Origin: Candidatus Hydrogenedentota bacterium | Lineage (GTDB): Bacteria; Hydrogenedentota; Hydrogenedentia; Hydrogenedentales; SLHB01 | NCBI GenBank assembly: GCA_963668025.2 | Contig: CAXXTH010000009.1 | Location: 96,001-160,000, forward strand | Direction: 5' to 3' | Length of the DNA: 64,000 nt | In this document: one piece after another, positions 1 through 64,000 of the stretch | Position numbering within the stretch: position 1 is the stretch's first letter | Layout: each line of letters starts with the position of its first letter | Notes under the pieces: model-generated | Databases searched by the model: none | Seen by the model: only the letters and a program-made list of their open reading frames with translations | What the model was told of the DNA's origin: nothing | Program-made: the position numbers and the translations under genes

Positions 1-4
1 TTTC

Positions 5-802
5 ATGAGTCACCACCTTGTCGAGATGCAGGATGTATGCTTCACGTATCCGGATGGAACTCCCGCACTGGATCGAGTTTCTTTCCGCATCACCCATGGC
101 GAATCCGTCGGCATCGTGGGCGCGAACGGCGCGGGCAAATCGACGCTCCTGCTCCATCTCATCGGCTCGCTAATGCCGCGTTCCGGCACGGTGCGCATCG
201 GCGATATGCCGCTCACAAAGGACACGCTGCCCCATATACGGCGTACGGTGGGCATGATCTTCCAGGATCCCGATGACCAGCTCTTCATGCCGAATGTGCA
301 TGATGACGTGGCTTTCGGGCCATTGAACATGGGGCTTCCGCCGGAGGAAGTTGAGGAGCGGGTTTCGCGGGCGTTGGAGACCGTGGGCGCGGCCCATCTG
401 CGCGAGCGCCCGCCGTACCGGCTGTCGGGTGGGGAAAAACGCGCCGTATCCATCGCCACGGTGCTCTCGATGTGGCCGGACATATTGGTCATGGACGAAC
501 CGAGCGCCAACCTCGATTCCTATTCACGCCGCCAGCTCATCGAGTTGCTCAAAACCTTTAAGCACACGAAGATTATCGCCACCCATGACCTCGATTTAGT
601 GCTGGATATCTGCACGCGCACGATGATGATGCAAGCGGGCCGCATCGTGGCCGGCGGGCCGACGATTGAGATACTTCAGAACGATGCCCTGCTTGCGCAA
701 AGCCATCTCGAACGGCCGTTGCGGCTCCAAGGCTGCCCCATTTGTGGCAACCGCAACCCAGCCAGCGATTCTTTGGACCACGAAACACACGGCGTGGCAT
801 AA
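5..802 (+). CDS. cbiO: ECF/cobalt-nickel ABC transporter ATP-binding subunit (CbiO/EcfA)
   Basis: Walker A GANGAGKS, FQDPDDQLF Q-loop typical of CbiO, LSGGEK signature, DEP Walker B. Confidence 0.9.
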   Translation: MSHHLVEMQDVCFTYPDGTPALDRVSFRITHGESVGIVGANGAGKSTLLLHLIGSLMPRSGTVRIGDMPLTKDTLPHIRRTVGMIFQDPDDQLFMPNVHDDVAFGPLNMGLPPEEVEERVSRALETVGAAHLRERPPYRLSGGEKRAVSIATVLSMWPDILVMDEPSANLDSYSRRQLIELLKTFKHTKIIATHDLDLVLDICTRTMMMQAGRIVAGGPTIEILQNDALLAQSHLERPLRLQGCPICGNRNPASDSLDHETHGVA

Positions 803-1075
803 CCGCAACCAAACGGCCTGCTTTTCTTAACCGCGAATAGACGCGAATATTTTTTCTCCGTGTTTTAACTCCCGTGGCATGGGCGTCTCGCCCATGCGAG
901 ACGGCATGCGAATGGTGATATCTTGTTTTCTTCTTCCATTTGCAGCTTTCCGCTCCGCCCATGTACAATATTCCTTTACGCCGCATGCGCATGGCATGCG
1001 GTTTTTCGATGAGAGACCAGTGGCCCGGCGCAGTCTTGCCTAATCCTTTAACCGCGCGCTTTCGGCGCATGAACC

Positions 1076-2440
1076 ATGGCGAATCTTCAAGCATACATAC
1101 AAACATTCGGCTGCCAGATGAATGAGCACGATAGCCAGCGCATGGCGGGCGTGCTCGAGGGCATGGGGTATCGCCTCGTGGCTACGCCAGACGAGGCGTC
1201 GCTGGTGCTGATGAACACATGTTCCGTGCGCCACAATCCCGAGAATAAAGTCTATAGCCAGCTCGGACGTTTCCGCCGCCTCAAGCAGCGTAATCCGGAC
1301 CTCATTATTGGCGTGGGCGGGTGTGTGGCCCAGCAGGAAGGCGAGCGCATCCTCCAGCGTGAAAAGATCGTCGATATGGTGTTCGGGCCGGATCATTTTT
1401 TTGAACTACCTGAGATGATCGCGCGGGTGCGCGATGGCGAACGGGTCTGCATGGTGAAATGGCAGGAGCGCACGCCCGGCCGCATCCGGAATTTTATCCC
1501 CGAGGAATGGCTCGAAACCGGCCATGTGGATGGCTGCAAGGCGTATGTGGCCATCACGAAAGGCTGTGACAATTTCTGCACGTTCTGCATTGTCCCGTAT
1601 ACGCGCGGGCGGGAGGCCAGCCGTGAGCCGGATAATGTGCTGCGGGAAGTGCGCAGCCTGGTCGAGCGTGGCGCGAAAGAGGTCTGGCTGCTGGGCCAGA
1701 ATGTGAATTCGTACCAGGCGGGGAATTGCGGATTTCTAGAATTGCTGGATATGGTGTCGCGGGTGGATGGACTCAAACGGCTTCGCTTCACGTCACCCCA
1801 TCCGAACGACTGGAACAACGCGCTCACGGATTTGATGGCGGAACGCCCGGTGATCTGCCGGCAATTGCATTTGCCGTTCCAGGCAGGCTCAAACCGGATA
1901 CTGGACCTGATGAACCGCCGCCACACCATCGAGGAATATCTCGAAAAGGCGCGGTATTTGCGCGCCCGCATGCCGGATATCGAACTTAGCGCGGACCTGA
2001 TCGTGGGCTTTCCGACGGAGACGGAAGAGGATTTCCAGTGGACGCTCCGGGTGATGGAGGAAGTGCGCTTCGGCCTGCTGTATTCATTCATGTATTCACC
2101 GCGCCCCGGTACGCGTGCGGTGCGCCTGGGCGACGATGTGCCCCAAGCCGTGAAGGATGAGCGCTTGCAGCGGGTGATCGCTTTGCAGGAAATCATTCAC
2201 GAAGAACGAATGGCGCGTTATCACGGCGCCATCGAGGAAATACTGATCGACGGGGCGCATCCCCGGCGGCGGCACGTCATGAATGGACGCACGGGCGGGT
2301 ATCGTCCCGTGGCCGTATCGGGAAACGGATTCGAGATCGGCGATCTTGTACAAGCGCGCATCACCGGGCACAGCAATCATTGGCTCGAAGGTGAAGCCCT
2401 TGGCGCTGCAATAGAAACGCATAGTAATGAAAGCGAATGA
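1076..2440 (+). CDS. miaB: tRNA-2-methylthio-N6-dimethylallyladenosine synthase MiaB
   Basis: TFGCQMNEHDS N-terminal MTTase domain, radical SAM CDNFCTFC, LLGQNVNSY, RLRFTSPHP, C-terminal TRAM domain. Confidence 0.95.
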   Translation: MANLQAYIQTFGCQMNEHDSQRMAGVLEGMGYRLVATPDEASLVLMNTCSVRHNPENKVYSQLGRFRRLKQRNPDLIIGVGGCVAQQEGERILQREKIVDMVFGPDHFFELPEMIARVRDGERVCMVKWQERTPGRIRNFIPEEWLETGHVDGCKAYVAITKGCDNFCTFCIVPYTRGREASREPDNVLREVRSLVERGAKEVWLLGQNVNSYQAGNCGFLELLDMVSRVDGLKRLRFTSPHPNDWNNALTDLMAERPVICRQLHLPFQAGSNRILDLMNRRHTIEEYLEKARYLRARMPDIELSADLIVGFPTETEEDFQWTLRVMEEVRFGLLYSFMYSPRPGTRAVRLGDDVPQAVKDERLQRVIALQEIIHEERMARYHGAIEEILIDGAHPRRRHVMNGRTGGYRPVAVSGNGFEIGDLVQARITGHSNHWLEGEALGAAIETHSNESE

Positions 2441-2458
2441 GATGCAAGGAGTGTATAG

Positions 2459-3952
2459 ATGCGGGTCAATGTAGTTCATCCTAACCATAAACTCGATCAA
2501 ATGGGGGAGTGTTGCCTGGTATTGCCGGTGTTCGCGGGAGCGAAGGCCGCCGCCAGCGCAGTGATGCATCCAGAAGACGCGCAGGCAATTGAGCGATTGC
2601 TCGCCGCGCAAGTCATTACGGGGAAACCCGGAGATTGCTATAGCATCCATACGCCGAATCGAATGTATACAGAGATCTTGGCGCTTGGCATGGGCAAACG
2701 GGAAGCTTTTTCGGGAGAAGCCTTACGTCGCGGCGCTGGCAGCGCCAGCGGTGAGTTGTCGAAACGCCGCAAGACGGCGGTGATATTGGACGCTTCCGGC
2801 GAATCGGGCTGGCCCATCGAGTGTTTCCTGGAAGGGTTGATGCTGGGCCAATACCGTTTCGAGCGGTATAAGGCAAAGAAGGCGGATACGCCGGAGCCCT
2901 CAAATATCGAGCAAATCACGTTTGTTATTCCATCGGAGTATTCCGTGAAAGAGTCCGTGGCGTGTTGTGCGCGGGCGGCGCTGGTGTGCGATGCCGTGAA
3001 TTGGGCGCGCGATTTGGGCAACACTGCGCCGAATGACCTGACTCCCATCCGATTGGCGGAAATCGCCCAGGAAATGGCGCGGGAATCGGGGCTTGGTTTT
3101 GAATGCCTGGATGAGCGGCAAATGGCCGAATTGGGCATGGGCGCGCTGCTGGGCGTGGCGAAAGGCAGCGCCGAGACGCCCCGGCTTATATTCTTGCGCT
3201 ACGAGCATCCGGAAGCTACGGAGACCATTGGCCTGGCGGGCAAGGGGGTCACGTTCGACACCGGCGGGATCAGCATCAAAGGCTCCGACGGCATGCAGGA
3301 CATGAAGTACGACATGTGCGGCGCGGCGGCCGTATTGGGTGCGATGAAAGCGCTGGCGGCGTTGAAGCCTAAGCGGAATATCGTAGCGGCCGTTCCGGCG
3401 GTCGAGAATATGCTCGGAGGCAAGGCCCAGCATCCAGGTGATGTCGTGCGCGCATATAACGGGAAGACCATCGAAGTGCAAAACACGGACGCCGAAGGGC
3501 GGATGATACTCGCGGACGCGATTGCCTATCTGGTCGAGCGGCATAAGCCCGTGCGTTTGGCCGATATCGCTACGCTCACTGGCGGCTGCATCACCGCATT
3601 AGGCCATCACGCCATCGGGCTGATGTCCAATAACGACGCCGAAGCGGCGTGCGCCATCGCCTGTGGCGAAGCCGTGGGCGAGCGGCTCTGGCGGCTGCCC
3701 TTATGGGAAGACTACAACGAACTTATGCAGAGCGATTACGTGGATATATGCATCGTCGGCGCATCAAGGGAAGCGAGCGCTATCGTGGGCGGCTGCTTCA
3801 TCCAACAATTCGTGAGCGGGACGCCCTGGATACATCTGGACATCGCGGGGACGGCATTTGATGTGAAGCATCTGCCCTACCTGAATCCAAAATACGCCAC
3901 GGGTTCGGGTGTGCGGCTGCTGGTCCAGTGGGCCTGTTCGCCGGGAGTGTGA
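2459..3952 (+). CDS. pepA: Leucyl aminopeptidase (M17)
   Basis: GKGVTFDTGG, MKYDM, NTDAEGR, HLDIAG motifs. Confidence 0.95.
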   Translation: MRVNVVHPNHKLDQMGECCLVLPVFAGAKAAASAVMHPEDAQAIERLLAAQVITGKPGDCYSIHTPNRMYTEILALGMGKREAFSGEALRRGAGSASGELSKRRKTAVILDASGESGWPIECFLEGLMLGQYRFERYKAKKADTPEPSNIEQITFVIPSEYSVKESVACCARAALVCDAVNWARDLGNTAPNDLTPIRLAEIAQEMARESGLGFECLDERQMAELGMGALLGVAKGSAETPRLIFLRYEHPEATETIGLAGKGVTFDTGGISIKGSDGMQDMKYDMCGAAAVLGAMKALAALKPKRNIVAAVPAVENMLGGKAQHPGDVVRAYNGKTIEVQNTDAEGRMILADAIAYLVERHKPVRLADIATLTGGCITALGHHAIGLMSNNDAEAACAIACGEAVGERLWRLPLWEDYNELMQSDYVDICIVGASREASAIVGGCFIQQFVSGTPWIHLDIAGTAFDVKHLPYLNPKYATGSGVRLLVQWACSPGV

Positions 3953-3955
3953 GCC

Positions 3956-5269
3956 ATGTCCGCGCAGGAACGGCGCGCCTCCATATACACGTTGGGTTGC
4001 CGGTTGAACCAATCCGAGACCGGCCTTCTTGCGGAACGGCTTCGCGAAGCGGGCTACTGCATCGTGCCGTTTGATGAGCCTGCCGACCTGGGCATCGTCC
4101 ATACCTGCACGGTCACGGGCGAGGCGGACGCCAAATCGCGCAAGGCCATCAGCGGCTTTATCCGGCGCAATCCGGAGGCGTTTGTCGCGGCCATTGGCTG
4201 CTATTCGCAAATCGGATGCGCCTCGCTGTCCCAGATCAAAGGGCTTGACCTCATCGTTGGCAACCGGGAGAAATTGAACCTTCTCGATTATGTCGGGGAG
4301 TCCAAGAACGCCAGCCCGGTTATCATCTGTGAAAAACCGGATCGCGAGGATTTTTCGATTCCCGTGGCCCAAGGCATGCGGCTTACAACACGGGCGAATC
4401 TGAAAATCCAGGACGGATGCGATTTCATGTGCAGCTATTGCGTCATCCCGTTTGCACGGGGGCGCGCACGGAGCCGCGCATTTGGCAATCTGCTGGAAGA
4501 AGCCGAAAGCCTTGCGGCGGCGGGCGCGAAGGAAATCGTGCTGACGGGCGTCAATTTGGGCACGTATGCCCATGAAGGGCATGGCATTATAGATATCGTG
4601 GATGCGCTCGGCGCATTGGATGGCGTTGCGCGCGTGCGCATAAGTTCCATCGAGCCGACGACGATTCCCGAGGCGCTCTTCGAACGCATGGCTGCGGCGG
4701 AGCATGCCTTGGTTCCGTATTTGCACATCCCCATGCAATCCGGCTCTGATGCCGTGCTCGAGCGCATGCGCCGCCGGTACGTAGCAGATGAGTTCCGGGT
4801 GTTTATCGAGGGCGCGGCGAACACCGTGCCGGATGTGTGCATTGGCACCGATCTCCTGGTGGGAACGCCAGGCGAGACCGAGAGTGAATTCGCGGAAACG
4901 GCTCAGTTTCTACAGGACAGCCCCATTCATTACGCCCATGTGTTCAAGTATTCCGAGCGAAAGAACACCTTGGCGTCCCGCTATCCGGATAAAGTGGACC
5001 CCAAAACAGCCAGTGCGCGGGCGGCGGAATTGCGCCGCATCGCCGCCGCGAAGCGCCATGCATTTGATGCATCGCACATAGGCCGCTGCCTGGCGGTCTT
5101 GTTTGAAGAGCAAGAAGGCGGCTTATGGGCCGGGTATACGGGGAATTACATCCGTGCGGCCGTGCGTTCCGAGGAAGAGTTAGGCAATCAAATCCGGCTT
5201 GTGCGGCTCGAACGCGTACAGGGCGATAACGTGATAGGAACCCTTCATGGAACTGCTAAGCAAGCTTGA
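3956..5269 (+). CDS. mtaB: tRNA t6A37 methylthiotransferase MtaB
   Basis: TLGCRLNQSE, TCTVT..AD.KSR, LKIQDGCDFMCSYC, EIVLTGVNLG, RISSIEP. Confidence 0.92.
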   Translation: MSAQERRASIYTLGCRLNQSETGLLAERLREAGYCIVPFDEPADLGIVHTCTVTGEADAKSRKAISGFIRRNPEAFVAAIGCYSQIGCASLSQIKGLDLIVGNREKLNLLDYVGESKNASPVIICEKPDREDFSIPVAQGMRLTTRANLKIQDGCDFMCSYCVIPFARGRARSRAFGNLLEEAESLAAAGAKEIVLTGVNLGTYAHEGHGIIDIVDALGALDGVARVRISSIEPTTIPEALFERMAAAEHALVPYLHIPMQSGSDAVLERMRRRYVADEFRVFIEGAANTVPDVCIGTDLLVGTPGETESEFAETAQFLQDSPIHYAHVFKYSERKNTLASRYPDKVDPKTASARAAELRRIAAAKRHAFDASHIGRCLAVLFEEQEGGLWAGYTGNYIRAAVRSEEELGNQIRLVRLERVQGDNVIGTLHGTAKQA

Positions 5270-6080
5270 GCCTGCCGCGGAAGCGCAGGCTATCGAAAAA
5301 GAGAAGCATTTAAGCGATTTGTTCTCGGGATATGGCAAAGCGGCCATCGCCTATTCCGGCGGCGTGGATTCCACGTATTTGGCCGATGTGGCGCATAGCG
5401 TGCTCGAGGCAAACGCCCACCTGGTTCTGGCGGATTCACCGAGCATTCCGCGTGCGGAATTGGCGGAGGCCATGCAATTGGCCCAAGAGCGGGGCTGGAA
5501 TTTGCAAGTGCTTCATACGGATGAGTTTGCAAATCCTGATTTCGTGCGCAATGACGCCAGGCGCTGCTACTACTGTAAAACCGAGCTCTTTTCAAAGATG
5601 CGTGCATACGCCGCGCAGCATGGCATCTCCATCTTGGTGTATGGGGCCAATACGGATGACCTGCAAGACGCCACCCGCGTCGGTTCGATTGCAGCGAAGG
5701 AACAGCGGGTGGTCGCGCCGTTGCAAGGCGTGCGGATGACCAAGCAGGAAATCCGTTTCCTGAGCGCACGGCGGGGCTTGCCCACTTCCGATAAGCCCGC
5801 ATTCGCATGCTTATCGTCCCGGCTGCCCAAAGGCGCGCCCGTCACGTTGGACGCCTTGGCGCGCATCGAGCAGGCGGAGGAAGCGTTGCGGCGGGAAGGA
5901 TTCCGCCAATACCGTGCGCGGCATCACGGCGATATCTGCCGCATTGAAGTTGAAGCGGCGGATTTACCGCGCTTGCTGGAGCCGGACACGCGCCAGCGCG
6001 TGGTCGATGCCCTGAACCAAGCCGGATACCGGTATGTCACACTCGATTTGGCGGGGTATCGTTCGGGCAGCACGGCATAA
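5247..6080 (+). CDS. larE: LarE-family ATP-dependent sulfur transferase (PP-loop)
   Basis: SGGVDS PP-loop, RCYYCK, ACLSSR, VTLDLAGYRSGS. Confidence 0.88.
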   Translation: MELLSKLEPAAEAQAIEKEKHLSDLFSGYGKAAIAYSGGVDSTYLADVAHSVLEANAHLVLADSPSIPRAELAEAMQLAQERGWNLQVLHTDEFANPDFVRNDARRCYYCKTELFSKMRAYAAQHGISILVYGANTDDLQDATRVGSIAAKEQRVVAPLQGVRMTKQEIRFLSARRGLPTSDKPAFACLSSRLPKGAPVTLDALARIEQAEEALRREGFRQYRARHHGDICRIEVEAADLPRLLEPDTRQRVVDALNQAGYRYVTLDLAGYRSGSTA

Positions 6081-6088
6081 TGGACCGT

Positions 6089-6433
6089 TCAGCCTAATTC
6101 CTCGAACGACATAACGGCCTCGCCGCAGGTGGCGTATACATCGAAAACACGCAACATGCGGACAAGATCAAATAGCGAGCGCACAGGCTTGGTCATGCCG
6201 CAGAGGCGCAACTCGCCGCCACGTCCTTTGACTTGCCTAAGGCACGATAAAAAAGCTCCAAGGCCAGAGCTGTCCACGAAACGCAATTCCGAGAGATCCA
6301 GAACCACATAGGGGCTTTCTTCGAGAAGCGGCGCTACGCTTTGGCGGAATTCTTTCGAGTTACGGGCGTCCAGTTGCTCACCGGGGATCGTGATTACCGC
6401 AACTTTTCCCTGTGTCTCTATCTGAAGCTCCAT
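6089..6433 (-). CDS. STAS-domain anti-sigma factor antagonist
   Basis: LDLSELRFVDSSGLG phospho-Ser motif. Confidence 0.93.
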   Translation of the reverse strand: MELQIETQGKVAVITIPGEQLDARNSKEFRQSVAPLLEESPYVVLDLSELRFVDSSGLGAFLSCLRQVKGRGGELRLCGMTKPVRSLFDLVRMLRVFDVYATCGEAVMSFEELG

Positions 6434-6456
6434 GGCCGAATTCCTCCTTTGCTTTT

Positions 6457-9400
6457 CTATGAAATGCGCTTCTCTAGATATACTGTATTTTTACCCGCTT
6501 CGTCCACTACATATTCGACGGCGTCCATAATCGAGTCGATAATGTACACTCCGAATCCGCTTTCACTCGTGCCGTCAAAAATGGGCGCGGCCACTTCCTC
6601 CCGGAGGAAAGGCTCGCCCCAGTGATCCAGGCGGAAGCGGATGCGATCTTCTGACACCACCGCATCCAAGCTGATGGCTCCGTCTGAGCGGCCTTGATAC
6701 GCATGTTGCATGATGTTCACGGCTGCCTCATTCAGCGCTAATTCTAGCTGGCTGCTGATGTCTTCCTCAATATTTCGCCAGGCGCATGTCTCCCGGATAA
6801 AAGCGCGTATGGCCGCGAGTTCGGCCAAATCGGAGGTCGTATCGAGGTGGAATACTTTGGAGGCGGATAATTTCAATTCATGGTCCACCTGCACGACGAC
6901 GCAGGTGAGATCATCATTAATGGAGCCACGCAAGGCGAAATGAGTGACGGCATCCCGCAGCCCCTGGAGCAGGCCGGAAGGCGAGGAGTCTTGGTTTGCC
7001 TGCATGAAATCAACGAGGCGTTCTTCTCCAAATAGTTCGCCATGTTCGCCACATGCTTCCGTGACGCCATCGGAATAGAACAAGATGATGTCCCCTTCCT
7101 CGATGAGTATGGAGGTTTGCTGGTAGCATTCATTCTCGATGACGCCAATAGGCAAATTGGCATGTTCGAGGAAGATGCACTTGCTGGGGTGGCGCTGGAG
7201 ATGAATCGCCCGCGGATGTCCGCAGTTCACATACGTGAGTATGCGCGCATCGAGATCGAAACGGGCGTATATAAGGGTCACGAATTGTTCTAGAGCAATC
7301 AGGCGTGGTGAAAGCTCGGCGTGAACCTGTTGGACAATCTCAGCCGGTTCAGGAAAATCGGGCCAGCCGCCCAGCAGGCCTTTGCGGGCGAGCAGGCGGG
7401 CCAGCGTCCGCGTGAATGTGTTCTTCGTGGCGGCGCCGACCAGGGCGGCGGTAGTGCCTTTTCCCATGACATCGCCGACGACCACATCGAAGCAGCGTGG
7501 GCCGTGAGAGAGGAAATCATAGAAGTCGCCATCCATATGCTGGGATGGCAGCGAGACCGCGGCTATTTCCGCGCCTTGGACGTCTTGCGGCATATGGCCT
7601 TGCAAAAGCGATTCTTGAATGCGCATGCGTAATTCGCTTTCTTGCGCGCGGGCAATGCGGAGCGCTTCTTCATACGTTTTTCTCTCCGTGATGTCTTGAA
7701 TGGTGCCCAGCATACGCAATGGCGAGCCTTCGGCGTCCGTGGTGACTACTTTGCCCCGGGCGAGTATCCAGCGCCAATCGCCGTTTTTGGTTTGGGCGCG
7801 ATATTCCATTTGGAAAAGACTGCGGTTGCCGGGCTCCTGGCTTGCCCACAGATGCAGCATGACCTCGCCGCGATCTTCCGGATGGGCGGATTGTTCCCAG
7901 GTGCTTATGTTTTCCTGGAGCTCGCCATAAGCATACCCTAATATGGCGGCGTATTGCTCGTCATAAAAGACATGCCCGGTTGCTAGATCCCAGTCCCACA
8001 GGCCTTGCCCGGCGCCCATAAGCGCAAGTTTCAGCCGTTCTTCGCTGATGCGCAGTTCTTCACCCCGGCGCTGGAGTTCCGCTTCCGCATACTTGGCGGC
8101 TGAAATATCCAAGATGATGCCATCAAATATGATTTCATTCTCATTCGCAGGCACGGGCTTGGACGCACCCCGGCACCATCGCATTTCGCCGGAGGGGAGG
8201 ATGAACCGGCCTTCGAAGCTCCAATCCGTTTGGTTGGTGAGTGATTCCTGTATGCTGGTCTGGAATCTCTCCACGTCTTCAGGGTGAATTTCTAGCAGGT
8301 CCCATTTTTGTATGAGCGCTTCTGGCGTTACGCCGAAAATATCGAAACAACGCGGGCTAATATAATAGTAGCCTTTTTCGCCGTTTTTTCGGGCATACCA
8401 TTGGTAGATCACGCCGGGTACATTCTCCGCCAAGGCGCGGAAGCGGGCTTCACTATCCCGCAAGGCTTCTTCGGCTTTGCGGCGCTCGTCAATATCGTGC
8501 CATACGCTTAGCATGGCGCTGCGGCTGCCAATTCGCACCGGAGTGAGTGTTTCTTCTACATAAAATTCCCGTCCATTCAACCCACTGTGAACCCACTCGA
8601 AACGGTGGAAGCCCTGATCGCGGGCTATGGCGATCATATCCGCGGCTTTTTCGATGGACAATACGCCATCGGGCTGGTATTTGGGCGATAAGGTGGCTGG
8701 ACGCCATGAGAGCAGGTCCCGGGCATCCTGGGCTTCTAAGATTTCCAGGGCGGTTTGATTGCAGTCCAAGATGCCGGTCTCATCGAATATGAAGTGCGCG
8801 TCCGAAGAATGCTCGAACAATACGCGGAATTTCTCGTTGGCATATTTCTGTTCCGTGATATCCAGGCCGGTGCCGCGATAACCGATTACTTTTCCGTATA
8901 AGTCAAAAACGGGGCCTCCGCTCGACATCAGCCATATCTCCCGGCCATGAACGGAATTCACCCGATACTCGATGTTGCGAAAAGAATCTCCCTTCGATGC
9001 GAGCTCTAGAAACCAGTGGCTCACACGCTCTGCTTCTTCAGGCGGCATGAATTCAAAGGGTGTCCGCCCAATAAGTTCTTGAGGCGGCAACCCTAGGATG
9101 GACTCGACGCGCGCGGTCAAAAACGTAAAGCGGCCCCAGCTATCCATTTCCCAGATGTATTCGCCCGCAGCATAGGTGATATCGCGGAAGCGTTGTTCGC
9201 TATCGCGCAACGCTTGTTCCGCTTGTTTGCGTTCGGAGATATTACGCACGACGCCCGTCATGAAGAGCCGGCCATCCTCGGTAAACTCCCCTAGAGAGAC
9301 CTCGATAGGGAATTCGCGGCCTTCACAGTTGCACCCGGTCATTTCAAAGCAGTGCCATGTCTGCGTTTTCCTGCCGGTCTCAATGTATTGAAAAAACAGG

Positions 9401-10332
9401 CGGGGATACTGTTCGCGGCTCGCTGTTCCCATGAGTGTAATCAAAGACTGGCCGAGGAGTTCGTACGCCTTATATCCAAAAATGGCTTCCGCCGCCAGAT
9501 TGGCATACACGATTACGAAATGGTCATTTACAGTGATGATGCAATCGGAAGCGGTATCCGCCAGAGTCCGGTAGCGGGTCTCGCTTTGGCGCAAGGCCTT
9601 TTCCACCGCGCCGCGCTCCATGAGGAGCTGCTGCAAGCCTTCATTTGCTTCCGTAAGATCAATTTGGTAGTGAAGCACCGCATCGAAGGCTTTCCGTATG
9701 TGCCGCACCGCCGGGGCGAAAACAAAGAAACCTGAACCGGCTAGAATGAAAAGGAGCACAATGAATGCGCTCAATTCTTGTTTGTGCAGCAGGGCTTTGT
9801 TCTTTTGTGTCTCAATGACATTTTGAATATCGGTTTGGATGAGTGTTTGTTGAAGCGGTTGAATGGCGTTCAGAATCAATTGGATTTGCTGGCGCATTTC
9901 GGCGGGATTACGTATTGGGGCCGCAGTCGGGCGATAGGCGCTGCAAGCTCGTTCTAATTCCTTTGTTTCCAGCTCGATTTGCTGAATAAATCGGTTCATT
10001 TCCGGGCTGAGACTGTTTTTGTGATAGGACAATCGGAGCAAATCCTTGGATGCCAGCCAATCGCCAGCGGCGCTATCGAGAATGGATGCGCCGGGGACTG
10101 GGTCTTCACTGGCCAGGCAGCTAACGGCCGCATCGTTGAGTTCATGAACGAGCAGGATCTGCCGCATAAGCGCTGATGCGACGTAGTCGTGTTTCTGTTC
10201 TTGAGAGAGCCATAGATCAAAGAATGCATATCCAGCAAGGCTGGCTATGGCGATGATGATCAGCGCCATGCTGTATTGAAAATACAAGCCTTTGGTTTGC
10301 ATTTGTCTGGGTGAATCTAATGGTAACGGCAT
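6457..10332 (-). CDS. Membrane sensor: 2 TM + about 5 PAS/PAC + SpoIIE (PP2C) phosphatase + RsbW-like HATPase
   Basis: Repeated PAS/PAC (DITE.K), GDFYD, GDVMGKG, YSDGVTE, DDLT; C-terminal EAAVNIMQHAY and SGFGVYII. Confidence 0.9.
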   Translation of the reverse strand: MPLPLDSPRQMQTKGLYFQYSMALIIIAIASLAGYAFFDLWLSQEQKHDYVASALMRQILLVHELNDAAVSCLASEDPVPGASILDSAAGDWLASKDLLRLSYHKNSLSPEMNRFIQQIELETKELERACSAYRPTAAPIRNPAEMRQQIQLILNAIQPLQQTLIQTDIQNVIETQKNKALLHKQELSAFIVLLFILAGSGFFVFAPAVRHIRKAFDAVLHYQIDLTEANEGLQQLLMERGAVEKALRQSETRYRTLADTASDCIITVNDHFVIVYANLAAEAIFGYKAYELLGQSLITLMGTASREQYPRLFFQYIETGRKTQTWHCFEMTGCNCEGREFPIEVSLGEFTEDGRLFMTGVVRNISERKQAEQALRDSEQRFRDITYAAGEYIWEMDSWGRFTFLTARVESILGLPPQELIGRTPFEFMPPEEAERVSHWFLELASKGDSFRNIEYRVNSVHGREIWLMSSGGPVFDLYGKVIGYRGTGLDITEQKYANEKFRVLFEHSSDAHFIFDETGILDCNQTALEILEAQDARDLLSWRPATLSPKYQPDGVLSIEKAADMIAIARDQGFHRFEWVHSGLNGREFYVEETLTPVRIGSRSAMLSVWHDIDERRKAEEALRDSEARFRALAENVPGVIYQWYARKNGEKGYYYISPRCFDIFGVTPEALIQKWDLLEIHPEDVERFQTSIQESLTNQTDWSFEGRFILPSGEMRWCRGASKPVPANENEIIFDGIILDISAAKYAEAELQRRGEELRISEERLKLALMGAGQGLWDWDLATGHVFYDEQYAAILGYAYGELQENISTWEQSAHPEDRGEVMLHLWASQEPGNRSLFQMEYRAQTKNGDWRWILARGKVVTTDAEGSPLRMLGTIQDITERKTYEEALRIARAQESELRMRIQESLLQGHMPQDVQGAEIAAVSLPSQHMDGDFYDFLSHGPRCFDVVVGDVMGKGTTAALVGAATKNTFTRTLARLLARKGLLGGWPDFPEPAEIVQQVHAELSPRLIALEQFVTLIYARFDLDARILTYVNCGHPRAIHLQRHPSKCIFLEHANLPIGVIENECYQQTSILIEEGDIILFYSDGVTEACGEHGELFGEERLVDFMQANQDSSPSGLLQGLRDAVTHFALRGSINDDLTCVVVQVDHELKLSASKVFHLDTTSDLAELAAIRAFIRETCAWRNIEEDISSQLELALNEAAVNIMQHAYQGRSDGAISLDAVVSEDRIRFRLDHWGEPFLREEVAAPIFDGTSESGFGVYIIDSIMDAVEYVVDEAGKNTVYLEKRIS

Positions 10333-10656
10333 CGGCTACATCCATCCTGTGGCGCTCATCCGTCTGCAGCACGCCGCTCGAACCGGCCAGGACGAAACCT
10401 AGCCCCAAAAAGCGGCAAGCTGATTCACCTCACTAACATATAGCATGATAGGGGGGCAGTTCCAGGCTCTCGTTTTGTTTGGGTGTGCGCCACCAAAAGA
10501 GTATTAATGCGTTTTGCAGGGAAAACCGCCTTTCTTTTGTATATGAACATATACACCGTGCGCCTTGCCCGGTAAAAAGGTTCGTATCGCCTTTTGAGCG
10601 CTTCAATATGGCCTGCTGTTTCTTTCACTATCCGCACGTCCCCTTAGCCCGCTTAA

Positions 10657-12495
10657 GGGCCTGTCGATTAAGCAGCCGCCTCGATAGGGTATATCTCCAC
10701 CGCATCGACAGGAATGCGCCGGGGATGCCGATTCGACGTTATTCGTGGGAAAAAAGCATAGGCTACGGCTCTAGCTGCGGCATGAAGCCCCGCCAGGACC
10801 GTGTTTACGCCAGGATGGCCGCCTTGGGGGAAGCCGGTGGCCATGTTTGCCTTGCGGGCCAGAAGTTTTTTGAGGGTATACGCGGTGCAAATCCAGGACC
10901 AGTCGCACCGGACTTTCTCCAGGCCGCGCCGGGCGAAGCGGCGGATGCCCATGCACGACTTGATGACGCCGAACAATCCTTCGATCCCCGGGGCGCGTTT
11001 CTTGTAGATGGCCCGGCCTTCTTCGGTCTTCATGCGCTCGTCCGCGGCCTCGCGCAGCGGTTCGTGTTCGTCGCGGGTGATGGTCCGGTGCGTGGCCTTT
11101 CCTTTGATGCATTGCCCCGCCAGCGGGCAGCCGGGGCAGGCTTCGCATTGGTAGGTGGCGTATGAAACGCCGTCTTTGTCCGTGCCGTGTTTCGAGGCCG
11201 CCATCTCGTGGCCCATGGGGCAATGGTAGGAGTCGGCTTGTTCGTCGTACACAAATGCGGTGCGGGCGAACTGGCCGCCTTGTTTGGGCAGGCGTTCCAC
11301 CGCTTCTTGGGCCACGGGAAGCGCGGGCTCGGGGCGTTGAGCCGGATTGTCCGCCCCAGAGGCCGAGCGGGTGGGCATGTAGGCCTCTATCCCTTGGGCC
11401 TCAAGGGCTTCGAGCACTTGGCCCGCGGCAAAATTGCCGTCGGCGGCGATTGCGCAAGGCTTCTCGCCCGTAAGGGCTTCAACGGCCTCCACCGCCGGGC
11501 AAACGGCGCTGGCCTCGTCGGAACCCGCCAGCACATCATCATAGAGGATAGCGCCTGTTTGCGCGTCAATCGCGGCCACGGGGGTGTAATTCGGCGCGTA
11601 GCCCCCTTCTTTGTTGGGGGTGATTTGGGAGTCCGGATCGCTCACGGGCACTCGGACGGGTTTGGCGTTCTTGCCATTGTGCTCTTGGGACTTCGCGTCT
11701 CGCCTGCGGGCGGCGTCGAGGGCTTTTTGAAGCTGTTTGCGTTTCGTTTCGAGCCGCGCGATTTCCTGGCTGGCCTTTTCCAACTGTTCCGCAACGTCTC
11801 CATCCGGCTCCATGCCCGCCAGAAACTCGGTTTCAGGAAGGGCTTGGGCATCATTGCGCCGCATTTCCTCCATCCGGCGGTCCAGTTCCCTTATAATCTT
11901 CTCGATGGTCCCGGCCGTGCGCGCCCCGTGGCGGTCGCTGTCGGCCCGCAAACGGGTGCCGTCGATGAGCAATTCCAATAGCGGCTTCTCGCGCTCACCT
12001 AGCAGGAGCTGGGCGATTTGCCGCTTCAACTCGTCGATGGCTTTGGCGTGGCGCACCCGGAATTTGGCGAACGTGGAGTGATCGGGCGTGAACCCTTCAA
12101 GGAACCATATGAAATCCAGGTGCTTGCACGCCGCCATTTCCAGCTCGCGCGACGAACGCACGCGGTGCATCAGCCCGTACAGGATAGCTCCCGCCAGGTA
12201 ATGTGGATGGATCGGCGGCTGGCCAACGCCCACATAGGCAGCCTCCCAAGCGCTCCAATCCAGTTCATCCAAAATCCGTGCGAATATCCGGATGGGCGCA
12301 TCCGCCGGGAGCATCTCGTCCAGATACTGGGGATACAGCACCATTTGATGCCGCTGCGCCTTCGGAGTGGCGAATAGAATGTCTCGTGCGTTCATGTGGG
12401 TTTCCCTGGTGACACCAATAATAAATTCTATTCTACTAGAAATCGAGTTATATGTCTATATAAATTCTACCCCGGCGCACTACATCGACAGGCCC
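10657..12495 (-). mobile_element. IS1182-family insertion sequence
   Basis: 12-bp terminal inverted repeat GGGCCTGTCGAT (10657-10668 / 12484-12495) flanking a transposase; no TSD seen. Confidence 0.85.
10668..12395 (-). CDS. IS1182-family transposase
   Basis: RSSRELE, PDHSTFAKFR, IDGT, DPDS, ADGNF, Cys cluster, YKKR..IEGLFG.IK. Confidence 0.92.
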   Translation of the reverse strand: MNARDILFATPKAQRHQMVLYPQYLDEMLPADAPIRIFARILDELDWSAWEAAYVGVGQPPIHPHYLAGAILYGLMHRVRSSRELEMAACKHLDFIWFLEGFTPDHSTFAKFRVRHAKAIDELKRQIAQLLLGEREKPLLELLIDGTRLRADSDRHGARTAGTIEKIIRELDRRMEEMRRNDAQALPETEFLAGMEPDGDVAEQLEKASQEIARLETKRKQLQKALDAARRRDAKSQEHNGKNAKPVRVPVSDPDSQITPNKEGGYAPNYTPVAAIDAQTGAILYDDVLAGSDEASAVCPAVEAVEALTGEKPCAIAADGNFAAGQVLEALEAQGIEAYMPTRSASGADNPAQRPEPALPVAQEAVERLPKQGGQFARTAFVYDEQADSYHCPMGHEMAASKHGTDKDGVSYATYQCEACPGCPLAGQCIKGKATHRTITRDEHEPLREAADERMKTEEGRAIYKKRAPGIEGLFGVIKSCMGIRRFARRGLEKVRCDWSWICTAYTLKKLLARKANMATGFPQGGHPGVNTVLAGLHAAARAVAYAFFPRITSNRHPRRIPVDAVEIYPIEAAA

Positions 12496-12530
12496 AGCCG
12501 CAGGCTCCCCCTTAGCACCTGGCTTCAGCC

Positions 12531-14023
12531 CTACCAAGTATAGGCATTTTTAACATCCGCTCCATAGTTTTTTGCCCATTCTTTTATGAGGTCTGGGAAT
12601 TGGTTTACGAGCGCGAAGGTGGTCATCAGTTGTAGGAGGCCACGCATGAGGATGGTTGGACCGATGGGATCGGTGCGGCGTCCCATCCATCCTCCACAGC
12701 GTACCACGAGGGCAAACAGCAGGAGCAAGGGCTCCACTTCAGGGTCATCGGGGCATCGCATGGCATGGCATGGCGGACCTTCTCGTACTGCTCGGGCGGA
12801 AGGGAACCGATGGCCTGGAGCCCCAAGTCTTGTTTCATGGTGAGCAGCGCCATGGCGGCCAGCGAATAAAAGACCAGGACTTTGGCGAATTGGTCCGGGT
12901 GGGTGAAATGGCTCTTCTCCACGTCAAACCCGCCGCTCTTAAGCAATTTGAAGTACTCTTCAATGCGCCAGCGCTGCTCGTAGTAGGCGGCCGCCCGCGC
13001 TTGCCGTTCCTGCGTGTCAATGGGAAGGGAGGTGAACAGCAGCCAGCATAGAGGCTTCTCGCCATTGGGCGCTTCGAGTTCGCGGATCACCACCAGATGG
13101 ACGCCCAAGGGCTCCTCAAGAGTAATATTGCGGCGTTCGCCCCGGGTGCAAGGGCGGAAAAAGAATACGCGGCAGGCCCCGATGGACAAGGAGGCCACCC
13201 GTTTGGGGCGGTTTTTCCCGTACGCCACGTGTCCCCGGGCATCAAGCCCAAGGCTTTTGTACGGCCGCATCGGCAGCGACGCGATGAGGCTTGCCATGTC
13301 CACGTCTTCGCCGGTCTCCAGGCGCACGTTGCGGTTGCCGAGGCAGCGAAACACAAAGCCGGCGCCCACCTCGCGGGCGGCCGCCATCGCCAAGACATCG
13401 TCGAATTCCCGATCCGCCACGTGTGTTAGATGGCGGTTCGCCGCCTGGGTGGCCAGATAGCGAATGTGCGTGGCCAGTTGATGCCGATGATTCAACAGCA
13501 GGCGCTGGCGCTCCTCGGCCGTGACGTGCTTGAGCGCGGGGTCGCTGTCATAATCGGCCACCCCCACATCATCCGGCCCCAGGGCGGAAATGACCGTGTC
13601 GTGCAGAACCCCCACAAAGCGTCGCTCATCGAAGTCCCATGCGACACAGGGATGATATTCGTATCCGGTTCCATGATGGTCCCCAATCTCCATCTTCTCG
13701 CTCATGGCGGCATGTTTGGAGAAATCGCACTCGGTAATGTCGTGCAGCACCAATAGGGAAGACCCGCTTGCTTGCTCCAGTACCACTCGCGCCCGCAATT
13801 CGCGCAATTGGCTCACGCTGACGTCCGGGTTGTTGATGAGGTCATACCACGATTTCGATTCCGCCCACGCCGCTTGCTTGCTGCCCGCCGTCTGGCTTGG
13901 CCCCGCGCCCGGCGAGAAAACGAGCCGCGTCACGTGCCGGACCACACAGGCATTGCGTTTTACATGGCCCATGTCAACCAATCTTTCCACCTGCTGGATC
14001 ACCGTATGTTTTTTCTGCTCCAT
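12531..14023 (-). pseudogene. IS4-family (IS50/Tn5-like) transposase, frameshifted near C-terminus
   Basis: HDITE, VADREFD, WLLFTSLP, YEQRWRIEEYFKLLKSG; the C-terminal GGWMGRRTDPIGPTILMRGL segment lies in another frame after a 5-bp tandem repeat at about 12759-12774. Confidence 0.85.
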
Positions 14024-15049
14024 TCTAGCACCTCCTTTTGGCTGGCGGTACTATATAGAAGCGTTATATAAATATTAAAGTATTATTACTGATAAATCCC
14101 GGATATAATGGGAGTGGTACAAAAAATAACCTCCAGCTCAGGGCTTACGCATCTAAATTCCCAGTAAACGTAGAAGGTATTCGGGGTCGAGTGCAGCAGC
14201 GAAGCGCTTGCCCCTGAGGAAATCTTTGTTGGTCTTGTCTTTCTTGAGGAGGTTGAGTGTAATTCTCCTCAAGGAGGCGAGATTCTGGGCGGCGTTTCTT
14301 GTTCGGGCGCGGTTGTCGTCTTCGCGAAAGATAATGTCTAGGCACCAGTGCAAATTGTTTTCCACGCCCCAGTGTCCACGCACGGCGTGGGCGAATCGTC
14401 GTGCGTCGAGGGGCAGGCTGCTCAAGTAGTAGCGCCGCTCGATGGTGTTCTTCCCTTTTTCCTTGCGGATGGACTCGACCATGCCGAAACTCTTGAGGCC
14501 CTTCCAAAGTCCTTTGTCCTCGAACCAGCCCAAGTCGGTGGATTGCCAGTATCGGCGGGTTTCGATGCGGCCATGCCCCTTGTCGATGGTCTGGTGGAAA
14601 TCCATCCGTGTGGCGTCGGCTGTTGGCGCGCACTGGGTGGCGCAAGGGGGAACGGCGTCCTTGAAAAAGGCCTTCACTTCTTCTAGGGCGGTGGCGTGGT
14701 TGCCTTTGAGGGCCAGCACGTAGTCGGCCTGCCGTTGGATAATGTGGGAGGCGATATCCTTCTGGCAGCCCATGGCGTCCAGGGTGACGATGGCTCCCTT
14801 GAGCTTTAAGGCGTTGAGGAGTTTGGGGACGGCGGTGATTTCGTTGGATTTCTCGTCCACCTTGACCTGCCCCAGCGCCAGGCCGTGCTCGCAAGCCCAT
14901 GCGCTGACGATGTAGGGGATGGCCTCCCCCTGATTCAAGGCGCGCCGCAGGGCTTTGCCGTCAATGGCGGCGACCTCATCGCTCAGATTGGGGCAAATGC
15001 CCTACACCCATTGGCCGAAGCACTCCAGGAAGGCATGGGGGTCGAGGGC

Positions 15050-16395
15050 CATAAGCGCTAACCTTATATTGCCTCCATCAAACCACGCAACTGTTGCATT
15101 CGCTTCCTTGGGGGCTCTGCCAGATCTCTCGCGATTTCCCGCCACTGGCTGATGCATTCGGATAATCCAAGCGTCGGATTGACCGCTTGGCGAAGGAGGT
15201 GCAAGGCGAAAGAGAGTTCGCGCCACAAGGAGGCCTCGCGGTAGATATCGTCACAGTGGATATCCCCAGGGGGAAAAAAAGCGCCCCTCATCAACAATGG
15301 CCTGGGCAAGGCAGGAGACAAGCATTTTGCCGTGGAGCCAAGCCTTGGCCGACTCCTCGTCTTCCTTTGGCAAGTGTCCCAATCCCATAATCGACTTCAT
15401 CCGTTTGAAGGCCAACTCCACCTGCCAGCGCGCCCGGTACAACTCGATAACCTGGTGCGGCGATATTGAATCCGGCAAGGATGTGGCCAGTATGACGTAG
15501 CGATGCAGCACAAGCGTTTCGGGATCCAGACTCCGTTGCTTCTTGCTTAGCTCTTTCTTCGCCCGGCGGATGCTTTGCGCGGCGGCTTCCTCGCTCAAAC
15601 GCAGCGCACAGATCCGTAGCGCCAGCTCCTCCTGCCCCTTTGCCTGGCCAATCAGGGCCCAATCACCCACTTCCCCTACCTCTAGAGACGCCACCAATCC
15701 AGCCAGTGGACAGGTGTTCCCTGCGCCATTCCGAAGACTGAAGGCTTTATTCTTAAGACGCGTCAGAAAGTTCCCGTTATGGCCGAGCACATAACGAAAA
15801 CCTTTGAGATGCCCATAAGCACGATCTCCGAGCAATAGGTCGCCAGGCGAGACTCGGAATCGCGCGAAACTCTCTCCAACCTTCGGGCCGGTAATATGAA
15901 ACTCATCGCATTGAAGACCGTATAAACATAGGCTGTAGTGAACGCGCCAGTCCGTTCCCGTGCTTCCCGGTTCGCAGACAACGCTCGCATCCACGACGCG
16001 AACACGGTAATACTCCAGCCATGCAGGCCGAACGCACGGTCCCGCGCGACGTTGAAGTATCTCTACGGCCATCCACCGCAGCCATTCCCCCGAAGCACGC
16101 AACCGCTTAAGAAGTGCCACATCCGACACGGACGCCACATTCCCTTCTCGAGCACGAACGACAGCCTCACGCAGAGAACACCCATCCGCCAAATGGATCA
16201 ACAGCAAGCGCAGGAGCGATTCCGTCGACGATATAGAACGAGGCTTGCGGTGCCACGCGCCCAATTCACGAGCCTTGTCCTCCCATCCAGCAGGGAGAAA
16301 ACGCTGTAAACACTGCCAATTCTCATTCCACGCTGCTTCCATGCACCCAGTATAGAAGATTCGTCAGGAGACATCAAATAAGGTTAGCGCTTATG
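15050..16395 (-). mobile_element. IS4-family element, intact, inserted in ISAs1
   Basis: 18-bp perfect IR CATAAGCGCTAACCTTAT; 11-bp target duplication GGGTCGAGGGC at 15039-15049 and 16396-16406. Confidence 0.95.
15251..16342 (-). CDS. IS4-family transposase
   Basis: VVDAS, LGDRAY, YRARWQVELAFKRMK (YREK) motifs. Confidence 0.92.
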   Translation of the reverse strand: MEAAWNENWQCLQRFLPAGWEDKARELGAWHRKPRSISSTESLLRLLLIHLADGCSLREAVVRAREGNVASVSDVALLKRLRASGEWLRWMAVEILQRRAGPCVRPAWLEYYRVRVVDASVVCEPGSTGTDWRVHYSLCLYGLQCDEFHITGPKVGESFARFRVSPGDLLLGDRAYGHLKGFRYVLGHNGNFLTRLKNKAFSLRNGAGNTCPLAGLVASLEVGEVGDWALIGQAKGQEELALRICALRLSEEAAAQSIRRAKKELSKKQRSLDPETLVLHRYVILATSLPDSISPHQVIELYRARWQVELAFKRMKSIMGLGHLPKEDEESAKAWLHGKMLVSCLAQAIVDEGRFFSPWGYPL

Positions 16396-16701
16396 GGGTC
16401 GAGGGCGGAAAAGACCCGGTTGAAGGTGTCGTGCGAGGGGATGCCGCCGGGCAATTCCAGGAAGCCCTTCAGCCAATCCTCCCGGAGCCAGCCGAAGCGC
16501 TCCATATCCGAAAAGCTCTCCCCGCCCACGAGGGCTGAGCATAGCCCAATCATCAAGATGTCAATGAAGTTGTGCCTGCGGGTCCGGTCCATGCGGGGAT
16601 CAGGCAGGCCCGCGAAACACTCGATAATAGGCTTGGGCTTGGGCAGGGATTTCTTTTCAGCGGTCATGGGGTGCTCCTTTCATTCATGCGCCGAAGCACT
16701 G

Positions 16702-16731
16702 TTGACTCTAGTATATAGAATTCTATATATT
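16702..16731 (+). promoter_or_regulatory. Putative sigma70 promoter with an 18-bp palindrome in its spacer
   Basis: TTGACT-18-TATATT ending 7 nt before ATG 16739; perfect palindrome TATATAGAATTCTATATA at 16712-16729. Confidence 0.55.
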
Positions 16732-16738
16732 AAAATCC

Positions 16739-17038
16739 ATGAAGCACACCAAAAAGATGCAAGCATTGCTGGAGCGCATGGCGCAGATTGAGCGGATGGA
16801 GCGCGGAAAGCTCTGTCAAATGGGCGGGCGTCCCCACTTTAACCACCAGAGCTGGGAGAACGAGAAGAACGTGGTTCGCTATGTGCCGGCGCGCGAAACC
16901 GAGTTCCTAAAAGAGGCCATCAATGGCTACCAGGCTTTCATGAAGCTGGCTGAACGCTACGTGGACGAAGTCGTCAAGCAAACCCGCCGTGAGCGCGCAA
17001 AGACCTTCCCCCAAGCGAAAAATCCCAGGCCACGTTGA
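16739..17038 (+). CDS. IS-associated small basic protein (DUF6788-like)
   Basis: M.RG.L...W..KN..RYV....AI.GY pattern as I recall it for DUF6788; lies inside the ISAs1 IRs. Confidence 0.7.
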   Translation: MKHTKKMQALLERMAQIERMERGKLCQMGGRPHFNHQSWENEKNVVRYVPARETEFLKEAINGYQAFMKLAERYVDEVVKQTRRERAKTFPQAKNPRPR

Positions 17039-17120
17039 CAGAAAAAATCATGCACAACAGGATAAATCGACTCTTGAGCACTATTAGATGCGTAAGCCCT
17101 GATTCGTATCTCACTTTTTA

Positions 17121-17149
17121 TTGAAATACGAACTGTACCTACTTATAAT
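17121..17149 (+). promoter_or_regulatory. sigma70 promoter of the pnt operon
   Basis: TTGAAA-17 bp-TATAAT upstream of the pntA RBS. Confidence 0.7.
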
Positions 17150-17187
17150 CTGGCTTCCTATACGCGGGCAACAAAAGGAAATCACTT

Positions 17188-18327
17188 ATGCTTATCTTTG
17201 TCCCCAAAGAACGGGACGACGCAGAATTGCGCGTCCCCCTCGTCCCTGACACCGTGGCAAAACTGGTGAAAAAAGGGGCGGAAATTGTAGTGGAGCCGGG
17301 CATGGGCCTGCCATCAGGCTATACCGACGCCATGTATGAAGCAGCAGGGGCCACGGTGGCCGCTGATGCAAAGGACGCCATGGCGCAGGCCGATATGGTG
17401 CTGCGTGTGCGAAAGCCGCCGCTGGATGAAGTCGCATCCATGAAGCAAGGCTGTATCCACGTGAGCTTTCTCGATCCGTTCCACGAGCGCGAATTGGTCG
17501 AGAAGATGGCCGAGTGCGGTGTCAGCGCCATCAGCATGGAGATGATCCCGCGCACGACCTTGGCGCAGAAAATGGACGCGCTGAGTTCACAGGCGAATCT
17601 GGCGGGCTATTACGCAGTCATCCTGGCGGCGGAACGCCTGGATAAGATTCTCCCGATGATGATGACCCCGGCGGGCACGATTTCGCCATCGCGGGTGTTT
17701 ATCATCGGTGCGGGCGTGGCGGGCCTCCAAGCCATCGCTACGGCGAAACGCCTCGGTGCGCGCGTGGATGCTTTCGACACGCGGCCCGTGGTCGAAGAGC
17801 AAGTCAAATCGCTTGGAGCGAAATTCGTCAAGGTGGACTTGGGCGAAACGGGCCAGACCAAGGACGGTTATGCCAAAGAGCTAACGCCTGAGCAGCAGCA
17901 AATGCAGCGGGACGCCATGGCGAAGGTGTGCGCCCAGTCGGACATCGTCATCACCACGGCGCAGCTTTTCGGCAAGCGGGCGCCAGTCATTGTGACCAAT
18001 GAGATGGTGGCGGCCATGAAACCGGGAAGTATTGTTGTAGACATGGCTGTCGAGACCGGCGGCAACGTTGAGTGCTCCGAGCTAGGAAAAGAAAAGGATG
18101 TAAACGGCGTCCGGGTTATCGGGTTGGGCAATCTGCCTGGCCGTGTAGCCGTCCACGCTAGCCAGATGTATTCGGCGAATCTGGGCAATCTAGTGGATTC
18201 ATTCTGGGATGCTGAGGCGAAAGTCTTTGCGTTAAAACAGGAAGACGAGATTATCCAGGGCTGTCTGGTGACCCATGGTGGCGAGTTAGTGAATGAACGC
18301 ATTAAACAGGCTTATGCGGCGAAATAG
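17188..18327 (+). CDS. pntA: NAD(P) transhydrogenase alpha subunit, domain I
   Basis: RTTLAQKMDALSSQANLAGY, GAGVAGLQAIATA, GGNVE. Confidence 0.95.
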   Translation: MLIFVPKERDDAELRVPLVPDTVAKLVKKGAEIVVEPGMGLPSGYTDAMYEAAGATVAADAKDAMAQADMVLRVRKPPLDEVASMKQGCIHVSFLDPFHERELVEKMAECGVSAISMEMIPRTTLAQKMDALSSQANLAGYYAVILAAERLDKILPMMMTPAGTISPSRVFIIGAGVAGLQAIATAKRLGARVDAFDTRPVVEEQVKSLGAKFVKVDLGETGQTKDGYAKELTPEQQQMQRDAMAKVCAQSDIVITTAQLFGKRAPVIVTNEMVAAMKPGSIVVDMAVETGGNVECSELGKEKDVNGVRVIGLGNLPGRVAVHASQMYSANLGNLVDSFWDAEAKVFALKQEDEIIQGCLVTHGGELVNERIKQAYAAK

Positions 18328-18357
18328 ACGCCGCGCCAGCCTGGCGGAGAACTGCAC

Positions 18358-18651
18358 ATGAATATGATAGCAATGCTGTTTTTCATCTTCGTAATTGCAA
18401 TTTTCTTGGGAGTCGAGCTGATATCAAAGGTTCCCTCGCAATTGCACACCCCGCTGATGTCGGGCTCGAACGCCATATCAGGCATCACCATTGTGGGTGC
18501 GCTGGTGGCGGCGGGCGCTGCAGGCGACGGCTGGTTCAAAATAGTGCTGGGTACGGCCGCAGTGGCCCTCGCCATGATCAATGTCGTGGGCGGATATCTA
18601 GTGACCGACCGCATGCTGGCCATGTTCAAGACGAAAAAGGGAGAGCACTAA
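18358..18651 (+). CDS. NAD(P) transhydrogenase alpha subunit part 2 (PntAB)
   Basis: LHTPLMSGSNAISGI, NVVGGYLVTDRML. Confidence 0.95.
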   Translation: MNMIAMLFFIFVIAIFLGVELISKVPSQLHTPLMSGSNAISGITIVGALVAAGAAGDGWFKIVLGTAAVALAMINVVGGYLVTDRMLAMFKTKKGEH

Positions 18652-20058
18652 GTGAGGGACGCAGTCATTAATCTAAGCTATATTCTGGCTTCGGTGCTTT
18701 TCATTTTCGGTTTGAAGATGATGAGCCGCCAGCATAGCGCCCGCCGGGGCAACCTCGTTTCGGCGCTGGGCATGCTTATCGCCATTCTGGCGACCTTGAT
18801 AAGTAATGAGATCCTCTCGTATCAATACATTATCGCGGGATTGATCATCGGCAGCATCGCGGGCACTGTTTCGGCCATGCGCGTGCCCATGACCTCGATG
18901 CCTGAATTCGTGGCGCTATTCAATGGTTTTGGCGGCCTCGCGAGCCTTCTCGTGGGCTGGGCCGAATACCATAAGCAATTTGCTGGATGGAAGGGCATGG
19001 CGCTGACTGCGGGCGATCCCCCGGTGTGGTATCTTGCGTTGGTGATTTTTATCACCATCTTGATCGGCGGCGTCACCTTCACGGGCAGCATGGTGGCCTA
19101 TGCCAAACTGGCTGGCCGCCTTCCCGGAAAGCCGATTCTGTTTCCGAAACAGCAATTGATCAACGCCGCGGCGGTGCTGGGCATGCTGCTCTTTGGCCTG
19201 CTCTTTATGCTCAATCCGGGGCACATGTATTTCGTGTTCTTCCTGGCCGTGCTGTTATCGCTGGCGCTGGGCGTGCTCACCTCGATTCCCGTGGGTGGAG
19301 CGGATATGCCCGTGGTCATCTGCTTGTTGAACAGCTACTCCGGCTTGGCGGCGTGCGCCTCCGGCTTCGTGATCTCGAATAATCTGCTGATCGTGACCGG
19401 CTCGCTGGTGGGCGCAAGCGGTATCGTCCTCACGCAGATCATGTGCAAAGCCATGAACCGCTCGCTGGCCAACGTGCTCTTTGGCGGGCTGGGCACGGCT
19501 TCCGGCAAAGCCACGGCATTCAAGGGTGAAGCCAAATCCCTTACACCCGAAGACGCCTATTACATCCTTGAAGCGGCCAATTCGGTCGTGTTCGTGCCCG
19601 GATACGGCATGGCCGTCGCCCAGGCACAGCACGTGGTGCGCGAGCTGGGCGAACTGCTCGAAAAGAACGGCGCGGAAGTGAAGTACGCCATCCATCCCGT
19701 AGCGGGCCGCATGCCGGGGCATATGAACGTCCTCTTGGCCGAGGCCAATGTGCCGTATGAACAGCTTGTCGAGATGGATGATATCAATCCCATCATCGAG
19801 ACTGTCGATGTGGCCATCGTCATCGGGGCCAACGACGTGGTGAATCCCGCCGCGCGCACCGATAAGAACTGCGCCATCTACGGCATGCCCATCATCAATG
19901 TGGACCACGCGAAGACGGTCTTCGTGCTCAAGCGTTCGCTGGCCTCGGGGTTCGCGGGCGTGGATAATCCGCTGTTCTTCAACGAAAACACGCGCATGCT
20001 TTTCGGCGACGCCAAGGCGACGGTGCAAGCGCTCGTGAGCCAAATGAAGGAGAGTTGA
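18652..20058 (+). CDS. pntB: NAD(P) transhydrogenase beta subunit
   Basis: GGADMPVV, IHPVAGRMPGHMNVLLAEA, GANDVVNPAA. Confidence 0.96.
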   Translation: MRDAVINLSYILASVLFIFGLKMMSRQHSARRGNLVSALGMLIAILATLISNEILSYQYIIAGLIIGSIAGTVSAMRVPMTSMPEFVALFNGFGGLASLLVGWAEYHKQFAGWKGMALTAGDPPVWYLALVIFITILIGGVTFTGSMVAYAKLAGRLPGKPILFPKQQLINAAAVLGMLLFGLLFMLNPGHMYFVFFLAVLLSLALGVLTSIPVGGADMPVVICLLNSYSGLAACASGFVISNNLLIVTGSLVGASGIVLTQIMCKAMNRSLANVLFGGLGTASGKATAFKGEAKSLTPEDAYYILEAANSVVFVPGYGMAVAQAQHVVRELGELLEKNGAEVKYAIHPVAGRMPGHMNVLLAEANVPYEQLVEMDDINPIIETVDVAIVIGANDVVNPAARTDKNCAIYGMPIINVDHAKTVFVLKRSLASGFAGVDNPLFFNENTRMLFGDAKATVQALVSQMKES

Positions 20059-20066
20059 TTACAAAT

Positions 20067-20125
20067 AGCCACAAGAGGCGCAAGAGCCACAAAAGGATCT
20101 TGCGCCTTTTGTGCTTCTTGCGGCT
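20067..20125. repeat. Nested palindromic (REP/MITE-like) element; may also act as pnt terminator
   Basis: CACAAGAGGCGCAAGA pairs with TCTTGCGCCTTTTGTG (15/16); outer AGCCACAAGA / TCTTGCGGCT. Confidence 0.6.
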
Positions 20126-20178
20126 CATTCTTCGGCCGGCCCGTGTTTTCTAGAAAAAATACCGCTATAATCCGAGGT

Positions 20179-21429
20179 ATGGACGCCATTGAAATCAGAC
20201 CACGCTCGAATCTAGACGCCATAGCAACCGTGCCCGGCTCGAAGAGTTGTACGGCGCGTGCTCTCGTTATGGCCGCGCTCACCCATGGCCCGAGTGTTCT
20301 CCTCGAACCAGCCGATTGCGATGACTCGGACCGCATGCTGGATGGGCTTAATGCCCTCGGCGTCCGCTCGGTGAAAATGCCGGGGCGCATCGAAGTGGCG
20401 GGCGGGCCGATGCACGCTCCTCAAACACCCCTGATGCTCGGCAATAGCGGCACCGCCGTGCGGTTTCTCGCCGCCGCGTGCGCCACGCTCGATGGGGCGG
20501 CGGTGCTCGATGGCACGGCCCGCATGCGGGAGCGCCCTATCTCGGACCTTGTCGAGGCCTTGCGCGCCTGGGGCGTCGAGGCTGACGCGCCCACGGGATG
20601 CCCCCCGCTCACCGTGCGCTCATCCGGCTCTTTCGGCGGAGCCATCACCGTACGCGGCGATGCCAGCAGCCAATACCTGACCGGCCTCTTACTTGCCGCA
20701 CCCCGCGCCACGCGCGATGTGGACATCGCCATTGACGGAGTGCTGGTGTCGAAGCCCTATGTGGACCTCACGCTCTCCATGATGGCCGAACGAGGCGTCT
20801 CGGCGTCCCATCGCGAGTATAAAGCGTTTCACGTGCCAGCAGGCCAATCGTACTGGCCCGGAACCTACGCCATTGAAGCCGACGCCTCCGGGGCGTCCTA
20901 CTTCTTCGCAGCCGCCGCCGTGGTGGGCGGGCGCGTCCGAGTGAACCACCTCTCGATGCGCTCGGTCCAAGGCGACGCCCAATTTCCCCGCGTCCTCGAA
21001 CAAATGGGATGCATGGTCCGGGAAGGGGAAGACTGGATCGAAGTATCCTCGAACGGCACGCTGCGCGGCATCGACATCGACCTCAACGCCATGCCTGACA
21101 TGGCCCAGACCCTTGCCGTCACGGCCCTATTCGCCGATGGCCCCACCACCATCCGCAACGTGGCCAACCTGCGCATCAAGGAGACCGACATCGAAGCTAC
21201 AGCCACGGAACTGCGCAAACTCGGCGCGGAAGTGGACGCCTTCGAGGACGGCCTTCGCATTCATCCCGGCCCCCACCGCGCCGCCGCCATCGACACTTAC
21301 GACGACCATCGCATGGCTATGAGCTTCGCCCTCGCCGGCCTGCGCATCCCCGGTGTCGTCATCAATGATCCTGGCTGCGTCTCTAAAACCTTCCCGGATT
21401 TCTTCGAGCGGTTTAGCGCGCTTGTATGA
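20179..21429 (+). CDS. aroA: 3-phosphoshikimate 1-carboxyvinyltransferase (EPSP synthase); conserved Arg of KETDR missing
   Basis: PGSKS, GNSGTAVRF, SSQY, DDHRMAM, CVSKTFP; ATG at 20179 follows a TATAAT. Confidence 0.93.
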   Translation: MDAIEIRPRSNLDAIATVPGSKSCTARALVMAALTHGPSVLLEPADCDDSDRMLDGLNALGVRSVKMPGRIEVAGGPMHAPQTPLMLGNSGTAVRFLAAACATLDGAAVLDGTARMRERPISDLVEALRAWGVEADAPTGCPPLTVRSSGSFGGAITVRGDASSQYLTGLLLAAPRATRDVDIAIDGVLVSKPYVDLTLSMMAERGVSASHREYKAFHVPAGQSYWPGTYAIEADASGASYFFAAAAVVGGRVRVNHLSMRSVQGDAQFPRVLEQMGCMVREGEDWIEVSSNGTLRGIDIDLNAMPDMAQTLAVTALFADGPTTIRNVANLRIKETDIEATATELRKLGAEVDAFEDGLRIHPGPHRAAAIDTYDDHRMAMSFALAGLRIPGVVINDPGCVSKTFPDFFERFSALV

Positions 21430-21552
21430 AGATTTTGTACTTGGCAACTTGAATGAGTCAAAATAGAAAGGCATAGATGATTCACTGCTTTTGAGTGGCT
21501 GTCATGCAACCATTGCACATCGAAGGGACATCATCGCTCCTTCTCCTTACCG

Positions 21553-22885
21553 TCATAGAATAACGATGCTTAATAGCCAAACGGTTATTGCCGCGGCAAG
21601 CCCGGTGACCAACGTGCCTAGCGTTTGCAGGCGGTAGCCTTGATTTACCGTCATGCCGGAGAATTGGGTAACGACCCAGAAGAAGCTGTCGTTGGCGTGC
21701 GATACCATCATGGAACCCGCGCCAATAGCCACCACCACGAGCGCCTTACTCATCTCACTTGTTAATCCAAGCGTAGGCAATAGCGGCAAGATGAGTCCCG
21801 CCGTTGTGATGAGTGAAACGGTGGATGAACCCTGTGCGGTTTTTATTCCGGCCGCGATAAGGATGGGAAGCAAGATGCCGATGCTTTCATGGCCTTTGAG
21901 TCCGGCCCCGATAACACCCGCAATGCCGGAATTTTGCAGGATTTTTCCGAAGGAGCCGCCCGCTCCCGTGATGACGATGATGATGGCCGCGCTTACTATC
22001 GCCTCGCCGACCCATCCCGTGGTGGACAACATGTCGCGATTGAACTTCTTTGGAAGCAGAAATGCGATAAACGTTCCAATGAGCAACGCCACGGCCGGCT
22101 GTCCAAAGAATCCCAGCAATGTGGCGGCGTGTCCTTCGCCCAGGGGTTTGCCTGGAAGCTCCGTGATGGAACGAATCACGATCAGCACGATGGGCAATAA
22201 AATGGGAATGAGCGATTTGAGCGCCGATGGCGTGTCTTTTGCACTTGCGATATCGGGCGTTTCGTCCGAAGCGGCGAGCGTGGTTTTTCCCGCCACCATG
22301 ACAGCAAAAAGCAAACCGGCTAAAGTCGATATAAGCCCCACTACCAAACCCCATAAAATGACAAGTCCCAAATCAGCGCCCAAAATGCCGGCGCATCCCA
22401 CGGGTCCTGGCGTTGGCGGCACCATCGTGTGCGTCGAATAGAGGCCCAACCCGAGCGCAATGGCGCAGGCCGCAAGCGGCACTTTGGCCTTGCGCGCCAG
22501 CGCCTTATTGAGCGGAGAAAGCAGAACAAAGCCTGAATCGCAAAAGACCGGTATGGACACGATATACCCGATAAACGCCATGGCCAAGGGTACATTGCGC
22601 TGTCCCGTGATGCGCAGCATCCCTTCCGCTAACCGATACACCCCGCCCGACTTTTCCAGAAACGTGCCAATGATGCATCCCGCGAGAATGACGATGCCAA
22701 TATTTCCGATTGTATCGCCAAAACCCGTGTTTACCGCCTTTACCACATCATTCAGCGGCATGCCCGCGGCGATGCCAAAACCAAAAGCCGCCAGCAAAAG
22801 CGCCAGGAATGGATGAAGCTTCAATTTTATCGTGGCAAACACAATGAAGAAAAACGGACAAGACCAATAAGGTAATTAGCAGCAT
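21553..22885 (-). pseudogene. gntP: GntP-family H+/sugar-acid permease with an apparent frameshift near the start
   Basis: KLHPFLAL, PVFCDSGF, PPTPGP, AQGSSTV, SHANDS; the SD+ATG at 22885 is out of frame by one base in the A5 run at 22850-22854. Confidence 0.75.
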
Positions 22886-22919
22886 AAAGTCCCCTTCCTT
22901 GTAGTTTCGAGCGTCTGGC

Positions 22920-24093
22920 TTAAGGCTTGTTCTTTCCGAATGCATCGAGCGCAGTCTGCATGAAGACGCCTTGTGCTTTTTCGCCTTCGCCGGGGAAGCT
23001 GGCGTGTTGGATGAGCCATACGAGGATCAGGCCGTGTTGGGTGTTCGCGATGGTGTTGGTCGAGTAGGCGCCGCCGTGGCCGTAGAAGCCGTCCCCCACC
23101 GCGAGGCCGAAGCCGTAGCTGTCAGGCAACTCTTGCGGCGTCTGGCGGCTGGTCATCATCTTCACGGATGCTTCGGAGAGATACCGCTTCCCATCCAATT
23201 GGCCGCCGTTGAGGAGCATTTGGTAGAAGCGCGTGATGTCGTGGGCAGTCGAGAACAGCCCCGCCCGCTGGCATGGGGAATCGTTGCGTCCGGTCAGTGA
23301 GCGGATAATATAATTGGCTGATGGCCGTCTCTTCCAATCCCTGATTGTCCGCTCCCGCTTTGTAGGACTTGGCGATGCGCGCCGCCTGCCGTTTGCTGGG
23401 CCAGAACGTGGTGTCCTTCATGCCGAGGGGCTGGAACAACCGCTCTTCCAGGAATTGCTCGAAGGGCATCCCCGCCACGACTTCAATGATACGCCCCGCC
23501 GTGTTGAAGCCCGCGTTGCTGTACTGGTATTTGGAGTCCGGCTCGAAATCCAGCGGCGACACGGCGTAACTGCGGACGCGCGCGCTGAGGGGGAACAGGT
23601 CAAGCGTAGGCTCCTCCAATTTCGTGCAGAACGGCAACCCGCTGGTGTGGGATAGGATGTTTTTGATTGTGATCGGATGCCGGGGTTTGCGCAACAGCAC
23701 GTGTTCTTCATCCTTCTCCACCACCACCATCTGGCCGTGAAACTCGGGCAGATATTTTTCGACGGGATCGTCCACATTCACCTTGCCTTCATCCACCAGT
23801 ATCATCAGCGCGGCAGCAGTGATCGGCTTCGACTGCGAGGCAATCCAAAACATTGAGTCCGCCTTCATACGTTTCTTCGCCGCGATATCCGCCCAGCCGG
23901 CGGTGTCCGTCATGAGGACATGGTCCTTGTCGGCCACCAACATGACCGCGCCCGCCAGTTCATGCCGTTCCACAAACGGCTGCATGTCCACGATCTTCTC
24001 CGCCACCTGCGCTTGGGCGAACATGGGAAACAAAACCAACACCACCCCGAAGAGCATCAGGCCAGCAACGACATGAACAGGACTGCAAATCAT
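22920..24093 (-). pseudogene. Serine hydrolase (beta-lactamase class C-like), frameshifted
   Basis: SQSK (SxxK), LSHTSGL, YSN; GGLFST...HGG continues in another frame after one extra base in the C4 run at 23259-23262. Confidence 0.85.
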
Positions 24094-24230
24094 GGTTTTC
24101 ATTCTCCTCTGCGTTGGAAAGGGCAATGTGTTACGAGCTGTCATCCTATTCCCCGATGGGCTGTGCAATCAATATCGGCGCGGTATTTTTCTGAGGAGAA
24201 TTCCTGGGTGTGTTTGAGTGGTTACATAGA

Positions 24231-24261
24231 AATAGGCCCCTGGTTTTACCGGGGGCCTATT
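24231..24261 (-). terminator. Rho-independent terminator downstream of the LRR gene
   Basis: AATAGGCCCC..GGGGCCTATT hairpin followed by TTTCT on the minus strand. Confidence 0.6.
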
Positions 24262-24299
24262 AACTATTATGGAATTACTACAATTTTAATAACGTGATT

Positions 24300-25307
24300 C
24301 TACTGTAGAACCGTAACTCCGCGTCCCGTCAGGATGGGGATCTGCGTGCCGATGGCCGCTACGCTGAGCGGATTGTCCCCCAGGTCTACGGAGTCGCCGG
24401 TGGCTAAGCCCGCGTTGTCCACAAGAGCCTGGATGTCGGTGACCTGGTTCTGGTCAAGCTCCAGCTTGGTCAGATTGATCATCCCCGTCAGTGGCGTGAG
24501 GTTGACGATGTCATTGTCATCAAGGTCCAACTCGATCAGCGCGGTGAGGCCGGTTAACGGGGTTATATCAACGATCGCATTGTCGTCCAATCCCAGATGG
24601 GTAAGCCCGGTTAAGGCCGTAATAAATGTGATATTGGTGACAAGCGGGGTGTTGTGGTCGACCGTGAGGGCAGTGAGATTGGCCAACCCCGCCAATGGTG
24701 ACAGGTCGGCGACGTTGTTGTTGTTGATAAATAAGTAGATCAGCCCCGGAAGATTAGCCAAGACAGAGACGTCTTCCACGTCGTTTTCGTCGAGATCGAG
24801 GTAGATGAGCGACGCCAGGCCGTTCACCGGCGAGATGTCTTGCACGAAATTGTGGTCGATAATGAGCGCCTGCAACGATGTCATGCCGCTAACCGGCGCG
24901 ATGTTTTCAAGGAGGTTGCTCTCCACGTCCAGGACTTGAAGCCAAGTCATCGGAGCGATGGCTGCCAGGGAAGTGAGATAACAGTTTCCCGCATGCAGGC
25001 GTGTCAGCGATGTCATTCCCGCTAGCGGCGAAAGATCCTCGATGGGGTTGTCGTTGATATTTAGGGTCGTCAGGCTTGTGCAGGCATCAATACCCTCCAG
25101 GCTTTGAATATTCATGCCAGACGCGTCGAGCGTCACGAGGGTGGCCGCTTGGGCTGCCGAGATATGGGCGCGTGCGGGCAAATCCAGCGCGGTCCGTACA
25201 GCAGCAGCCAGGTTGGCGTCGGTGAACAGTACAAAGTCACTGGGGCATCCCCCAAGAGCCCCCACCAGCATGCTCCCCAGAACACACAGCGCGATTCTTT
25301 TTTTCAT
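24300..25307 (-). CDS. Internalin-like leucine-rich-repeat lipoprotein
   Basis: Lipobox-like LGGC(P); about 11 22-aa repeats LxxLxLxxNxIxDxxPL. Confidence 0.9.
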   Translation of the reverse strand: MKKRIALCVLGSMLVGALGGCPSDFVLFTDANLAAAVRTALDLPARAHISAAQAATLVTLDASGMNIQSLEGIDACTSLTTLNINDNPIEDLSPLAGMTSLTRLHAGNCYLTSLAAIAPMTWLQVLDVESNLLENIAPVSGMTSLQALIIDHNFVQDISPVNGLASLIYLDLDENDVEDVSVLANLPGLIYLFINNNNVADLSPLAGLANLTALTVDHNTPLVTNITFITALTGLTHLGLDDNAIVDITPLTGLTALIELDLDDNDIVNLTPLTGMINLTKLELDQNQVTDIQALVDNAGLATGDSVDLGDNPLSVAAIGTQIPILTGRGVTVLQ

Positions 25308-25703
25308 GGCTCGTTCTCCTGTTTCGTTTCAATGCGCCCATGTCGCGCAACAGCCGAAAAGCCAGCATAGTTTTCGGTATAGCCGCGCTCATTATGGCAT
25401 TCCTCCGATGGATTGACTATGTACAGCTTACGGCCCTTACGCAAAACGCAGGCAAAGAATTGGTAAAATTTTGGTAAACACTGTCCCGGATTCCAAAATA
25501 TGCAGACTGATCAATAGGAGTATGGAACTCCTCGCCCTGTGTAGGAATGATGTCCTCGCCGGTCATTTATGGAGCATCAAAACGAGCCCCTATGCCGTTT
25601 TTTCCATGCGGGCCAGGCCGTGCTACAATCTCTTGCGTGGAGAGAGGCGCGCTGCAATGTGCCCCTAGATGAACCGTATCGGCCCAGGGAATGAGGAAAA
25701 CTC

Positions 25704-26495
25704 ATGGTGAAAACCATTTCGATTACGCTCCAGGTGTGGCGGCAGGATGGGCCGGAAGAGGCGGGGCGGTTCGAGACCATCCAGGCGGACGGCATCAGCA
25801 CGGATGCGTCGTTTCTCGAAATGCTCGATATTGTGAACCAGCGCCTCACGAAGAGCGGCGGCGTCCCGATCACGTTTGACCATGACTGCCGCGAGGGCAT
25901 TTGTGGCAGTTGCGGGGCCATGATTAATGGCTACGCCCACGGTCCTGAACGGGAAATGACGCTGTGCCAGCTCCATATGCGGTCGTTCCAGGATGGCGAC
26001 ACGCTAGTCGTCGAGCCGTGGCGTTCGCGGGCGTTTCCGGTTCTCAAGGATCTGGCCGTGGACCGGAGCGCGTTTGACCGCATCATCCAGGCGGGGGGCT
26101 ACATTTCCGTGCGCGCGGGGCAGGCTCCCGAGGCCCATTCCGCGCCCGTGCCCAAGCCTGAGGCCGACGCCGCTTTCGAGCCCGCCCAGTGCATTGGCTG
26201 TGGGGCGTGCGTGGCGGCGTGCCCGAATGGGGCGGCCATGTTGTTCGTGGCGGCGAAGATAAGCCATTTGGGCCATTTGCCCCAGGGCCAGCCCGAGCGG
26301 TGGACGCGCGTGCGCGCCATGGTGCGCCAGATGGACGAGGAAGGCTTCGGCAATTGCTCGAACCATTACGAATGCGAGGCGGCGTGCCCGAAGGGTATCT
26401 CCGTCGAGAACATCGCCCGGATGAACCGCGACCATTGGCGGAGCTTTCTCATAAACCGCACATCCAGCGCCACGGCCACCGGGGGGACGGGGTGA
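25704..26495 (+). CDS. sdhB: Succinate dehydrogenase/fumarate reductase iron-sulfur subunit
   Basis: [37 protein letters not shown]. Confidence 0.92.
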
Positions 26496-26585
26496 TTGGG
26501 CGCTATACTTGCATATATAGAACGCTAGACATGAAAAATGGACAGCGCCGCATCCAACAAGGTAAACTATGAGCCGCTTCTTTGC

Positions 26586-26669
26586 GGAGGGTTAGGATAA
26601 TTGGCAATCCACCGGTCTTGAAAACCGGCGCCTACGGGCTTGTGGGTTCGAGTCCCACACCCTCCGCCA
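26586..26669 (+). tRNA. tRNA-Ser (anticodon TGA)
   Basis: Acceptor GGAGGGT/ACCCTCC-G-CCA; anticodon stem CCGGT-CTTGAAA-ACCGG; variable arm GCC-TACG-GGC; TTCGA T-loop. Confidence 0.95.
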
Positions 26670-26836
26670 TTCCGCCTATTTTTCTTTATTCGTTGGCTGC
26701 GCGGTTTTCTTGGCGAAGGCCCTTTCGCATGCTCCGAATGCCCAGGCAATCCGTTCTTCATTGTCGGTATGCCGTGCCTGGATGGATGGCTATCGTCAAA
26801 ATGTATATTGCTTATTGCGGAGGAACCGCATAAAAC

Positions 26837-26880
26837 GGAAAGCCGCCATAATCTCCCCTAAGAGCTTATGGCGGCTTTCC
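26837..26880 (-). terminator. Rho-independent terminator after the 50-aa ORF
   Basis: 15-bp perfect stem GGAAAGCCGCCATAA/TTATGGCGGCTTTCC followed by GTTTT on the minus strand. Confidence 0.75.
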
Positions 26881-26899
26881 AGCATGCCAGGATTAAGAA

Positions 26900-27052
26900 T
26901 TAATCACAAGTCAGGCCGATCAAAGAAGCCAAGTCGATCGAGATGGTGCCGAGATCGAATACGCCGAGAACGTTATTAACCACGGTCAGCATTACATCGA
27001 GCACATCTTGGATTGATCCGATAAACGAGCAAAGCAACGAACTGAAATCCAT
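26900..27052 (-). CDS. Uncalled 50-aa small protein MDFSSLLCSFIGSIQDVLDVMLTVVNNVLGVFDLGTISIDLASLIGLTCD
   Basis: Perfect SD TAAGGAGGT 7 nt before ATG; TAA stop; terminator 20 nt downstream. Confidence 0.75.
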   Translation of the reverse strand: MDFSSLLCSFIGSIQDVLDVMLTVVNNVLGVFDLGTISIDLASLIGLTCD

Positions 27053-27188
27053 GACATTTACCTCCTTACTGAATCCACACGTTTCTTCTTCCCACTCACA
27101 CAGACGCCATCACGTGGCAGAGGGATTATACAAAAAGAATCCATACTTGGCAAATATAAAATAGAGTGCGCCAGGATACGGGAGCCGC

Positions 27189-28901
27189 TTATGCCCCGAT
27201 GGTCATGAGCGCGTCGAGCATGGTATCGGCGACATTGATGACCCGTGCGGCGGCTTCATAGGCCCGCTGGTATTGAATGAGATAGGTGGTTTCTTCATCG
27301 AGTGAAACGCCGGAGTTTTCCTGCCTCTGCTCCTCATAATAGAGATTAAACTCTTCTTCGGTATCGAGCACTACCTGGTTGGATTGTGTGTCCACGCCGA
27401 GAAGGGCGATGGTGGATTCATAATAGCCGCTCAGTGTAGAAGAGCTATTTTCTAGAACGTTCAGATCTTGTATGGCTGCAAGCTCCAGGGCTGCGCTATT
27501 GTCGCCAGTGGCCAGTGTATCGAGGTCATAGGAGGAGCCTAGCAGTTGGGAGTTTTCCACGATGTCCGTATTCACTGCGATGGTATTCATGTCGTAGCCG
27601 GTAAACAAGCCATTGATGCCAAGCGCCACTAGGGCATTCGATGTGTCATTCGCAAAAGTGAATGAATACGTGGAATTTGTGACTCCTAGGGATAGGGTAT
27701 TGTCCCCATTTACCGTAGCTGTGAATTCGCCGGGTGCAATGGCGTTGAGTTCCGCTGCTAGATCATTCAGTGTATCGCCCGCGTCGACCGTGATGGTGAA
27801 CGGCGAGCCGGATATTTGGGTATCGCCATCGTAAATGGCCACCTGGAAGCTTCCTGCTTCCACATCAAAAGGCAAGCCGGCGGATTCCAGCGCGGAGGCT
27901 GCATCTGAAACCGCGTTGGTGCTTGATATGATGCCCGACAGGTTCTCAAGTCCATTGCTTTGGCTATTAATACTGTTGACTTGCTGGATAAGCTCCGACG
28001 CGATCTCATTCATACGGCCCATATAACTGGGGATCACTTCATCGCGAATTTCCAGTAAGCCCGCCAGCTCGCCATCTTCCACGGTGACATCTTTTCGATT
28101 GTCCGCGAAACGAACCGTTAGCAGATCCGAGCGTGTGGAATCGAGGGTGCTGTCCGTTTCCGCCACTAGTTCGTTTGCACCTGACAGATCCACGAGGCTA
28201 TCGGAGCCGATTCGCACCGTAACTTGCCCGTTCTCGAGTGTCGTATAATTGATATCGACCAGGCCCGCCAATTCATCTAGAGCGAGATCGCGTTGATCGC
28301 GCAAAGCATTGGCGGTGGTTCCGTTCAGTTCAGAATCCCGGATTTGGATGTTCAGATCGGCAAGTTGCTGTGACAAAGAGTTGATCTGGGTGACCATGCT
28401 TTTGATTTCTTCATTGGCGGAGGTGCGTAATTCATTAAGCTGGTCATATATGCTATTGAATGATTCGGCCAGTGCTTCGGCTTGCGCCACGGTGGCCTCC
28501 CGAACGGCTAAGTCTTCCACGTTATTGGAAAAGTCGCTCATGGAGTCAAAGAAATTGTTGATCTGCGTCCCGAAGCCTTCGTCCGTGGGTTCGAGAAAGG
28601 CGTTTTCGAGTTGATCATAATAGGTCGCCAGCGTATCGGCTTTGTTAAGGCCCGCTACTTGCTGGCGGTATACCTTGTCCAGGAATTCATCTCGAACGCG
28701 GCGGACTTCGCTAACCGTAACGCCGGTGCCCAATTGGCCAAAGGGGTATTTTATGGAAGCAGATTCGGACAAAGAAACCGTTTGGCGGGAGTAGCCTTCC
28801 GTATTGACGTTGGAAATGTTGTTCCCTGACACGCTGAGTTGCACTTGGGCGGCTTGCAGCCCAAGCCGGGCAATATCAAGGGTGCTGAATAACGTTCCCA
28901 A
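27189..28901 (-). CDS. flgK: Flagellar hook-associated protein 1 FlgK
   Basis: NNISNVNTEGYSRQ, LRDQRD, SGVSLDEE...YQRAYEAAARVI; likely TTG start at 28901 after TAAGGAG. Confidence 0.92.
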   Translation of the reverse strand: MGTLFSTLDIARLGLQAAQVQLSVSGNNISNVNTEGYSRQTVSLSESASIKYPFGQLGTGVTVSEVRRVRDEFLDKVYRQQVAGLNKADTLATYYDQLENAFLEPTDEGFGTQINNFFDSMSDFSNNVEDLAVREATVAQAEALAESFNSIYDQLNELRTSANEEIKSMVTQINSLSQQLADLNIQIRDSELNGTTANALRDQRDLALDELAGLVDINYTTLENGQVTVRIGSDSLVDLSGANELVAETDSTLDSTRSDLLTVRFADNRKDVTVEDGELAGLLEIRDEVIPSYMGRMNEIASELIQQVNSINSQSNGLENLSGIISSTNAVSDAASALESAGLPFDVEAGSFQVAIYDGDTQISGSPFTITVDAGDTLNDLAAELNAIAPGEFTATVNGDNTLSLGVTNSTYSFTFANDTSNALVALGINGLFTGYDMNTIAVNTDIVENSQLLGSSYDLDTLATGDNSAALELAAIQDLNVLENSSSTLSGYYESTIALLGVDTQSNQVVLDTEEEFNLYYEEQRQENSGVSLDEETTYLIQYQRAYEAAARVINVADTMLDALMTIGA

Positions 28902-28950
28902 CAGTGGTCTCCTTACATATCCCATAGCATCTATGCAATCTATATTCCAA

Positions 28951-28978
28951 CTATCGGCCAAATGCCTGGAGACCTTGA
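28951..28978 (-). promoter_or_regulatory. Putative sigma28 (FliA) promoter for flgK
   Basis: TCAAG-N15-GCCGATAG on the minus strand, about 50 nt upstream of the flgK start. Confidence 0.55.
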
Positions 28979-29091
28979 GGAAGGCACTAGAGTTGGACTT
29001 TCTCTGGGAGTGCAGGAGGTATGGCAACGAGGAAAGCGAGCATGGTAGGCAAAGATTGCCGGGTATCCGGCAGGAAACGCCATGGGGGCGG

Positions 29092-30387
29092 TCAGCCGTT
29101 GTGTGTGAGCCGCCTTGCCCGCGCATGGCGTAACAGGCCAAATTCGGCAATTAACGCTACCACCACGAGTAGGGGCGCAAGGCGAAACGCATCAGAAAAT
29201 CCCATGCGCTGCGCCAGGCAGCCGAAGAGCAGGCTTCCGATGAACACGCCCATGCCGACTGCGGCTTCGTTCATGGCGGCATTGCGGTGTTTATGAACAG
29301 CGTCAGACAAGCTGTAGTATGCCGCCGCGAAGAAGGAGACGCCGTGGTTGAATCCGAGTACGGCAAAACAAAACGCCATGACTATCAGGCTATGGGTGGT
29401 GCTGAGCAGCACAAACGACAAGCCTGCCGCAGCCTGCAAACCCATGAGTAAAGAAGCTTTATGACGCCATCCAGACGTCCGGCTCATCACCAGGAAACAC
29501 AGGCATACGACGAACGACAGCAGAAAGGCGAGCCAGGAATATTTTGTCGCGGGAGCTGCGGATAGCAGTTCTGAAGGGGCGGATTCGAACCAGAAACGCA
29601 GTTCTCCGCTGCGCACCAGGCTGTCGATGCGTGCGGGAAAGACAAACCGGGTCGCCGCCGTCAAGAGATTTGCCATGAGGGACGCACTCCAGCCGAGATA
29701 CAGAAAAGACTCGCTGGCGCGGTCATGGTCGCGGCGGGCCTCGAGCGTCTCGTTGGTGGCTTCACCGAAACAGCGCCGCTCGTGGGGCATGGACAACACC
29801 AGGAACAATGCAATGGTGATAGCTCCAAAAAGCAGGAAGAACGGCATGCGGAAATCGAAGTCATATAATGGTCCGGCAAACAGGGGCCCTATAGCGAAAC
29901 CTAGGCTCCATGATAGATTGAATAAACCCATATTATGGCTTCGGCGGTTTGGATCGGGCTCCGCCCCCACCCAAGAGTGGAGCGCTGGCCACACCAGGGC
30001 CATCGCACCCATGGAGCCCGTGGCGAGAATGCTGCAAATGACGGGATGGTGAAAAAACGGCAGGAGGCAAAAGAAGAGCGGATAGGCGATGAGCCCCGCC
30101 ACCGCCCATACAAGGCCGTTTTGGGTCCGCATGACATACCGCGCGGAAACCAAGCAGACCACCACGTAAGCTGCCGCCTGGACCGCGCCCATGACGCCAG
30201 ACATGGCTACGCCGCCGCCGATTTGGTTATACACAAAAAACGGCAGCACCACGGTTCCCACCATGCAGGCGAAATCCACCAGGAAAGCCGTAAGGTACAT
30301 TCTGTTCAAAGGACGCCACATAGAAGCGAGAGTGTAGGCGAGACCGTGCCAATAATCAAGAATGCGAATCCATGAATGCGAATCCAT
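29092..30387 (-). CDS. MFS transporter
   Basis: About 12 hydrophobic segments, GLFNLSWSLGFAIGPLFAG motif; true start may be about 30320. Confidence 0.8.
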   Translation of the reverse strand: MDSHSWIRILDYWHGLAYTLASMWRPLNRMYLTAFLVDFACMVGTVVLPFFVYNQIGGGVAMSGVMGAVQAAAYVVVCLVSARYVMRTQNGLVWAVAGLIAYPLFFCLLPFFHHPVICSILATGSMGAMALVWPALHSWVGAEPDPNRRSHNMGLFNLSWSLGFAIGPLFAGPLYDFDFRMPFFLLFGAITIALFLVLSMPHERRCFGEATNETLEARRDHDRASESFLYLGWSASLMANLLTAATRFVFPARIDSLVRSGELRFWFESAPSELLSAAPATKYSWLAFLLSFVVCLCFLVMSRTSGWRHKASLLMGLQAAAGLSFVLLSTTHSLIVMAFCFAVLGFNHGVSFFAAAYYSLSDAVHKHRNAAMNEAAVGMGVFIGSLLFGCLAQRMGFSDAFRLAPLLVVVALIAEFGLLRHARARRLTHNG

Positions 30388-30429
30388 GGTTATAACACCT
30401 AGTGTCCCTTGTGGCCAGGTGGCTTGGTT

Positions 30430-31347
30430 TTATGCCTGTTTTTTTGTTCCGTATTCCGACTTGGCGATAAACCAGTCATTGGGACAAACAACTTCGCGAG
30501 GGCCTCGCTGGATATTTTCCGCAAGCGCATCCAGATCTCTGATTACCACGTTTCTGTAGCCCAGGCCGGCAAGTGTGCGCTGGAGGTCTGCTGGGGTATC
30601 GGGATATGGAAACGGGCAGAACAACGGGTGGCCCAGCTTTTCCTCGATTCGCTGGTTCAGGCGGTTAATACGGTTGTTCGGCCAGTAATCAAAAATCACG
30701 GAGCTTCCCGCCGCCAGCTCGAGCGTCTTGGGGTCGAGCAGATGAGCGGTCGTCTCGGAAGCTAGGAAATATACGAGGCCTTCCATGAGCACCAGGACCG
30801 GCACGGATTTTTGAAATCCCATTGCGCATAATCGCCGCAGCAAATCTGGTTGCGCCAAGTCTGCTGGCACTTGCTTGATGTATGAGGGCGCCGCGACCCC
30901 GGCTTGGGATAATACGTGCTGTTTGCATGCAAGTTTGTCGGGGTAATCCACCTCGAATACCTCGACGGAGCCGCCGCCGAACTCTGGCATCGAGATGGAG
31001 CGGGTATCATATCCAGCGCCAAGGATGAGCAATTGGTGATACCGGGAAGCGGCTTCCCGGATTTGTTCAGTGAAATAACGATAGCGCACAAGGTTGAATG
31101 GCGCATAAGAAGGATCGACCGATTCCGCCAGCCCTGCCATGCGTTTGCCTGCATCCGTGACGAAGCAGGCAGCGTATGGATCCACAACGCCGAAAGGCCC
31201 TGCCAGTGCTTCGTTCGCGCGGAGGACTACCAAAGCATCAGCGGTTACTTGGATGCTCATCGGGTCACGCTGGCTGTTCATTTCCATTCCTCCAAGTATG
31301 TAAAACGCGTATCTGTTGCCAAGACGCGCCGGGAGTTTGACATTCAC
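30430..31347 (-). CDS. SAM-dependent methyltransferase (leucine carboxyl methyltransferase-like family)
   Basis: DPYA..F, ILGAGYDTR, FEVDYP, EGLVYF; start possibly 31281. Confidence 0.88.
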   Translation of the reverse strand: MNVKLPARLGNRYAFYILGGMEMNSQRDPMSIQVTADALVVLRANEALAGPFGVVDPYAACFVTDAGKRMAGLAESVDPSYAPFNLVRYRYFTEQIREAASRYHQLLILGAGYDTRSISMPEFGGGSVEVFEVDYPDKLACKQHVLSQAGVAAPSYIKQVPADLAQPDLLRRLCAMGFQKSVPVLVLMEGLVYFLASETTAHLLDPKTLELAAGSSVIFDYWPNNRINRLNQRIEEKLGHPLFCPFPYPDTPADLQRTLAGLGYRNVVIRDLDALAENIQRGPREVVCPNDWFIAKSEYGTKKQA

Positions 31348-31602
31348 GCGAGCTCATCGCGGGAACTCCGGAGTGTGAGCTTCCAAAGCACACGGATAGG
31401 AGTCTCGGGATGGGCGAAATGAAGTCTAAGCCATACAAAGCGGGAGCGCAAGTTGCATGCAGTGTCTCGTGTTCAAAGTGTTTGGGCATATCAAGGGGAA
31501 ATGTGTTTTTGGGCCGAATGGTGGTATGGGTTCATGCAGAATATATAACAATATAGTATCTACGGTGCAGGGCAATTTTTAAGCCTCAACAGTTTCTGTG
31601 TA

Positions 31603-32487
31603 TCAAAAGGAAATCGACGAAAAGATCAGTTCATCGCCATACAATGAGCTGCTGTCTTTCCGATATTGTGATGGGGTCATGTGGAAAAAGGCCTTGAATT
31701 CACGGCTAAAATGATATTGATTGCAAAAACCGACTCGTTCGGCAATCTGGGCGAGCGGTGAGTCATTGAGCACCAAGAGTTTGCAGGCTTCAGATAGGCG
31801 GACTTGTTTCACGTAATCCATGGGCGTGCAGCCCATGTGCTGGTGGAAAAAGACATGGAAGCGCGATGAGGACATGTGAGCTAGTTGAGCAAGTTGTGAT
31901 ACGGATAAAGGTTCTGCAAAATAATCCCGTATATAGGAGAAAACCGATGTCAGACGCCCCGAGTGTTGCAGGATGGTGAGGCTTTTGGGGCGCAGAGGGG
32001 CGATTTCACATAGAATATGCAAGGCGGAAAAGGCCAGCTCATGGCGTCGAGTGAACCAATGCATGGAAAATTCGTTTTTGGGTGGTAGCGAATCTACTAG
32101 TTCTTGAATGATTACGCCAAGCCGTCCCGCCGGTTCGGAGGGGATCCGGAGCGGCAAGTCCATCAGCGACAACAAATCCAATGTATCAAAAAGGGTAAAA
32201 TGTAAATGGAGCCAGCGTGCTCCCATCCAGCCATCATGTGCGGGATCTCCGTGATGGATGAGCCTGAGGCTTCGGTTGGCTGGAGTTAGAAACGCCTCGC
32301 CAGGGCGAATCACCTCGCTACGCCCTTCGCATGTTATCTCATAATAGCCAAAAAGGGCTTGGGCAACAATGGTGGCGGGCACGATTTTCTGAAGCACCCA
32401 CTCGTTAGGAGTTCGCAGGCAACATCCATGCGTGATGTGGTTCAACGTAAGGGCCTCGGGCGGAATCATTGCTGTGATGGATGCCAT
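31603..32487 (-). CDS. AraC-family transcriptional regulator
   Basis: C-terminal double HTH (IAERVGFCNQYHFSREFK..TPSQYR), N-terminal cupin-like domain. Confidence 0.93.
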   Translation of the reverse strand: MASITAMIPPEALTLNHITHGCCLRTPNEWVLQKIVPATIVAQALFGYYEITCEGRSEVIRPGEAFLTPANRSLRLIHHGDPAHDGWMGARWLHLHFTLFDTLDLLSLMDLPLRIPSEPAGRLGVIIQELVDSLPPKNEFSMHWFTRRHELAFSALHILCEIAPLRPKSLTILQHSGRLTSVFSYIRDYFAEPLSVSQLAQLAHMSSSRFHVFFHQHMGCTPMDYVKQVRLSEACKLLVLNDSPLAQIAERVGFCNQYHFSREFKAFFHMTPSQYRKDSSSLYGDELIFSSISF

Positions 32488-32974
32488 GCGGCTACGCCTT
32501 TATGACTAAGATTGCCTATGCCTGGCAAAAGCATATCAAATGAATCCGCATATTAAAAATGTTGCATGTTCCGTTTTCTCTAAGAATGAGGGCGGCGATG
32601 TATTTCGCGCATCATGGCCCGGATTGCTCACTGCGGCAGCCTTACCAGACGGGCAAAATTTTCAGATAAATATTCGCAATTCAAGGACATTCCCATGAAG
32701 ACCAAATGGAGATTACAATATATCCATGAATCAACATGCATACAGCGATTCAACTGGCGATAAATGGTTGATTTTACACTGCGAAGTGAGCACCCGATGC
32801 ACAGGCTGCTCTTCTAACCCCCATCTCCGCAGAGGCGGAGGCAAACGCCAGGAAACGCGGCGCGTGGCAGGGACAACAGGCATGGATAAAGAGCGGCTTC
32901 GAGCCCATACCGGTGAACATGAAGCATCACTTTAGGCGGATGTAGATTCTTCCTAAACGAGAGAGGAGCAAAAC

Positions 32975-35260
32975 ATGGCAAGTAAGGCAAGTGGAATGAA
33001 CCGTCGGGATTTCTTCAAATCCACGGGGGCGGGCGTTGCCCTTGCCGGTGGGTTGTTAGTTACAACTGCATCTGCATCCAGCGCCGCCGAAACCAAGCTT
33101 ATTGACGGAACAAACCGCTATGTGTGGAGTGAGCCATGGCGGCCAGTTTCTCCGAGGCGTCTATCAGAACGGACGCATGAACTCACGCGGCTCGGGGCTT
33201 CGGGAGAACATGGCCGTGCGATGGTAAAAGCCGATTTTAATCTGGACGAAGAGTTAATCAAGAGTCTCACACCTAATCAGCATTATGCGCAGGCGATTCG
33301 CTTGATCGGGGAGAAGGCCCCTTTGCGCATCTTGCCGGGCGAAAAAATCGTCGGCTCCGCCACCTTGCTTGAAGCGACTGCCGCATATACGCCGGTGTAT
33401 AACCAACTAGCTCAAAATCACATGACGCTGGGCTTCGACCATGTGCTCACGATTGGATACAAAGGATTGCGTGAGCAGATCAATGAGCGATTAAGCCGGG
33501 GCGGATTGGACGCCAACGGGACGGACATGCTGCAAGCGATGCTGGTTTGCCTGGAAGGCGCGGAGATCTGGCGGCAGCGGAATATGGAATTACTGGCGAA
33601 ACTGGCTAGTGAATCCACCGGTGAAGATCAAGCCAATTATCTGCGCGTACGGGAAATCTTAGCGCGCGTGCCCGAGAATCCGCCCCAGACGTTCCATGAG
33701 GCGGTGCAATCGTTGTGGTTCATGTTCGCGTTCCAGCGGTTATGCGGCACTTTTTCAGGGATCGGCCGCTTCGACGAAATGTTGGGTGGCTACTTAGAGA
33801 AGGATTTACGCGAAGGGCGGCTAACCCTGGATGAAGCGCGTGAGATCGTGGCCCACTTCTGGATCAAGGGAACGGAATGGGTAGGCTGTTACAAAAATCC
33901 CGGCTCGGGCGATGGCATGTTTTTTCAAAACATCATCCTGGGCGGGATTGATGCCGATGGAAAATCGGTCACCAATGATGTCACCTACCTGGTGCTGGAC
34001 GTGGTCGAGGAGTTGCATATTAGCGATTTCCCGATCGGGGTGCGTGTCAGCGAGCAGACTCCCAAAAATCTGCTTAGGCGTATCGCCGAGGTCGAGCGTT
34101 ATGGCGGCGGGATCATCGCCCTCTACCAAGAAGATGTCGTAATCGATGGATTGGTCAAGATAGGCGTTCCTCTTGCTGATGCGCGGCGCTTCACCAATGA
34201 TGGCTGCTGGGAAGTCCAGGTGCCTGGGAAAACCTGTTTTATCTACTGGCCATTCGACATGCTGACTGTGCTACAGCGTTCGCTGGGCATTGATAATCCA
34301 GACACGCCCGCAGCCGATTTCGCCGACTTCGATGCGCTTTATGCGGCATATCATCAAGAGATGGACCGGCTGCTTACCCGTTTCCATACGGAAGCGGATT
34401 CTTATGCCTCGGGTGTCGGGACGACGCCGCTCGTTTCCATGTTTGTTCAAAACTGCATTGAAAGCGGGCGTGACTATTACGGGCGCGGCGCGCAATATCA
34501 GATGCTCTCGCCGCATGCTGGCGGCATGGCGAACGTCGCCAACAGCTTGCTGGCGATTAAGCGGCTCGTATATGAAGACAAAACGCTCTCTTGGCCCGAG
34601 ATGCTGGCGATTCTGCGTTCGGACTGGAAAGGGCAAGAGCAGTTGCGCCTCCTGGTGTTGAACCGGTTTGAATTTTATGGCAACGACAATGAAGAGTCCG
34701 ATGCGATGATGCAACGGGTATTCAATGATTACACGGATTTAGTCTGGGCCGTACCCGAACGCAATGGAGTTCTGCGGCCAGCAGGCATCAGTACTTTCGG
34801 ACGCGAGTGCTACGCTTTCCTAGACACGGGTTTTTGCGGTTATGATACTCGCCGTGCTACAGCCGACGGGCACCGTGTAGGCGATGTGCTGGCCTGCAAT
34901 TTTTCGCCTTCACCGGGAACCGATCGCAAAGGGCCTTCGGCTGTCCTCAATTCTTACTGCAAAATGGATTTTACTCGCACACCCAATGGAGCTACTTTGG
35001 AACTAAAGCTCCATCCTTCGTCCTTGAAAGGTGAGGAGGGGCTCGATGCTCTGGTGGGGCTCATGCGCGGATTCATTCGCCAGCGCGGCTGGTTCGTCCA
35101 TATCGACGTGGTCGATTCGGCAATTATGGCCGATGCGAAGCTTCACCCGGAAAAATATCCCGACCTGGCGGTGCGCATATCAGGCTGGTCGGCCCGTTTC
35201 GCCTCACTTGACGAAAGATGGCAGAACATGATCATTAATCGTACGCAACAATACGTCTGA
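32975..35260 (+). CDS. Glycyl radical enzyme (PFL-like family) with an N-terminal Tat signal peptide
   Basis: NRRDFFK twin-arginine motif + hydrophobic stretch + ASA; P.TFHEAVQSLWF, GRFD, Cys loop DGCWE, YGNDN..D, SPSPG.D.KGP, Gly loop HPEKYPDLAVRISGWSARF. Confidence 0.92.
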   Translation: MASKASGMNRRDFFKSTGAGVALAGGLLVTTASASSAAETKLIDGTNRYVWSEPWRPVSPRRLSERTHELTRLGASGEHGRAMVKADFNLDEELIKSLTPNQHYAQAIRLIGEKAPLRILPGEKIVGSATLLEATAAYTPVYNQLAQNHMTLGFDHVLTIGYKGLREQINERLSRGGLDANGTDMLQAMLVCLEGAEIWRQRNMELLAKLASESTGEDQANYLRVREILARVPENPPQTFHEAVQSLWFMFAFQRLCGTFSGIGRFDEMLGGYLEKDLREGRLTLDEAREIVAHFWIKGTEWVGCYKNPGSGDGMFFQNIILGGIDADGKSVTNDVTYLVLDVVEELHISDFPIGVRVSEQTPKNLLRRIAEVERYGGGIIALYQEDVVIDGLVKIGVPLADARRFTNDGCWEVQVPGKTCFIYWPFDMLTVLQRSLGIDNPDTPAADFADFDALYAAYHQEMDRLLTRFHTEADSYASGVGTTPLVSMFVQNCIESGRDYYGRGAQYQMLSPHAGGMANVANSLLAIKRLVYEDKTLSWPEMLAILRSDWKGQEQLRLLVLNRFEFYGNDNEESDAMMQRVFNDYTDLVWAVPERNGVLRPAGISTFGRECYAFLDTGFCGYDTRRATADGHRVGDVLACNFSPSPGTDRKGPSAVLNSYCKMDFTRTPNGATLELKLHPSSLKGEEGLDALVGLMRGFIRQRGWFVHIDVVDSAIMADAKLHPEKYPDLAVRISGWSARFASLDERWQNMIINRTQQYV

Positions 35261-35267
35261 GCCTGTC

Positions 35268-36170
35268 GTGGCGCAAGCGCTTGTTTTTCAGATACAACGT
35301 TTTTGCACGCACGACGGTCCGGGCATACGCACGGCAGTTTTCCTTAAGGGATGTCCGCTGCATTGCGCATGGTGCCATAATCCCGAGTCACAGGGATTTG
35401 AGCGGGATTTGTTTTTCACGCCGGTGTTATGCATCGGGTGTGGCGCCTGCGCCGGGGTTTGTCCCCATAATGTGCATCGAATGGAGGATGGCCGCCATGT
35501 GTTGGACCGTAGCCGGTGCCACCGGTGCATGCGTTGTGTCGAGGTTTGCCCGGCCCGAGCCTTGGAGGTTGCGGGCCGGGCGGTGCTCGTTTCGTCGATT
35601 ATCGATGAAGTAGAGCGCGACCGCATTTATTATGAAGAGTCGGGCGGCGGGCTGACCATCACCGGGGGCGAGCCGCTGGCGCATGTGAAATTCACCCAAG
35701 CCTTATTGGAAGAAGCCCGCCGCCGTGGCTTTCACACCTGCATCGAAACGTGTGGATTCGCTCCGCCCGAGCGGATAATGGCCTTGTCCGGGCTGGTCGA
35801 TCTTTTCCTGTGGGACATCAAAGACACGGATCCACAGCGCCACCAGGCAATGACCGATGCGCCACTGGCGCCGATTATGGATAATCTGAGGCGGGTGGAT
35901 GCGGCCGGAGGGCATACATGGCTGCGGTGCGTGCTGGTGGACGGCGTCAATCTAACCGAACCGCATATCGAGGCGCTGGCGGCATTATATAAAAGCTTGA
36001 GCCATTGCCAGGGCATTATATTGCTGCCCTATCATCCCCTGGGTAACTCGAAACTGGAGAGGCTGGGGTTTACTGCGTGCGATGAGGATTTCAGGACGCC
36101 ATCTCCCCAGGCGCTCGAAGCCGCCCGTGCCCGTTTGACTGGGTTAGGCGCTGTGTGCCTTGGCGAATGA
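35268..36170 (+). CDS. Glycyl-radical enzyme activating enzyme (radical SAM with ferredoxin-like insertion)
   Basis: HDGPGIRTAVFLKGCPLHCAWCHNPES; CIGCGAC...C and CHRCMRC...CP; TGGEP. Confidence 0.95.
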   Translation: MAQALVFQIQRFCTHDGPGIRTAVFLKGCPLHCAWCHNPESQGFERDLFFTPVLCIGCGACAGVCPHNVHRMEDGRHVLDRSRCHRCMRCVEVCPARALEVAGRAVLVSSIIDEVERDRIYYEESGGGLTITGGEPLAHVKFTQALLEEARRRGFHTCIETCGFAPPERIMALSGLVDLFLWDIKDTDPQRHQAMTDAPLAPIMDNLRRVDAAGGHTWLRCVLVDGVNLTEPHIEALAALYKSLSHCQGIILLPYHPLGNSKLERLGFTACDEDFRTPSPQALEAARARLTGLGAVCLGE

Positions 36171-36225
36171 GCCATTAATTTGGGTCTTCGCTAGAATCTT
36201 TATAAGCTGATGCATCATTCATTTA

Positions 36226-36286
36226 AAACAGGCTGGACGATGTAGCGGCATTCTCAAGGCCGCTACATCGGAAAGCCAGCCTGTTT
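36226..36286. terminator. Long bidirectional hairpin between convergent genes
   Basis: AAACAGGCTGG..CGATGTAGCGGC-loop-GCCGCTACATCG..CCAGCCTGTTT. Confidence 0.7.
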
Positions 36287-36369
36287 CAAATCTGTATTTA
36301 TTCGGCCTGCTTGTATCCGCGAATCCTCATGAGACCCGAAGTTTTTTAGGCGCAGGCCATCGCCAAGGA

Positions 36370-38979
36370 TTATTCGCCAGTGGCCGCAGCATTCTCCACT
36401 TTTTTATACGTGATCAGGTCAGAGGTGCGCGGCTCGGGTAAATCGAGCACGAGGCGCTTCATCAGTTCCGAGCCTATCATCTGGATTGTCTTTCCCGTCC
36501 GGTCGCTCTTGAGTTCATACATGGATTGCGGTTCAAGCCCTTGAAGGCGGACATCAAGAGTGCCATAAGGCGAATCCTTGCGGCGGAAAACAAGGAGCAT
36601 TCCCTCGCCCAGCTCAGGCCGGTGGTATTGCGAGGCCACCCAGCTTGTATTCAGATGCTCATGATAGGGCGGATAATGCATCCCGCCAAGTTTGGGATCA
36701 GCAGGAAATTTGTCATAATCCCATTCCCACATCTCCGCTTCCGAGGTTTGCTGTCCTGAATACTCGTAGGGGTAGGGAGTCAGCGGATACCATGCCCCCA
36801 CCATAAGGTGGCGCACCTGAAGGTAGCGGTCCGTCAAGGCTTTGGCCCGAGTGGAATCGAAGTCGGGAGCGTCGGCGATCCAGCCTAAGCACAACGAAGC
36901 CGCCAATGCCGAATGGAAGGAGTAATCATCCATATTATTAATATGCGTGGACAATGTATTGTTGGGTAAATACTGGCTGATGGACCACACGCTGGCCTGG
37001 TTAGCCTCATCGTCAAACCAGTAATCCGCCAATTGGTGTATGTCCAGGCGCATGACGGTTCCCAACTCGATCCGGTGGCCGCCGCTGGCGCATTCATCCA
37101 TGAAGCAATCAGGCCAGGCTGCCCGAATACGGTCCCAATAGGCATACATGCCTTCGACATACCGGATCTCGGTGATCCCTTGCCGGTTGGGGTCCGTATC
37201 GCCAATGTGCCAATAGGGCAGCGGGTCCATGTTGAAATCCTGGCGGTAGACGCGGAAACCCGGCAGATCCATGAAGCCTTTGACGATGTTAAAGAAGTAG
37301 TCTTGCACTTCTTTCATGCCAAAATTGGCCAGGCAGGTGGTGTTGTTGGGATCATCAGGGAACAGCAGCCAGTCGGGATGATTTTGATGCAATGAAGTTC
37401 CCTTAATCACCCGTTCGGGTTCAAACCACAGGCCGTAGATCATTCCGTTTTCCTTGGCTGCCGCGGCCACTGGCCCCATGCCGTTGGGATAGGCATCTTT
37501 GCGTGGATCCCAGTTGCCAGCGCCCGCTGGCCAGCCGCCGGTGAACCAGCCCGCATCGGTGAATATGGCCTCCAGGCCCAGCGGGGCATAGGCCTTTATC
37601 AACGATATTTGATTTTGCTCGTTGCATTCATTAAGCCAGCCGCCGCCACGGGTGAATGCGGTGTTGCAAAAGAGCGTGGGCAGTGGGGCTTTGCCGGTGC
37701 GGCTCACCGCATAATGTTTATAGATGAGCTGGCGGAAACGGGCGTGGGCTTCGTTAACCGTTGCTTCGTTCAGGACGAGCACGCGCGGCTGGCGCACCTT
37801 TTCACCGGAGTGCAGCAGGAAATGGGTCTTTTGCATGCCAGCGCGGGCGTGTAAATTACCTTCCTGATTGGAGAACTCTCCCTGCCACGTGCCGGACCAT
37901 TCCAAGGTGAACACAAAGGTTCCCTCGCCCGTTTCTAAACGGAAGAACGGCGCGTTCGAGGAGGAGGTGCGGCCGGAGAACGAACCGATGGTTTCGGTCA
38001 CGCCATCATGAAGATTGACGGTGTTCGGCTGTAACAAGGTCGGATGCGGCACGCCGCCACGCAGTTTCTGCAGGCGGTAAGGAATCGAGCCAGGCATGGT
38101 GTGGTTCCAGTTGAGGTCCAGCGATTGAATATCTTCTAGAATGGCGGTGTCTTGCTGGCCCGTGTTTTCAAAGTACAGAATCCAGTCCACCGCCGGGAAA
38201 TCTTTATAGTAAATGGATTCCCAGGCCACTTTGAGCTTGGTCTCCGGATCTTTCCAGGTTAGAGTTTTTTTGAAGCGGTCTTGATCCAACTCGCTCGATT
38301 TCTCCTCACAAGGCCACGCCTTCAGTAGTTCCCGGCTTGGCTTGCCGCCGTATGTAAATGAAAACGGAAAACCTGAGGGCAACACCTCTTTTTTCAGGGG
38401 CATCTGATCGAGCATTTTTATCGTCCCTTTTTCCGTGATGATGGCGGCGTCCGCCCAATCCGCATGATCGCAACCGATGCCATCTCCCCCGTCGAAGGCC
38501 ACCAAATCAAACTGCTTGGCTCCTCCTATCGCCACTTCAATGTGCTGTGGCTCCGAGTCATAACGAAACAAGTTGGAGCGATATACCTCGCGTTCATCAA
38601 CCACAACGGAGAAAATTATTGAAGCGCCCGTGGCCTGTGGATTTTGATCTACGCCAATCCAGGCGGAAAACGTCTTGACTGGTTCGGGCGAGTTTACGCG
38701 GATATGGCTGTTGGCATGTGCGCCTAAGCCATGGGCAAATTCTTTTTGGCCGAGCTTCATCGGCGTTTGAACCGCGGACTGGCCAAACTGTAATTCACAA
38801 GCATCCTGCTTGAGCAAATTAAGAACAAAATCGGTAGGTTCTGGAATGGAGTCCGCCCCTTTGGCCAGTGACTCTTGCCAAGGAGTCAAGCCTTGCGCCT
38901 CGCTCGGTTTACTCCCAAACGCGAAAACCAGCGCGAGAATAGCAAGCGTTATTCTTAATCGTTGCATCTTCTTTTTCAT
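36370..38979 (-). CDS. Secreted GH36 alpha-galactosidase-like hydrolase with NPCBM domain
   Basis: Sec signal; NPCBM (GLGAHANS, GDGIGCDHADWADA); DAGWF, GLWFEPE, RQDFN, CASGGHR. Confidence 0.85.
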   Translation of the reverse strand: MKKKMQRLRITLAILALVFAFGSKPSEAQGLTPWQESLAKGADSIPEPTDFVLNLLKQDACELQFGQSAVQTPMKLGQKEFAHGLGAHANSHIRVNSPEPVKTFSAWIGVDQNPQATGASIIFSVVVDEREVYRSNLFRYDSEPQHIEVAIGGAKQFDLVAFDGGDGIGCDHADWADAAIITEKGTIKMLDQMPLKKEVLPSGFPFSFTYGGKPSRELLKAWPCEEKSSELDQDRFKKTLTWKDPETKLKVAWESIYYKDFPAVDWILYFENTGQQDTAILEDIQSLDLNWNHTMPGSIPYRLQKLRGGVPHPTLLQPNTVNLHDGVTETIGSFSGRTSSSNAPFFRLETGEGTFVFTLEWSGTWQGEFSNQEGNLHARAGMQKTHFLLHSGEKVRQPRVLVLNEATVNEAHARFRQLIYKHYAVSRTGKAPLPTLFCNTAFTRGGGWLNECNEQNQISLIKAYAPLGLEAIFTDAGWFTGGWPAGAGNWDPRKDAYPNGMGPVAAAAKENGMIYGLWFEPERVIKGTSLHQNHPDWLLFPDDPNNTTCLANFGMKEVQDYFFNIVKGFMDLPGFRVYRQDFNMDPLPYWHIGDTDPNRQGITEIRYVEGMYAYWDRIRAAWPDCFMDECASGGHRIELGTVMRLDIHQLADYWFDDEANQASVWSISQYLPNNTLSTHINNMDDYSFHSALAASLCLGWIADAPDFDSTRAKALTDRYLQVRHLMVGAWYPLTPYPYEYSGQQTSEAEMWEWDYDKFPADPKLGGMHYPPYHEHLNTSWVASQYHRPELGEGMLLVFRRKDSPYGTLDVRLQGLEPQSMYELKSDRTGKTIQMIGSELMKRLVLDLPEPRTSDLITYKKVENAAATGE

Positions 38980-39236
38980 ATATCTACTCCCCTTTGAACT
39001 GAGAAAGCTTTTTTACAGTTATCAAGCATTTATAGGATCCATTGGGTTTGATTTTGTGTGCAGATGCAGTTCGCAGATTGATGAGTATGGTTTAGGTTTT
39101 TGTGTGGACCCTCCCCTATTATGTATACCGAGTATACTTTAGCGTAATTCAAAACGGTTGTATGATTCAACAAAGTGCGAAATCTTGATATCTGATTCTT
39201 GGCGCTACGATCAGCAAATTCTCGTGGAGATCCGGT

Positions 39237-39710
39237 TCATGCCGTTTGTTTTTGTAGCGCGCCGTTGAATTTTACAATGACCTTCTTGATTTCCCGTGGA
39301 TGCCCGGATGGCGTTATCGCCGGTAGATGAATCTCGCCTGGAAAGAAGACGATGAAGAAGCCTGGATGTAGTGTAATAAGATCCCCATCTCCATCCAGAT
39401 GGCATATGTCTTTTTCTTTATTATATTCGCTGCTATGCGTCATCAGGGCGGCATGGGAGAATCCTATTTTCTCTTGCCCTTCCGCCAGGAAATGCACATC
39501 CGCATATTTTTGATGCGCTTCCCATTGCGCCTCTTCCGGCAGGCGGCTTTGCATGCGGCGCACTTTCACAAACACGTTGCCGCCATCCAGGGCATAATCG
39601 CCATGCTCAACGGTGGTGAAATCAGTCTGCTTCAGATATTCCAGCGCATGGCGGATTCCATCCCCCAGTGCGTAATATTTTTGGGCATTATCGATATGAT
39701 CGATGATCAT
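39237..39710 (-). CDS. YhcH/YjgK/YiaL (NanQ-like) family protein
   Basis: MIID, WEAHQKYADVH, FFPGEIHLP, KKVIVK. Confidence 0.9.
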   Translation of the reverse strand: MIIDHIDNAQKYYALGDGIRHALEYLKQTDFTTVEHGDYALDGGNVFVKVRRMQSRLPEEAQWEAHQKYADVHFLAEGQEKIGFSHAALMTHSSEYNKEKDICHLDGDGDLITLHPGFFIVFFPGEIHLPAITPSGHPREIKKVIVKFNGALQKQTA

Positions 39711-39741
39711 GCTGGTTTCCTTTTCTAGGTGCTCGCAACGC

Positions 39742-40902
39742 TCAACGGTAGCCCGTGCAAGCGTCGTAATCGACAAAAGTGGCGCGTTCGGCATCGGCTG
39801 CTTCGGGGGATAGCGGCAGGCGTACAGTCTCTTTGCGTTTAAGAGAAAGCAGTGCAGCCACGTTCAATTCATACGCTTTGTAACCGTCCCAGCCTGTCAC
39901 CAATGGTTTTTCTTCATCGCGGATGACTTGCAGGAAGTTTTCGATCAATCCCATGAAGCCCCCGAATTCTTCATCGAACAGGAGCGTATTCGGGATCACG
40001 GGGCGCCAGCTTTTAGCGGGGCCTTCTTCGCTGTCATAAAGGTGAAGCTCGTATTGGTCTTCCACCGATAGCCACGCTTTCTCGCCGTAGATCTCGATCC
40101 GCTCCCAGGGCTTGAGGCTCAAGGCCGAACAACTGGTGTAGATCTGGCCTATCGAGCCTGATTCGAACTCGAAGTCGAGCATGGCGCTGTCGAAGGGATA
40201 CAGATCGTGGTTGCGGTGGTATTTGTTGACGCCGATGGCGTGAACCGTGGCGGCGTCTCCCATGAAATAGCGCGCCAGGTCCAACACATGGATTGTTCCG
40301 GCTTCGAGCATATGCACCACGTAATCGTAGCCCAGGTTGAATTTGCCCGCCAGCATCGCCGGGTTGTGGACAAGTCCTTCATCGATCAATCGCTTGGCGC
40401 GGCGGTAGGGAGGACTGAAACGCTTGTTGGAGACGGTCATCACCGGCACGCCGCGTTGGTCAGCCAGTGAGCACACACGGTGTCCTTCAACCAATGACAG
40501 TGTGAATGGTTTTTCGACGAGAATGGGCAACCCTCGTTCGATGCAGGCGATTGCGTGCTCCGCATGTACCTGATTGGGGCTGAAAATCATCACGCCATCC
40601 AGTGGCTCTTGTTCGAGCATCTGTTGGTAATCGCCATACCATCTGCCGCCCCATGTGCGCTCGATCAAGCGCCCGGCTTTCTCGTCGCGGCGGCAGAAGG
40701 CCGCCACCTCGACAGGCTCCCATATCGTTTGCAGGCGTTTGATCGCCGGGAAATGCTTACTGACGGTTACTCCGCCCGCGCCGATGATGCCGAGACGGAG
40801 AGGGCGGCGTGCGGCGCGGGCCTCGTCGAATCCCACGCCATAAACGTCAGCCTCTTCAAACATCTTCTTGATTGGTGAATGGCCATAGGTCTCTTCTAGC
40901 AT
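39742..40902 (-). CDS. Gfo/Idh/MocA-family NAD(P) oxidoreductase
   Basis: GIIGAGG, LVEKP, IHVLD. Confidence 0.9.
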   Translation of the reverse strand: MLEETYGHSPIKKMFEEADVYGVGFDEARAARRPLRLGIIGAGGVTVSKHFPAIKRLQTIWEPVEVAAFCRRDEKAGRLIERTWGGRWYGDYQQMLEQEPLDGVMIFSPNQVHAEHAIACIERGLPILVEKPFTLSLVEGHRVCSLADQRGVPVMTVSNKRFSPPYRRAKRLIDEGLVHNPAMLAGKFNLGYDYVVHMLEAGTIHVLDLARYFMGDAATVHAIGVNKYHRNHDLYPFDSAMLDFEFESGSIGQIYTSCSALSLKPWERIEIYGEKAWLSVEDQYELHLYDSEEGPAKSWRPVIPNTLLFDEEFGGFMGLIENFLQVIRDEEKPLVTGWDGYKAYELNVAALLSLKRKETVRLPLSPEAADAERATFVDYDACTGYR

Positions 40903-40919
40903 GATCGGTTGCCTTTCGT

Positions 40920-41588
40920 TCAGTCGATGACGCCTACGACGGTACAAGGTCCGCTATCCATATCTTTGACCAGCCATGGGTTGATACGGACTTCACGCAA
41001 TCCGTTCAGGTCGTGTTCGAGGTTCATTTCCTCAATCACCAGGAAACGCCTGCCTTCGCCTTCCAACAAAACGTTATGGGCGCGCATGGTTTGTTCGAGG
41101 TGCGCGATGCAAGCGAGTGACGGCACATCGAGCCCCAGGGCGCGCAGTTGAGGGCATTCCCGGCGAATCCATTGTGCGGCTTCGATGCCTAGGCCCGGCA
41201 TGCGCTGGCTGAAGCGTGGCTTATCGCTCCGGCGTATCGCGCCCGCGCCAAACCTTAAGAGTGCGAAATCAGTAGTTTTCAAGGCTTCCTGATGTGGAAT
41301 GAGATCCTCTGGCATAACCACTTGCCCATCATTCAGCTTTAGTTCCACTACGACAGGCTGCGAGAAAATCAGTTCCTCGGGAGCGAACTCGGTGATCTGC
41401 ACGCCGCCTTCCACCACATGGCAGGCCGTGTCCAGATGTGTGCCCGTATGATTGGCCACCGTGAGCACTTGCACGCTGGCGGCGTCCTTGGCGACCGTGG
41501 AGAGCGGCGTCAAGGACGGAGCCGGGATAGCAGGAGGACGTGGGCCATCCACATCGAGCGGAAAGGATAACCAGACATATCGTGGCAT
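40920..41588 (-). CDS. Cyclase-family metal hydrolase (kynurenine formamidase-like)
   Basis: HTGTHLD motif, GLDVPS, H..LL, IEEM. Confidence 0.88.
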   Translation of the reverse strand: MPRYVWLSFPLDVDGPRPPAIPAPSLTPLSTVAKDAASVQVLTVANHTGTHLDTACHVVEGGVQITEFAPEELIFSQPVVVELKLNDGQVVMPEDLIPHQEALKTTDFALLRFGAGAIRRSDKPRFSQRMPGLGIEAAQWIRRECPQLRALGLDVPSLACIAHLEQTMRAHNVLLEGEGRRFLVIEEMNLEHDLNGLREVRINPWLVKDMDSGPCTVVGVID

Positions 41589-41602
41589 TCCATGCACTCC
41601 TG

Positions 41603-42331
41603 TTACGGCAATTCCGGCGCATTCCGTTTGGCTTCGCGGACGATCTCGATATACTTTCGGCATTGCTTGGAGATCCAGTCCACGCCTTCGCGCTCGATCA
41701 TCGCCGGGTCCACGAAATTACGCGCGCCGCTGATCGCGCAAGCTCCACAGCGTATGAAGTCGCCCGCATTTTCCAAGCTGATTCCGCCCGAGGGACATAG
41801 GTTGACCTCGGGAAAAACCATCTTGAGATTGGTCATGTATTTTGGCCCGCCCAGTCCTGCCGGGAAAATTTTGACCATGGTCGCGCCGGCCCTCATGGCG
41901 GTGAAGACCTCTGTCGCCGTGAAGGCCCCCGAGAAAATCGGCACGCAGTAACGGTTGGCCAGGTCGATGACTTCGGGGATCACGCACGGATTGACGATGA
42001 CGCTTCCGCCGTGGAGGATCACCTCCCGTGCGCTCGTGGCATCGAGCACCGTCCCGGCGGCGACCCACAGCTTGCCCTTGAATTCACTGGCTATCGCTTC
42101 GATTGCCCCCAACACGCCGGGGGTTGTCATCGTGATCTCGATGATGCGCGCGCCGCCTTCATAGAGCGCTTGGGCCCACGCCATAAAATCGGCTTTTTTC
42201 TTGAGTTTCATCGCGGGCAGTATGCCCGAAGCCTTGACTTGCTCGATGACGATCTCTTTAAGTGTGGCGTCGCTGCGGCCCGGCGCCGATGTGTCTGTAT
42301 CCGTTTGCATGATGCTTTCACTCACTTTCAT
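41603..42331 (-). CDS. eda: KDPG/KHG aldolase
   Basis: IEIT, AGTVLD, GAFTATE, KIFPA, PSGGI. Confidence 0.88.
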   Translation of the reverse strand: MKVSESIMQTDTDTSAPGRSDATLKEIVIEQVKASGILPAMKLKKKADFMAWAQALYEGGARIIEITMTTPGVLGAIEAIASEFKGKLWVAAGTVLDATSAREVILHGGSVIVNPCVIPEVIDLANRYCVPIFSGAFTATEVFTAMRAGATMVKIFPAGLGGPKYMTNLKMVFPEVNLCPSGGISLENAGDFIRCGACAISGARNFVDPAMIEREGVDWISKQCRKYIEIVREAKRNAPELP

Positions 42332-43323
42332 CGCTTGACTTCAAAAGCGGTCTCATCGCTCGATTTTTTCATGAGAGTTTCGACTTCTTCCTTCGAGACA
42401 TGGCCCACATCGCCCGGGACGGTGTGGTGCAGCGCACAAAAAGCGTTGCCGAAGTTCATCGCATACTCAGGATCGCCTGTAGTCAGATAGGCATACAGGA
42501 AGCTCGAACCCCATGCATCGCCGCCGCCGAAGCGGTCGATTACATCAATAGTATGCTTTTTGCCGTGCAGCACCTGGCCGTCCGTATAGAGCATCGTATT
42601 CCATCCGCCGTGTAGGACGTCATAAACTTCGCGCAACGTGATCGCGACAATCTTGCAGCCGAACTCTTCGTGGAACTTCTTGATGATGTCTTCGTATGCC
42701 CCCTTGTAGCCGAAGACAATTTCCGAATCCCACTGGGTCGTGATCAGGATATCGGCATGTTTGATGATCTCGCTTTGCACGCGCCGGGCCTCCTCGGGGC
42801 TCCATAGGTGTTCGCGATAATTGACATCGAAGCCAATGAGGCAGCCTTGCCGTTTAGCGGCTTGAATGAATTCGAGAGCGGCTTCGGTGCAGTTCTTCGA
42901 AAGACCAGGAAAGATGCCATCGGTGTACGCGAGCTTGGCTCCCTTGAGAATCGTGTCCCAATCAAAATCGCCTGGCGCGATGGTGCTGGCGGCTGAATTC
43001 TTACGATCATAGACCACCGCGCTGGGGCGGGGGGTTGCGCCGAACTCGATATAATTCACGCCCAGGCGGGAACCATCCACCATCTGGATCAAGGAAGCAT
43101 CCACACCGCAGCTCATGTAATGGTCTTTCATGAGCAGGCCCAAGGCGTTGTTGGGCACTTTGGTGGCGAAGGTGGTTTTGAGTCCCAATCGCGCCATATT
43201 GCTGGCCACGTTGCCTTGCGAGCCGCATACATGCACATCAAACGTGTGCGCCCGGCGAATCCGTTCATAACGCGGAGGGGACAAACGCAGCATCCCTTCT
43301 CCTACTGTCACCACATCAAACAT
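42328..43323 (-). CDS. kdgK: PfkB-family sugar kinase (2-keto-3-deoxygluconate kinase-like)
   Basis: GEGMLRLSP, YDRKNSA, FDVNYR, DRFGGGDA. Confidence 0.8.
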   Translation of the reverse strand: MFDVVTVGEGMLRLSPPRYERIRRAHTFDVHVCGSQGNVASNMARLGLKTTFATKVPNNALGLLMKDHYMSCGVDASLIQMVDGSRLGVNYIEFGATPRPSAVVYDRKNSAASTIAPGDFDWDTILKGAKLAYTDGIFPGLSKNCTEAALEFIQAAKRQGCLIGFDVNYREHLWSPEEARRVQSEIIKHADILITTQWDSEIVFGYKGAYEDIIKKFHEEFGCKIVAITLREVYDVLHGGWNTMLYTDGQVLHGKKHTIDVIDRFGGGDAWGSSFLYAYLTTGDPEYAMNFGNAFCALHHTVPGDVGHVSKEEVETLMKKSSDETAFEVKR

Positions 43324-43384
43324 GCTGTTTTTCTCCTAGCATCTATTGTTGTTTGTTGGTACTGCATATGTTTCAGCGCCTATC

Positions 43385-44557
43385 TCAGCGCGGGGTCGCG
43401 TCGGGAAGTCCGCCGTCAATTGGAATCGTTGCACCCGTAGTGGGCGTTTGATGGGTTACGAAGAACAGCACCGCATTGGCCACATGGCGCGATGTCACAC
43501 GCATCTTGAGCAGGTTGCGGTTTCGGTAGTATTCTTCTAGTCCACCTTCATCGAGTCCGCGCGCTTTCATCCGATCCGGCCCCACCGTGGCCCAGAGGCC
43601 CGATTTGGTCTTACCGTCGTCCGAGAAAACGCCATCGGGAGCGACCATGTTAACTCGGATGCCAAACTCGGCTAGTTCCAGGCTGGCGATGCGGGCAAGC
43701 TGGTGGCTGGCGGCTTTAGTCGCGCTGTATGCTCCGAACCGCGCTCCGGGCGCGAAGACGTTCTTGGTCGAAACGAGTACGATATCGCCGCCTGTATGTT
43801 GGAGCTGCATAATCCGTGCTGCTTCGGCCAGCGTCAGCAATGTGCCATCCACATTGACCTGCTCTAATTTTTGGAAGGCCGCTAGTGTCAATTCGGTGAG
43901 CGCAGCCACATGGGCGATCCCCGCATTGAGGACGACGATGTCCACCCCGCCCCAGGCCAAACAAATTTGCGTAAAGCCATGTTTGACAGATTCTTCACTG
44001 GTGACGTCAATGGGCGTTGCGATGATACGCTGGCCAAACTCGGCTTCGAACTCATCTCTAAAATGCTCCAGCGCTTCTCCTGGCAAATCAGCTCCGGCCA
44101 CATACGCGCCTTGCTCCAGCAACCGCCGGCAGATGCCCCGGCCGATAGCCCCGGCTGCTCCGGTCACCAGCGCCACACGTTGATGGAGTGGGAGGGATGA
44201 TGTTGCGGCGTCTTCAGGCGCGGGCATCACAATGCCCCGCTGGCGCACGCACACCGCCGTTGGGCTTGCACCATGCTCCTGTGTGAATTGTGTAAAGGCC
44301 TCTGCCGCTTGCCCACGCCAGGATTGCGGTGTTTCACCTTCCGCCATCGGCTCCACCACCAACGGCGGCTGGTTCAGCGATGCGGGCAACGCGGCCTTGC
44401 CTGGGCCTTCGGCGTACTCCCTTGATTCCGGATCCGTCATTGTTCTCAAGATCACAGGCTGCCAGGGCACATCGGCGTCACCGGTGGGCTGGGCGAACAG
44501 CCCGCGCAAGGCGGGGGCTAATGCGCCTAACATGCATTCGGCCATCGCGTTGCTCAT
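43385..44557 (-). CDS. SDR oxidoreductase resembling the C-terminal part of bifunctional aldolase/SDR proteins
   Basis: TGAAGAIG, NAG, STKNVFAPG..FGAYSATKAA, SGLW, Y..RNLLK. Confidence 0.85.
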   Translation of the reverse strand: MSNAMAECMLGALAPALRGLFAQPTGDADVPWQPVILRTMTDPESREYAEGPGKAALPASLNQPPLVVEPMAEGETPQSWRGQAAEAFTQFTQEHGASPTAVCVRQRGIVMPAPEDAATSSLPLHQRVALVTGAAGAIGRGICRRLLEQGAYVAGADLPGEALEHFRDEFEAEFGQRIIATPIDVTSEESVKHGFTQICLAWGGVDIVVLNAGIAHVAALTELTLAAFQKLEQVNVDGTLLTLAEAARIMQLQHTGGDIVLVSTKNVFAPGARFGAYSATKAASHQLARIASLELAEFGIRVNMVAPDGVFSDDGKTKSGLWATVGPDRMKARGLDEGGLEEYYRNRNLLKMRVTSRHVANAVLFFVTHQTPTTGATIPIDGGLPDATPR

Positions 44558-44862
44558 GATGATGGCTCCGAGGCTTTCGGGAAGGCCTTGAGCGTGGGCA
44601 GCACTTCAGACCACTCGAAGACTCCCGCTCGCATATAGGGGTCGGAGGCCATCAAGGCTTTGGCGTTTTCGAGTGTTTCGGCCTCGAAGATGATTAGTGA
44701 GCCGATAGACTTGCTCGTGTCACTATTTTTTAAAGGACCAGCGAAGAGAAGGCAGCCTGAGGCGTCCAGCCGCGCCATGTGCGCCAAATGCGCATCCCGG
44801 TTTGCGGTGCGTAAATCGCCGCCCTCTAGCTTGTCTTTTGCATATAAAACAAAAATACACAT
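44554..44862 (-). CDS. YciI-family protein
   Basis: R...RDAHL, AGP, GSLII, DPY..AG. Confidence 0.88.
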   Translation of the reverse strand: MCIFVLYAKDKLEGGDLRTANRDAHLAHMARLDASGCLLFAGPLKNSDTSKSIGSLIIFEAETLENAKALMASDPYMRAGVFEWSEVLPTLKAFPKASEPSS

Positions 44863-44882
44863 CTATCATCGCTCCTGTTGCG

Positions 44883-45770
44883 TTAGTTTGCCCGTTCGCT
44901 TTGGCGAAGCTCTTGCCATAGGGCGTATGCGTCCTTGGGCTTCATGTTTTCATGCACGACACGCGCGACTACTTCCATCATGGACTTGGGCGCATCGCTT
45001 TGGAAAATGTTGCGTCCCATGTCCACGCCAGACGCCCCGCCCTGGATGGCGTTGTAGGCCATCGTCAGCGCGTCCAATTCCGGCAGCTTTTTGCCTCCGG
45101 CCATCACGATCGGCACGGGGCACGAGGAGGTGATCGTTTCAAAATCCTCGTCCACGTAATAAGTCTTGACGAGATTTGCGCCCAATTCGGCACAGATGCG
45201 GCAGGCCAGGCGGAAGTATCTAGCGTCGCGCACCATATCCTTGCCCACGGCGGTCACGGCCATCGTCGGGATGCCATATTTGAAACCCAAATCCACCAGC
45301 CGGGTCATGTTATGCACCGAGCGGGTCTCAAATTCACCCCCGATGAATACCTGCAAGGTCAGAGCGGAGACATTCATGCGAATGGCGTCTTCAATGTCCA
45401 CTGCTAGTTCTTCGTTGGAGAGTTCCTTGAGGATCGATGGGCCGCCCGAGCAGCGCATCACAATCGGCTTGTTGAGTGTGGGTGGCACGACGCTGCGTAA
45501 GATGCCCCGGGTCAGCATCAGCGCGTCGGCCTGCGGCATCAACGGCACGATGCTCAAATCCACCCGTTCCAGCCCTGTTGTGGGCCCTTGGAAGTACCCA
45601 TGGTCAATGGCCAGCATCACCGTGCGGCCCGTCGATGGGCGGAAAATGCGCGATAAACGATCTTTCATTCCCCAATCGAGGTTTTGTGCGCCTTTCAAGA
45701 AAAAGCCATCGCTTTTCTGGGGAATATCGGCATAGAACCTTTTCGCTTCTTTTTCATCTGCTTCCGGCAT
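44883..45770 (-). CDS. lsrF: LsrF-like class I aldolase/thiolase
   Basis: [52 protein letters not shown]. Confidence 0.9.
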
Positions 45771-45815
45771 GTTCGCTGTTCCTTTCTATCTAGATTTCTT
45801 GAACGGAGTGCATGG

Positions 45816-46517
45816 CTACTCGAGGACATCCGCCAAGTCTTCCGCACGCCCATATTTATATAGATAGCGGTGGCGTTCTTCGCGCCACAACGTCTCGGGG
45901 ATCTCAACCACTCCGCCTATCGCTTGGACCTGAATGAGAATCTGCGCCGCTTTTTCGACAAACCGGCAGCAGACGACGGCCTCATCCATTGTGCGCCCGC
46001 CACAAATCACGCCATGATTGCCCATGAGCACCGCGCACGCATCGGGGCCGATGGCCGCTCGGGCCGCCGCCGCCAGTTCCTTGTGGCGGCCCGCGGGAAC
46101 ATAAGGTGCGCAATTGACTTGGCCTCCGATCACTTCGGCCATGTCATCGCTCAAGACGGGGATCGCCTTGTGGGCGCAGGCGACGGCCGAGCTCCAAGGA
46201 GCGTGGTGGTGAATCAGCACGGCAAGATCGGGCCGTTCGAGCATGATCTGGCGGTGAAGCTCCGTCTCGCTGGTGGGCACGCGCTCGCCCTTGAGCTTCT
46301 TGCCTTCCCAGGAGACCAGCGCCAAATCTTCCGGCGTAAGTTCCTCGTAGTTGACGCGCGAGGGCGTAACTAGCAATCCCTCTTCCGTGCGCACCGACAT
46401 ATTGCCCCAGGTGCCGACGAAGTACGCAAGCGTATCGCGCATGAAAAAACAAGTCTCCAATACGCGGCGACGCAGTTCGACGGTATCCGCAAGCGGCTGG
46501 ATAGGTTCATTTGCCAT
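45816..46517 (-). CDS. Class II aldolase/adducin family (FucA-like)
   Basis: GNMS, TPS, PTSETELH, H-x-H, NHG. Confidence 0.88.
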   Translation of the reverse strand: MANEPIQPLADTVELRRRVLETCFFMRDTLAYFVGTWGNMSVRTEEGLLVTPSRVNYEELTPEDLALVSWEGKKLKGERVPTSETELHRQIMLERPDLAVLIHHHAPWSSAVACAHKAIPVLSDDMAEVIGGQVNCAPYVPAGRHKELAAAARAAIGPDACAVLMGNHGVICGGRTMDEAVVCCRFVEKAAQILIQVQAIGGVVEIPETLWREERHRYLYKYGRAEDLADVLE

Positions 46518-46519
46518 GG

Positions 46520-47683
46520 TTATTCCTTCCGATCTTTTTGGGTGAAATCCGCCAGCCATTGGCTGTCCCATAGCGAGGGAAATGAATGCGCCTCGTATGG
46601 GTGGGCGGCAATAGCGGCTTCATCGAGTTCAATGCCGAGTCCAGGGCCTTCTGGTAGCCTGAACTCACCATGCTGGACGGGCTCCCAGCCGCACACGAAG
46701 CTATTGCGCCAGGGCACATCGTATTGGGAGAAATTCTCTTGCATCCAAACCTGCGGCGTAGCCCATCCGAAATGCAGCGCCGCACAAAGCGCCACCGGGC
46801 CCACGGACACGTGCGGGGAAAGCCGGATATCTTGCGCTTGAGCCATAGCGGCGATTTTCTTGCCCATCCACAGCCCGCCGCAGTGCGAGAGATCCGGTTG
46901 AAGCACGTCCATCGCACGCATGGCGCAAGCCCGCCAGAATTCCTCCAATGTATAGAGCCGCTCCCCGGCGGCAATGGGATACGGCAGCGCCTGCTTGACT
47001 TCCATGAGCAAATCCAGGCTGTTGGGTGACACCGGCTCTTCGAAGAACGCCGGGCGGTATTTTCCGAGCCGACGCCCTATCTCGATGGCGCATCCAGCCG
47101 ACAAGCGCCCGTGGCCTTCAAGCAAGAGTTCGATGTGTGCGCCGATGGCGCTGCGGACAACCGCGACCCGTTCCTCGGCCACGTCCATTTCCTCGCGTGT
47201 CATATCCTTCCAGGCGGTGCCAAACGGATCGAGCTTCATGCCTCGATAGCCCAGTGATACGACATCCTTCGCTTTTTCCGCATATTCTTCCGGAGTGTGT
47301 GCGCCACCATACCAGCCATTGGCATAGGCTGGGAGAGAGCGCCTCGCACGGCCGCCCAGCAATTGGTAAACGGGAACCTTAAGCGCTTTGCCCAGAATGT
47401 CCCACATGGCGATCTCGACGGCGCTGATCGCGGTCATCACGGTCGAGCCGCCTTGATACTGATCCCGGATTAGCGCACTTACGACCGCTTCGAGCTCAGA
47501 CGGGTCTTTGCCCATAATGCGGCTTTCAACCCATTCATGCAGCAGTGTCTGCACAGTCTTTTCTTGCCATTCCAGCGAGGCTTCTCCCAGGCCGGTCAGG
47601 CCCCGGTCCGTGGTAAGGCGCACGAACAGGTAGTTACGAAGGCCTGAGTTTGCAAGGAACGTTTCGAGTTTCGTGATCTTCAT
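46520..47683 (-). CDS. Mandelate racemase/enolase-superfamily acid-sugar dehydratase (DgoD-like)
   Basis: WDILGK, PVYQLLGG, YANGW, K.DPFG, EGHGR, FEEP, GER, QPD. Confidence 0.9.
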   Translation of the reverse strand: MKITKLETFLANSGLRNYLFVRLTTDRGLTGLGEASLEWQEKTVQTLLHEWVESRIMGKDPSELEAVVSALIRDQYQGGSTVMTAISAVEIAMWDILGKALKVPVYQLLGGRARRSLPAYANGWYGGAHTPEEYAEKAKDVVSLGYRGMKLDPFGTAWKDMTREEMDVAEERVAVVRSAIGAHIELLLEGHGRLSAGCAIEIGRRLGKYRPAFFEEPVSPNSLDLLMEVKQALPYPIAAGERLYTLEEFWRACAMRAMDVLQPDLSHCGGLWMGKKIAAMAQAQDIRLSPHVSVGPVALCAALHFGWATPQVWMQENFSQYDVPWRNSFVCGWEPVQHGEFRLPEGPGLGIELDEAAIAAHPYEAHSFPSLWDSQWLADFTQKDRKE

Positions 47684-47697
47684 GAGTGTTCCGCCTT

Positions 47698-48768
47698 TCA
47701 GGCTCCTAGCAAAACACGTGCGATGGCCTCGATGGCCGTCTTGTCACCACGGAAGGCCCACACCTGGCTATTCTCTTCGGTGGCGAACTGTCCCTCATGC
47801 GCGGCAATCGCTGGTGCGTGATATTCCATCTCGCAGAAGTCGCCCAGCGCGCTCTCGATATTCACGGCATTGATCGCATAACCTAGGTCTGCCGGGTCGC
47901 CCTTGGGCACATCCACATATTCGCCAGAGGGATTAACGTGAAAGTTGCGCACCACCAGCGACCATTGCTCGCCTTGCGGATACAGGTAGCCCACTCGGCC
48001 GCAGATGGCTGCCGCGCGTATGGCGATTTTATGTTCACCAGGATAGGTCACGCTCCAGCGAAGCAGCCGATCACCAATGCTCATTTTATCCGCGGGCAGC
48101 TCGCCGAAAAGCGCCAGCGGTTCGGTTTTGTAATAGGTCGGCACGATCAGCTCGCCTCCATGGGGCAACTGAATCAAGTTCCAGATGCCTAGCGCGGTGG
48201 GATTCTTCTCTGCTTCTCCTAGTAGCGCCAGTGTCGTGCGCTGCGTGTAACCGGCATATGCGACGTTCTCTAGAAGCGAAGCATATTCTTGTTCATGACG
48301 CAATGGGCATGCGGCGGCGCTTAGCGTTTTGGATAGTTCAAGCTCGACCGTGCGGCAGGGCCGGGCCAGCTCGAGCTGCATGCGCTGCGCCAAGCGAAGC
48401 CCTGCGCCTGAGTGAGATATTGTATATTCACTTGCGTCCAATTGGGGTGGCTCCCAATGCGCCTGGCACTTGGGATAATCGGGAAAGAAGATATCCAGTT
48501 CGGGTGAAATCCAGGTGCGGTCGCCGCCGGTGTTATGCCAGCCCTCGCTGGCAAACAGCGCTTTGGCCTCGGAAGGCTCCTCCAACGCTTGATTGGCCCA
48601 GTAAAAATTCACTTCACTATTTGCAGGATACAACCCCAGCACGCGCGCGCCATGCGGCAATACAAGCAGCTTCGCGCCGTCTGTGCACGTATACACATGC
48701 GCCTCTTTGCCTGCCGCCGCCAGCCCCGCGAGCAGCGTATGCATCGTTCCTTCAGCCATGAGTTTCAT
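47698..48768 (-). CDS. Conserved hypothetical protein (DUF6786-like, beta-sandwich)
   Basis: WHNTGGDRTWISPE and FCEMEYHAPA motifs, recalled for DUF6786. Confidence 0.65.
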   Translation of the reverse strand: MKLMAEGTMHTLLAGLAAAGKEAHVYTCTDGAKLLVLPHGARVLGLYPANSEVNFYWANQALEEPSEAKALFASEGWHNTGGDRTWISPELDIFFPDYPKCQAHWEPPQLDASEYTISHSGAGLRLAQRMQLELARPCRTVELELSKTLSAAACPLRHEQEYASLLENVAYAGYTQRTTLALLGEAEKNPTALGIWNLIQLPHGGELIVPTYYKTEPLALFGELPADKMSIGDRLLRWSVTYPGEHKIAIRAAAICGRVGYLYPQGEQWSLVVRNFHVNPSGEYVDVPKGDPADLGYAINAVNIESALGDFCEMEYHAPAIAAHEGQFATEENSQVWAFRGDKTAIEAIARVLLGA

Positions 48769-48789
48769 CGTCGAGTTCCTTGATTGATG

Positions 48790-49854
48790 TCAGTTCGCCA
48801 GCGTGTTGCTCCAGGCCAGGATGATTACGGCCACCACCAGAATCGCCAGTGCTAGATACATCTGCATGCGTGGTTTGCCTAAAATGCCGCGCCATTCGCC
48901 TGAGATGAATCCTACCGCCTGATTGCCCATAATCTGCATCGTCTGTTGGATCGCAAATCCCACCGATGCGCCCAAGACGCCCAGCAGCAGCATTCCCCTG
49001 CCCATTAAGTTCACCGCCACGATGAATTGAACGCCGATTACGCAGGCAAGGAGCATCTCGGGAATGTTCGCAAAAAGCACGCCCCAGTTTTTGTTTTTGG
49101 TCATCAGGTAGGCGGGGAAGAGGATATTCACGGCGGCGCCGCTCATCAGCGCCGCCGCCCAAACCCCCATATTGGCCGCTAAATCGCCCGCCCCCTGCGC
49201 TTTTATGCCTTCCACTATCGGGCCTTGGGCATATACGAAACTGAGCGAAAGCCCGGCTGATGTTACGCCCGCGATCACGGTCATGATTAATCCGCCCAAG
49301 AATCCGCCTTTGCCATGCTTAGCAGCGTTCCCGGGATTTTGAGAATGGTTCCCGTTTTTCTGGAGCGCCTGGTTCCGGCCAAATCCGGCTAGAGAGGAAA
49401 ACACCACTCCTATCAGCATGACGCCTAGGGCAAGCAAGATCACTTTTCCGCTATTCGAGGAGAGGTCTGGGGCGTTGCGGAATAATCCGGTTCCCTTCAT
49501 CACCATCGGCAGTATGGTTCCGGCAATCACGCCAAATCCGGTCATAATAGCGCCGGTCAGCGCCGCGCCGATCCGCTCGACACATAGGCCATATAGCACA
49601 TTGGCTATTCCCCAGGCCAGCGCGAACAGGTTGGCTTTGAGCAATACGCCCCAGCCTACACTCGCGTAAACGGAAAACGCGTGGGGAACGCTTACAAGCA
49701 CCACAATCCAGGGAACGAGAAACAAGGCCACCAGCATGGCCACAAACCAGTAATGCTCGAATTGAAGCCGCCGCATCATTTTCATTGGCCACATGATGCT
49801 GCCCGTTCCCAAGCCCGCCAGCATCACCAAACAGATTCCGAGCATTGTTTCCAT
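48790..49854 (-). CDS. rhaT: RhaT-family L-rhamnose/H+ symporter
   Basis: PMK..R...EHYW, WGIAN..YG, EWRG; about 10 TM segments. Confidence 0.85.
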   Translation of the reverse strand: METMLGICLVMLAGLGTGSIMWPMKMMRRLQFEHYWFVAMLVALFLVPWIVVLVSVPHAFSVYASVGWGVLLKANLFALAWGIANVLYGLCVERIGAALTGAIMTGFGVIAGTILPMVMKGTGLFRNAPDLSSNSGKVILLALGVMLIGVVFSSLAGFGRNQALQKNGNHSQNPGNAAKHGKGGFLGGLIMTVIAGVTSAGLSLSFVYAQGPIVEGIKAQGAGDLAANMGVWAAALMSGAAVNILFPAYLMTKNKNWGVLFANIPEMLLACVIGVQFIVAVNLMGRGMLLLGVLGASVGFAIQQTMQIMGNQAVGFISGEWRGILGKPRMQMYLALAILVVAVIILAWSNTLAN

Positions 49855-49957
49855 GTTTACCGCGCCCCCTGTAATCGTTTTTTCATATCACCGGCCATTG
49901 AAATGCTGGCCAATCTCAAAAAATCATTTTCTCCATACCTCAATAGCACCGGAACAC

Positions 49958-51016
49958 CTAGCGCTTCGAACGGGCGGTAGCGGGATTTGAGGAACGGCGA
50001 ATGATCAATTCCTCTCCAGCTACGATGTGCTGGATGGGCGCCTGTTCCGGATCCTCAATCAATCGAATCACCGTTTCCGCTGCCAGCTTTCCAAGTTCCT
50101 CAATGGGTTCATGAACGGTCGATAAGCTGATTCCAGCGTGGTCTGTCATAAACAAATCCCCGAGGCCAACCATCGCAACATCCTCCGGCACGCGAATCCC
50201 CATGCGCGCGAAGATATCTAGAATAGAAATCGCCAATGCATCCGACGAAACGAACAAGGCATCGGGATGCTTGCCCGGGCCGGAGAATATTCTATCCACC
50301 ATGGATTCAATTCGGGCTTCCACATAATAGGAGAAGTCGAAAAACTCCCAGGCAATCCATTTATCGACAACAGGAATGTCTGCTTGCTTCATGCAATCCA
50401 GAAAGACTTCAAACCGTTTTTTCGTCCACACGGTTTGGTGATCAGCGCCAATGAAACCTATACGCCGCCGTCCCGTTTGAATGAGGTGCTCCATGGCCAC
50501 TTGCGTGGCCCGGCCCGCATCCCACAAGACATAATTGACATCTTGCATATCAGGCAGCACATCACTCAGGAATACCAAAGGAACGCCTCGTTTGATAATC
50601 TGCTGGTAAAGGGCTTTATTAAAAGGCATGGGCATGCAAATGATGGCGTCCACCCGGCGCTGGAGCATCGAGTTTATTTCCCGTTCCTCCCGCTTGGCGT
50701 CCCAATAACTCATCGATAGAAAGGGCGTATAACCCACGCTATCAAAAGCTGGCAGCATCCCCACCAGAATACGTTCGATCCAGTTGTAGCCTAAGCCGCG
50801 CGACACAAGCCCGATGACTCCTGACTGGCGCATGCGCAAACTTCGAGCCAGCTCATTCGGAACATACCCAAGCTTTTGGGCCATTTCCATAACGTTTTCA
50901 GCCGTAGCCGCCGAAATATTCCGCTGTTCCGCTTGGCCGTTTAACACATAAGAAACCGTAGCGCGGGAAATCCCCAGCTTGCGCGCGATGGTGGTTGATG
51001 TAACGTTCTTAGGCAT
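49958..51016 (-). CDS. LacI-family transcriptional regulator
   Basis: IARKLGISRATVSYVLN, GYVPNELARSL, RVPEDVAMVG, LIIRRSS. Confidence 0.95.
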   Translation of the reverse strand: MPKNVTSTTIARKLGISRATVSYVLNGQAEQRNISAATAENVMEMAQKLGYVPNELARSLRMRQSGVIGLVSRGLGYNWIERILVGMLPAFDSVGYTPFLSMSYWDAKREEREINSMLQRRVDAIICMPMPFNKALYQQIIKRGVPLVFLSDVLPDMQDVNYVLWDAGRATQVAMEHLIQTGRRRIGFIGADHQTVWTKKRFEVFLDCMKQADIPVVDKWIAWEFFDFSYYVEARIESMVDRIFSGPGKHPDALFVSSDALAISILDIFARMGIRVPEDVAMVGLGDLFMTDHAGISLSTVHEPIEELGKLAAETVIRLIEDPEQAPIQHIVAGEELIIRRSSNPATARSKR

Positions 51017-51138
51017 CTAGACTCCATTCTGGCCACGAATTGGCTTGGACTGGAAAACACAAATCGGTATTGATATAGGTTATCAAACTAAACTAGCGCA
51101 TATTTTCACGATTGTTCTTTTGATTCATTAAACTGAGA

Positions 51139-51189
51139 TTACACGTGTAAGTAGCGTCTAAATGTACATCATCCCCAGCAGTATGTCAA
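51139..51189 (-). promoter_or_regulatory. sigma70 promoter with downstream LacI-type operator
   Basis: TTGACA-17-TACATT (51189-51161, minus strand); perfect palindrome TTACACGTGTAA at 51139-51150. Confidence 0.7.
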
Positions 51190-51622
51190 GCGGAATCTTC
51201 ATCTCCGCGCCGAAATAATCCCATGCGCTCAAACCCCGATGAAGTTGACAACAAATCAATGTATTCCTACAGCCGTCTGTATGCTCGAAAGCCCTGTGAG
51301 GCGGATGCATGTACGGCAGTAGCCGGCGCATCTGCGGCCATGCGAAGGGCTTCTTTGGAAGTGTTTTTACCTGGTAGCCACGAAAAGTAGCCCCAACCGC
51401 CAAAGATGTCATGAAGTATCCAAACATGGTTCGCAATTGAGGTGAAGCGCCGGTGGAAGGCGGCGTTGGTGATCTTTCAGCAGTATAGCCGGATGATCTC
51501 GATTACAGTAGAGCGTAACCCGTGTGACTCAAAAGTCTTCTCGGCACACGCTGTCCTTGACTCATTTCGGAAAACGCGTTACTGTTTCATCCTTCTGTGT
51601 TATTCGGAGGAAAAGGGAACTC

Positions 51623-52525
51623 ATGAGACCTGGAACCGTACTCGATCAAATCGGCAATACGCCTTTAGTCACCCTCGATGGATTGACCGGGGCGCATATT
51701 TATGCCAAAGCGGAATACCTGAATCCCGGGGGGAGCATCAAGGACCGGATTGCCCGGTTCATGCTTGAGGAAGCCGTCCGCCGAGGCGATTTGCGGCCAG
51801 GCATGACCATCATGGAACCGACCTCAGGGAACACGGGCATCGGAATGGCACTTGTTGGGTTGCGCATGGGCTATCAGGTAGTCATCGTCATGCCCGGGAA
51901 TATGAGCGAAGAACGCAAGAAGATTATCGCCGCCCTCGGTGCCGGTTTGATCTTGACACCGTCTGAAGAGAATATTGCAGGGGCGGTCCGCGAGGTGGAG
52001 AGACGCCGGAAGATGGACAAGAATATATATGTGCCACAGCAATTCGAGAATCCGGACAATGCCCGCACCCATTTCCTTACCACGGGGCCGGAATTGTGGA
52101 ACCAGATGGACCGGCACGTCGATGTATTCGTATCGGGCCTGGGTTCGGGCGGCACGCTGCAAGGCATAGGCTCGTTTCTCAAAGAACGCGACCCACATAC
52201 ACATATCGTCGCGGTGGAACCGAAAAACGTTTCGGCCCTCCTTGGCCATGAACCTGGCTTGCACAAGATCCAGGGAATCGGCGACGGCTTTGTACCGGCC
52301 ATCCTCGATCCAACGCTTGTCGACGAGGTCGTCGAGGTGACCGACGAAGATGCCATCATCATGGCGCAGCGCCTGGCCCGGGAAGCAGGTTTGCTCGTCG
52401 GCGTGTCATCAGGCGCGAATGTGTGGGCCGCTGTGAAATGCGCGGAACGCTTCGGCCCGGACAAGGCCATTGGCACCATTCTGCCAGACCGGGCGGAACG
52501 TTATTTCTCGACAAGCCTCATCTGA
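51623..52525 (+). CDS. cysK: Cysteine synthase A
   Basis: IGNTP, NPGGSIKDR, EPTSGNTG, QQFENP, GSGGT, HKIQGIG, ERYFST. Confidence 0.93.
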   Translation: MRPGTVLDQIGNTPLVTLDGLTGAHIYAKAEYLNPGGSIKDRIARFMLEEAVRRGDLRPGMTIMEPTSGNTGIGMALVGLRMGYQVVIVMPGNMSEERKKIIAALGAGLILTPSEENIAGAVREVERRRKMDKNIYVPQQFENPDNARTHFLTTGPELWNQMDRHVDVFVSGLGSGGTLQGIGSFLKERDPHTHIVAVEPKNVSALLGHEPGLHKIQGIGDGFVPAILDPTLVDEVVEVTDEDAIIMAQRLAREAGLLVGVSSGANVWAAVKCAERFGPDKAIGTILPDRAERYFSTSLI

Positions 52526-52624
52526 GTCTGTTTATGTTTAGCCGATCTCATGTCCACGGTTTCGATCTCGATATGTTCCTCTCCAGAAAGGCTGGACTTG
52601 TAACCGAGTAGAGTGAAGAAGTCC

Positions 52625-53387
52625 CTACTCTTTTCTCGACGGTAATGTGAGCCAATGTTGGGCTCCGTGCCCATAGAACTGACATCCGAGGAGCCGTCCG
52701 ACGATGACACTTCTGACGAGAAAGATAATGCCCGTAAAGAATCGTTGCTGTAGAGGACCTGATACAACCACGGCGGCGGATGCCAGTACGCCAAGCCCAC
52801 AGCAATACATAAAAATCCCACCGAGAGCCATCAGAATGTACCAGTGAAAATCATGCCCACCTGCATCTTCGATACGGTCCATAAGTCGTGGACCTAACAG
52901 GTGCACCGAAAAATAAATGAGCCCGTTCGTTCCTCCAATCCAAAAGATCGCTAGAAATGGATGTGGTAGTCCCACGGGAATATTTGGAAGCCAAACGATT
53001 GCGCCCGCGATGATTAAATAGACACTGATACAAATCAGCGTCTGGACTGTGGCGATGCGTACAGCGCAATGCAGGGCCGTTTCGTCCTTTCGTCGAAGGC
53101 CTACACGCTTGAGGAAGGGTAGGAATTCCCCACTCAAGTACCAGTTCATGAGTTCGAAGGAAGAGACGGTAGGCGTCTGCGTAAGTCCGAGACATCGCCT
53201 AGACGCCTGAGGGCCGCCTGCACGGCGGTTTCTTCATCTGTAGCGTGTGGGCGTTCTTCTTCATAGAGTGAAACGAGATGTGCGTCAACTCCTCAAGCAT
53301 TTTGTACTGGGTATCATATATGGCCCGGACCGGGCGGACGATTTGTTCGACTTCCATCCGAAGACGCACATTTGTTTGCTCTTCCAT
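52625..53387 (-). pseudogene. Degraded membrane protein with an N-terminal helical (permease-prefix-like) domain, at least 2 frameshifts
   Basis: VEQIVRPV..EELT / HLVSLYEEE...AALRRLGD / MNWY + TM segments read in three different frames. Confidence 0.6.
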
Positions 53388-53415
53388 AGCTAATCCCTTG
53401 GGAGATCCCCCGGCT

Positions 53416-53889
53416 CCTAAATGTCGTAGAAAGGCGTTGTATAAGCAGTTGAGGCATTATTTGGGAGAAGTATTCCGCAAGTTGGCAATGCAGAAGGAAA
53501 GCCGGATTGAAGAAGGGCATCTGATGGAAGACCACGTGCATATGCTGATCAGCATTCCACCAAAGTACCCGGTGTCGCAGGTGATTGGGTATATCAAGGG
53601 GAAGAGTGCGATCCATTTGGCCCGGGTCTACGGGGAGAACCGGCGCAATTTTGTAGGACAGCATTTCTGGGCGCGAGGCTATTTCGTATCGACGGTAGGT
53701 CGGGATGAGACAGTGATTCGGGAGTATATACAGCGCCAGGAAGTGGAAGACAAACGCCTGGAGCAGCTAAATCTAGGACTTTGACAGGCCACCATTGAGG
53801 TGGCCCAACACCGTCGGGGCTGCGTTAGCGTCCCCACATAGCCGCTTTGAGCGGCTCACATTATAAAGCCCCCGGCTTTGCCGGGGGAT
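53416..53889 (+). mobile_element. tnpA: IS200/IS605 TnpA (Y1 HUH) fragment, 5'-truncated, right-end hairpins intact
   Basis: PKCRRK, DHVH, IKGKS, FWARGYFVSTVG, EYIQRQ; hairpins at 53787-53805, 53840-53856, 53869-53887. Confidence 0.88.
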
Positions 53890-54084
53890 ACTTACTGTAT
53901 GGAGTCTAACGTGAAGGGTTAGCATGATACGGTTATACCGGCCAGAATCACATCAAAGAAAAGTACGACATTTCACAACATTCCCCTCAGTGGCCTGGCG
54001 GCCATACCCCATAAAGCCGGGCCACCCTTCCGTACCTCGACCGCTTTTCACTCTGGTGTCCAGTGTAACGGTAGTATCTGGGCG

Positions 54085-55041
54085 CTATTTCTGTTCTGGC
54101 CCAGCCTCAGCTTTTCGTTCAGCAGTCAGTTCCTCGCTAAAAAGGATCTCCCGAAGAAGGTAAGCAGGAGTAACGGCGGCTATACCATTATTGGCGACAG
54201 ACACGAGGTCTTTTCCAGTCGATGTCTTAAGTGGAACGCCTTCTGCTTGAATAGGCTGGAAGTCGTTCAAGAAACCTTTAACAACACCCGCCAGAAGCAT
54301 ATTTGAATGACCTCCCACAGCGAGAACACCAGGCACATTGTCCGGACTTGGATAGAAAAAGACCGGCCCACCGCTGTTACCACCGTAGGCTAGGATTTCA
54401 ATCAGATAGAGATGCTGAGGCATTCCATCGACAGAGATCTTCTCATCTTCGGCTAGAGCTACCTTTCCAAACCGACAGATCTGGCAGACTCTCTGATTTG
54501 CCGACAAGCCATTGAGTATGCCTAAAAGGAATACGTCTGTACCTTCCTTTATGGTTCCATTCATGAAGACATCCTTTGGGGCAAGAGAGGATTCATCCAG
54601 CCCTATGATGTCAATTCCGTTTACATCACCAGCCATTTTTATGACTGCAAGATCAACACTTGGGTCGCTGTGGAAAAAGACGTTCTTAGATGCATCTTCC
54701 AGAGATACGGCAAATGCTTTATCTTCATATCCGGTGCCCTCCTTGTTGAATCGGACTATTCCTTTTGTAGGCAAGAGGTTAGGCTTCTCGGAGTTAACAA
54801 ACATATGTTTAGCCGTTACAAAATAATTGAAAGACTTCCCTTGGTCTTTTACATTTGGGATTCCTACAATGAAACCGGTGCCGATCCCCGTGGAACCGTC
54901 TCCATACTCTACTGTAATCAGAGTCGCCATTTTCTTGATGTCTTGAGGCACCTGCATAGCGTCGCATTTCGCGTGAGGGACAAGATGTGCCAGCACTAAC
55001 AGCACGATTAATGCACCAAAGCTACAATAATGCTTTGACAT
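54085..55041 (-). CDS. Secreted trypsin-like serine protease (S1)
   Basis: Signal peptide; GTGF, VTAKH, DLAVI, GNSGGPV. Confidence 0.88.
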   Translation of the reverse strand: MSKHYCSFGALIVLLVLAHLVPHAKCDAMQVPQDIKKMATLITVEYGDGSTGIGTGFIVGIPNVKDQGKSFNYFVTAKHMFVNSEKPNLLPTKGIVRFNKEGTGYEDKAFAVSLEDASKNVFFHSDPSVDLAVIKMAGDVNGIDIIGLDESSLAPKDVFMNGTIKEGTDVFLLGILNGLSANQRVCQICRFGKVALAEDEKISVDGMPQHLYLIEILAYGGNSGGPVFFYPSPDNVPGVLAVGGHSNMLLAGVVKGFLNDFQPIQAEGVPLKTSTGKDLVSVANNGIAAVTPAYLLREILFSEELTAERKAEAGPEQK

Positions 55042-55321
55042 TTTCGTTTTCCTCCTTGGGTAGATTTGCCAATACCCATACTACTCTTTTCTTTTCCAAA
55101 TACTGTCACATGTAAGTGTTGAGATTCAAGCGCATAGATATCCGATGTACAGCCCGACTCGAAGAATACCATATCCCCCTAAAAGACCTTGGTTTTTGGG
55201 CTTTTTCAAAAACCGGTCGATGACACCGGTCAATGACACCTTTTGACATGCAATTTGCAGTTTAATGGTGTTGGTTGCCTGTCATTTTCGACATGATTCA
55301 TTCCTGAAGTTTTACACCACT

Positions 55322-55567
55322 ATCTAATCCATTCATTTTGCTATGCTTACGGCGCAAATTGCCCATGAGAATGGTTAGTTTCACACTACTGTTTTTCGAG
55401 TTTTGCGCTGCGTATCCCGTTTGATTAATGGAGTCCATAAAAAGGCGGCGAATTGCCCATGAAGCGCCCATAGTTTGGCGTAGGAATCTAAGTGCTTCAT
55501 ATTGCTATGGTTACATCGAAAATGACCCCTGAAAATGGGTAGTTTGGCGTAGGTATTTTTCGAGTTT
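55322..55567. repeat. Imperfect 82-bp direct repeat pair (period 164) with a partial third copy
   Basis: 55322-55403 vs 55486-55567 align ungapped at 60/82 (hand count); partial copy at 55448-55484. Confidence 0.75.
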
Positions 55568-55694
55568 CCGGGTTGAGGCTTTAGAGGGTTGAGTTATACT
55601 GGGCATATTGGCTGGCATGGCCATAGCGTTGGGGAGTGATCAGGTGGGCAAAAAGGCGATTTCCGGGTAGTGTCCTAATTTGAGCGGGAAGGCT

Positions 55695-55901
55695 CTAGGC
55701 CACAAATCCGTGACCACATTTCTTGCACGTCATACTGAACCTCTCCTCTGGTGTTAAGGTAACATCAAAGGCTCCTTCCACTTGATCAATTGCCCGAACA
55801 TTTTTACTCATAAACGTGTAGTCATTGTCGGAATAATGCACAACACCTTCTGCCCCGCATTCCGGGCACTTGATTTTCTGTTCTAAATGTTCCCGCGACA
55901 T
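55695..55901 (-). CDS. Small zinc-ribbon protein
   Basis: CPECG...CKKCG; SD GAAGGAG upstream. Confidence 0.7.
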   Translation of the reverse strand: MSREHLEQKIKCPECGAEGVVHYSDNDYTFMSKNVRAIDQVEGAFDVTLTPEERFSMTCKKCGHGFVA

Positions 55902-56103
55902 TACCTATTCTCCTTCACAATCGCCGCCCGTACAGCGTCCAGAGCCGAATTCAAATGTAGTCCACCCCGGCGCTCGGGCCGGAAGAGGGCCAAAAAGGCG
56001 CGAAATCATGCCACTATGACTTAATATGGACTTACAAGATTCAATGTAATCAAAAAGCTTCAACTATCTGCTTGTGTAAGTCCTTGATGTTAAAGGCTTT
56101 AAA

Positions 56104-56180
56104 TGGCGCGCCTGATGCGATTCGAACGCATGACCTACGGCTTAGAAGGCCGTTGCTCTATCCTGCTGAGCTACAGGCGC
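56104..56180 (-). tRNA. tRNA-Arg (anticodon TCT)
   Basis: GCGCCTGTAGCTCAGCAGGATAGAGCA-ACGGC-CTTCTAA-GCCGT...TTCGAAT...GGCGCGCCA. Confidence 0.96.
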
Positions 56181-56415
56181 TTTTTGGGGGTTGAATTCTC
56201 AGGATTGCTTATCCTTTATATCTTTTAGTATGGCATATTGCTTTTGGAGATCTCCACTTTGGGATTTTTTTGATAATGCAGAATCGGATTTCTTTCCTGG
56301 TCATGAATTGACGGGGATATTCTGCTTCTCTATCATTCATTTTATGTGGTGTGGATGCGCCTTCGGAGGCGGGGTGTTTTTTGGAAGGCGTTTGTTTTTT
56401 CAAGTGGAGCAATGC

Positions 56416-59058
56416 ATGCATATATTCAATAGGAGAAGTCTTTGTTTTGGCATGGTTTTCGCCCTGTTGATGATGGCGGGATGTGCATTATGGTTATATG
56501 CCCATTTTTCTGATCAACATGGTTATGACCTCGCATGGTTTCGGTTCATGTCTGGACGCCTTAGCCGCAGTCTCAGCGGCCAATCCACGAGGTCGTTGGA
56601 CATCCATGTGGCGGTGGATCCCAAAAATGGCCATTTAAGTGCGCAGGTGTCTCTTGTAGTGGAGCTGCGTGTTCCTAATGAATATGAACTCACGTTTTTT
56701 CTTAATCCGGGTTTTGTGGTCTCTTCCGCATCTATCGCGAATGAGCCTGCACACATTAGTCGAAATGGCAGCCAGATCATCCTGCGTACGGCGAAGCCGC
56801 TTCCAAGCGGGCAGGATGTTCCGGTGTTGATAGAGTATAGTGGCGCGGTATGTTCAACAGCGTTGTGCGCTTATATTCCAGCAACAGAACAGATGGTTCT
56901 CCCGCCTTTTTTGTTTTGGTATCCATTTGATTTTAAGAGCTTTTCGTTAATGCAGGCGGCGGTGACGCTCCCTGAGGGCATGGCGGCTGTTGCGCCTCCT
57001 GATGCGCGGAATGTAGCGAACCAGGAGGTATCTCACACCATTTCCTGGCAAATGCCCCGGCCAGTCTATTCCATGGCGCTCGTCGCTGGGTGTTTTGAGC
57101 GTGCGCGCCGTATGTATGGTAATGCAGCATATGATGTGTATTGGCCTTCAAGCCGATCGGCCGATCCAGAAGCGCTTTTTGAAGTGGTTTCGGCGGCACA
57201 TGGGGATTTTGCTGCACGGTATGGGAGCGACGATTTCTCCCATGTGGCTGTCGTGTTGTCGGATGCTTGCAGCATGGCGTGTAATGCCGGTGATTCTACT
57301 ATCTTTTTGCCTTGGGCGGAGTATGAAGGTTTGAGAGAATCTCAAGCGCCTTATGGGCTGTTTATGCGGCTGGCTGGGCTTGCGGCGCGGAATTGGTGGG
57401 GGGGGACGGTGTCTGGGCGCTGGCTGACGGACAAGCCTGAGGCGGGCGCCTGGCTCATAGATTCCATGGCGGAATATAGCGCCAGGGAGGCCTTGATGAG
57501 GCGTTACGGCCGTTCCGCTTATCTGGAGCATATGGCCAGCCGTTGGATGCCCCCATCGATCCCTGCGCCGTTGAATACGGTGCGTCTTTTTGATATTTCG
57601 GAAAAAGAGTGTTCCGATGCGAAGGGCAATGCGGTGCGTGCGTATGGCCCAGCGGTAGCGCAGATGATTGCGTTGCGAGTGGGGCAAGAGGCTTTTGATG
57701 CGGCTTGCCGTAATTTTTTTCGCGTATATCGTTATTCCACGGTATCGTATGCGTCTTTTCGCCAGGAACTTGAGCTGGCTTCCGCAACGGATCTTGGAGA
57801 ATCGTTTCATGCCTGGTTTGATCGTTCAGGTGTTTTCGATTACGCCATCATGAGTTTGCGGAACACTCCCAATGCCGCGGATTCAGGACCGGGCCAGGTT
57901 TCTATTGTCATCAATAATAGGGGTGATTTTCCCCTCATGTCGCCTATACGGATTGCGTTCTGGACGCCTGCGGGCATTGAGTTCCGCACGTGCGAGCCGG
58001 GCGGTGCGGGAGGGGGCTTCGAGTTTACGTTGCCGGCTCCCGCAAGCCGGGCGGTGCTGGATCCGGAATTTGATACAGCCGATATGGCCCGGGCTAATAA
58101 TATATGGCCGCGGCGCTCGTGGCCGATTGGCGTGTCCGCAGCGCCCAATGGTGCGATTGCATGGTGGACGGCCAAGAATTGGAATGCTTCCACCGAGCAG
58201 AATCTTAGTGTGTTATTGCCCGGCGCGGATTCGCTCGTAAAAGCTTCTTTGCCGCAACCGATTGTTAGCGGTCCATTGTGGTCGCCAGACAGCAGCCAGT
58301 TGGCCTGGGTGGATGGAAAACAAGATTCTCGAACTGCATTTTTATATCTATGGGATTCACATGGCCAGCCGAAAACCGAGCGGCATACCGGCATCCAGCA
58401 ACTAGGGGGATGGGAAGGCGGCTTGCTCATTGGCTGGCGCGCGGATCATCCCGAGTGGGCGCTGTATGATGTGAAGGAGGGGGGCCGTATATTCCCTGCG
58501 TGTTTTACACCATCCGCCATTGTTCCACATGCGGGGTCATACGCGCCTGCGTATAGCTCTGAGAGCGGAGGCGTTTTATGCCAGCTTCCCGTTGCATTCG
58601 CGGAGAATGGCCGTGACGCTGGAACGGTGCTCCTGTCTCACATAAAGCCGTATGGGGGACTAGGACGCTCCCAAGCCGATGGCGCTTTGCTGTATTTTGA
58701 GCGGACAGCCGGTGTGATGCGGCTTGCGGCTAATGACGCCAGCCCGTTATGTGTTTGCCCGCTGGAATCGCCAGTTCGCCAGCCTGCATTCAGTCCAGAT
58801 GGAGCCCGGGCGGGCTGGATCAATGCCGCAGGCCGGCTCGTGTTGTTGGAGCTCAACACGAGCCGGCAGCGGATAGTCGAGCTTCCTGGCGAGACGGTAT
58901 CCTGGAGCTGGACGGATAGTGCTTCCGTAGTGGCCCTATCAGCAGAAAAAGCGGCAAGTTTGCCGCTTTTGTGTTATGCCGATTATGTATTGTGGCGCAT
59001 CCCCATGGATACGCTGTCGCCTGAACGCATTCCCGTAGAACCGTCCAGTGCGTCTTAG
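56416..59058 (+). CDS. Membrane-anchored M1 aminopeptidase-like protein (degenerate active site) with C-terminal TolB-like propeller
   Basis: LNPG, WYP, xWWG, AY...ALRVG..AF, LDPEF; WSPDS/FSPDG repeats; HExxH replaced by GLAAR. Confidence 0.75.
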   Translation: MHIFNRRSLCFGMVFALLMMAGCALWLYAHFSDQHGYDLAWFRFMSGRLSRSLSGQSTRSLDIHVAVDPKNGHLSAQVSLVVELRVPNEYELTFFLNPGFVVSSASIANEPAHISRNGSQIILRTAKPLPSGQDVPVLIEYSGAVCSTALCAYIPATEQMVLPPFLFWYPFDFKSFSLMQAAVTLPEGMAAVAPPDARNVANQEVSHTISWQMPRPVYSMALVAGCFERARRMYGNAAYDVYWPSSRSADPEALFEVVSAAHGDFAARYGSDDFSHVAVVLSDACSMACNAGDSTIFLPWAEYEGLRESQAPYGLFMRLAGLAARNWWGGTVSGRWLTDKPEAGAWLIDSMAEYSAREALMRRYGRSAYLEHMASRWMPPSIPAPLNTVRLFDISEKECSDAKGNAVRAYGPAVAQMIALRVGQEAFDAACRNFFRVYRYSTVSYASFRQELELASATDLGESFHAWFDRSGVFDYAIMSLRNTPNAADSGPGQVSIVINNRGDFPLMSPIRIAFWTPAGIEFRTCEPGGAGGGFEFTLPAPASRAVLDPEFDTADMARANNIWPRRSWPIGVSAAPNGAIAWWTAKNWNASTEQNLSVLLPGADSLVKASLPQPIVSGPLWSPDSSQLAWVDGKQDSRTAFLYLWDSHGQPKTERHTGIQQLGGWEGGLLIGWRADHPEWALYDVKEGGRIFPACFTPSAIVPHAGSYAPAYSSESGGVLCQLPVAFAENGRDAGTVLLSHIKPYGGLGRSQADGALLYFERTAGVMRLAANDASPLCVCPLESPVRQPAFSPDGARAGWINAAGRLVLLELNTSRQRIVELPGETVSWSWTDSASVVALSAEKAASLPLLCYADYVLWRIPMDTLSPERIPVEPSSAS

Positions 59059-60176
59059 CGCTTTAGGATGCCTCCACGGCCTTGGCTCAAGTTGATCCCT
59101 TGGAGGTTCATCTTCAACTCTTCCGGATTGTCCGAGGAGAGATAGGCGTCCTCTTCGGTCACCAGGTGGCGCTTGACGAGGCTATGCAAGCTCATGTTGA
59201 AGGTCTGCATGCCATCATGTTCGCCGCCAGCGATGGCGTTCGGGATTTGGCGCATGTTGTTATCGCGGATAAGTTGGGCGATGCCTGGATTGTTGAACAT
59301 CACTTCGATGGCCGGAACACGGCCTCCATCGAGCGAGGGGAGCAAGCGTTGCGCCACGCATGCCCGCAGTTGAAGGGATAGCTGCGAACGCACCTGCTGC
59401 TGCTGGGTCGATGGGAAGAGGTCAAGAATGCGGTCGATGGTCATCATGGCGTTTGTCGTATGCAAGGTGCTGAACACCAAGTGGCCCGTTTCGGACGCAG
59501 CGATGCACGCCTGAAAGGTCTCCGCGTCACGCATTTCGCCGATCAAGATCACATCGGGGTCTTCACGCATCACCGCGCGAAGCGCCACGCCGAAATCCTT
59601 CGTGTCGATGGATACTTCACGCTGGGTGACAATGCTTCGTTTATTCTCATGCAAGTATTCGATGGGATCTTCAAGCGTGACGATATGGCATCGCCGGTTG
59701 CTGTTGATTACATCAATAACCGATGCGATGGAAGTTGATTTGCCGCTGCCGGTCGTACCCGTCACCAGCACCAAGCCACGCGGGGCGCGTGAAATGATCT
59801 CCATGGCGCCAGGCAAGTTGAGTTCTTCAAACGTTGGAATCTTGGATTTAACATAACGCATGACGATGCCGATAGTACCCCGCTGGCGCAGGCAATTGAC
59901 GCGGAAGCGCCCCAGGCCGGGGACGCTGTAGGACATATCCGCGTCTCCCGTTTCAAGGAAATGGGCCTTTCTGGCGGGGACCATGAGTTCGTCGATAAAT
60001 GTCATCATGTCATCATTGGTAAGGTTTTCGGCATCCCGTATGAACCGGACCACCCCGTCGATCCGGACCGCTGGCGGGCTTCCCACGGTGAGATGCACAT
60101 CCGACGCGCCATGCTTGATGGCATACGAGAGCACTTTTTGCAGCTCGATGGCATTGCTTTCTGGAGATTCACTCAT
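59055..60176 (-). CDS. pilT: PilT/PilU-family type IV pilus retraction ATPase
   Basis: GASDVH, TGTTGSGKST, EDPIE, REDPDVILIGEMRD, ETGHLVFSTLHT, GMQTF. Confidence 0.88.
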   Translation of the reverse strand: MSESPESNAIELQKVLSYAIKHGASDVHLTVGSPPAVRIDGVVRFIRDAENLTNDDMMTFIDELMVPARKAHFLETGDADMSYSVPGLGRFRVNCLRQRGTIGIVMRYVKSKIPTFEELNLPGAMEIISRAPRGLVLVTGTTGSGKSTSIASVIDVINSNRRCHIVTLEDPIEYLHENKRSIVTQREVSIDTKDFGVALRAVMREDPDVILIGEMRDAETFQACIAASETGHLVFSTLHTTNAMMTIDRILDLFPSTQQQQVRSQLSLQLRACVAQRLLPSLDGGRVPAIEVMFNNPGIAQLIRDNNMRQIPNAIAGGEHDGMQTFNMSLHSLVKRHLVTEEDAYLSSDNPEELKMNLQGINLSQGRGGILKR

Positions 60177-60237
60177 GAGTTTTGCTCCTTTTCTACTTTC
60201 CGGATAGATCCAAAATGGGCGTCCAAGCCGTAGTGGA

Positions 60238-61299
60238 TCAAGATTCTTCGATACCCGTTTCCTGCCGGCTAAGATCAATCAAACTGAAACCTTCGATATA
60301 AAGAGAATAAAAACCTATCACCACGACCACAAGGACGTTCGACAAATGTGTCACCACCGCCACGGCGGATGCTTGAGAAAAATTGATCGTGGGGATCAAC
60401 ATCGTTAAGCATGCGACCATAGCCACATGGTATTGGCCGATGAATCCTGGCGTACCAGGCACACTAATGACAATGGCCAGCACGGCTTGTATCACAAAAG
60501 GAGCATACCATGGCCAGTCCAAATCAAAGGCCTCCAGAAAACACACAAAATCTATCAAGAATACCGCCCATAGAAAAAGACTAACCACTATAGATGCTAT
60601 CATGGCGCCGCCCGAACGAAAGACGGACAAGCCCTGGGCAAATTGTTCGAGCAGATGATGGGACCAATGCGCCAGGCGTTTGGATACAACTCCCACGATG
60701 GCGTCATTCAGTCGTAATGCAAGCCTCTGATTGAGAAACAACAACACGAGAACGGCCACCACTCCAAAGAAAAAAACCGACGAGCCGATGGCCCCTGAGC
60801 GCATGAGCGAGGCTGTGACGATGATATCATCTTCCCGCCCGAATGTTTGGCCCGGAATGCATATATTATGGTCGGGCCTGAACGCGAGCAGCGCAACCGC
60901 CATGGTTCCCATAAGGCCGAAAAGATCCGTTACGCGATCCAGTGTGACTAGCGCAAAACCTTGGCTGATGGAGGCTTTGCTCCGCTTCGCAAGCACGACG
61001 GCACGGATGAACTCGCCGATGCGGGCGGGCAATACGAAATTCGCCAGGAAGCCGATCTGGGTTGCATTGAATAAGGTGCGGAAAGAAACTTCAGGATCCA
61101 CGGGGCGCACGATATACGTCCACCGCCACACCCGGATAAACATACTCACCACGAGCAGCAAGATAGCGACAATGAACCATCCCATCCGCATTTGTTGCAA
61201 GGCTGCAAAAAAATCATGCCAATTGGTGCCGCGAAACAAGAACCAAAGAAGCCCTATGCCTACTGCCAGCCCAACACAGAGTTGGATTATCCGTTTCAA
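60238..61299 (-). CDS. Lysylphosphatidylglycerol synthase TM/flippase-like (UPF0104) protein
   Basis: R.WRW, N.VLPARIGE..R, DR..D, PGTPGFIG. Confidence 0.85.
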   Translation of the reverse strand: MKRIIQLCVGLAVGIGLLWFLFRGTNWHDFFAALQQMRMGWFIVAILLLVVSMFIRVWRWTYIVRPVDPEVSFRTLFNATQIGFLANFVLPARIGEFIRAVVLAKRSKASISQGFALVTLDRVTDLFGLMGTMAVALLAFRPDHNICIPGQTFGREDDIIVTASLMRSGAIGSSVFFFGVVAVLVLLFLNQRLALRLNDAIVGVVSKRLAHWSHHLLEQFAQGLSVFRSGGAMIASIVVSLFLWAVFLIDFVCFLEAFDLDWPWYAPFVIQAVLAIVISVPGTPGFIGQYHVAMVACLTMLIPTINFSQASAVAVVTHLSNVLVVVVIGFYSLYIEGFSLIDLSRQETGIEES

Positions 61300-61376
61300 T
61301 CTGTATCTCCTTGCCGTGAAGGCGCAACTATAGCATTACGTGGAAGAAGGCGGCAAATGAGGCCACTGCAAATGGG

Positions 61377-61874
61377 TTAGGAGCCGCTATACCGGTTTTT
61401 AGGGGCGAACCGAGAACCGCGCGTGAGGCGGCGCTTGGTATTCAACGAAGACACCACATTTAGATCGCCCATTTGCACGGATGGGGCCAGATAATGTTCG
61501 AGCGCCTCTTGTGTTTTTACGGCCATGTCTTCGGCGGCTATGCCAAAAGCCTGGTTCAAGATCATGCGGCAAACGAGGCAGTAATCCGAACCGGTTTGCG
61601 CGAGTTCCTTCCGGCATTTTTTACACTTTTGACGCGTATCCACCTGGCGCTTGAGGAAGGAAGTCTGGCGGATGATCTCGTTCACTTCATCCACGGGGAG
61701 CCCCGCGAAAGCGGCGATATCTTCCGGCTCCTTCATGCTCCAACGCTCGACGGCCTCTTCAATGAGCTGGAGGCTGTCCATGCGGCGTTCTGAACAAGTG
61801 GAGCATTCCCGTTTGCCTTTTTCAACGGCAAACAATTTGCCGCATTTGGGGCATTTTTTAAGTTTGGCAAGCAT
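61377..61874 (-). CDS. Cys-rich hypothetical protein (YvyF-like double zinc finger)
   Basis: CPKCGKLF..CSTC, HTH-like middle segment, CKKC..CLVC. Confidence 0.65.
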   Translation of the reverse strand: MLAKLKKCPKCGKLFAVEKGKRECSTCSERRMDSLQLIEEAVERWSMKEPEDIAAFAGLPVDEVNEIIRQTSFLKRQVDTRQKCKKCRKELAQTGSDYCLVCRMILNQAFGIAAEDMAVKTQEALEHYLAPSVQMGDLNVVSSLNTKRRLTRGSRFAPKNRYSGS

Positions 61875-62466
61875 GTTGCTTAACTTCCTCAATCAAACGA
61901 TTTACTTGCATCCGCAAACGTTCAAGCGTGCCGCTGTTATCGAGCACCCAATCGGCAATCGCCAGTTTGCGCTCAGGCGGAGCTTGCGACTTCATGCGCT
62001 GCAATGCATCTTGACGCGATATGCCGCGCCCTTCAGCGAGCCGCTGCAACCGTGTCTCTATTGGACAGTCTACCACAATCAGGCCGTCAAGAAACGCGGT
62101 TTTTTTACCATCTTCGGCGATAAGGGCGGCGTCAATGAGTGCGAATGCATGCCCCTGCCGTTCAAGCTTGGCGCAGCGCTGGGCGATTTCATCGCTGATG
62201 AGGGGGTGGACAATGGCATTCAAGCGCAGCCGGGCGGATTCATCGGAAAACACCAGCGCTCCGAGTTTTGTGCGGTCGATGGCTCCGTTGCTCAGAATGC
62301 GTTCACCAAAGGCCGCCGACACGGCCTCAACTGCTTTTCCACCTGGCGCGATGAGCTCGTGGCCTATCAAGTCCGCATGGATGACCGGCACGCCTTGTTC
62401 AATGAAATAGCGGGCGGCTTCCGTTTTGCCGCTGCCCATGGCTCCCGTGAGGCCGTACACCCGCAT
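61858..62466 (-). CDS. coaE: Dephospho-CoA kinase
   Basis: GLTGAMGSGKT, IDRTKLG..VF, LNAIVHP, R..SQ. Confidence 0.95.
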   Translation of the reverse strand: MRVYGLTGAMGSGKTEAARYFIEQGVPVIHADLIGHELIAPGGKAVEAVSAAFGERILSNGAIDRTKLGALVFSDESARLRLNAIVHPLISDEIAQRCAKLERQGHAFALIDAALIAEDGKKTAFLDGLIVVDCPIETRLQRLAEGRGISRQDALQRMKSQAPPERKLAIADWVLDNSGTLERLRMQVNRLIEEVKQHACQT

Positions 62467-62715
62467 GCGGCTTATCGAAGAACCTGGATCATGTAGCTTG
62501 TTTTTTGGTATAAGCAAGGTTGCTCCATTTCTGGATATATCCATTGGCGAACGGATATATCCTACACCGGCGCAAGGAGCGGCGGTCAAGTGAGCGAAAC
62601 CAAATTCGTTTACATAGGGTCTAAGAAACATCAAGGGCTTGCAATCGCCACAAACCGGTGCGGGAGTTTTGCTGGAAATTTCAAGGCGCCCGTTCCAGAG
62701 CATATCGGAGAGGCC

Positions 62716-64000
62716 ATGCATAAAGCGTTCTATGTATTAGGATTAGCGGCAATGCTTTTGCCGCTTTGCGCCTGCGGCATCGTGGAAAAAGCCAAAACGG
62801 AAAAAGCGAAATCCGCGAAAGAAACAGAAGAAAAAGAAGAACGCATTATCGTTCCCGTCGAGGCGCAGAAACCGCATCGGGGGCCTGTTTCATCCTATTT
62901 CGAGACCACAACCCGTGTGGAAGCGGAGCGGCGGGTGAATGTGAACTCGGAAGGCACCGGGCGCTGCCTCACTGTTCATGCCGATGAAGGCGATAAAGTG
63001 AACAAGGGTGATCTTCTTGCTGAGTTGGACAAGACGGATATCCAAACGCAGTTGCAGCAAACCGAAGTAAAAGTCCGCCAGACGAAAGTTGATCTAGATC
63101 GATCGAAAGAAATGCTGGCTTCCGGGCTTATTGCGTCAGTGGAATATGATAACGCTCGGTTTGCATATGAAAGTGCATTGGCAAGTTTGGATGTACAGCG
63201 GGTGCAACTGAATAACCTGTCGATTCAGGCTCCCATCAGCGGCGTGGTGACAAAGCGCATCGCGCAAGTCGGAATGCTGGTGTCCGCTGGTGCGCCAGTC
63301 TTCGAGATTGTGGATCCTTCTTCTTACATATTGAACATTAATCCGCCAGAAAAGGAGCTGCCGCGCCTCCAGCTTGATCAGAAGGCGAAGGTCACGGTGG
63401 ATTCGATTGCGGGAGAAGAATTTGCCGCTTCCGTAACTCGCATCAATCCAAGCGTGGATGCCACGAGCGGCACGGTGAAAGTCCGGCTGGAAATGGATGC
63501 GGCGACAAAGGCCAAGATGCGTGAATCGGCGTTCGCACGTGTCCGTCTCCTCATGGAGACGCATAAGGACGCGCTGCTGATCCCCAAGGATGCGGTGATT
63601 GAAGAGAATGCGCGGTATCATGTCTTTATAGTCGCGGATGAGAAATCCGTTGAATCTACGGATGAAGCCCAAGCAACGTCAGCGCAGGATGATGCTCTGG
63701 CCGAAACGGCGGCGGAGCCGAGCACATCCGCTGCCCCCGATACACCCCAGCCACTAGCAGAAAATATGAAATACGCCCGCCGCGTCGAAGTCGAAGTAGG
63801 CCTGTCAGACAGCGATTTCACGGAGATTCTATCGGGCCTGGACGATCAATCGTTGGTGATCACCTTGGGGCAGAAGAGTTTAAAACAAGATACGGAAATC
63901 AAGGTGACCACATCCAAAGAAGAGCTGCAAGCATTTTCGACCATTTCCACAGAAGACGCACTAGGCGCAGCCAAAGAGAAGCAGGAAGAACTCAAGAAAA
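62716..64000 (+). CDS. RND efflux periplasmic adaptor lipoprotein (runs off the window; not in the ORF track)
   Basis: MHKAFYVLGLAAMLLPLCAC lipobox; EGDKVNKGDLLAELD, APISGVV, RINPSVD..SGT, IPKDAV, VEVGLSD. Confidence 0.88.
   Translation, partial: MHKAFYVLGLAAMLLPLCACGIVEKAKTEKAKSAKETEEKEERIIVPVEAQKPHRGPVSSYFETTTRVEAERRVNVNSEGTGRCLTVHADEGDKVNKGDLLAELDKTDIQTQLQQTEVKVRQTKVDLDRSKEMLASGLIASVEYDNARFAYESALASLDVQRVQLNNLSIQAPISGVVTKRIAQVGMLVSAGAPVFEIVDPSSYILNINPPEKELPRLQLDQKAKVTVDSIAGEEFAASVTRINPSVDATSGTVKVRLEMDAATKAKMRESAFARVRLLMETHKDALLIPKDAVIEENARYHVFIVADEKSVESTDEAQATSAQDDALAETAAEPSTSAAPDTPQPLAENMKYARRVEVEVGLSDSDFTEILSGLDDQSLVITLGQKSLKQDTEIKVTTSKEELQAFSTISTEDALGAAKEKQEELKK

What the first reader, a model, noticed from the sequence alone, without database searches (positions are those of the whole stretch)
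32975..36170. Glycyl radical enzyme with a twin-arginine (Tat) export signal: a candidate extracytoplasmic radical enzyme system
Seen: the GRE begins MASKASGMN-RRDFFK-STGAGVALAGGLLVTT-ASA-SSAAE, matching the Tat consensus (S/T)RRxFLK + h-region + AxA cleavage site. It follows a good SD (GAGGAG). The activase 7 nt downstream has no signal peptide. Established: characterised GREs (PFL, NrdD, CutC, HypD, IslA, BssA, diol dehydratases) are cytoplasmic or microcompartment enzymes, and their activases need SAM and a low-potential reductant; Tat exports folded, cofactor-loaded proteins and can carry partners. Inference: the glycyl radical is installed in the cytoplasm and the activated enzyme, perhaps with the activase, is exported for periplasmic radical chemistry on a substrate sensed by the divergent AraC. 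I know of no described periplasmic GRE.
Basis: partly seen in the sequence, partly recalled or inferred. Interest (0 to 1): 0.92.

Follow-up and report, generated by a model that had tools for sequence, protein, structure and literature searches.

The report
Glycyl radical enzymes carrying export signals
An oxygen-sensitive radical enzyme of a kind only known from inside the cell carries, here and in many relatives, a conserved signal for export of folded proteins, so it may do radical chemistry outside the cytoplasm.

Summary
Window 32975-35260 (+) encodes a 761-aa glycyl radical enzyme (GRE). It has an eliminase-type Cys loop (NDGC411-W-E413) and the radical glycine (RISG737WSARF). Its first 35 residues form a complete twin-arginine signal: N-RR-DFFK, a Gly/Ala-rich hydrophobic stretch, then ASA. 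A radical-SAM activase without a signal starts 7 nt downstream, and an AraC gene is divergent.

- **Conservation.** 91 of 121 homologues examined (54-65% identical) carry [NDS]-RR-[DE]-F-[LIV]-K plus a hydrophobic stretch.
- **Spread.** 42 of 80 genomic loci have such an N-terminus. They come from records labelled Planctomycetota, Hydrogenedentota, Armatimonadota, Bacteroidota and Nitrospirales.
- **Tree.** A sister clade of 38 rows has no signal.
- **Own genome.** It holds a second signal-bearing paralog, TatA/TatC, an Omp85 protein, and RR-signal sulfatases plus an anaerobic sulfatase maturase.
- **Second lineage.** An unrelated GRE lineage (P0204 group) also carries RR signals in 17 of 34 members.
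- **Literature.** Six full-text searches and two 2026 reviews gave no exported GRE.

Export itself is untested. Against it: Bacteroidota variants have RK or a single Arg, cysteine content does not differ between the groups, and the curated Tat profiles score just below their cut-offs.

Verdict: a new localisation variant of a known enzyme kind, likely real (about 0.6), and of high interest.

The parts
31603..32487 (-). AraC-family regulator (294 aa), divergent from the GRE
   Evidence: HTH_18 2.1e-24 and HTH_AraC 9.9e-20. A homologous divergent AraC sits beside the GRE in 9 of 81 loci (cluster c2) and beside the paralog on C17.
32961..32968 (+). Shine-Dalgarno-like GAGAGGAG, 6 nt before the ATG
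   Evidence: Read directly from the sequence.
32975..33079 (+). Predicted Tat signal peptide, residues 1-35. The n-region holds N-R-R-D-F-F-K (32999-33019; RR codons 33002-33007). The h-region is STGAGVALAGGLLVTTA (33020-33070). The c-region is ASA (33071-33079), with predicted cleavage after Ala35.
   Evidence: Translation. TIGR01409 16.3 bits against a 16.7 cut-off. PF10518 18.3 bits, E 0.0022. Motif logo over 91 homologues. pLDDT below 50 for residues 1-8 and 18-52, with a lone helix at 10-24.
33080..35260 (+). Mature glycyl radical enzyme (residues 36-761, plus stop). A variable linker runs to about residue 55, and the subfamily-specific N-terminal region begins at WRPxxPxRLS. Cys loop NDGC411WE413 is at 34196-34213. 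The radical glycine G737, in RISGWSARF, is at 35183-35185.
   Evidence: Pfam PFL-like and Gly_radical. Invariant C411, E413, H149 and G737 in 70 aligned members. AlphaFold2 mean pLDDT 90.2, pTM 0.90. Foldseek best matches are 1,2-propanediol and glycerol dehydratases, TM 0.81. phmmer against PDB gives 5i2a at 1.8e-83.
35268..36170 (+). GRE-activating radical-SAM enzyme (300 aa, GTG start), with no signal peptide
   Evidence: TIGR02494 306.6 bits against a 174.35 cut-off. Radical_SAM domain plus two ferredoxin-like 4Fe-4S motifs.
36370..38979 (-). Context: convergent exported NPCBM + Melibiase (alpha-galactosidase-like) protein with a Sec-type signal. It is the first gene of a minus-strand sugar-catabolism island that runs to about 51016.
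   Evidence: Pfam. N-terminus MKKKMQRLRITLAILALVFAFGSKPSEAQG.

Best explanation
The gene encodes a glycyl radical enzyme of the 1,2-eliminase (dehydratase/lyase) type that is targeted to the twin-arginine (Tat) export pathway.

Proposed course:
1. The protein folds in the cytoplasm.
2. The signal-less activase encoded 7 nt downstream uses SAM and a low-potential electron to abstract hydrogen from Gly737.
3. The folded, radical-bearing enzyme is passed through TatABC by its RR signal.
4. The signal is cut after Ala-Ser-Ala35.
5. The enzyme then works in the periplasm for as long as its radical lasts, because it cannot be re-activated there.

The likely substrate is a hydroxylated, probably carbohydrate-derived compound that is released or handled outside the cytoplasm.

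Shown here:
- the GRE and activase identities and the catalytic residues;
- the full tripartite signal;
- its conservation across a large multi-phylum clade and in a second GRE lineage;
- Tat and outer-membrane machinery in the genome.

Inferred only: export, cleavage, the order of activation and export, and the substrate class.
For: 1. **Signal anatomy.** N-RR-DFFK, then 23 uncharged Gly/Ala-rich residues, then ASA. PF10518 and TIGR01409 both match residues 8-34.
2. **Conservation.** 91 of 121 homologues have RRx[FLIVM]. The logo is [NDS]-R-R-[DE]-F(86/91)-[LIV]-K(62)/R(13). The median uncharged stretch is 17 residues, and AxA occurs in 71 of 91. The linker to the conserved RLS motif varies from 43 to 59 residues, as expected for a cleaved signal and not for a structural element. 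PF10518 matches 27 of 60 scanned members.
3. **Genomic loci.** Of the 80 best, 30 have RR, 6 RK, 6 a single Arg and 1 a remnant. 36 have none and 1 is cut off.
4. **Tree.** Signal-less sequences form one clade of 38 rows (SH-aLRT 97). Signal-bearing ones form the remainder. The trait needs only 5 changes on 95 rows, and no shuffle of the group labels gave as few changes.
5. **Relatives.** More distant subfamily members (40-50% identity) and generic GREs lack the signal.
6. **Second lineage.** The P0204 group, 32% identical with a different N-terminal architecture, has RR plus a hydrophobic stretch in 17 of 34 members.
7. **Own genome.** It has TatC, two TatA-like genes and Omp85. It has a second Tat-type GRE paralog with the same AraC-GRE-activase module. 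It has four GREs and no heme-copper oxidase hit.
8. **The motif marks classic Tat passengers here.** The 10 RR N-termini I scanned include two sulfatases, a Gfo/Idh/MocA protein, GH109, an aldo-keto reductase and DUF362. The genome also has an anaerobic sulfatase maturase at 396.5 bits against a 349.45 cut-off. So cytoplasmic radical-SAM maturation followed by export plausibly already operates in this organism, by inference.
9. **Structure model.** Residues 1-52 are a low-confidence appendage, and the confident fold starts near residue 55.
10. **Activase adjacency.** A dedicated adjacent activase occurs in 22 of 43 signal-bearing loci against 4 of 36 signal-less ones. These are raw counts, not corrected for relatedness or contig ends.
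11. **Neighbourhood.** It includes an exported glycosidase. Sulfatases sit in 7 of the 81 loci compared.
Against: - No experiment shows export, cleavage or a periplasmic radical.
- Both curated Tat profiles fall just below their cut-offs for this protein (16.3 against 16.7 bits; 18.3 against 22.7 bits).
- In Bacteroidota the pair is often RK (6 loci) or a single Arg (6 loci, including the isolate labelled Alistipes hominis). One Armatimonadia locus keeps only a hydrophobic remnant. The RR pair is therefore not under absolute constraint.
- TatC was found in 35 of 41 genomes with a signal-bearing GRE and in 37 of 38 with a signal-less one. Co-occurrence gives no support. Two Cryptobacteroides MAGs with RR-GREs showed no TatC, though both are small MAGs.
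- Mature domains of the signal-bearing and signal-less groups do not differ in cysteine content (median 10 against 9, p 0.95) or in net charge.
- From established knowledge, glycyl radicals are destroyed by O2, and re-activation needs SAM and a cytoplasmic reductant. An exported GRE would therefore be single-use.
- The substrate is unknown, and the gene neighbourhood is poorly conserved.
Confidence: 0.6

Rival explanations
1. The RR peptide is conserved but does not lead to export of an active enzyme. It would act on the cytoplasmic side, for example as a handle for a chaperone or for the Tat receptor, or as a membrane tether. That would resemble the vestigial Tat signal recalled for NarG. The GRE would then work in the cytoplasm like all known GREs.
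For: - All characterised GREs are cytoplasmic or in microcompartments. The 2026 GRE review covers only those and has 0 hits for periplasm, export or twin-arginine.
- There is no compositional shift between the signal-bearing and signal-less groups.
- RK, single-Arg and remnant forms exist.
- TatC was not found in 6 of 41 genomes with such GREs.
- An exported GRE could not be re-activated (established knowledge).
Against: - The whole tripartite signal is kept, not just the RR box. This includes a hydrophobic stretch and AxA in 71 of 91 homologues, followed by a linker of variable length.
- By recollection, vestigial signals lose the h-region and the cleavage site.
- The signal arose in two unrelated GRE lineages.
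- It is lost cleanly in nested lineages, as expected for an on/off localisation switch.
Confidence: 0.22
2. The signal does drive Tat export, but the protein stays attached to the outer face of the inner membrane by an uncleaved signal anchor. Alternatively, it is exported without a radical and has a non-catalytic or different role.
For: - 20 of 91 RR-bearing homologues lack a strict AxA.
- Tat-inserted N-terminal anchors are known, for example Rieske proteins. PF10399 (the Rieske Tat signal) matched 4 of 60 members weakly.
Against: - This protein has ASA at residues 33-35, and most relatives have AxA.
- Gly737, Cys411 and Glu413 are invariant in all 70 aligned members, so radical catalysis is under selection.
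- Each of the four GREs in the genome has its own activase.
Confidence: 0.1
3. The signal is an annotation artefact: translation starts downstream (for example at TTG, codon 27), and the RR motif is untranslated leader.
For: In-frame TTG and GTG codons lie downstream. No RNA data could be found.
Against: - The motif is conserved as amino acids at 54-65% overall identity across several phyla.
- A strong SD sits 6 nt before the ATG at 32975.
- The paralog in the same genome keeps the motif with a different surrounding sequence.
Confidence: 0.03
4. The N-terminus is a microcompartment encapsulation peptide, as in GRE-associated microcompartments.
For: GRE microcompartments are a known way to sequester GREs (review).
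Against: - There is no BMC shell domain (PF00936) in the 93.75%-complete genome.
- The peptide is a hydrophobic RR signal, not an amphipathic helix.
Confidence: 0.02

Closest known systems
B12-independent glycerol dehydratase and 1,2-propanediol dehydratase (PDB 1r8w, 5i2a/5i2g)
   Same: - Same GRE barrel fold: Foldseek TM 0.81, and phmmer E 1.8e-83 and 4.2e-80.
- Same Cys-x-Glu loop, and the His aligned to the diol-binding His (H149).
- Same kind of activase with two extra 4Fe-4S motifs.
   Different: - Only 25-26% identity in the structural alignment.
- The first 145 or so residues do not align. They are replaced by a subfamily-specific region preceded by a Tat signal.
- TIGR01774 scores 348.8 bits against a cut-off of 678.2.
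- The known enzymes are cytoplasmic or in microcompartments.
trans-4-hydroxy-L-proline dehydratase HypD (PDB 6vxc; NF043068)
   Same: A GRE eliminase. It is the second-best NCBIfam match, at 332.1 bits, and a PDB hit at 1.1e-75.
   Different: The score is far below the equivalog cut-off of 1100, so this is not an ortholog. HypD has no signal peptide.
Tat passengers matured in the cytoplasm (cofactor enzymes such as glucose-fructose oxidoreductase and molybdo- or Fe-S enzymes), and formylglycine sulfatases matured by the radical-SAM enzyme anSME
   Same: - The logic is the same: a modification that can only be made in the cytoplasm is installed first, then the folded protein is exported.
- The window's genome has RR-signal sulfatases, Gfo/Idh/MocA, GH109 and an anSME.
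   Different: Here the cargo's 'cofactor' would be a reactive, O2-labile backbone radical, not a stable cofactor or a covalent modification. To my knowledge, and in my searches, no such passenger is described.
GRE-associated microcompartments
   Same: An N-terminal peptide changes where a GRE works (review).
   Different: There are no shell genes in this genome. The peptide is a Tat signal, and the destination would be the periplasm.
Vestigial Tat signal of NarG (recalled, not tested here)
   Same: An RR-like N-terminus on an enzyme that works on the cytoplasmic side.
   Different: As I recall, the NarG remnant lacks a functional RR pair and a cleavage site. Here the RR pair, h-region and AxA are all kept.

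Membership tests
Glycyl radical enzyme superfamily | PFL-like ten-stranded barrel domain | tested here: met
   PF02901 1.1e-103. AlphaFold2 pLDDT 90.2, with Foldseek TM 0.81 to GRE dehydratases.
Glycyl radical enzyme superfamily | C-terminal glycyl radical motif RVxG[FWY] | tested here: met
   R734-I-S-G737-W-S-A-R-F. PF01228 5.9e-22. R734, G737 and W738 are invariant in 70 members.
Glycyl radical enzyme superfamily | Catalytic Cys on the Cys loop | tested here: met
   N408-D-G-C411-W-E413 is invariant. It aligns with the GCvE loop of 1r8w and 5i2a.
Glycyl radical enzyme superfamily | Cognate radical-SAM activase with CxxxCxxC | tested here: met
   C29-PLH-C33-AW-C36. TIGR02494 306.6 bits against 174.35. 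The gene lies 7 nt downstream.
Glycyl radical enzyme superfamily | EPR-detectable glycyl radical after activation | not testable with these tools
   Needs anaerobic activation and EPR.
GRE 1,2-eliminases (diol, glycerol and Hyp dehydratases, CutC, IslA) | Cys-x-Glu general base on the Cys loop | tested here: met
   C411-W-E413.
GRE 1,2-eliminases (diol, glycerol and Hyp dehydratases, CutC, IslA) | Reaches the curated equivalog or subfamily score of a characterised enzyme | tested here: not met
   TIGR01774 348.8 against 678.2. HypD 332.1 against 1100. CutC 234.9 against 1050. HpfG 261.8 against 1000. It is therefore an uncharacterised subfamily.
Tat (twin-arginine) export substrates | Consensus (S/T)-R-R-x-F-L-K in the n-region | tested here: met
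   N-R-R-D-F-F-K in the window. Clade logo [NDS]RR[DE]F[LIV]K over 91 sequences.
Tat (twin-arginine) export substrates | Passes the curated Tat-signal profile cut-off | tested here: inconclusive
   TIGR01409 16.3 against 16.7 bits. PF10518 18.3 against 22.7 bits. 27 of 60 clade members match PF10518 at E up to 0.1, best 1e-05.
Tat (twin-arginine) export substrates | Weakly hydrophobic h-region and an AxA signal-peptidase site | tested here: met
   STGAGVALAGGLLVTTASA. The best 12-residue Kyte-Doolittle mean has a clade median of 1.64. AxA occurs in 71 of 91.
Tat (twin-arginine) export substrates | TatC and TatA present in the genome, and a diderm envelope | tested here: met
   TatC 1.7e-62, TatA 6.1e-17 and 4.0e-5, Omp85 5.5e-62.
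Tat (twin-arginine) export substrates | Export that depends on tatC and on the RR pair | not testable with these tools
   Needs a reporter or fractionation experiment.
GRE-associated microcompartment cargo | BMC shell proteins encoded in the genome | tested here: not met
   PF00936: 0 matches in the 93.75%-complete genome.

The most novel reading that the evidence does not exclude
A multi-phylum clade of glycyl radical enzymes, plus a second GRE lineage that acquired the trait independently, is exported by Tat in the radical-bearing state. It would perform O2-sensitive radical elimination chemistry in the periplasm of anaerobic diderm bacteria, including gut Bacteroidales. That would be the first extracytoplasmic glycyl radical chemistry.

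The likely substrates are glycan-derived, such as deoxy- or sulfated sugars that are not imported. The lectin-like LamG insert in many members would serve to bind them.
Probability: 0.45. Interest if true: 0.92.

Novelty: new variant of a known kind. Interest (0 to 1): 0.8.

Why it matters
GREs are treated as strictly intracellular catalysts, because the radical needs SAM, a low-potential reductant and protection from O2. Three consequences would follow if a whole clade works outside the cytoplasm:

1. The Tat pathway can carry a protein-based radical across a membrane.
2. Anaerobes have a radical tool for substrates they do not import, probably glycans.
3. Gut and wastewater bacteria harbour an uncharted enzyme class.

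The clade contains a cultured isolate record (Alistipes hominis strain New-7, locus L024). The signal is short and portable, so the claim can be tested directly with standard reporter, fractionation and EPR experiments.

Tried and rejected
- **TatC co-occurrence.** TatC was found in 35 of 41 genomes with a signal-bearing GRE and in 37 of 38 with a signal-less one. It is nearly universal in both sets, so this is no test.
- **Composition.** Signal-bearing (45) and signal-less (44) mature domains show no difference in cysteine content (p 0.95) or net charge (p 0.77). This gives no independent support for a periplasmic location.
- **Conserved neighbours.** Apart from the activase (26 of 81 loci), AraC (9 loci) and sulfatase (7 loci), the neighbourhoods are not conserved. 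No substrate could be inferred.
- **Microcompartment targeting.** Rejected: no shell genes.
- **Expression.** No RNA holder listed.
- **Curated profiles.** Both sit just below cut-off. I record this as inconclusive, not as support.
- **Literature.**
  - Full-text searches: 'glycyl radical enzyme' + 'twin-arginine' (8 papers); 'glycyl radical' + 'Tat signal' (2 papers); 'glycyl radical enzyme' + 'periplasmic' + 'signal peptide' (11 papers); a Tat-terms search; an SSN search. For these I saw listings and abstract starts only.
  - Passages read in PMC9324843 and PMC7807696 were irrelevant.
  - A term search inside the Tat review PMC13673990 gave 0 hits for 'radical'.
  - A term search inside the GRE review PMC13450708 gave 0 hits for periplasm, twin-arginine, export and secret. 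I saw passages only, not the whole text.
  - One search was badly framed, because min_terms 2 did not force the GRE term, and it told nothing.
  - Supplements were closed. GRE similarity-network tables in supplements could list this cluster.
- **Taxonomy.** I did not work out the taxon of the window's genome. Its GRE groups with Hydrogenedentota, Planctomycetota and Sumerlaeota sequences.

Full report
**What is there.** Window 32975-35260 (+) is an open frame of 761 codons with an ATG start. GAGAGGAG precedes it at a spacing of 6 nt. Pfam finds the PFL-like domain (residues 138-601, 1.1e-103) and the glycine radical domain (642-742, 5.9e-22). The radical motif is R734-I-S-G737-W-S-A-R-F, and the Cys loop is N-D-G-C411-W-E413. 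No characterised GRE family model reaches its curated cut-off:
- PFL2/glycerol dehydratase subfamily: 348.8 against 678.2 bits;
- HypD: 332.1 against 1100;
- CutC: 234.9 against 1050.

The closest solved relatives are 1,2-propanediol dehydratase (5i2a, 1.8e-83), glycerol dehydratase (1r8w) and HypD (6vxc). They align only from residue 146 onward. An AlphaFold2 model built on 70 relatives is confident (pLDDT 90.2, pTM 0.90) from about residue 55. It matches the same dehydratases at TM 0.81. Seven nucleotides after the stop, a GTG-started gene encodes a 300-aa GRE activase (TIGR02494, 306.6 bits against 174.35) with no signal peptide. An AraC regulator is divergent at 31603-32487.

**The signal.** Residues 1-35 read MASKASGM-N-RR-DFFK-STGAGVALAGGLLVTTA-SA, followed by SSAAE. 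That is a Tat n-region, a Gly/Ala-rich h-region and an ASA site. The curated Tat profiles match residues 8-34 but fall marginally below cut-off. TIGR01409 gives 16.3 against 16.7 bits. PF10518 gives 18.3 against 22.7 bits. In the model, residues 1-8 and 18-52 have pLDDT under 50, with one isolated helix at 10-24. That is what a signal peptide plus linker looks like.

**Conservation in relatives.** The word-indexed protein search gave 1781 hits, and the 120 listed are 54-65% identical. Of 121 sequences examined (those 120 plus P0123), 91 have RRx[FLIVM] near the N-terminus.
- The logo is [NDS]-R-R-[DE]-F(86/91)-[LIV]-K(62)/R(13).
- The following uncharged stretch has a median of 17 residues.
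- AxA occurs in 71 of 91.
- The distance from RR to the first conserved motif of the mature protein (RLS) varies from 43 to 59 residues.

Most of the 30 others start right at that motif or are truncated gene calls that begin inside the h-region. The exhaustive representative search shows the subfamily boundary. Members at 40-50% identity (P0125-P0139, about 700-730 aa) align from query residue 58-61 and have no signal. Generic GREs at 35% identity or less align only from residue 146.

**Genomic loci and tree.** A scan of one genome per species found 569 relatives, and the best 80 loci were kept. I read the open frames upstream of each match.
- 30 loci have RR. Their records are labelled Planctomycetota, Hydrogenedentota, Armatimonadota including Chthonomonadales, Bacteroidota and Nitrospirales.
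- 6 have RK and 6 a single Arg (SRAEFLK, SRADFLK, SRSEFLK). All 12 are Bacteroidota, including the isolate record Alistipes hominis New-7.
- 1 Armatimonadia locus keeps a hydrophobic remnant without RR.
- 36 have none. These are Lentisphaerota, Chloroflexota and Kiritimatiellota, plus some Planctomycetota and Armatimonadota.
- 1 is cut by the contig end.

I built a maximum-likelihood tree of the mature region: 96 rows, 692 columns, IQ-TREE quick search with LG+G4, and five generic GREs as outgroup. Loci L037 and L042 were left out because their frames are broken. The tree puts 38 signal-less rows in one clade (SH-aLRT 97). Signal-bearing rows fall in the rest: a group of 46 rows, 40 of them with a signal (support 87), and an Armatimonadota RR clade of 5 (support 98). 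Signal against none needs 5 changes, and no shuffle of the group labels gave as few changes. Some basal forks are unresolved, and the search was quick, not careful. The number and direction of gains and losses are therefore not fixed. With generic GREs lacking signals, at least one gain and several losses is the simplest reading.

**A second lineage.** Among 123 representatives of 600 aa or more, one generic GRE outside the subfamily (P0204, 32% identical) also showed an RR N-terminus. Of its 34 relatives at 45% identity or more, 17 have RR plus a hydrophobic stretch. Records are labelled Planctomycetota, Verrucomicrobia and Kiritimatiellales. Siblings start directly at the ordinary GRE N-terminal helix. 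This lineage has the usual HypD-like N-terminal architecture, so the signal was acquired independently.

**The host genome.** The assembly is 6.1 Mb in 24 contigs and 93.75% complete.
- It has TatC, two TatA-like genes and an Omp85 protein, so a Tat system and an outer membrane are present.
- It has four GREs, each with its own activase.
- One of them (P0004 on C17, 64% identical) also starts with LDRRDFIK, a hydrophobic stretch and AQASA. It sits in the same AraC-GRE-activase module, near a sugar ABC transporter.
- No heme-copper oxidase and no BMC shell protein were found.

A scan of all 9671 open frames of 150 aa or more gave 87 loose hits, of which I read about 17 as clean RR signals. The ten I scanned against Pfam gave:
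- two sulfatases;
- a phosphodiesterase-type protein;
- a Gfo/Idh/MocA protein;
- GH109;
- an aldo-keto reductase;
- DUF362;
- DUF3604;
- a metallo-beta-lactamase-fold protein;
- one protein with no family.

These are typical Tat passengers. An anaerobic sulfatase maturase is present (396.5 bits against 349.45). The organism therefore already seems to combine cytoplasmic radical-SAM maturation with export of the matured enzyme. This is inference from the gene content.

**Context and substrate.** Downstream, convergent, lies an exported NPCBM + Melibiase protein with a Sec-type signal. Behind it is a minus-strand island encoding:
- DUF386;
- Gfo/Idh/MocA;
- a cyclase;
- KDPG aldolase;
- a PfkB kinase;
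- an SDR;
- DeoC-type and class II aldolases;
- an enolase-superfamily dehydratase;
- a RhaT-like transporter;
- a LacI regulator.

Across the 81 loci compared, only three neighbour types recur: the activase (26 loci), AraC (9) and sulfatase (7). GH31 and GH95 also occur. 42 of the 120 listed homologues carry a Laminin_G_3 (lectin-like) insert. It lies in the loop at query residues 178-182. Together with the Cys-x-Glu loop and the invariant His149, this points to elimination chemistry on a hydroxylated, probably sugar-derived substrate. The substrate is not identified.

**Results that do not help or that count against.**
- TatC is nearly universal in both groups (35 of 41 against 37 of 38). 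Two small Cryptobacteroides MAGs with RR-GREs showed none.
- Cysteine content and charge do not differ between the groups.
- The RK, single-Arg and remnant forms show that the RR pair can decay while the rest of the peptide stays.
- No activase has a signal. In some genomes the only activase lies far from the signal-bearing GRE. Hitch-hiking of the activase has no support.
- No RNA data exist.

**Comparison with what is known, and verdict.** The protein is a bona fide GRE of the eliminase type, in an uncharacterised subfamily. What is new is the Tat signal, which passes every sequence-level test I could apply. My literature searches found no exported or periplasmic GRE. The 2026 GRE review treats only cytoplasm and microcompartments, and the 2026 Tat review does not mention radicals (term searches only).

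I rate the reading 'Tat-exported GRE, activated before export' at about 0.6. The main rival is a conserved RR peptide with a cytoplasmic role, at about 0.2. It is a new variant of known kinds, not a new kind. It would surprise specialists in both fields, and it is directly testable.

Noticed in passing
Own genome G000:C17:989289-991568 (locus L098:8290-10569): A second Tat-signal GRE paralog (P0004, 759 aa, 64% identical, LDRRDFIK...AQASA). It has its own divergent AraC and a downstream activase. It lies beside a sugar ABC transporter (binding protein plus permease) and a group II intron reverse transcriptase.
   Followed up: partly
Proteins P0204 and P0272-P0304 (not in the window): A separate GRE lineage, 32% identical to the window's, with the usual HypD-like N-terminus. 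17 of 34 members carry RR plus a hydrophobic stretch. Records are labelled Planctomycetota, Verrucomicrobia and Kiritimatiellales. This looks like an independent acquisition of a Tat-type signal.
   Followed up: partly
Homologues P0009-P0121; the insert maps to window residues 178-182 of the GRE (about 33506-33520): 42 of the 120 listed homologues are about 960 aa long and carry a Laminin_G_3 / concanavalin-like insert in a surface loop of the GRE. Lentisphaerota members without a signal (L060, L067, L068, P0124) have a different extra region of about 200 aa near the N-terminus. A lectin-like domain inside a GRE is unusual in itself.
   Followed up: partly
Loci L013, L015, L017, L021, L022, L024-L026, L029, L034, L061, L073: In Bacteroidota the twin arginine is often RK (SRKEFLK) or a single Arg (SRAEFLK, SRADFLK, SRSEFLK), while the rest of the signal is kept. 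Whether these still use Tat is open.
   Followed up: no
window 36370-51016 (-): A long minus-strand sugar-catabolism island: an exported NPCBM+Melibiase protein, DUF386, Gfo/Idh/MocA, a cyclase, KDPG aldolase, a PfkB kinase, an SDR, a DeoC-type aldolase, a class II aldolase, an enolase-superfamily dehydratase, DUF6786, a RhaT-like transporter and a LacI regulator. It looks like deoxyhexose or sugar-acid catabolism.
   Followed up: partly
Own genome, e.g. G000:C9:15840-17291, C17:1315695-1317089, C18:198392-199960, C18:461623-463455, C22:119924-121375; anSME at C18:269344-270399: Several RR-signal open frames look like sulfatases. Two were confirmed by Pfam; the others are judged from their N-terminal sequence only. 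They sit together with one anaerobic sulfatase-maturating radical-SAM enzyme. This suggests Tat export of sulfatases matured in the cytoplasm.
   Followed up: partly
Own genome G000:C9:88127-92400, about 4-8 kb before the window start: Another GRE (open frame of 918 codons, no signal) with its activase lies just upstream of the window. A fourth GRE-activase pair is on C18.
   Followed up: no
81 loci compared: An activase gene is adjacent in 22 of 43 signal-bearing loci but in only 4 of 36 signal-less ones. These are raw counts, confounded by relatedness and by contig ends.
   Followed up: no
window 27189-29150 (-) and 29092-30387 (-): A FlgK-like flagellar hook-associated protein ORF and an MFS transporter ORF overlap by about 60 nt. 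The FlgK Pfam match begins only at residue 91, so its TTG start is probably called too far upstream. A leucine carboxyl methyltransferase-family gene (30430-31347) lies between the MFS gene and AraC.
   Followed up: no
window 32726-32935 (+): A 69-codon ORF lies in the AraC-GRE intergenic region, with a promoter-like site at 32690-32719. It is probably not a gene. Not examined further.
   Followed up: no
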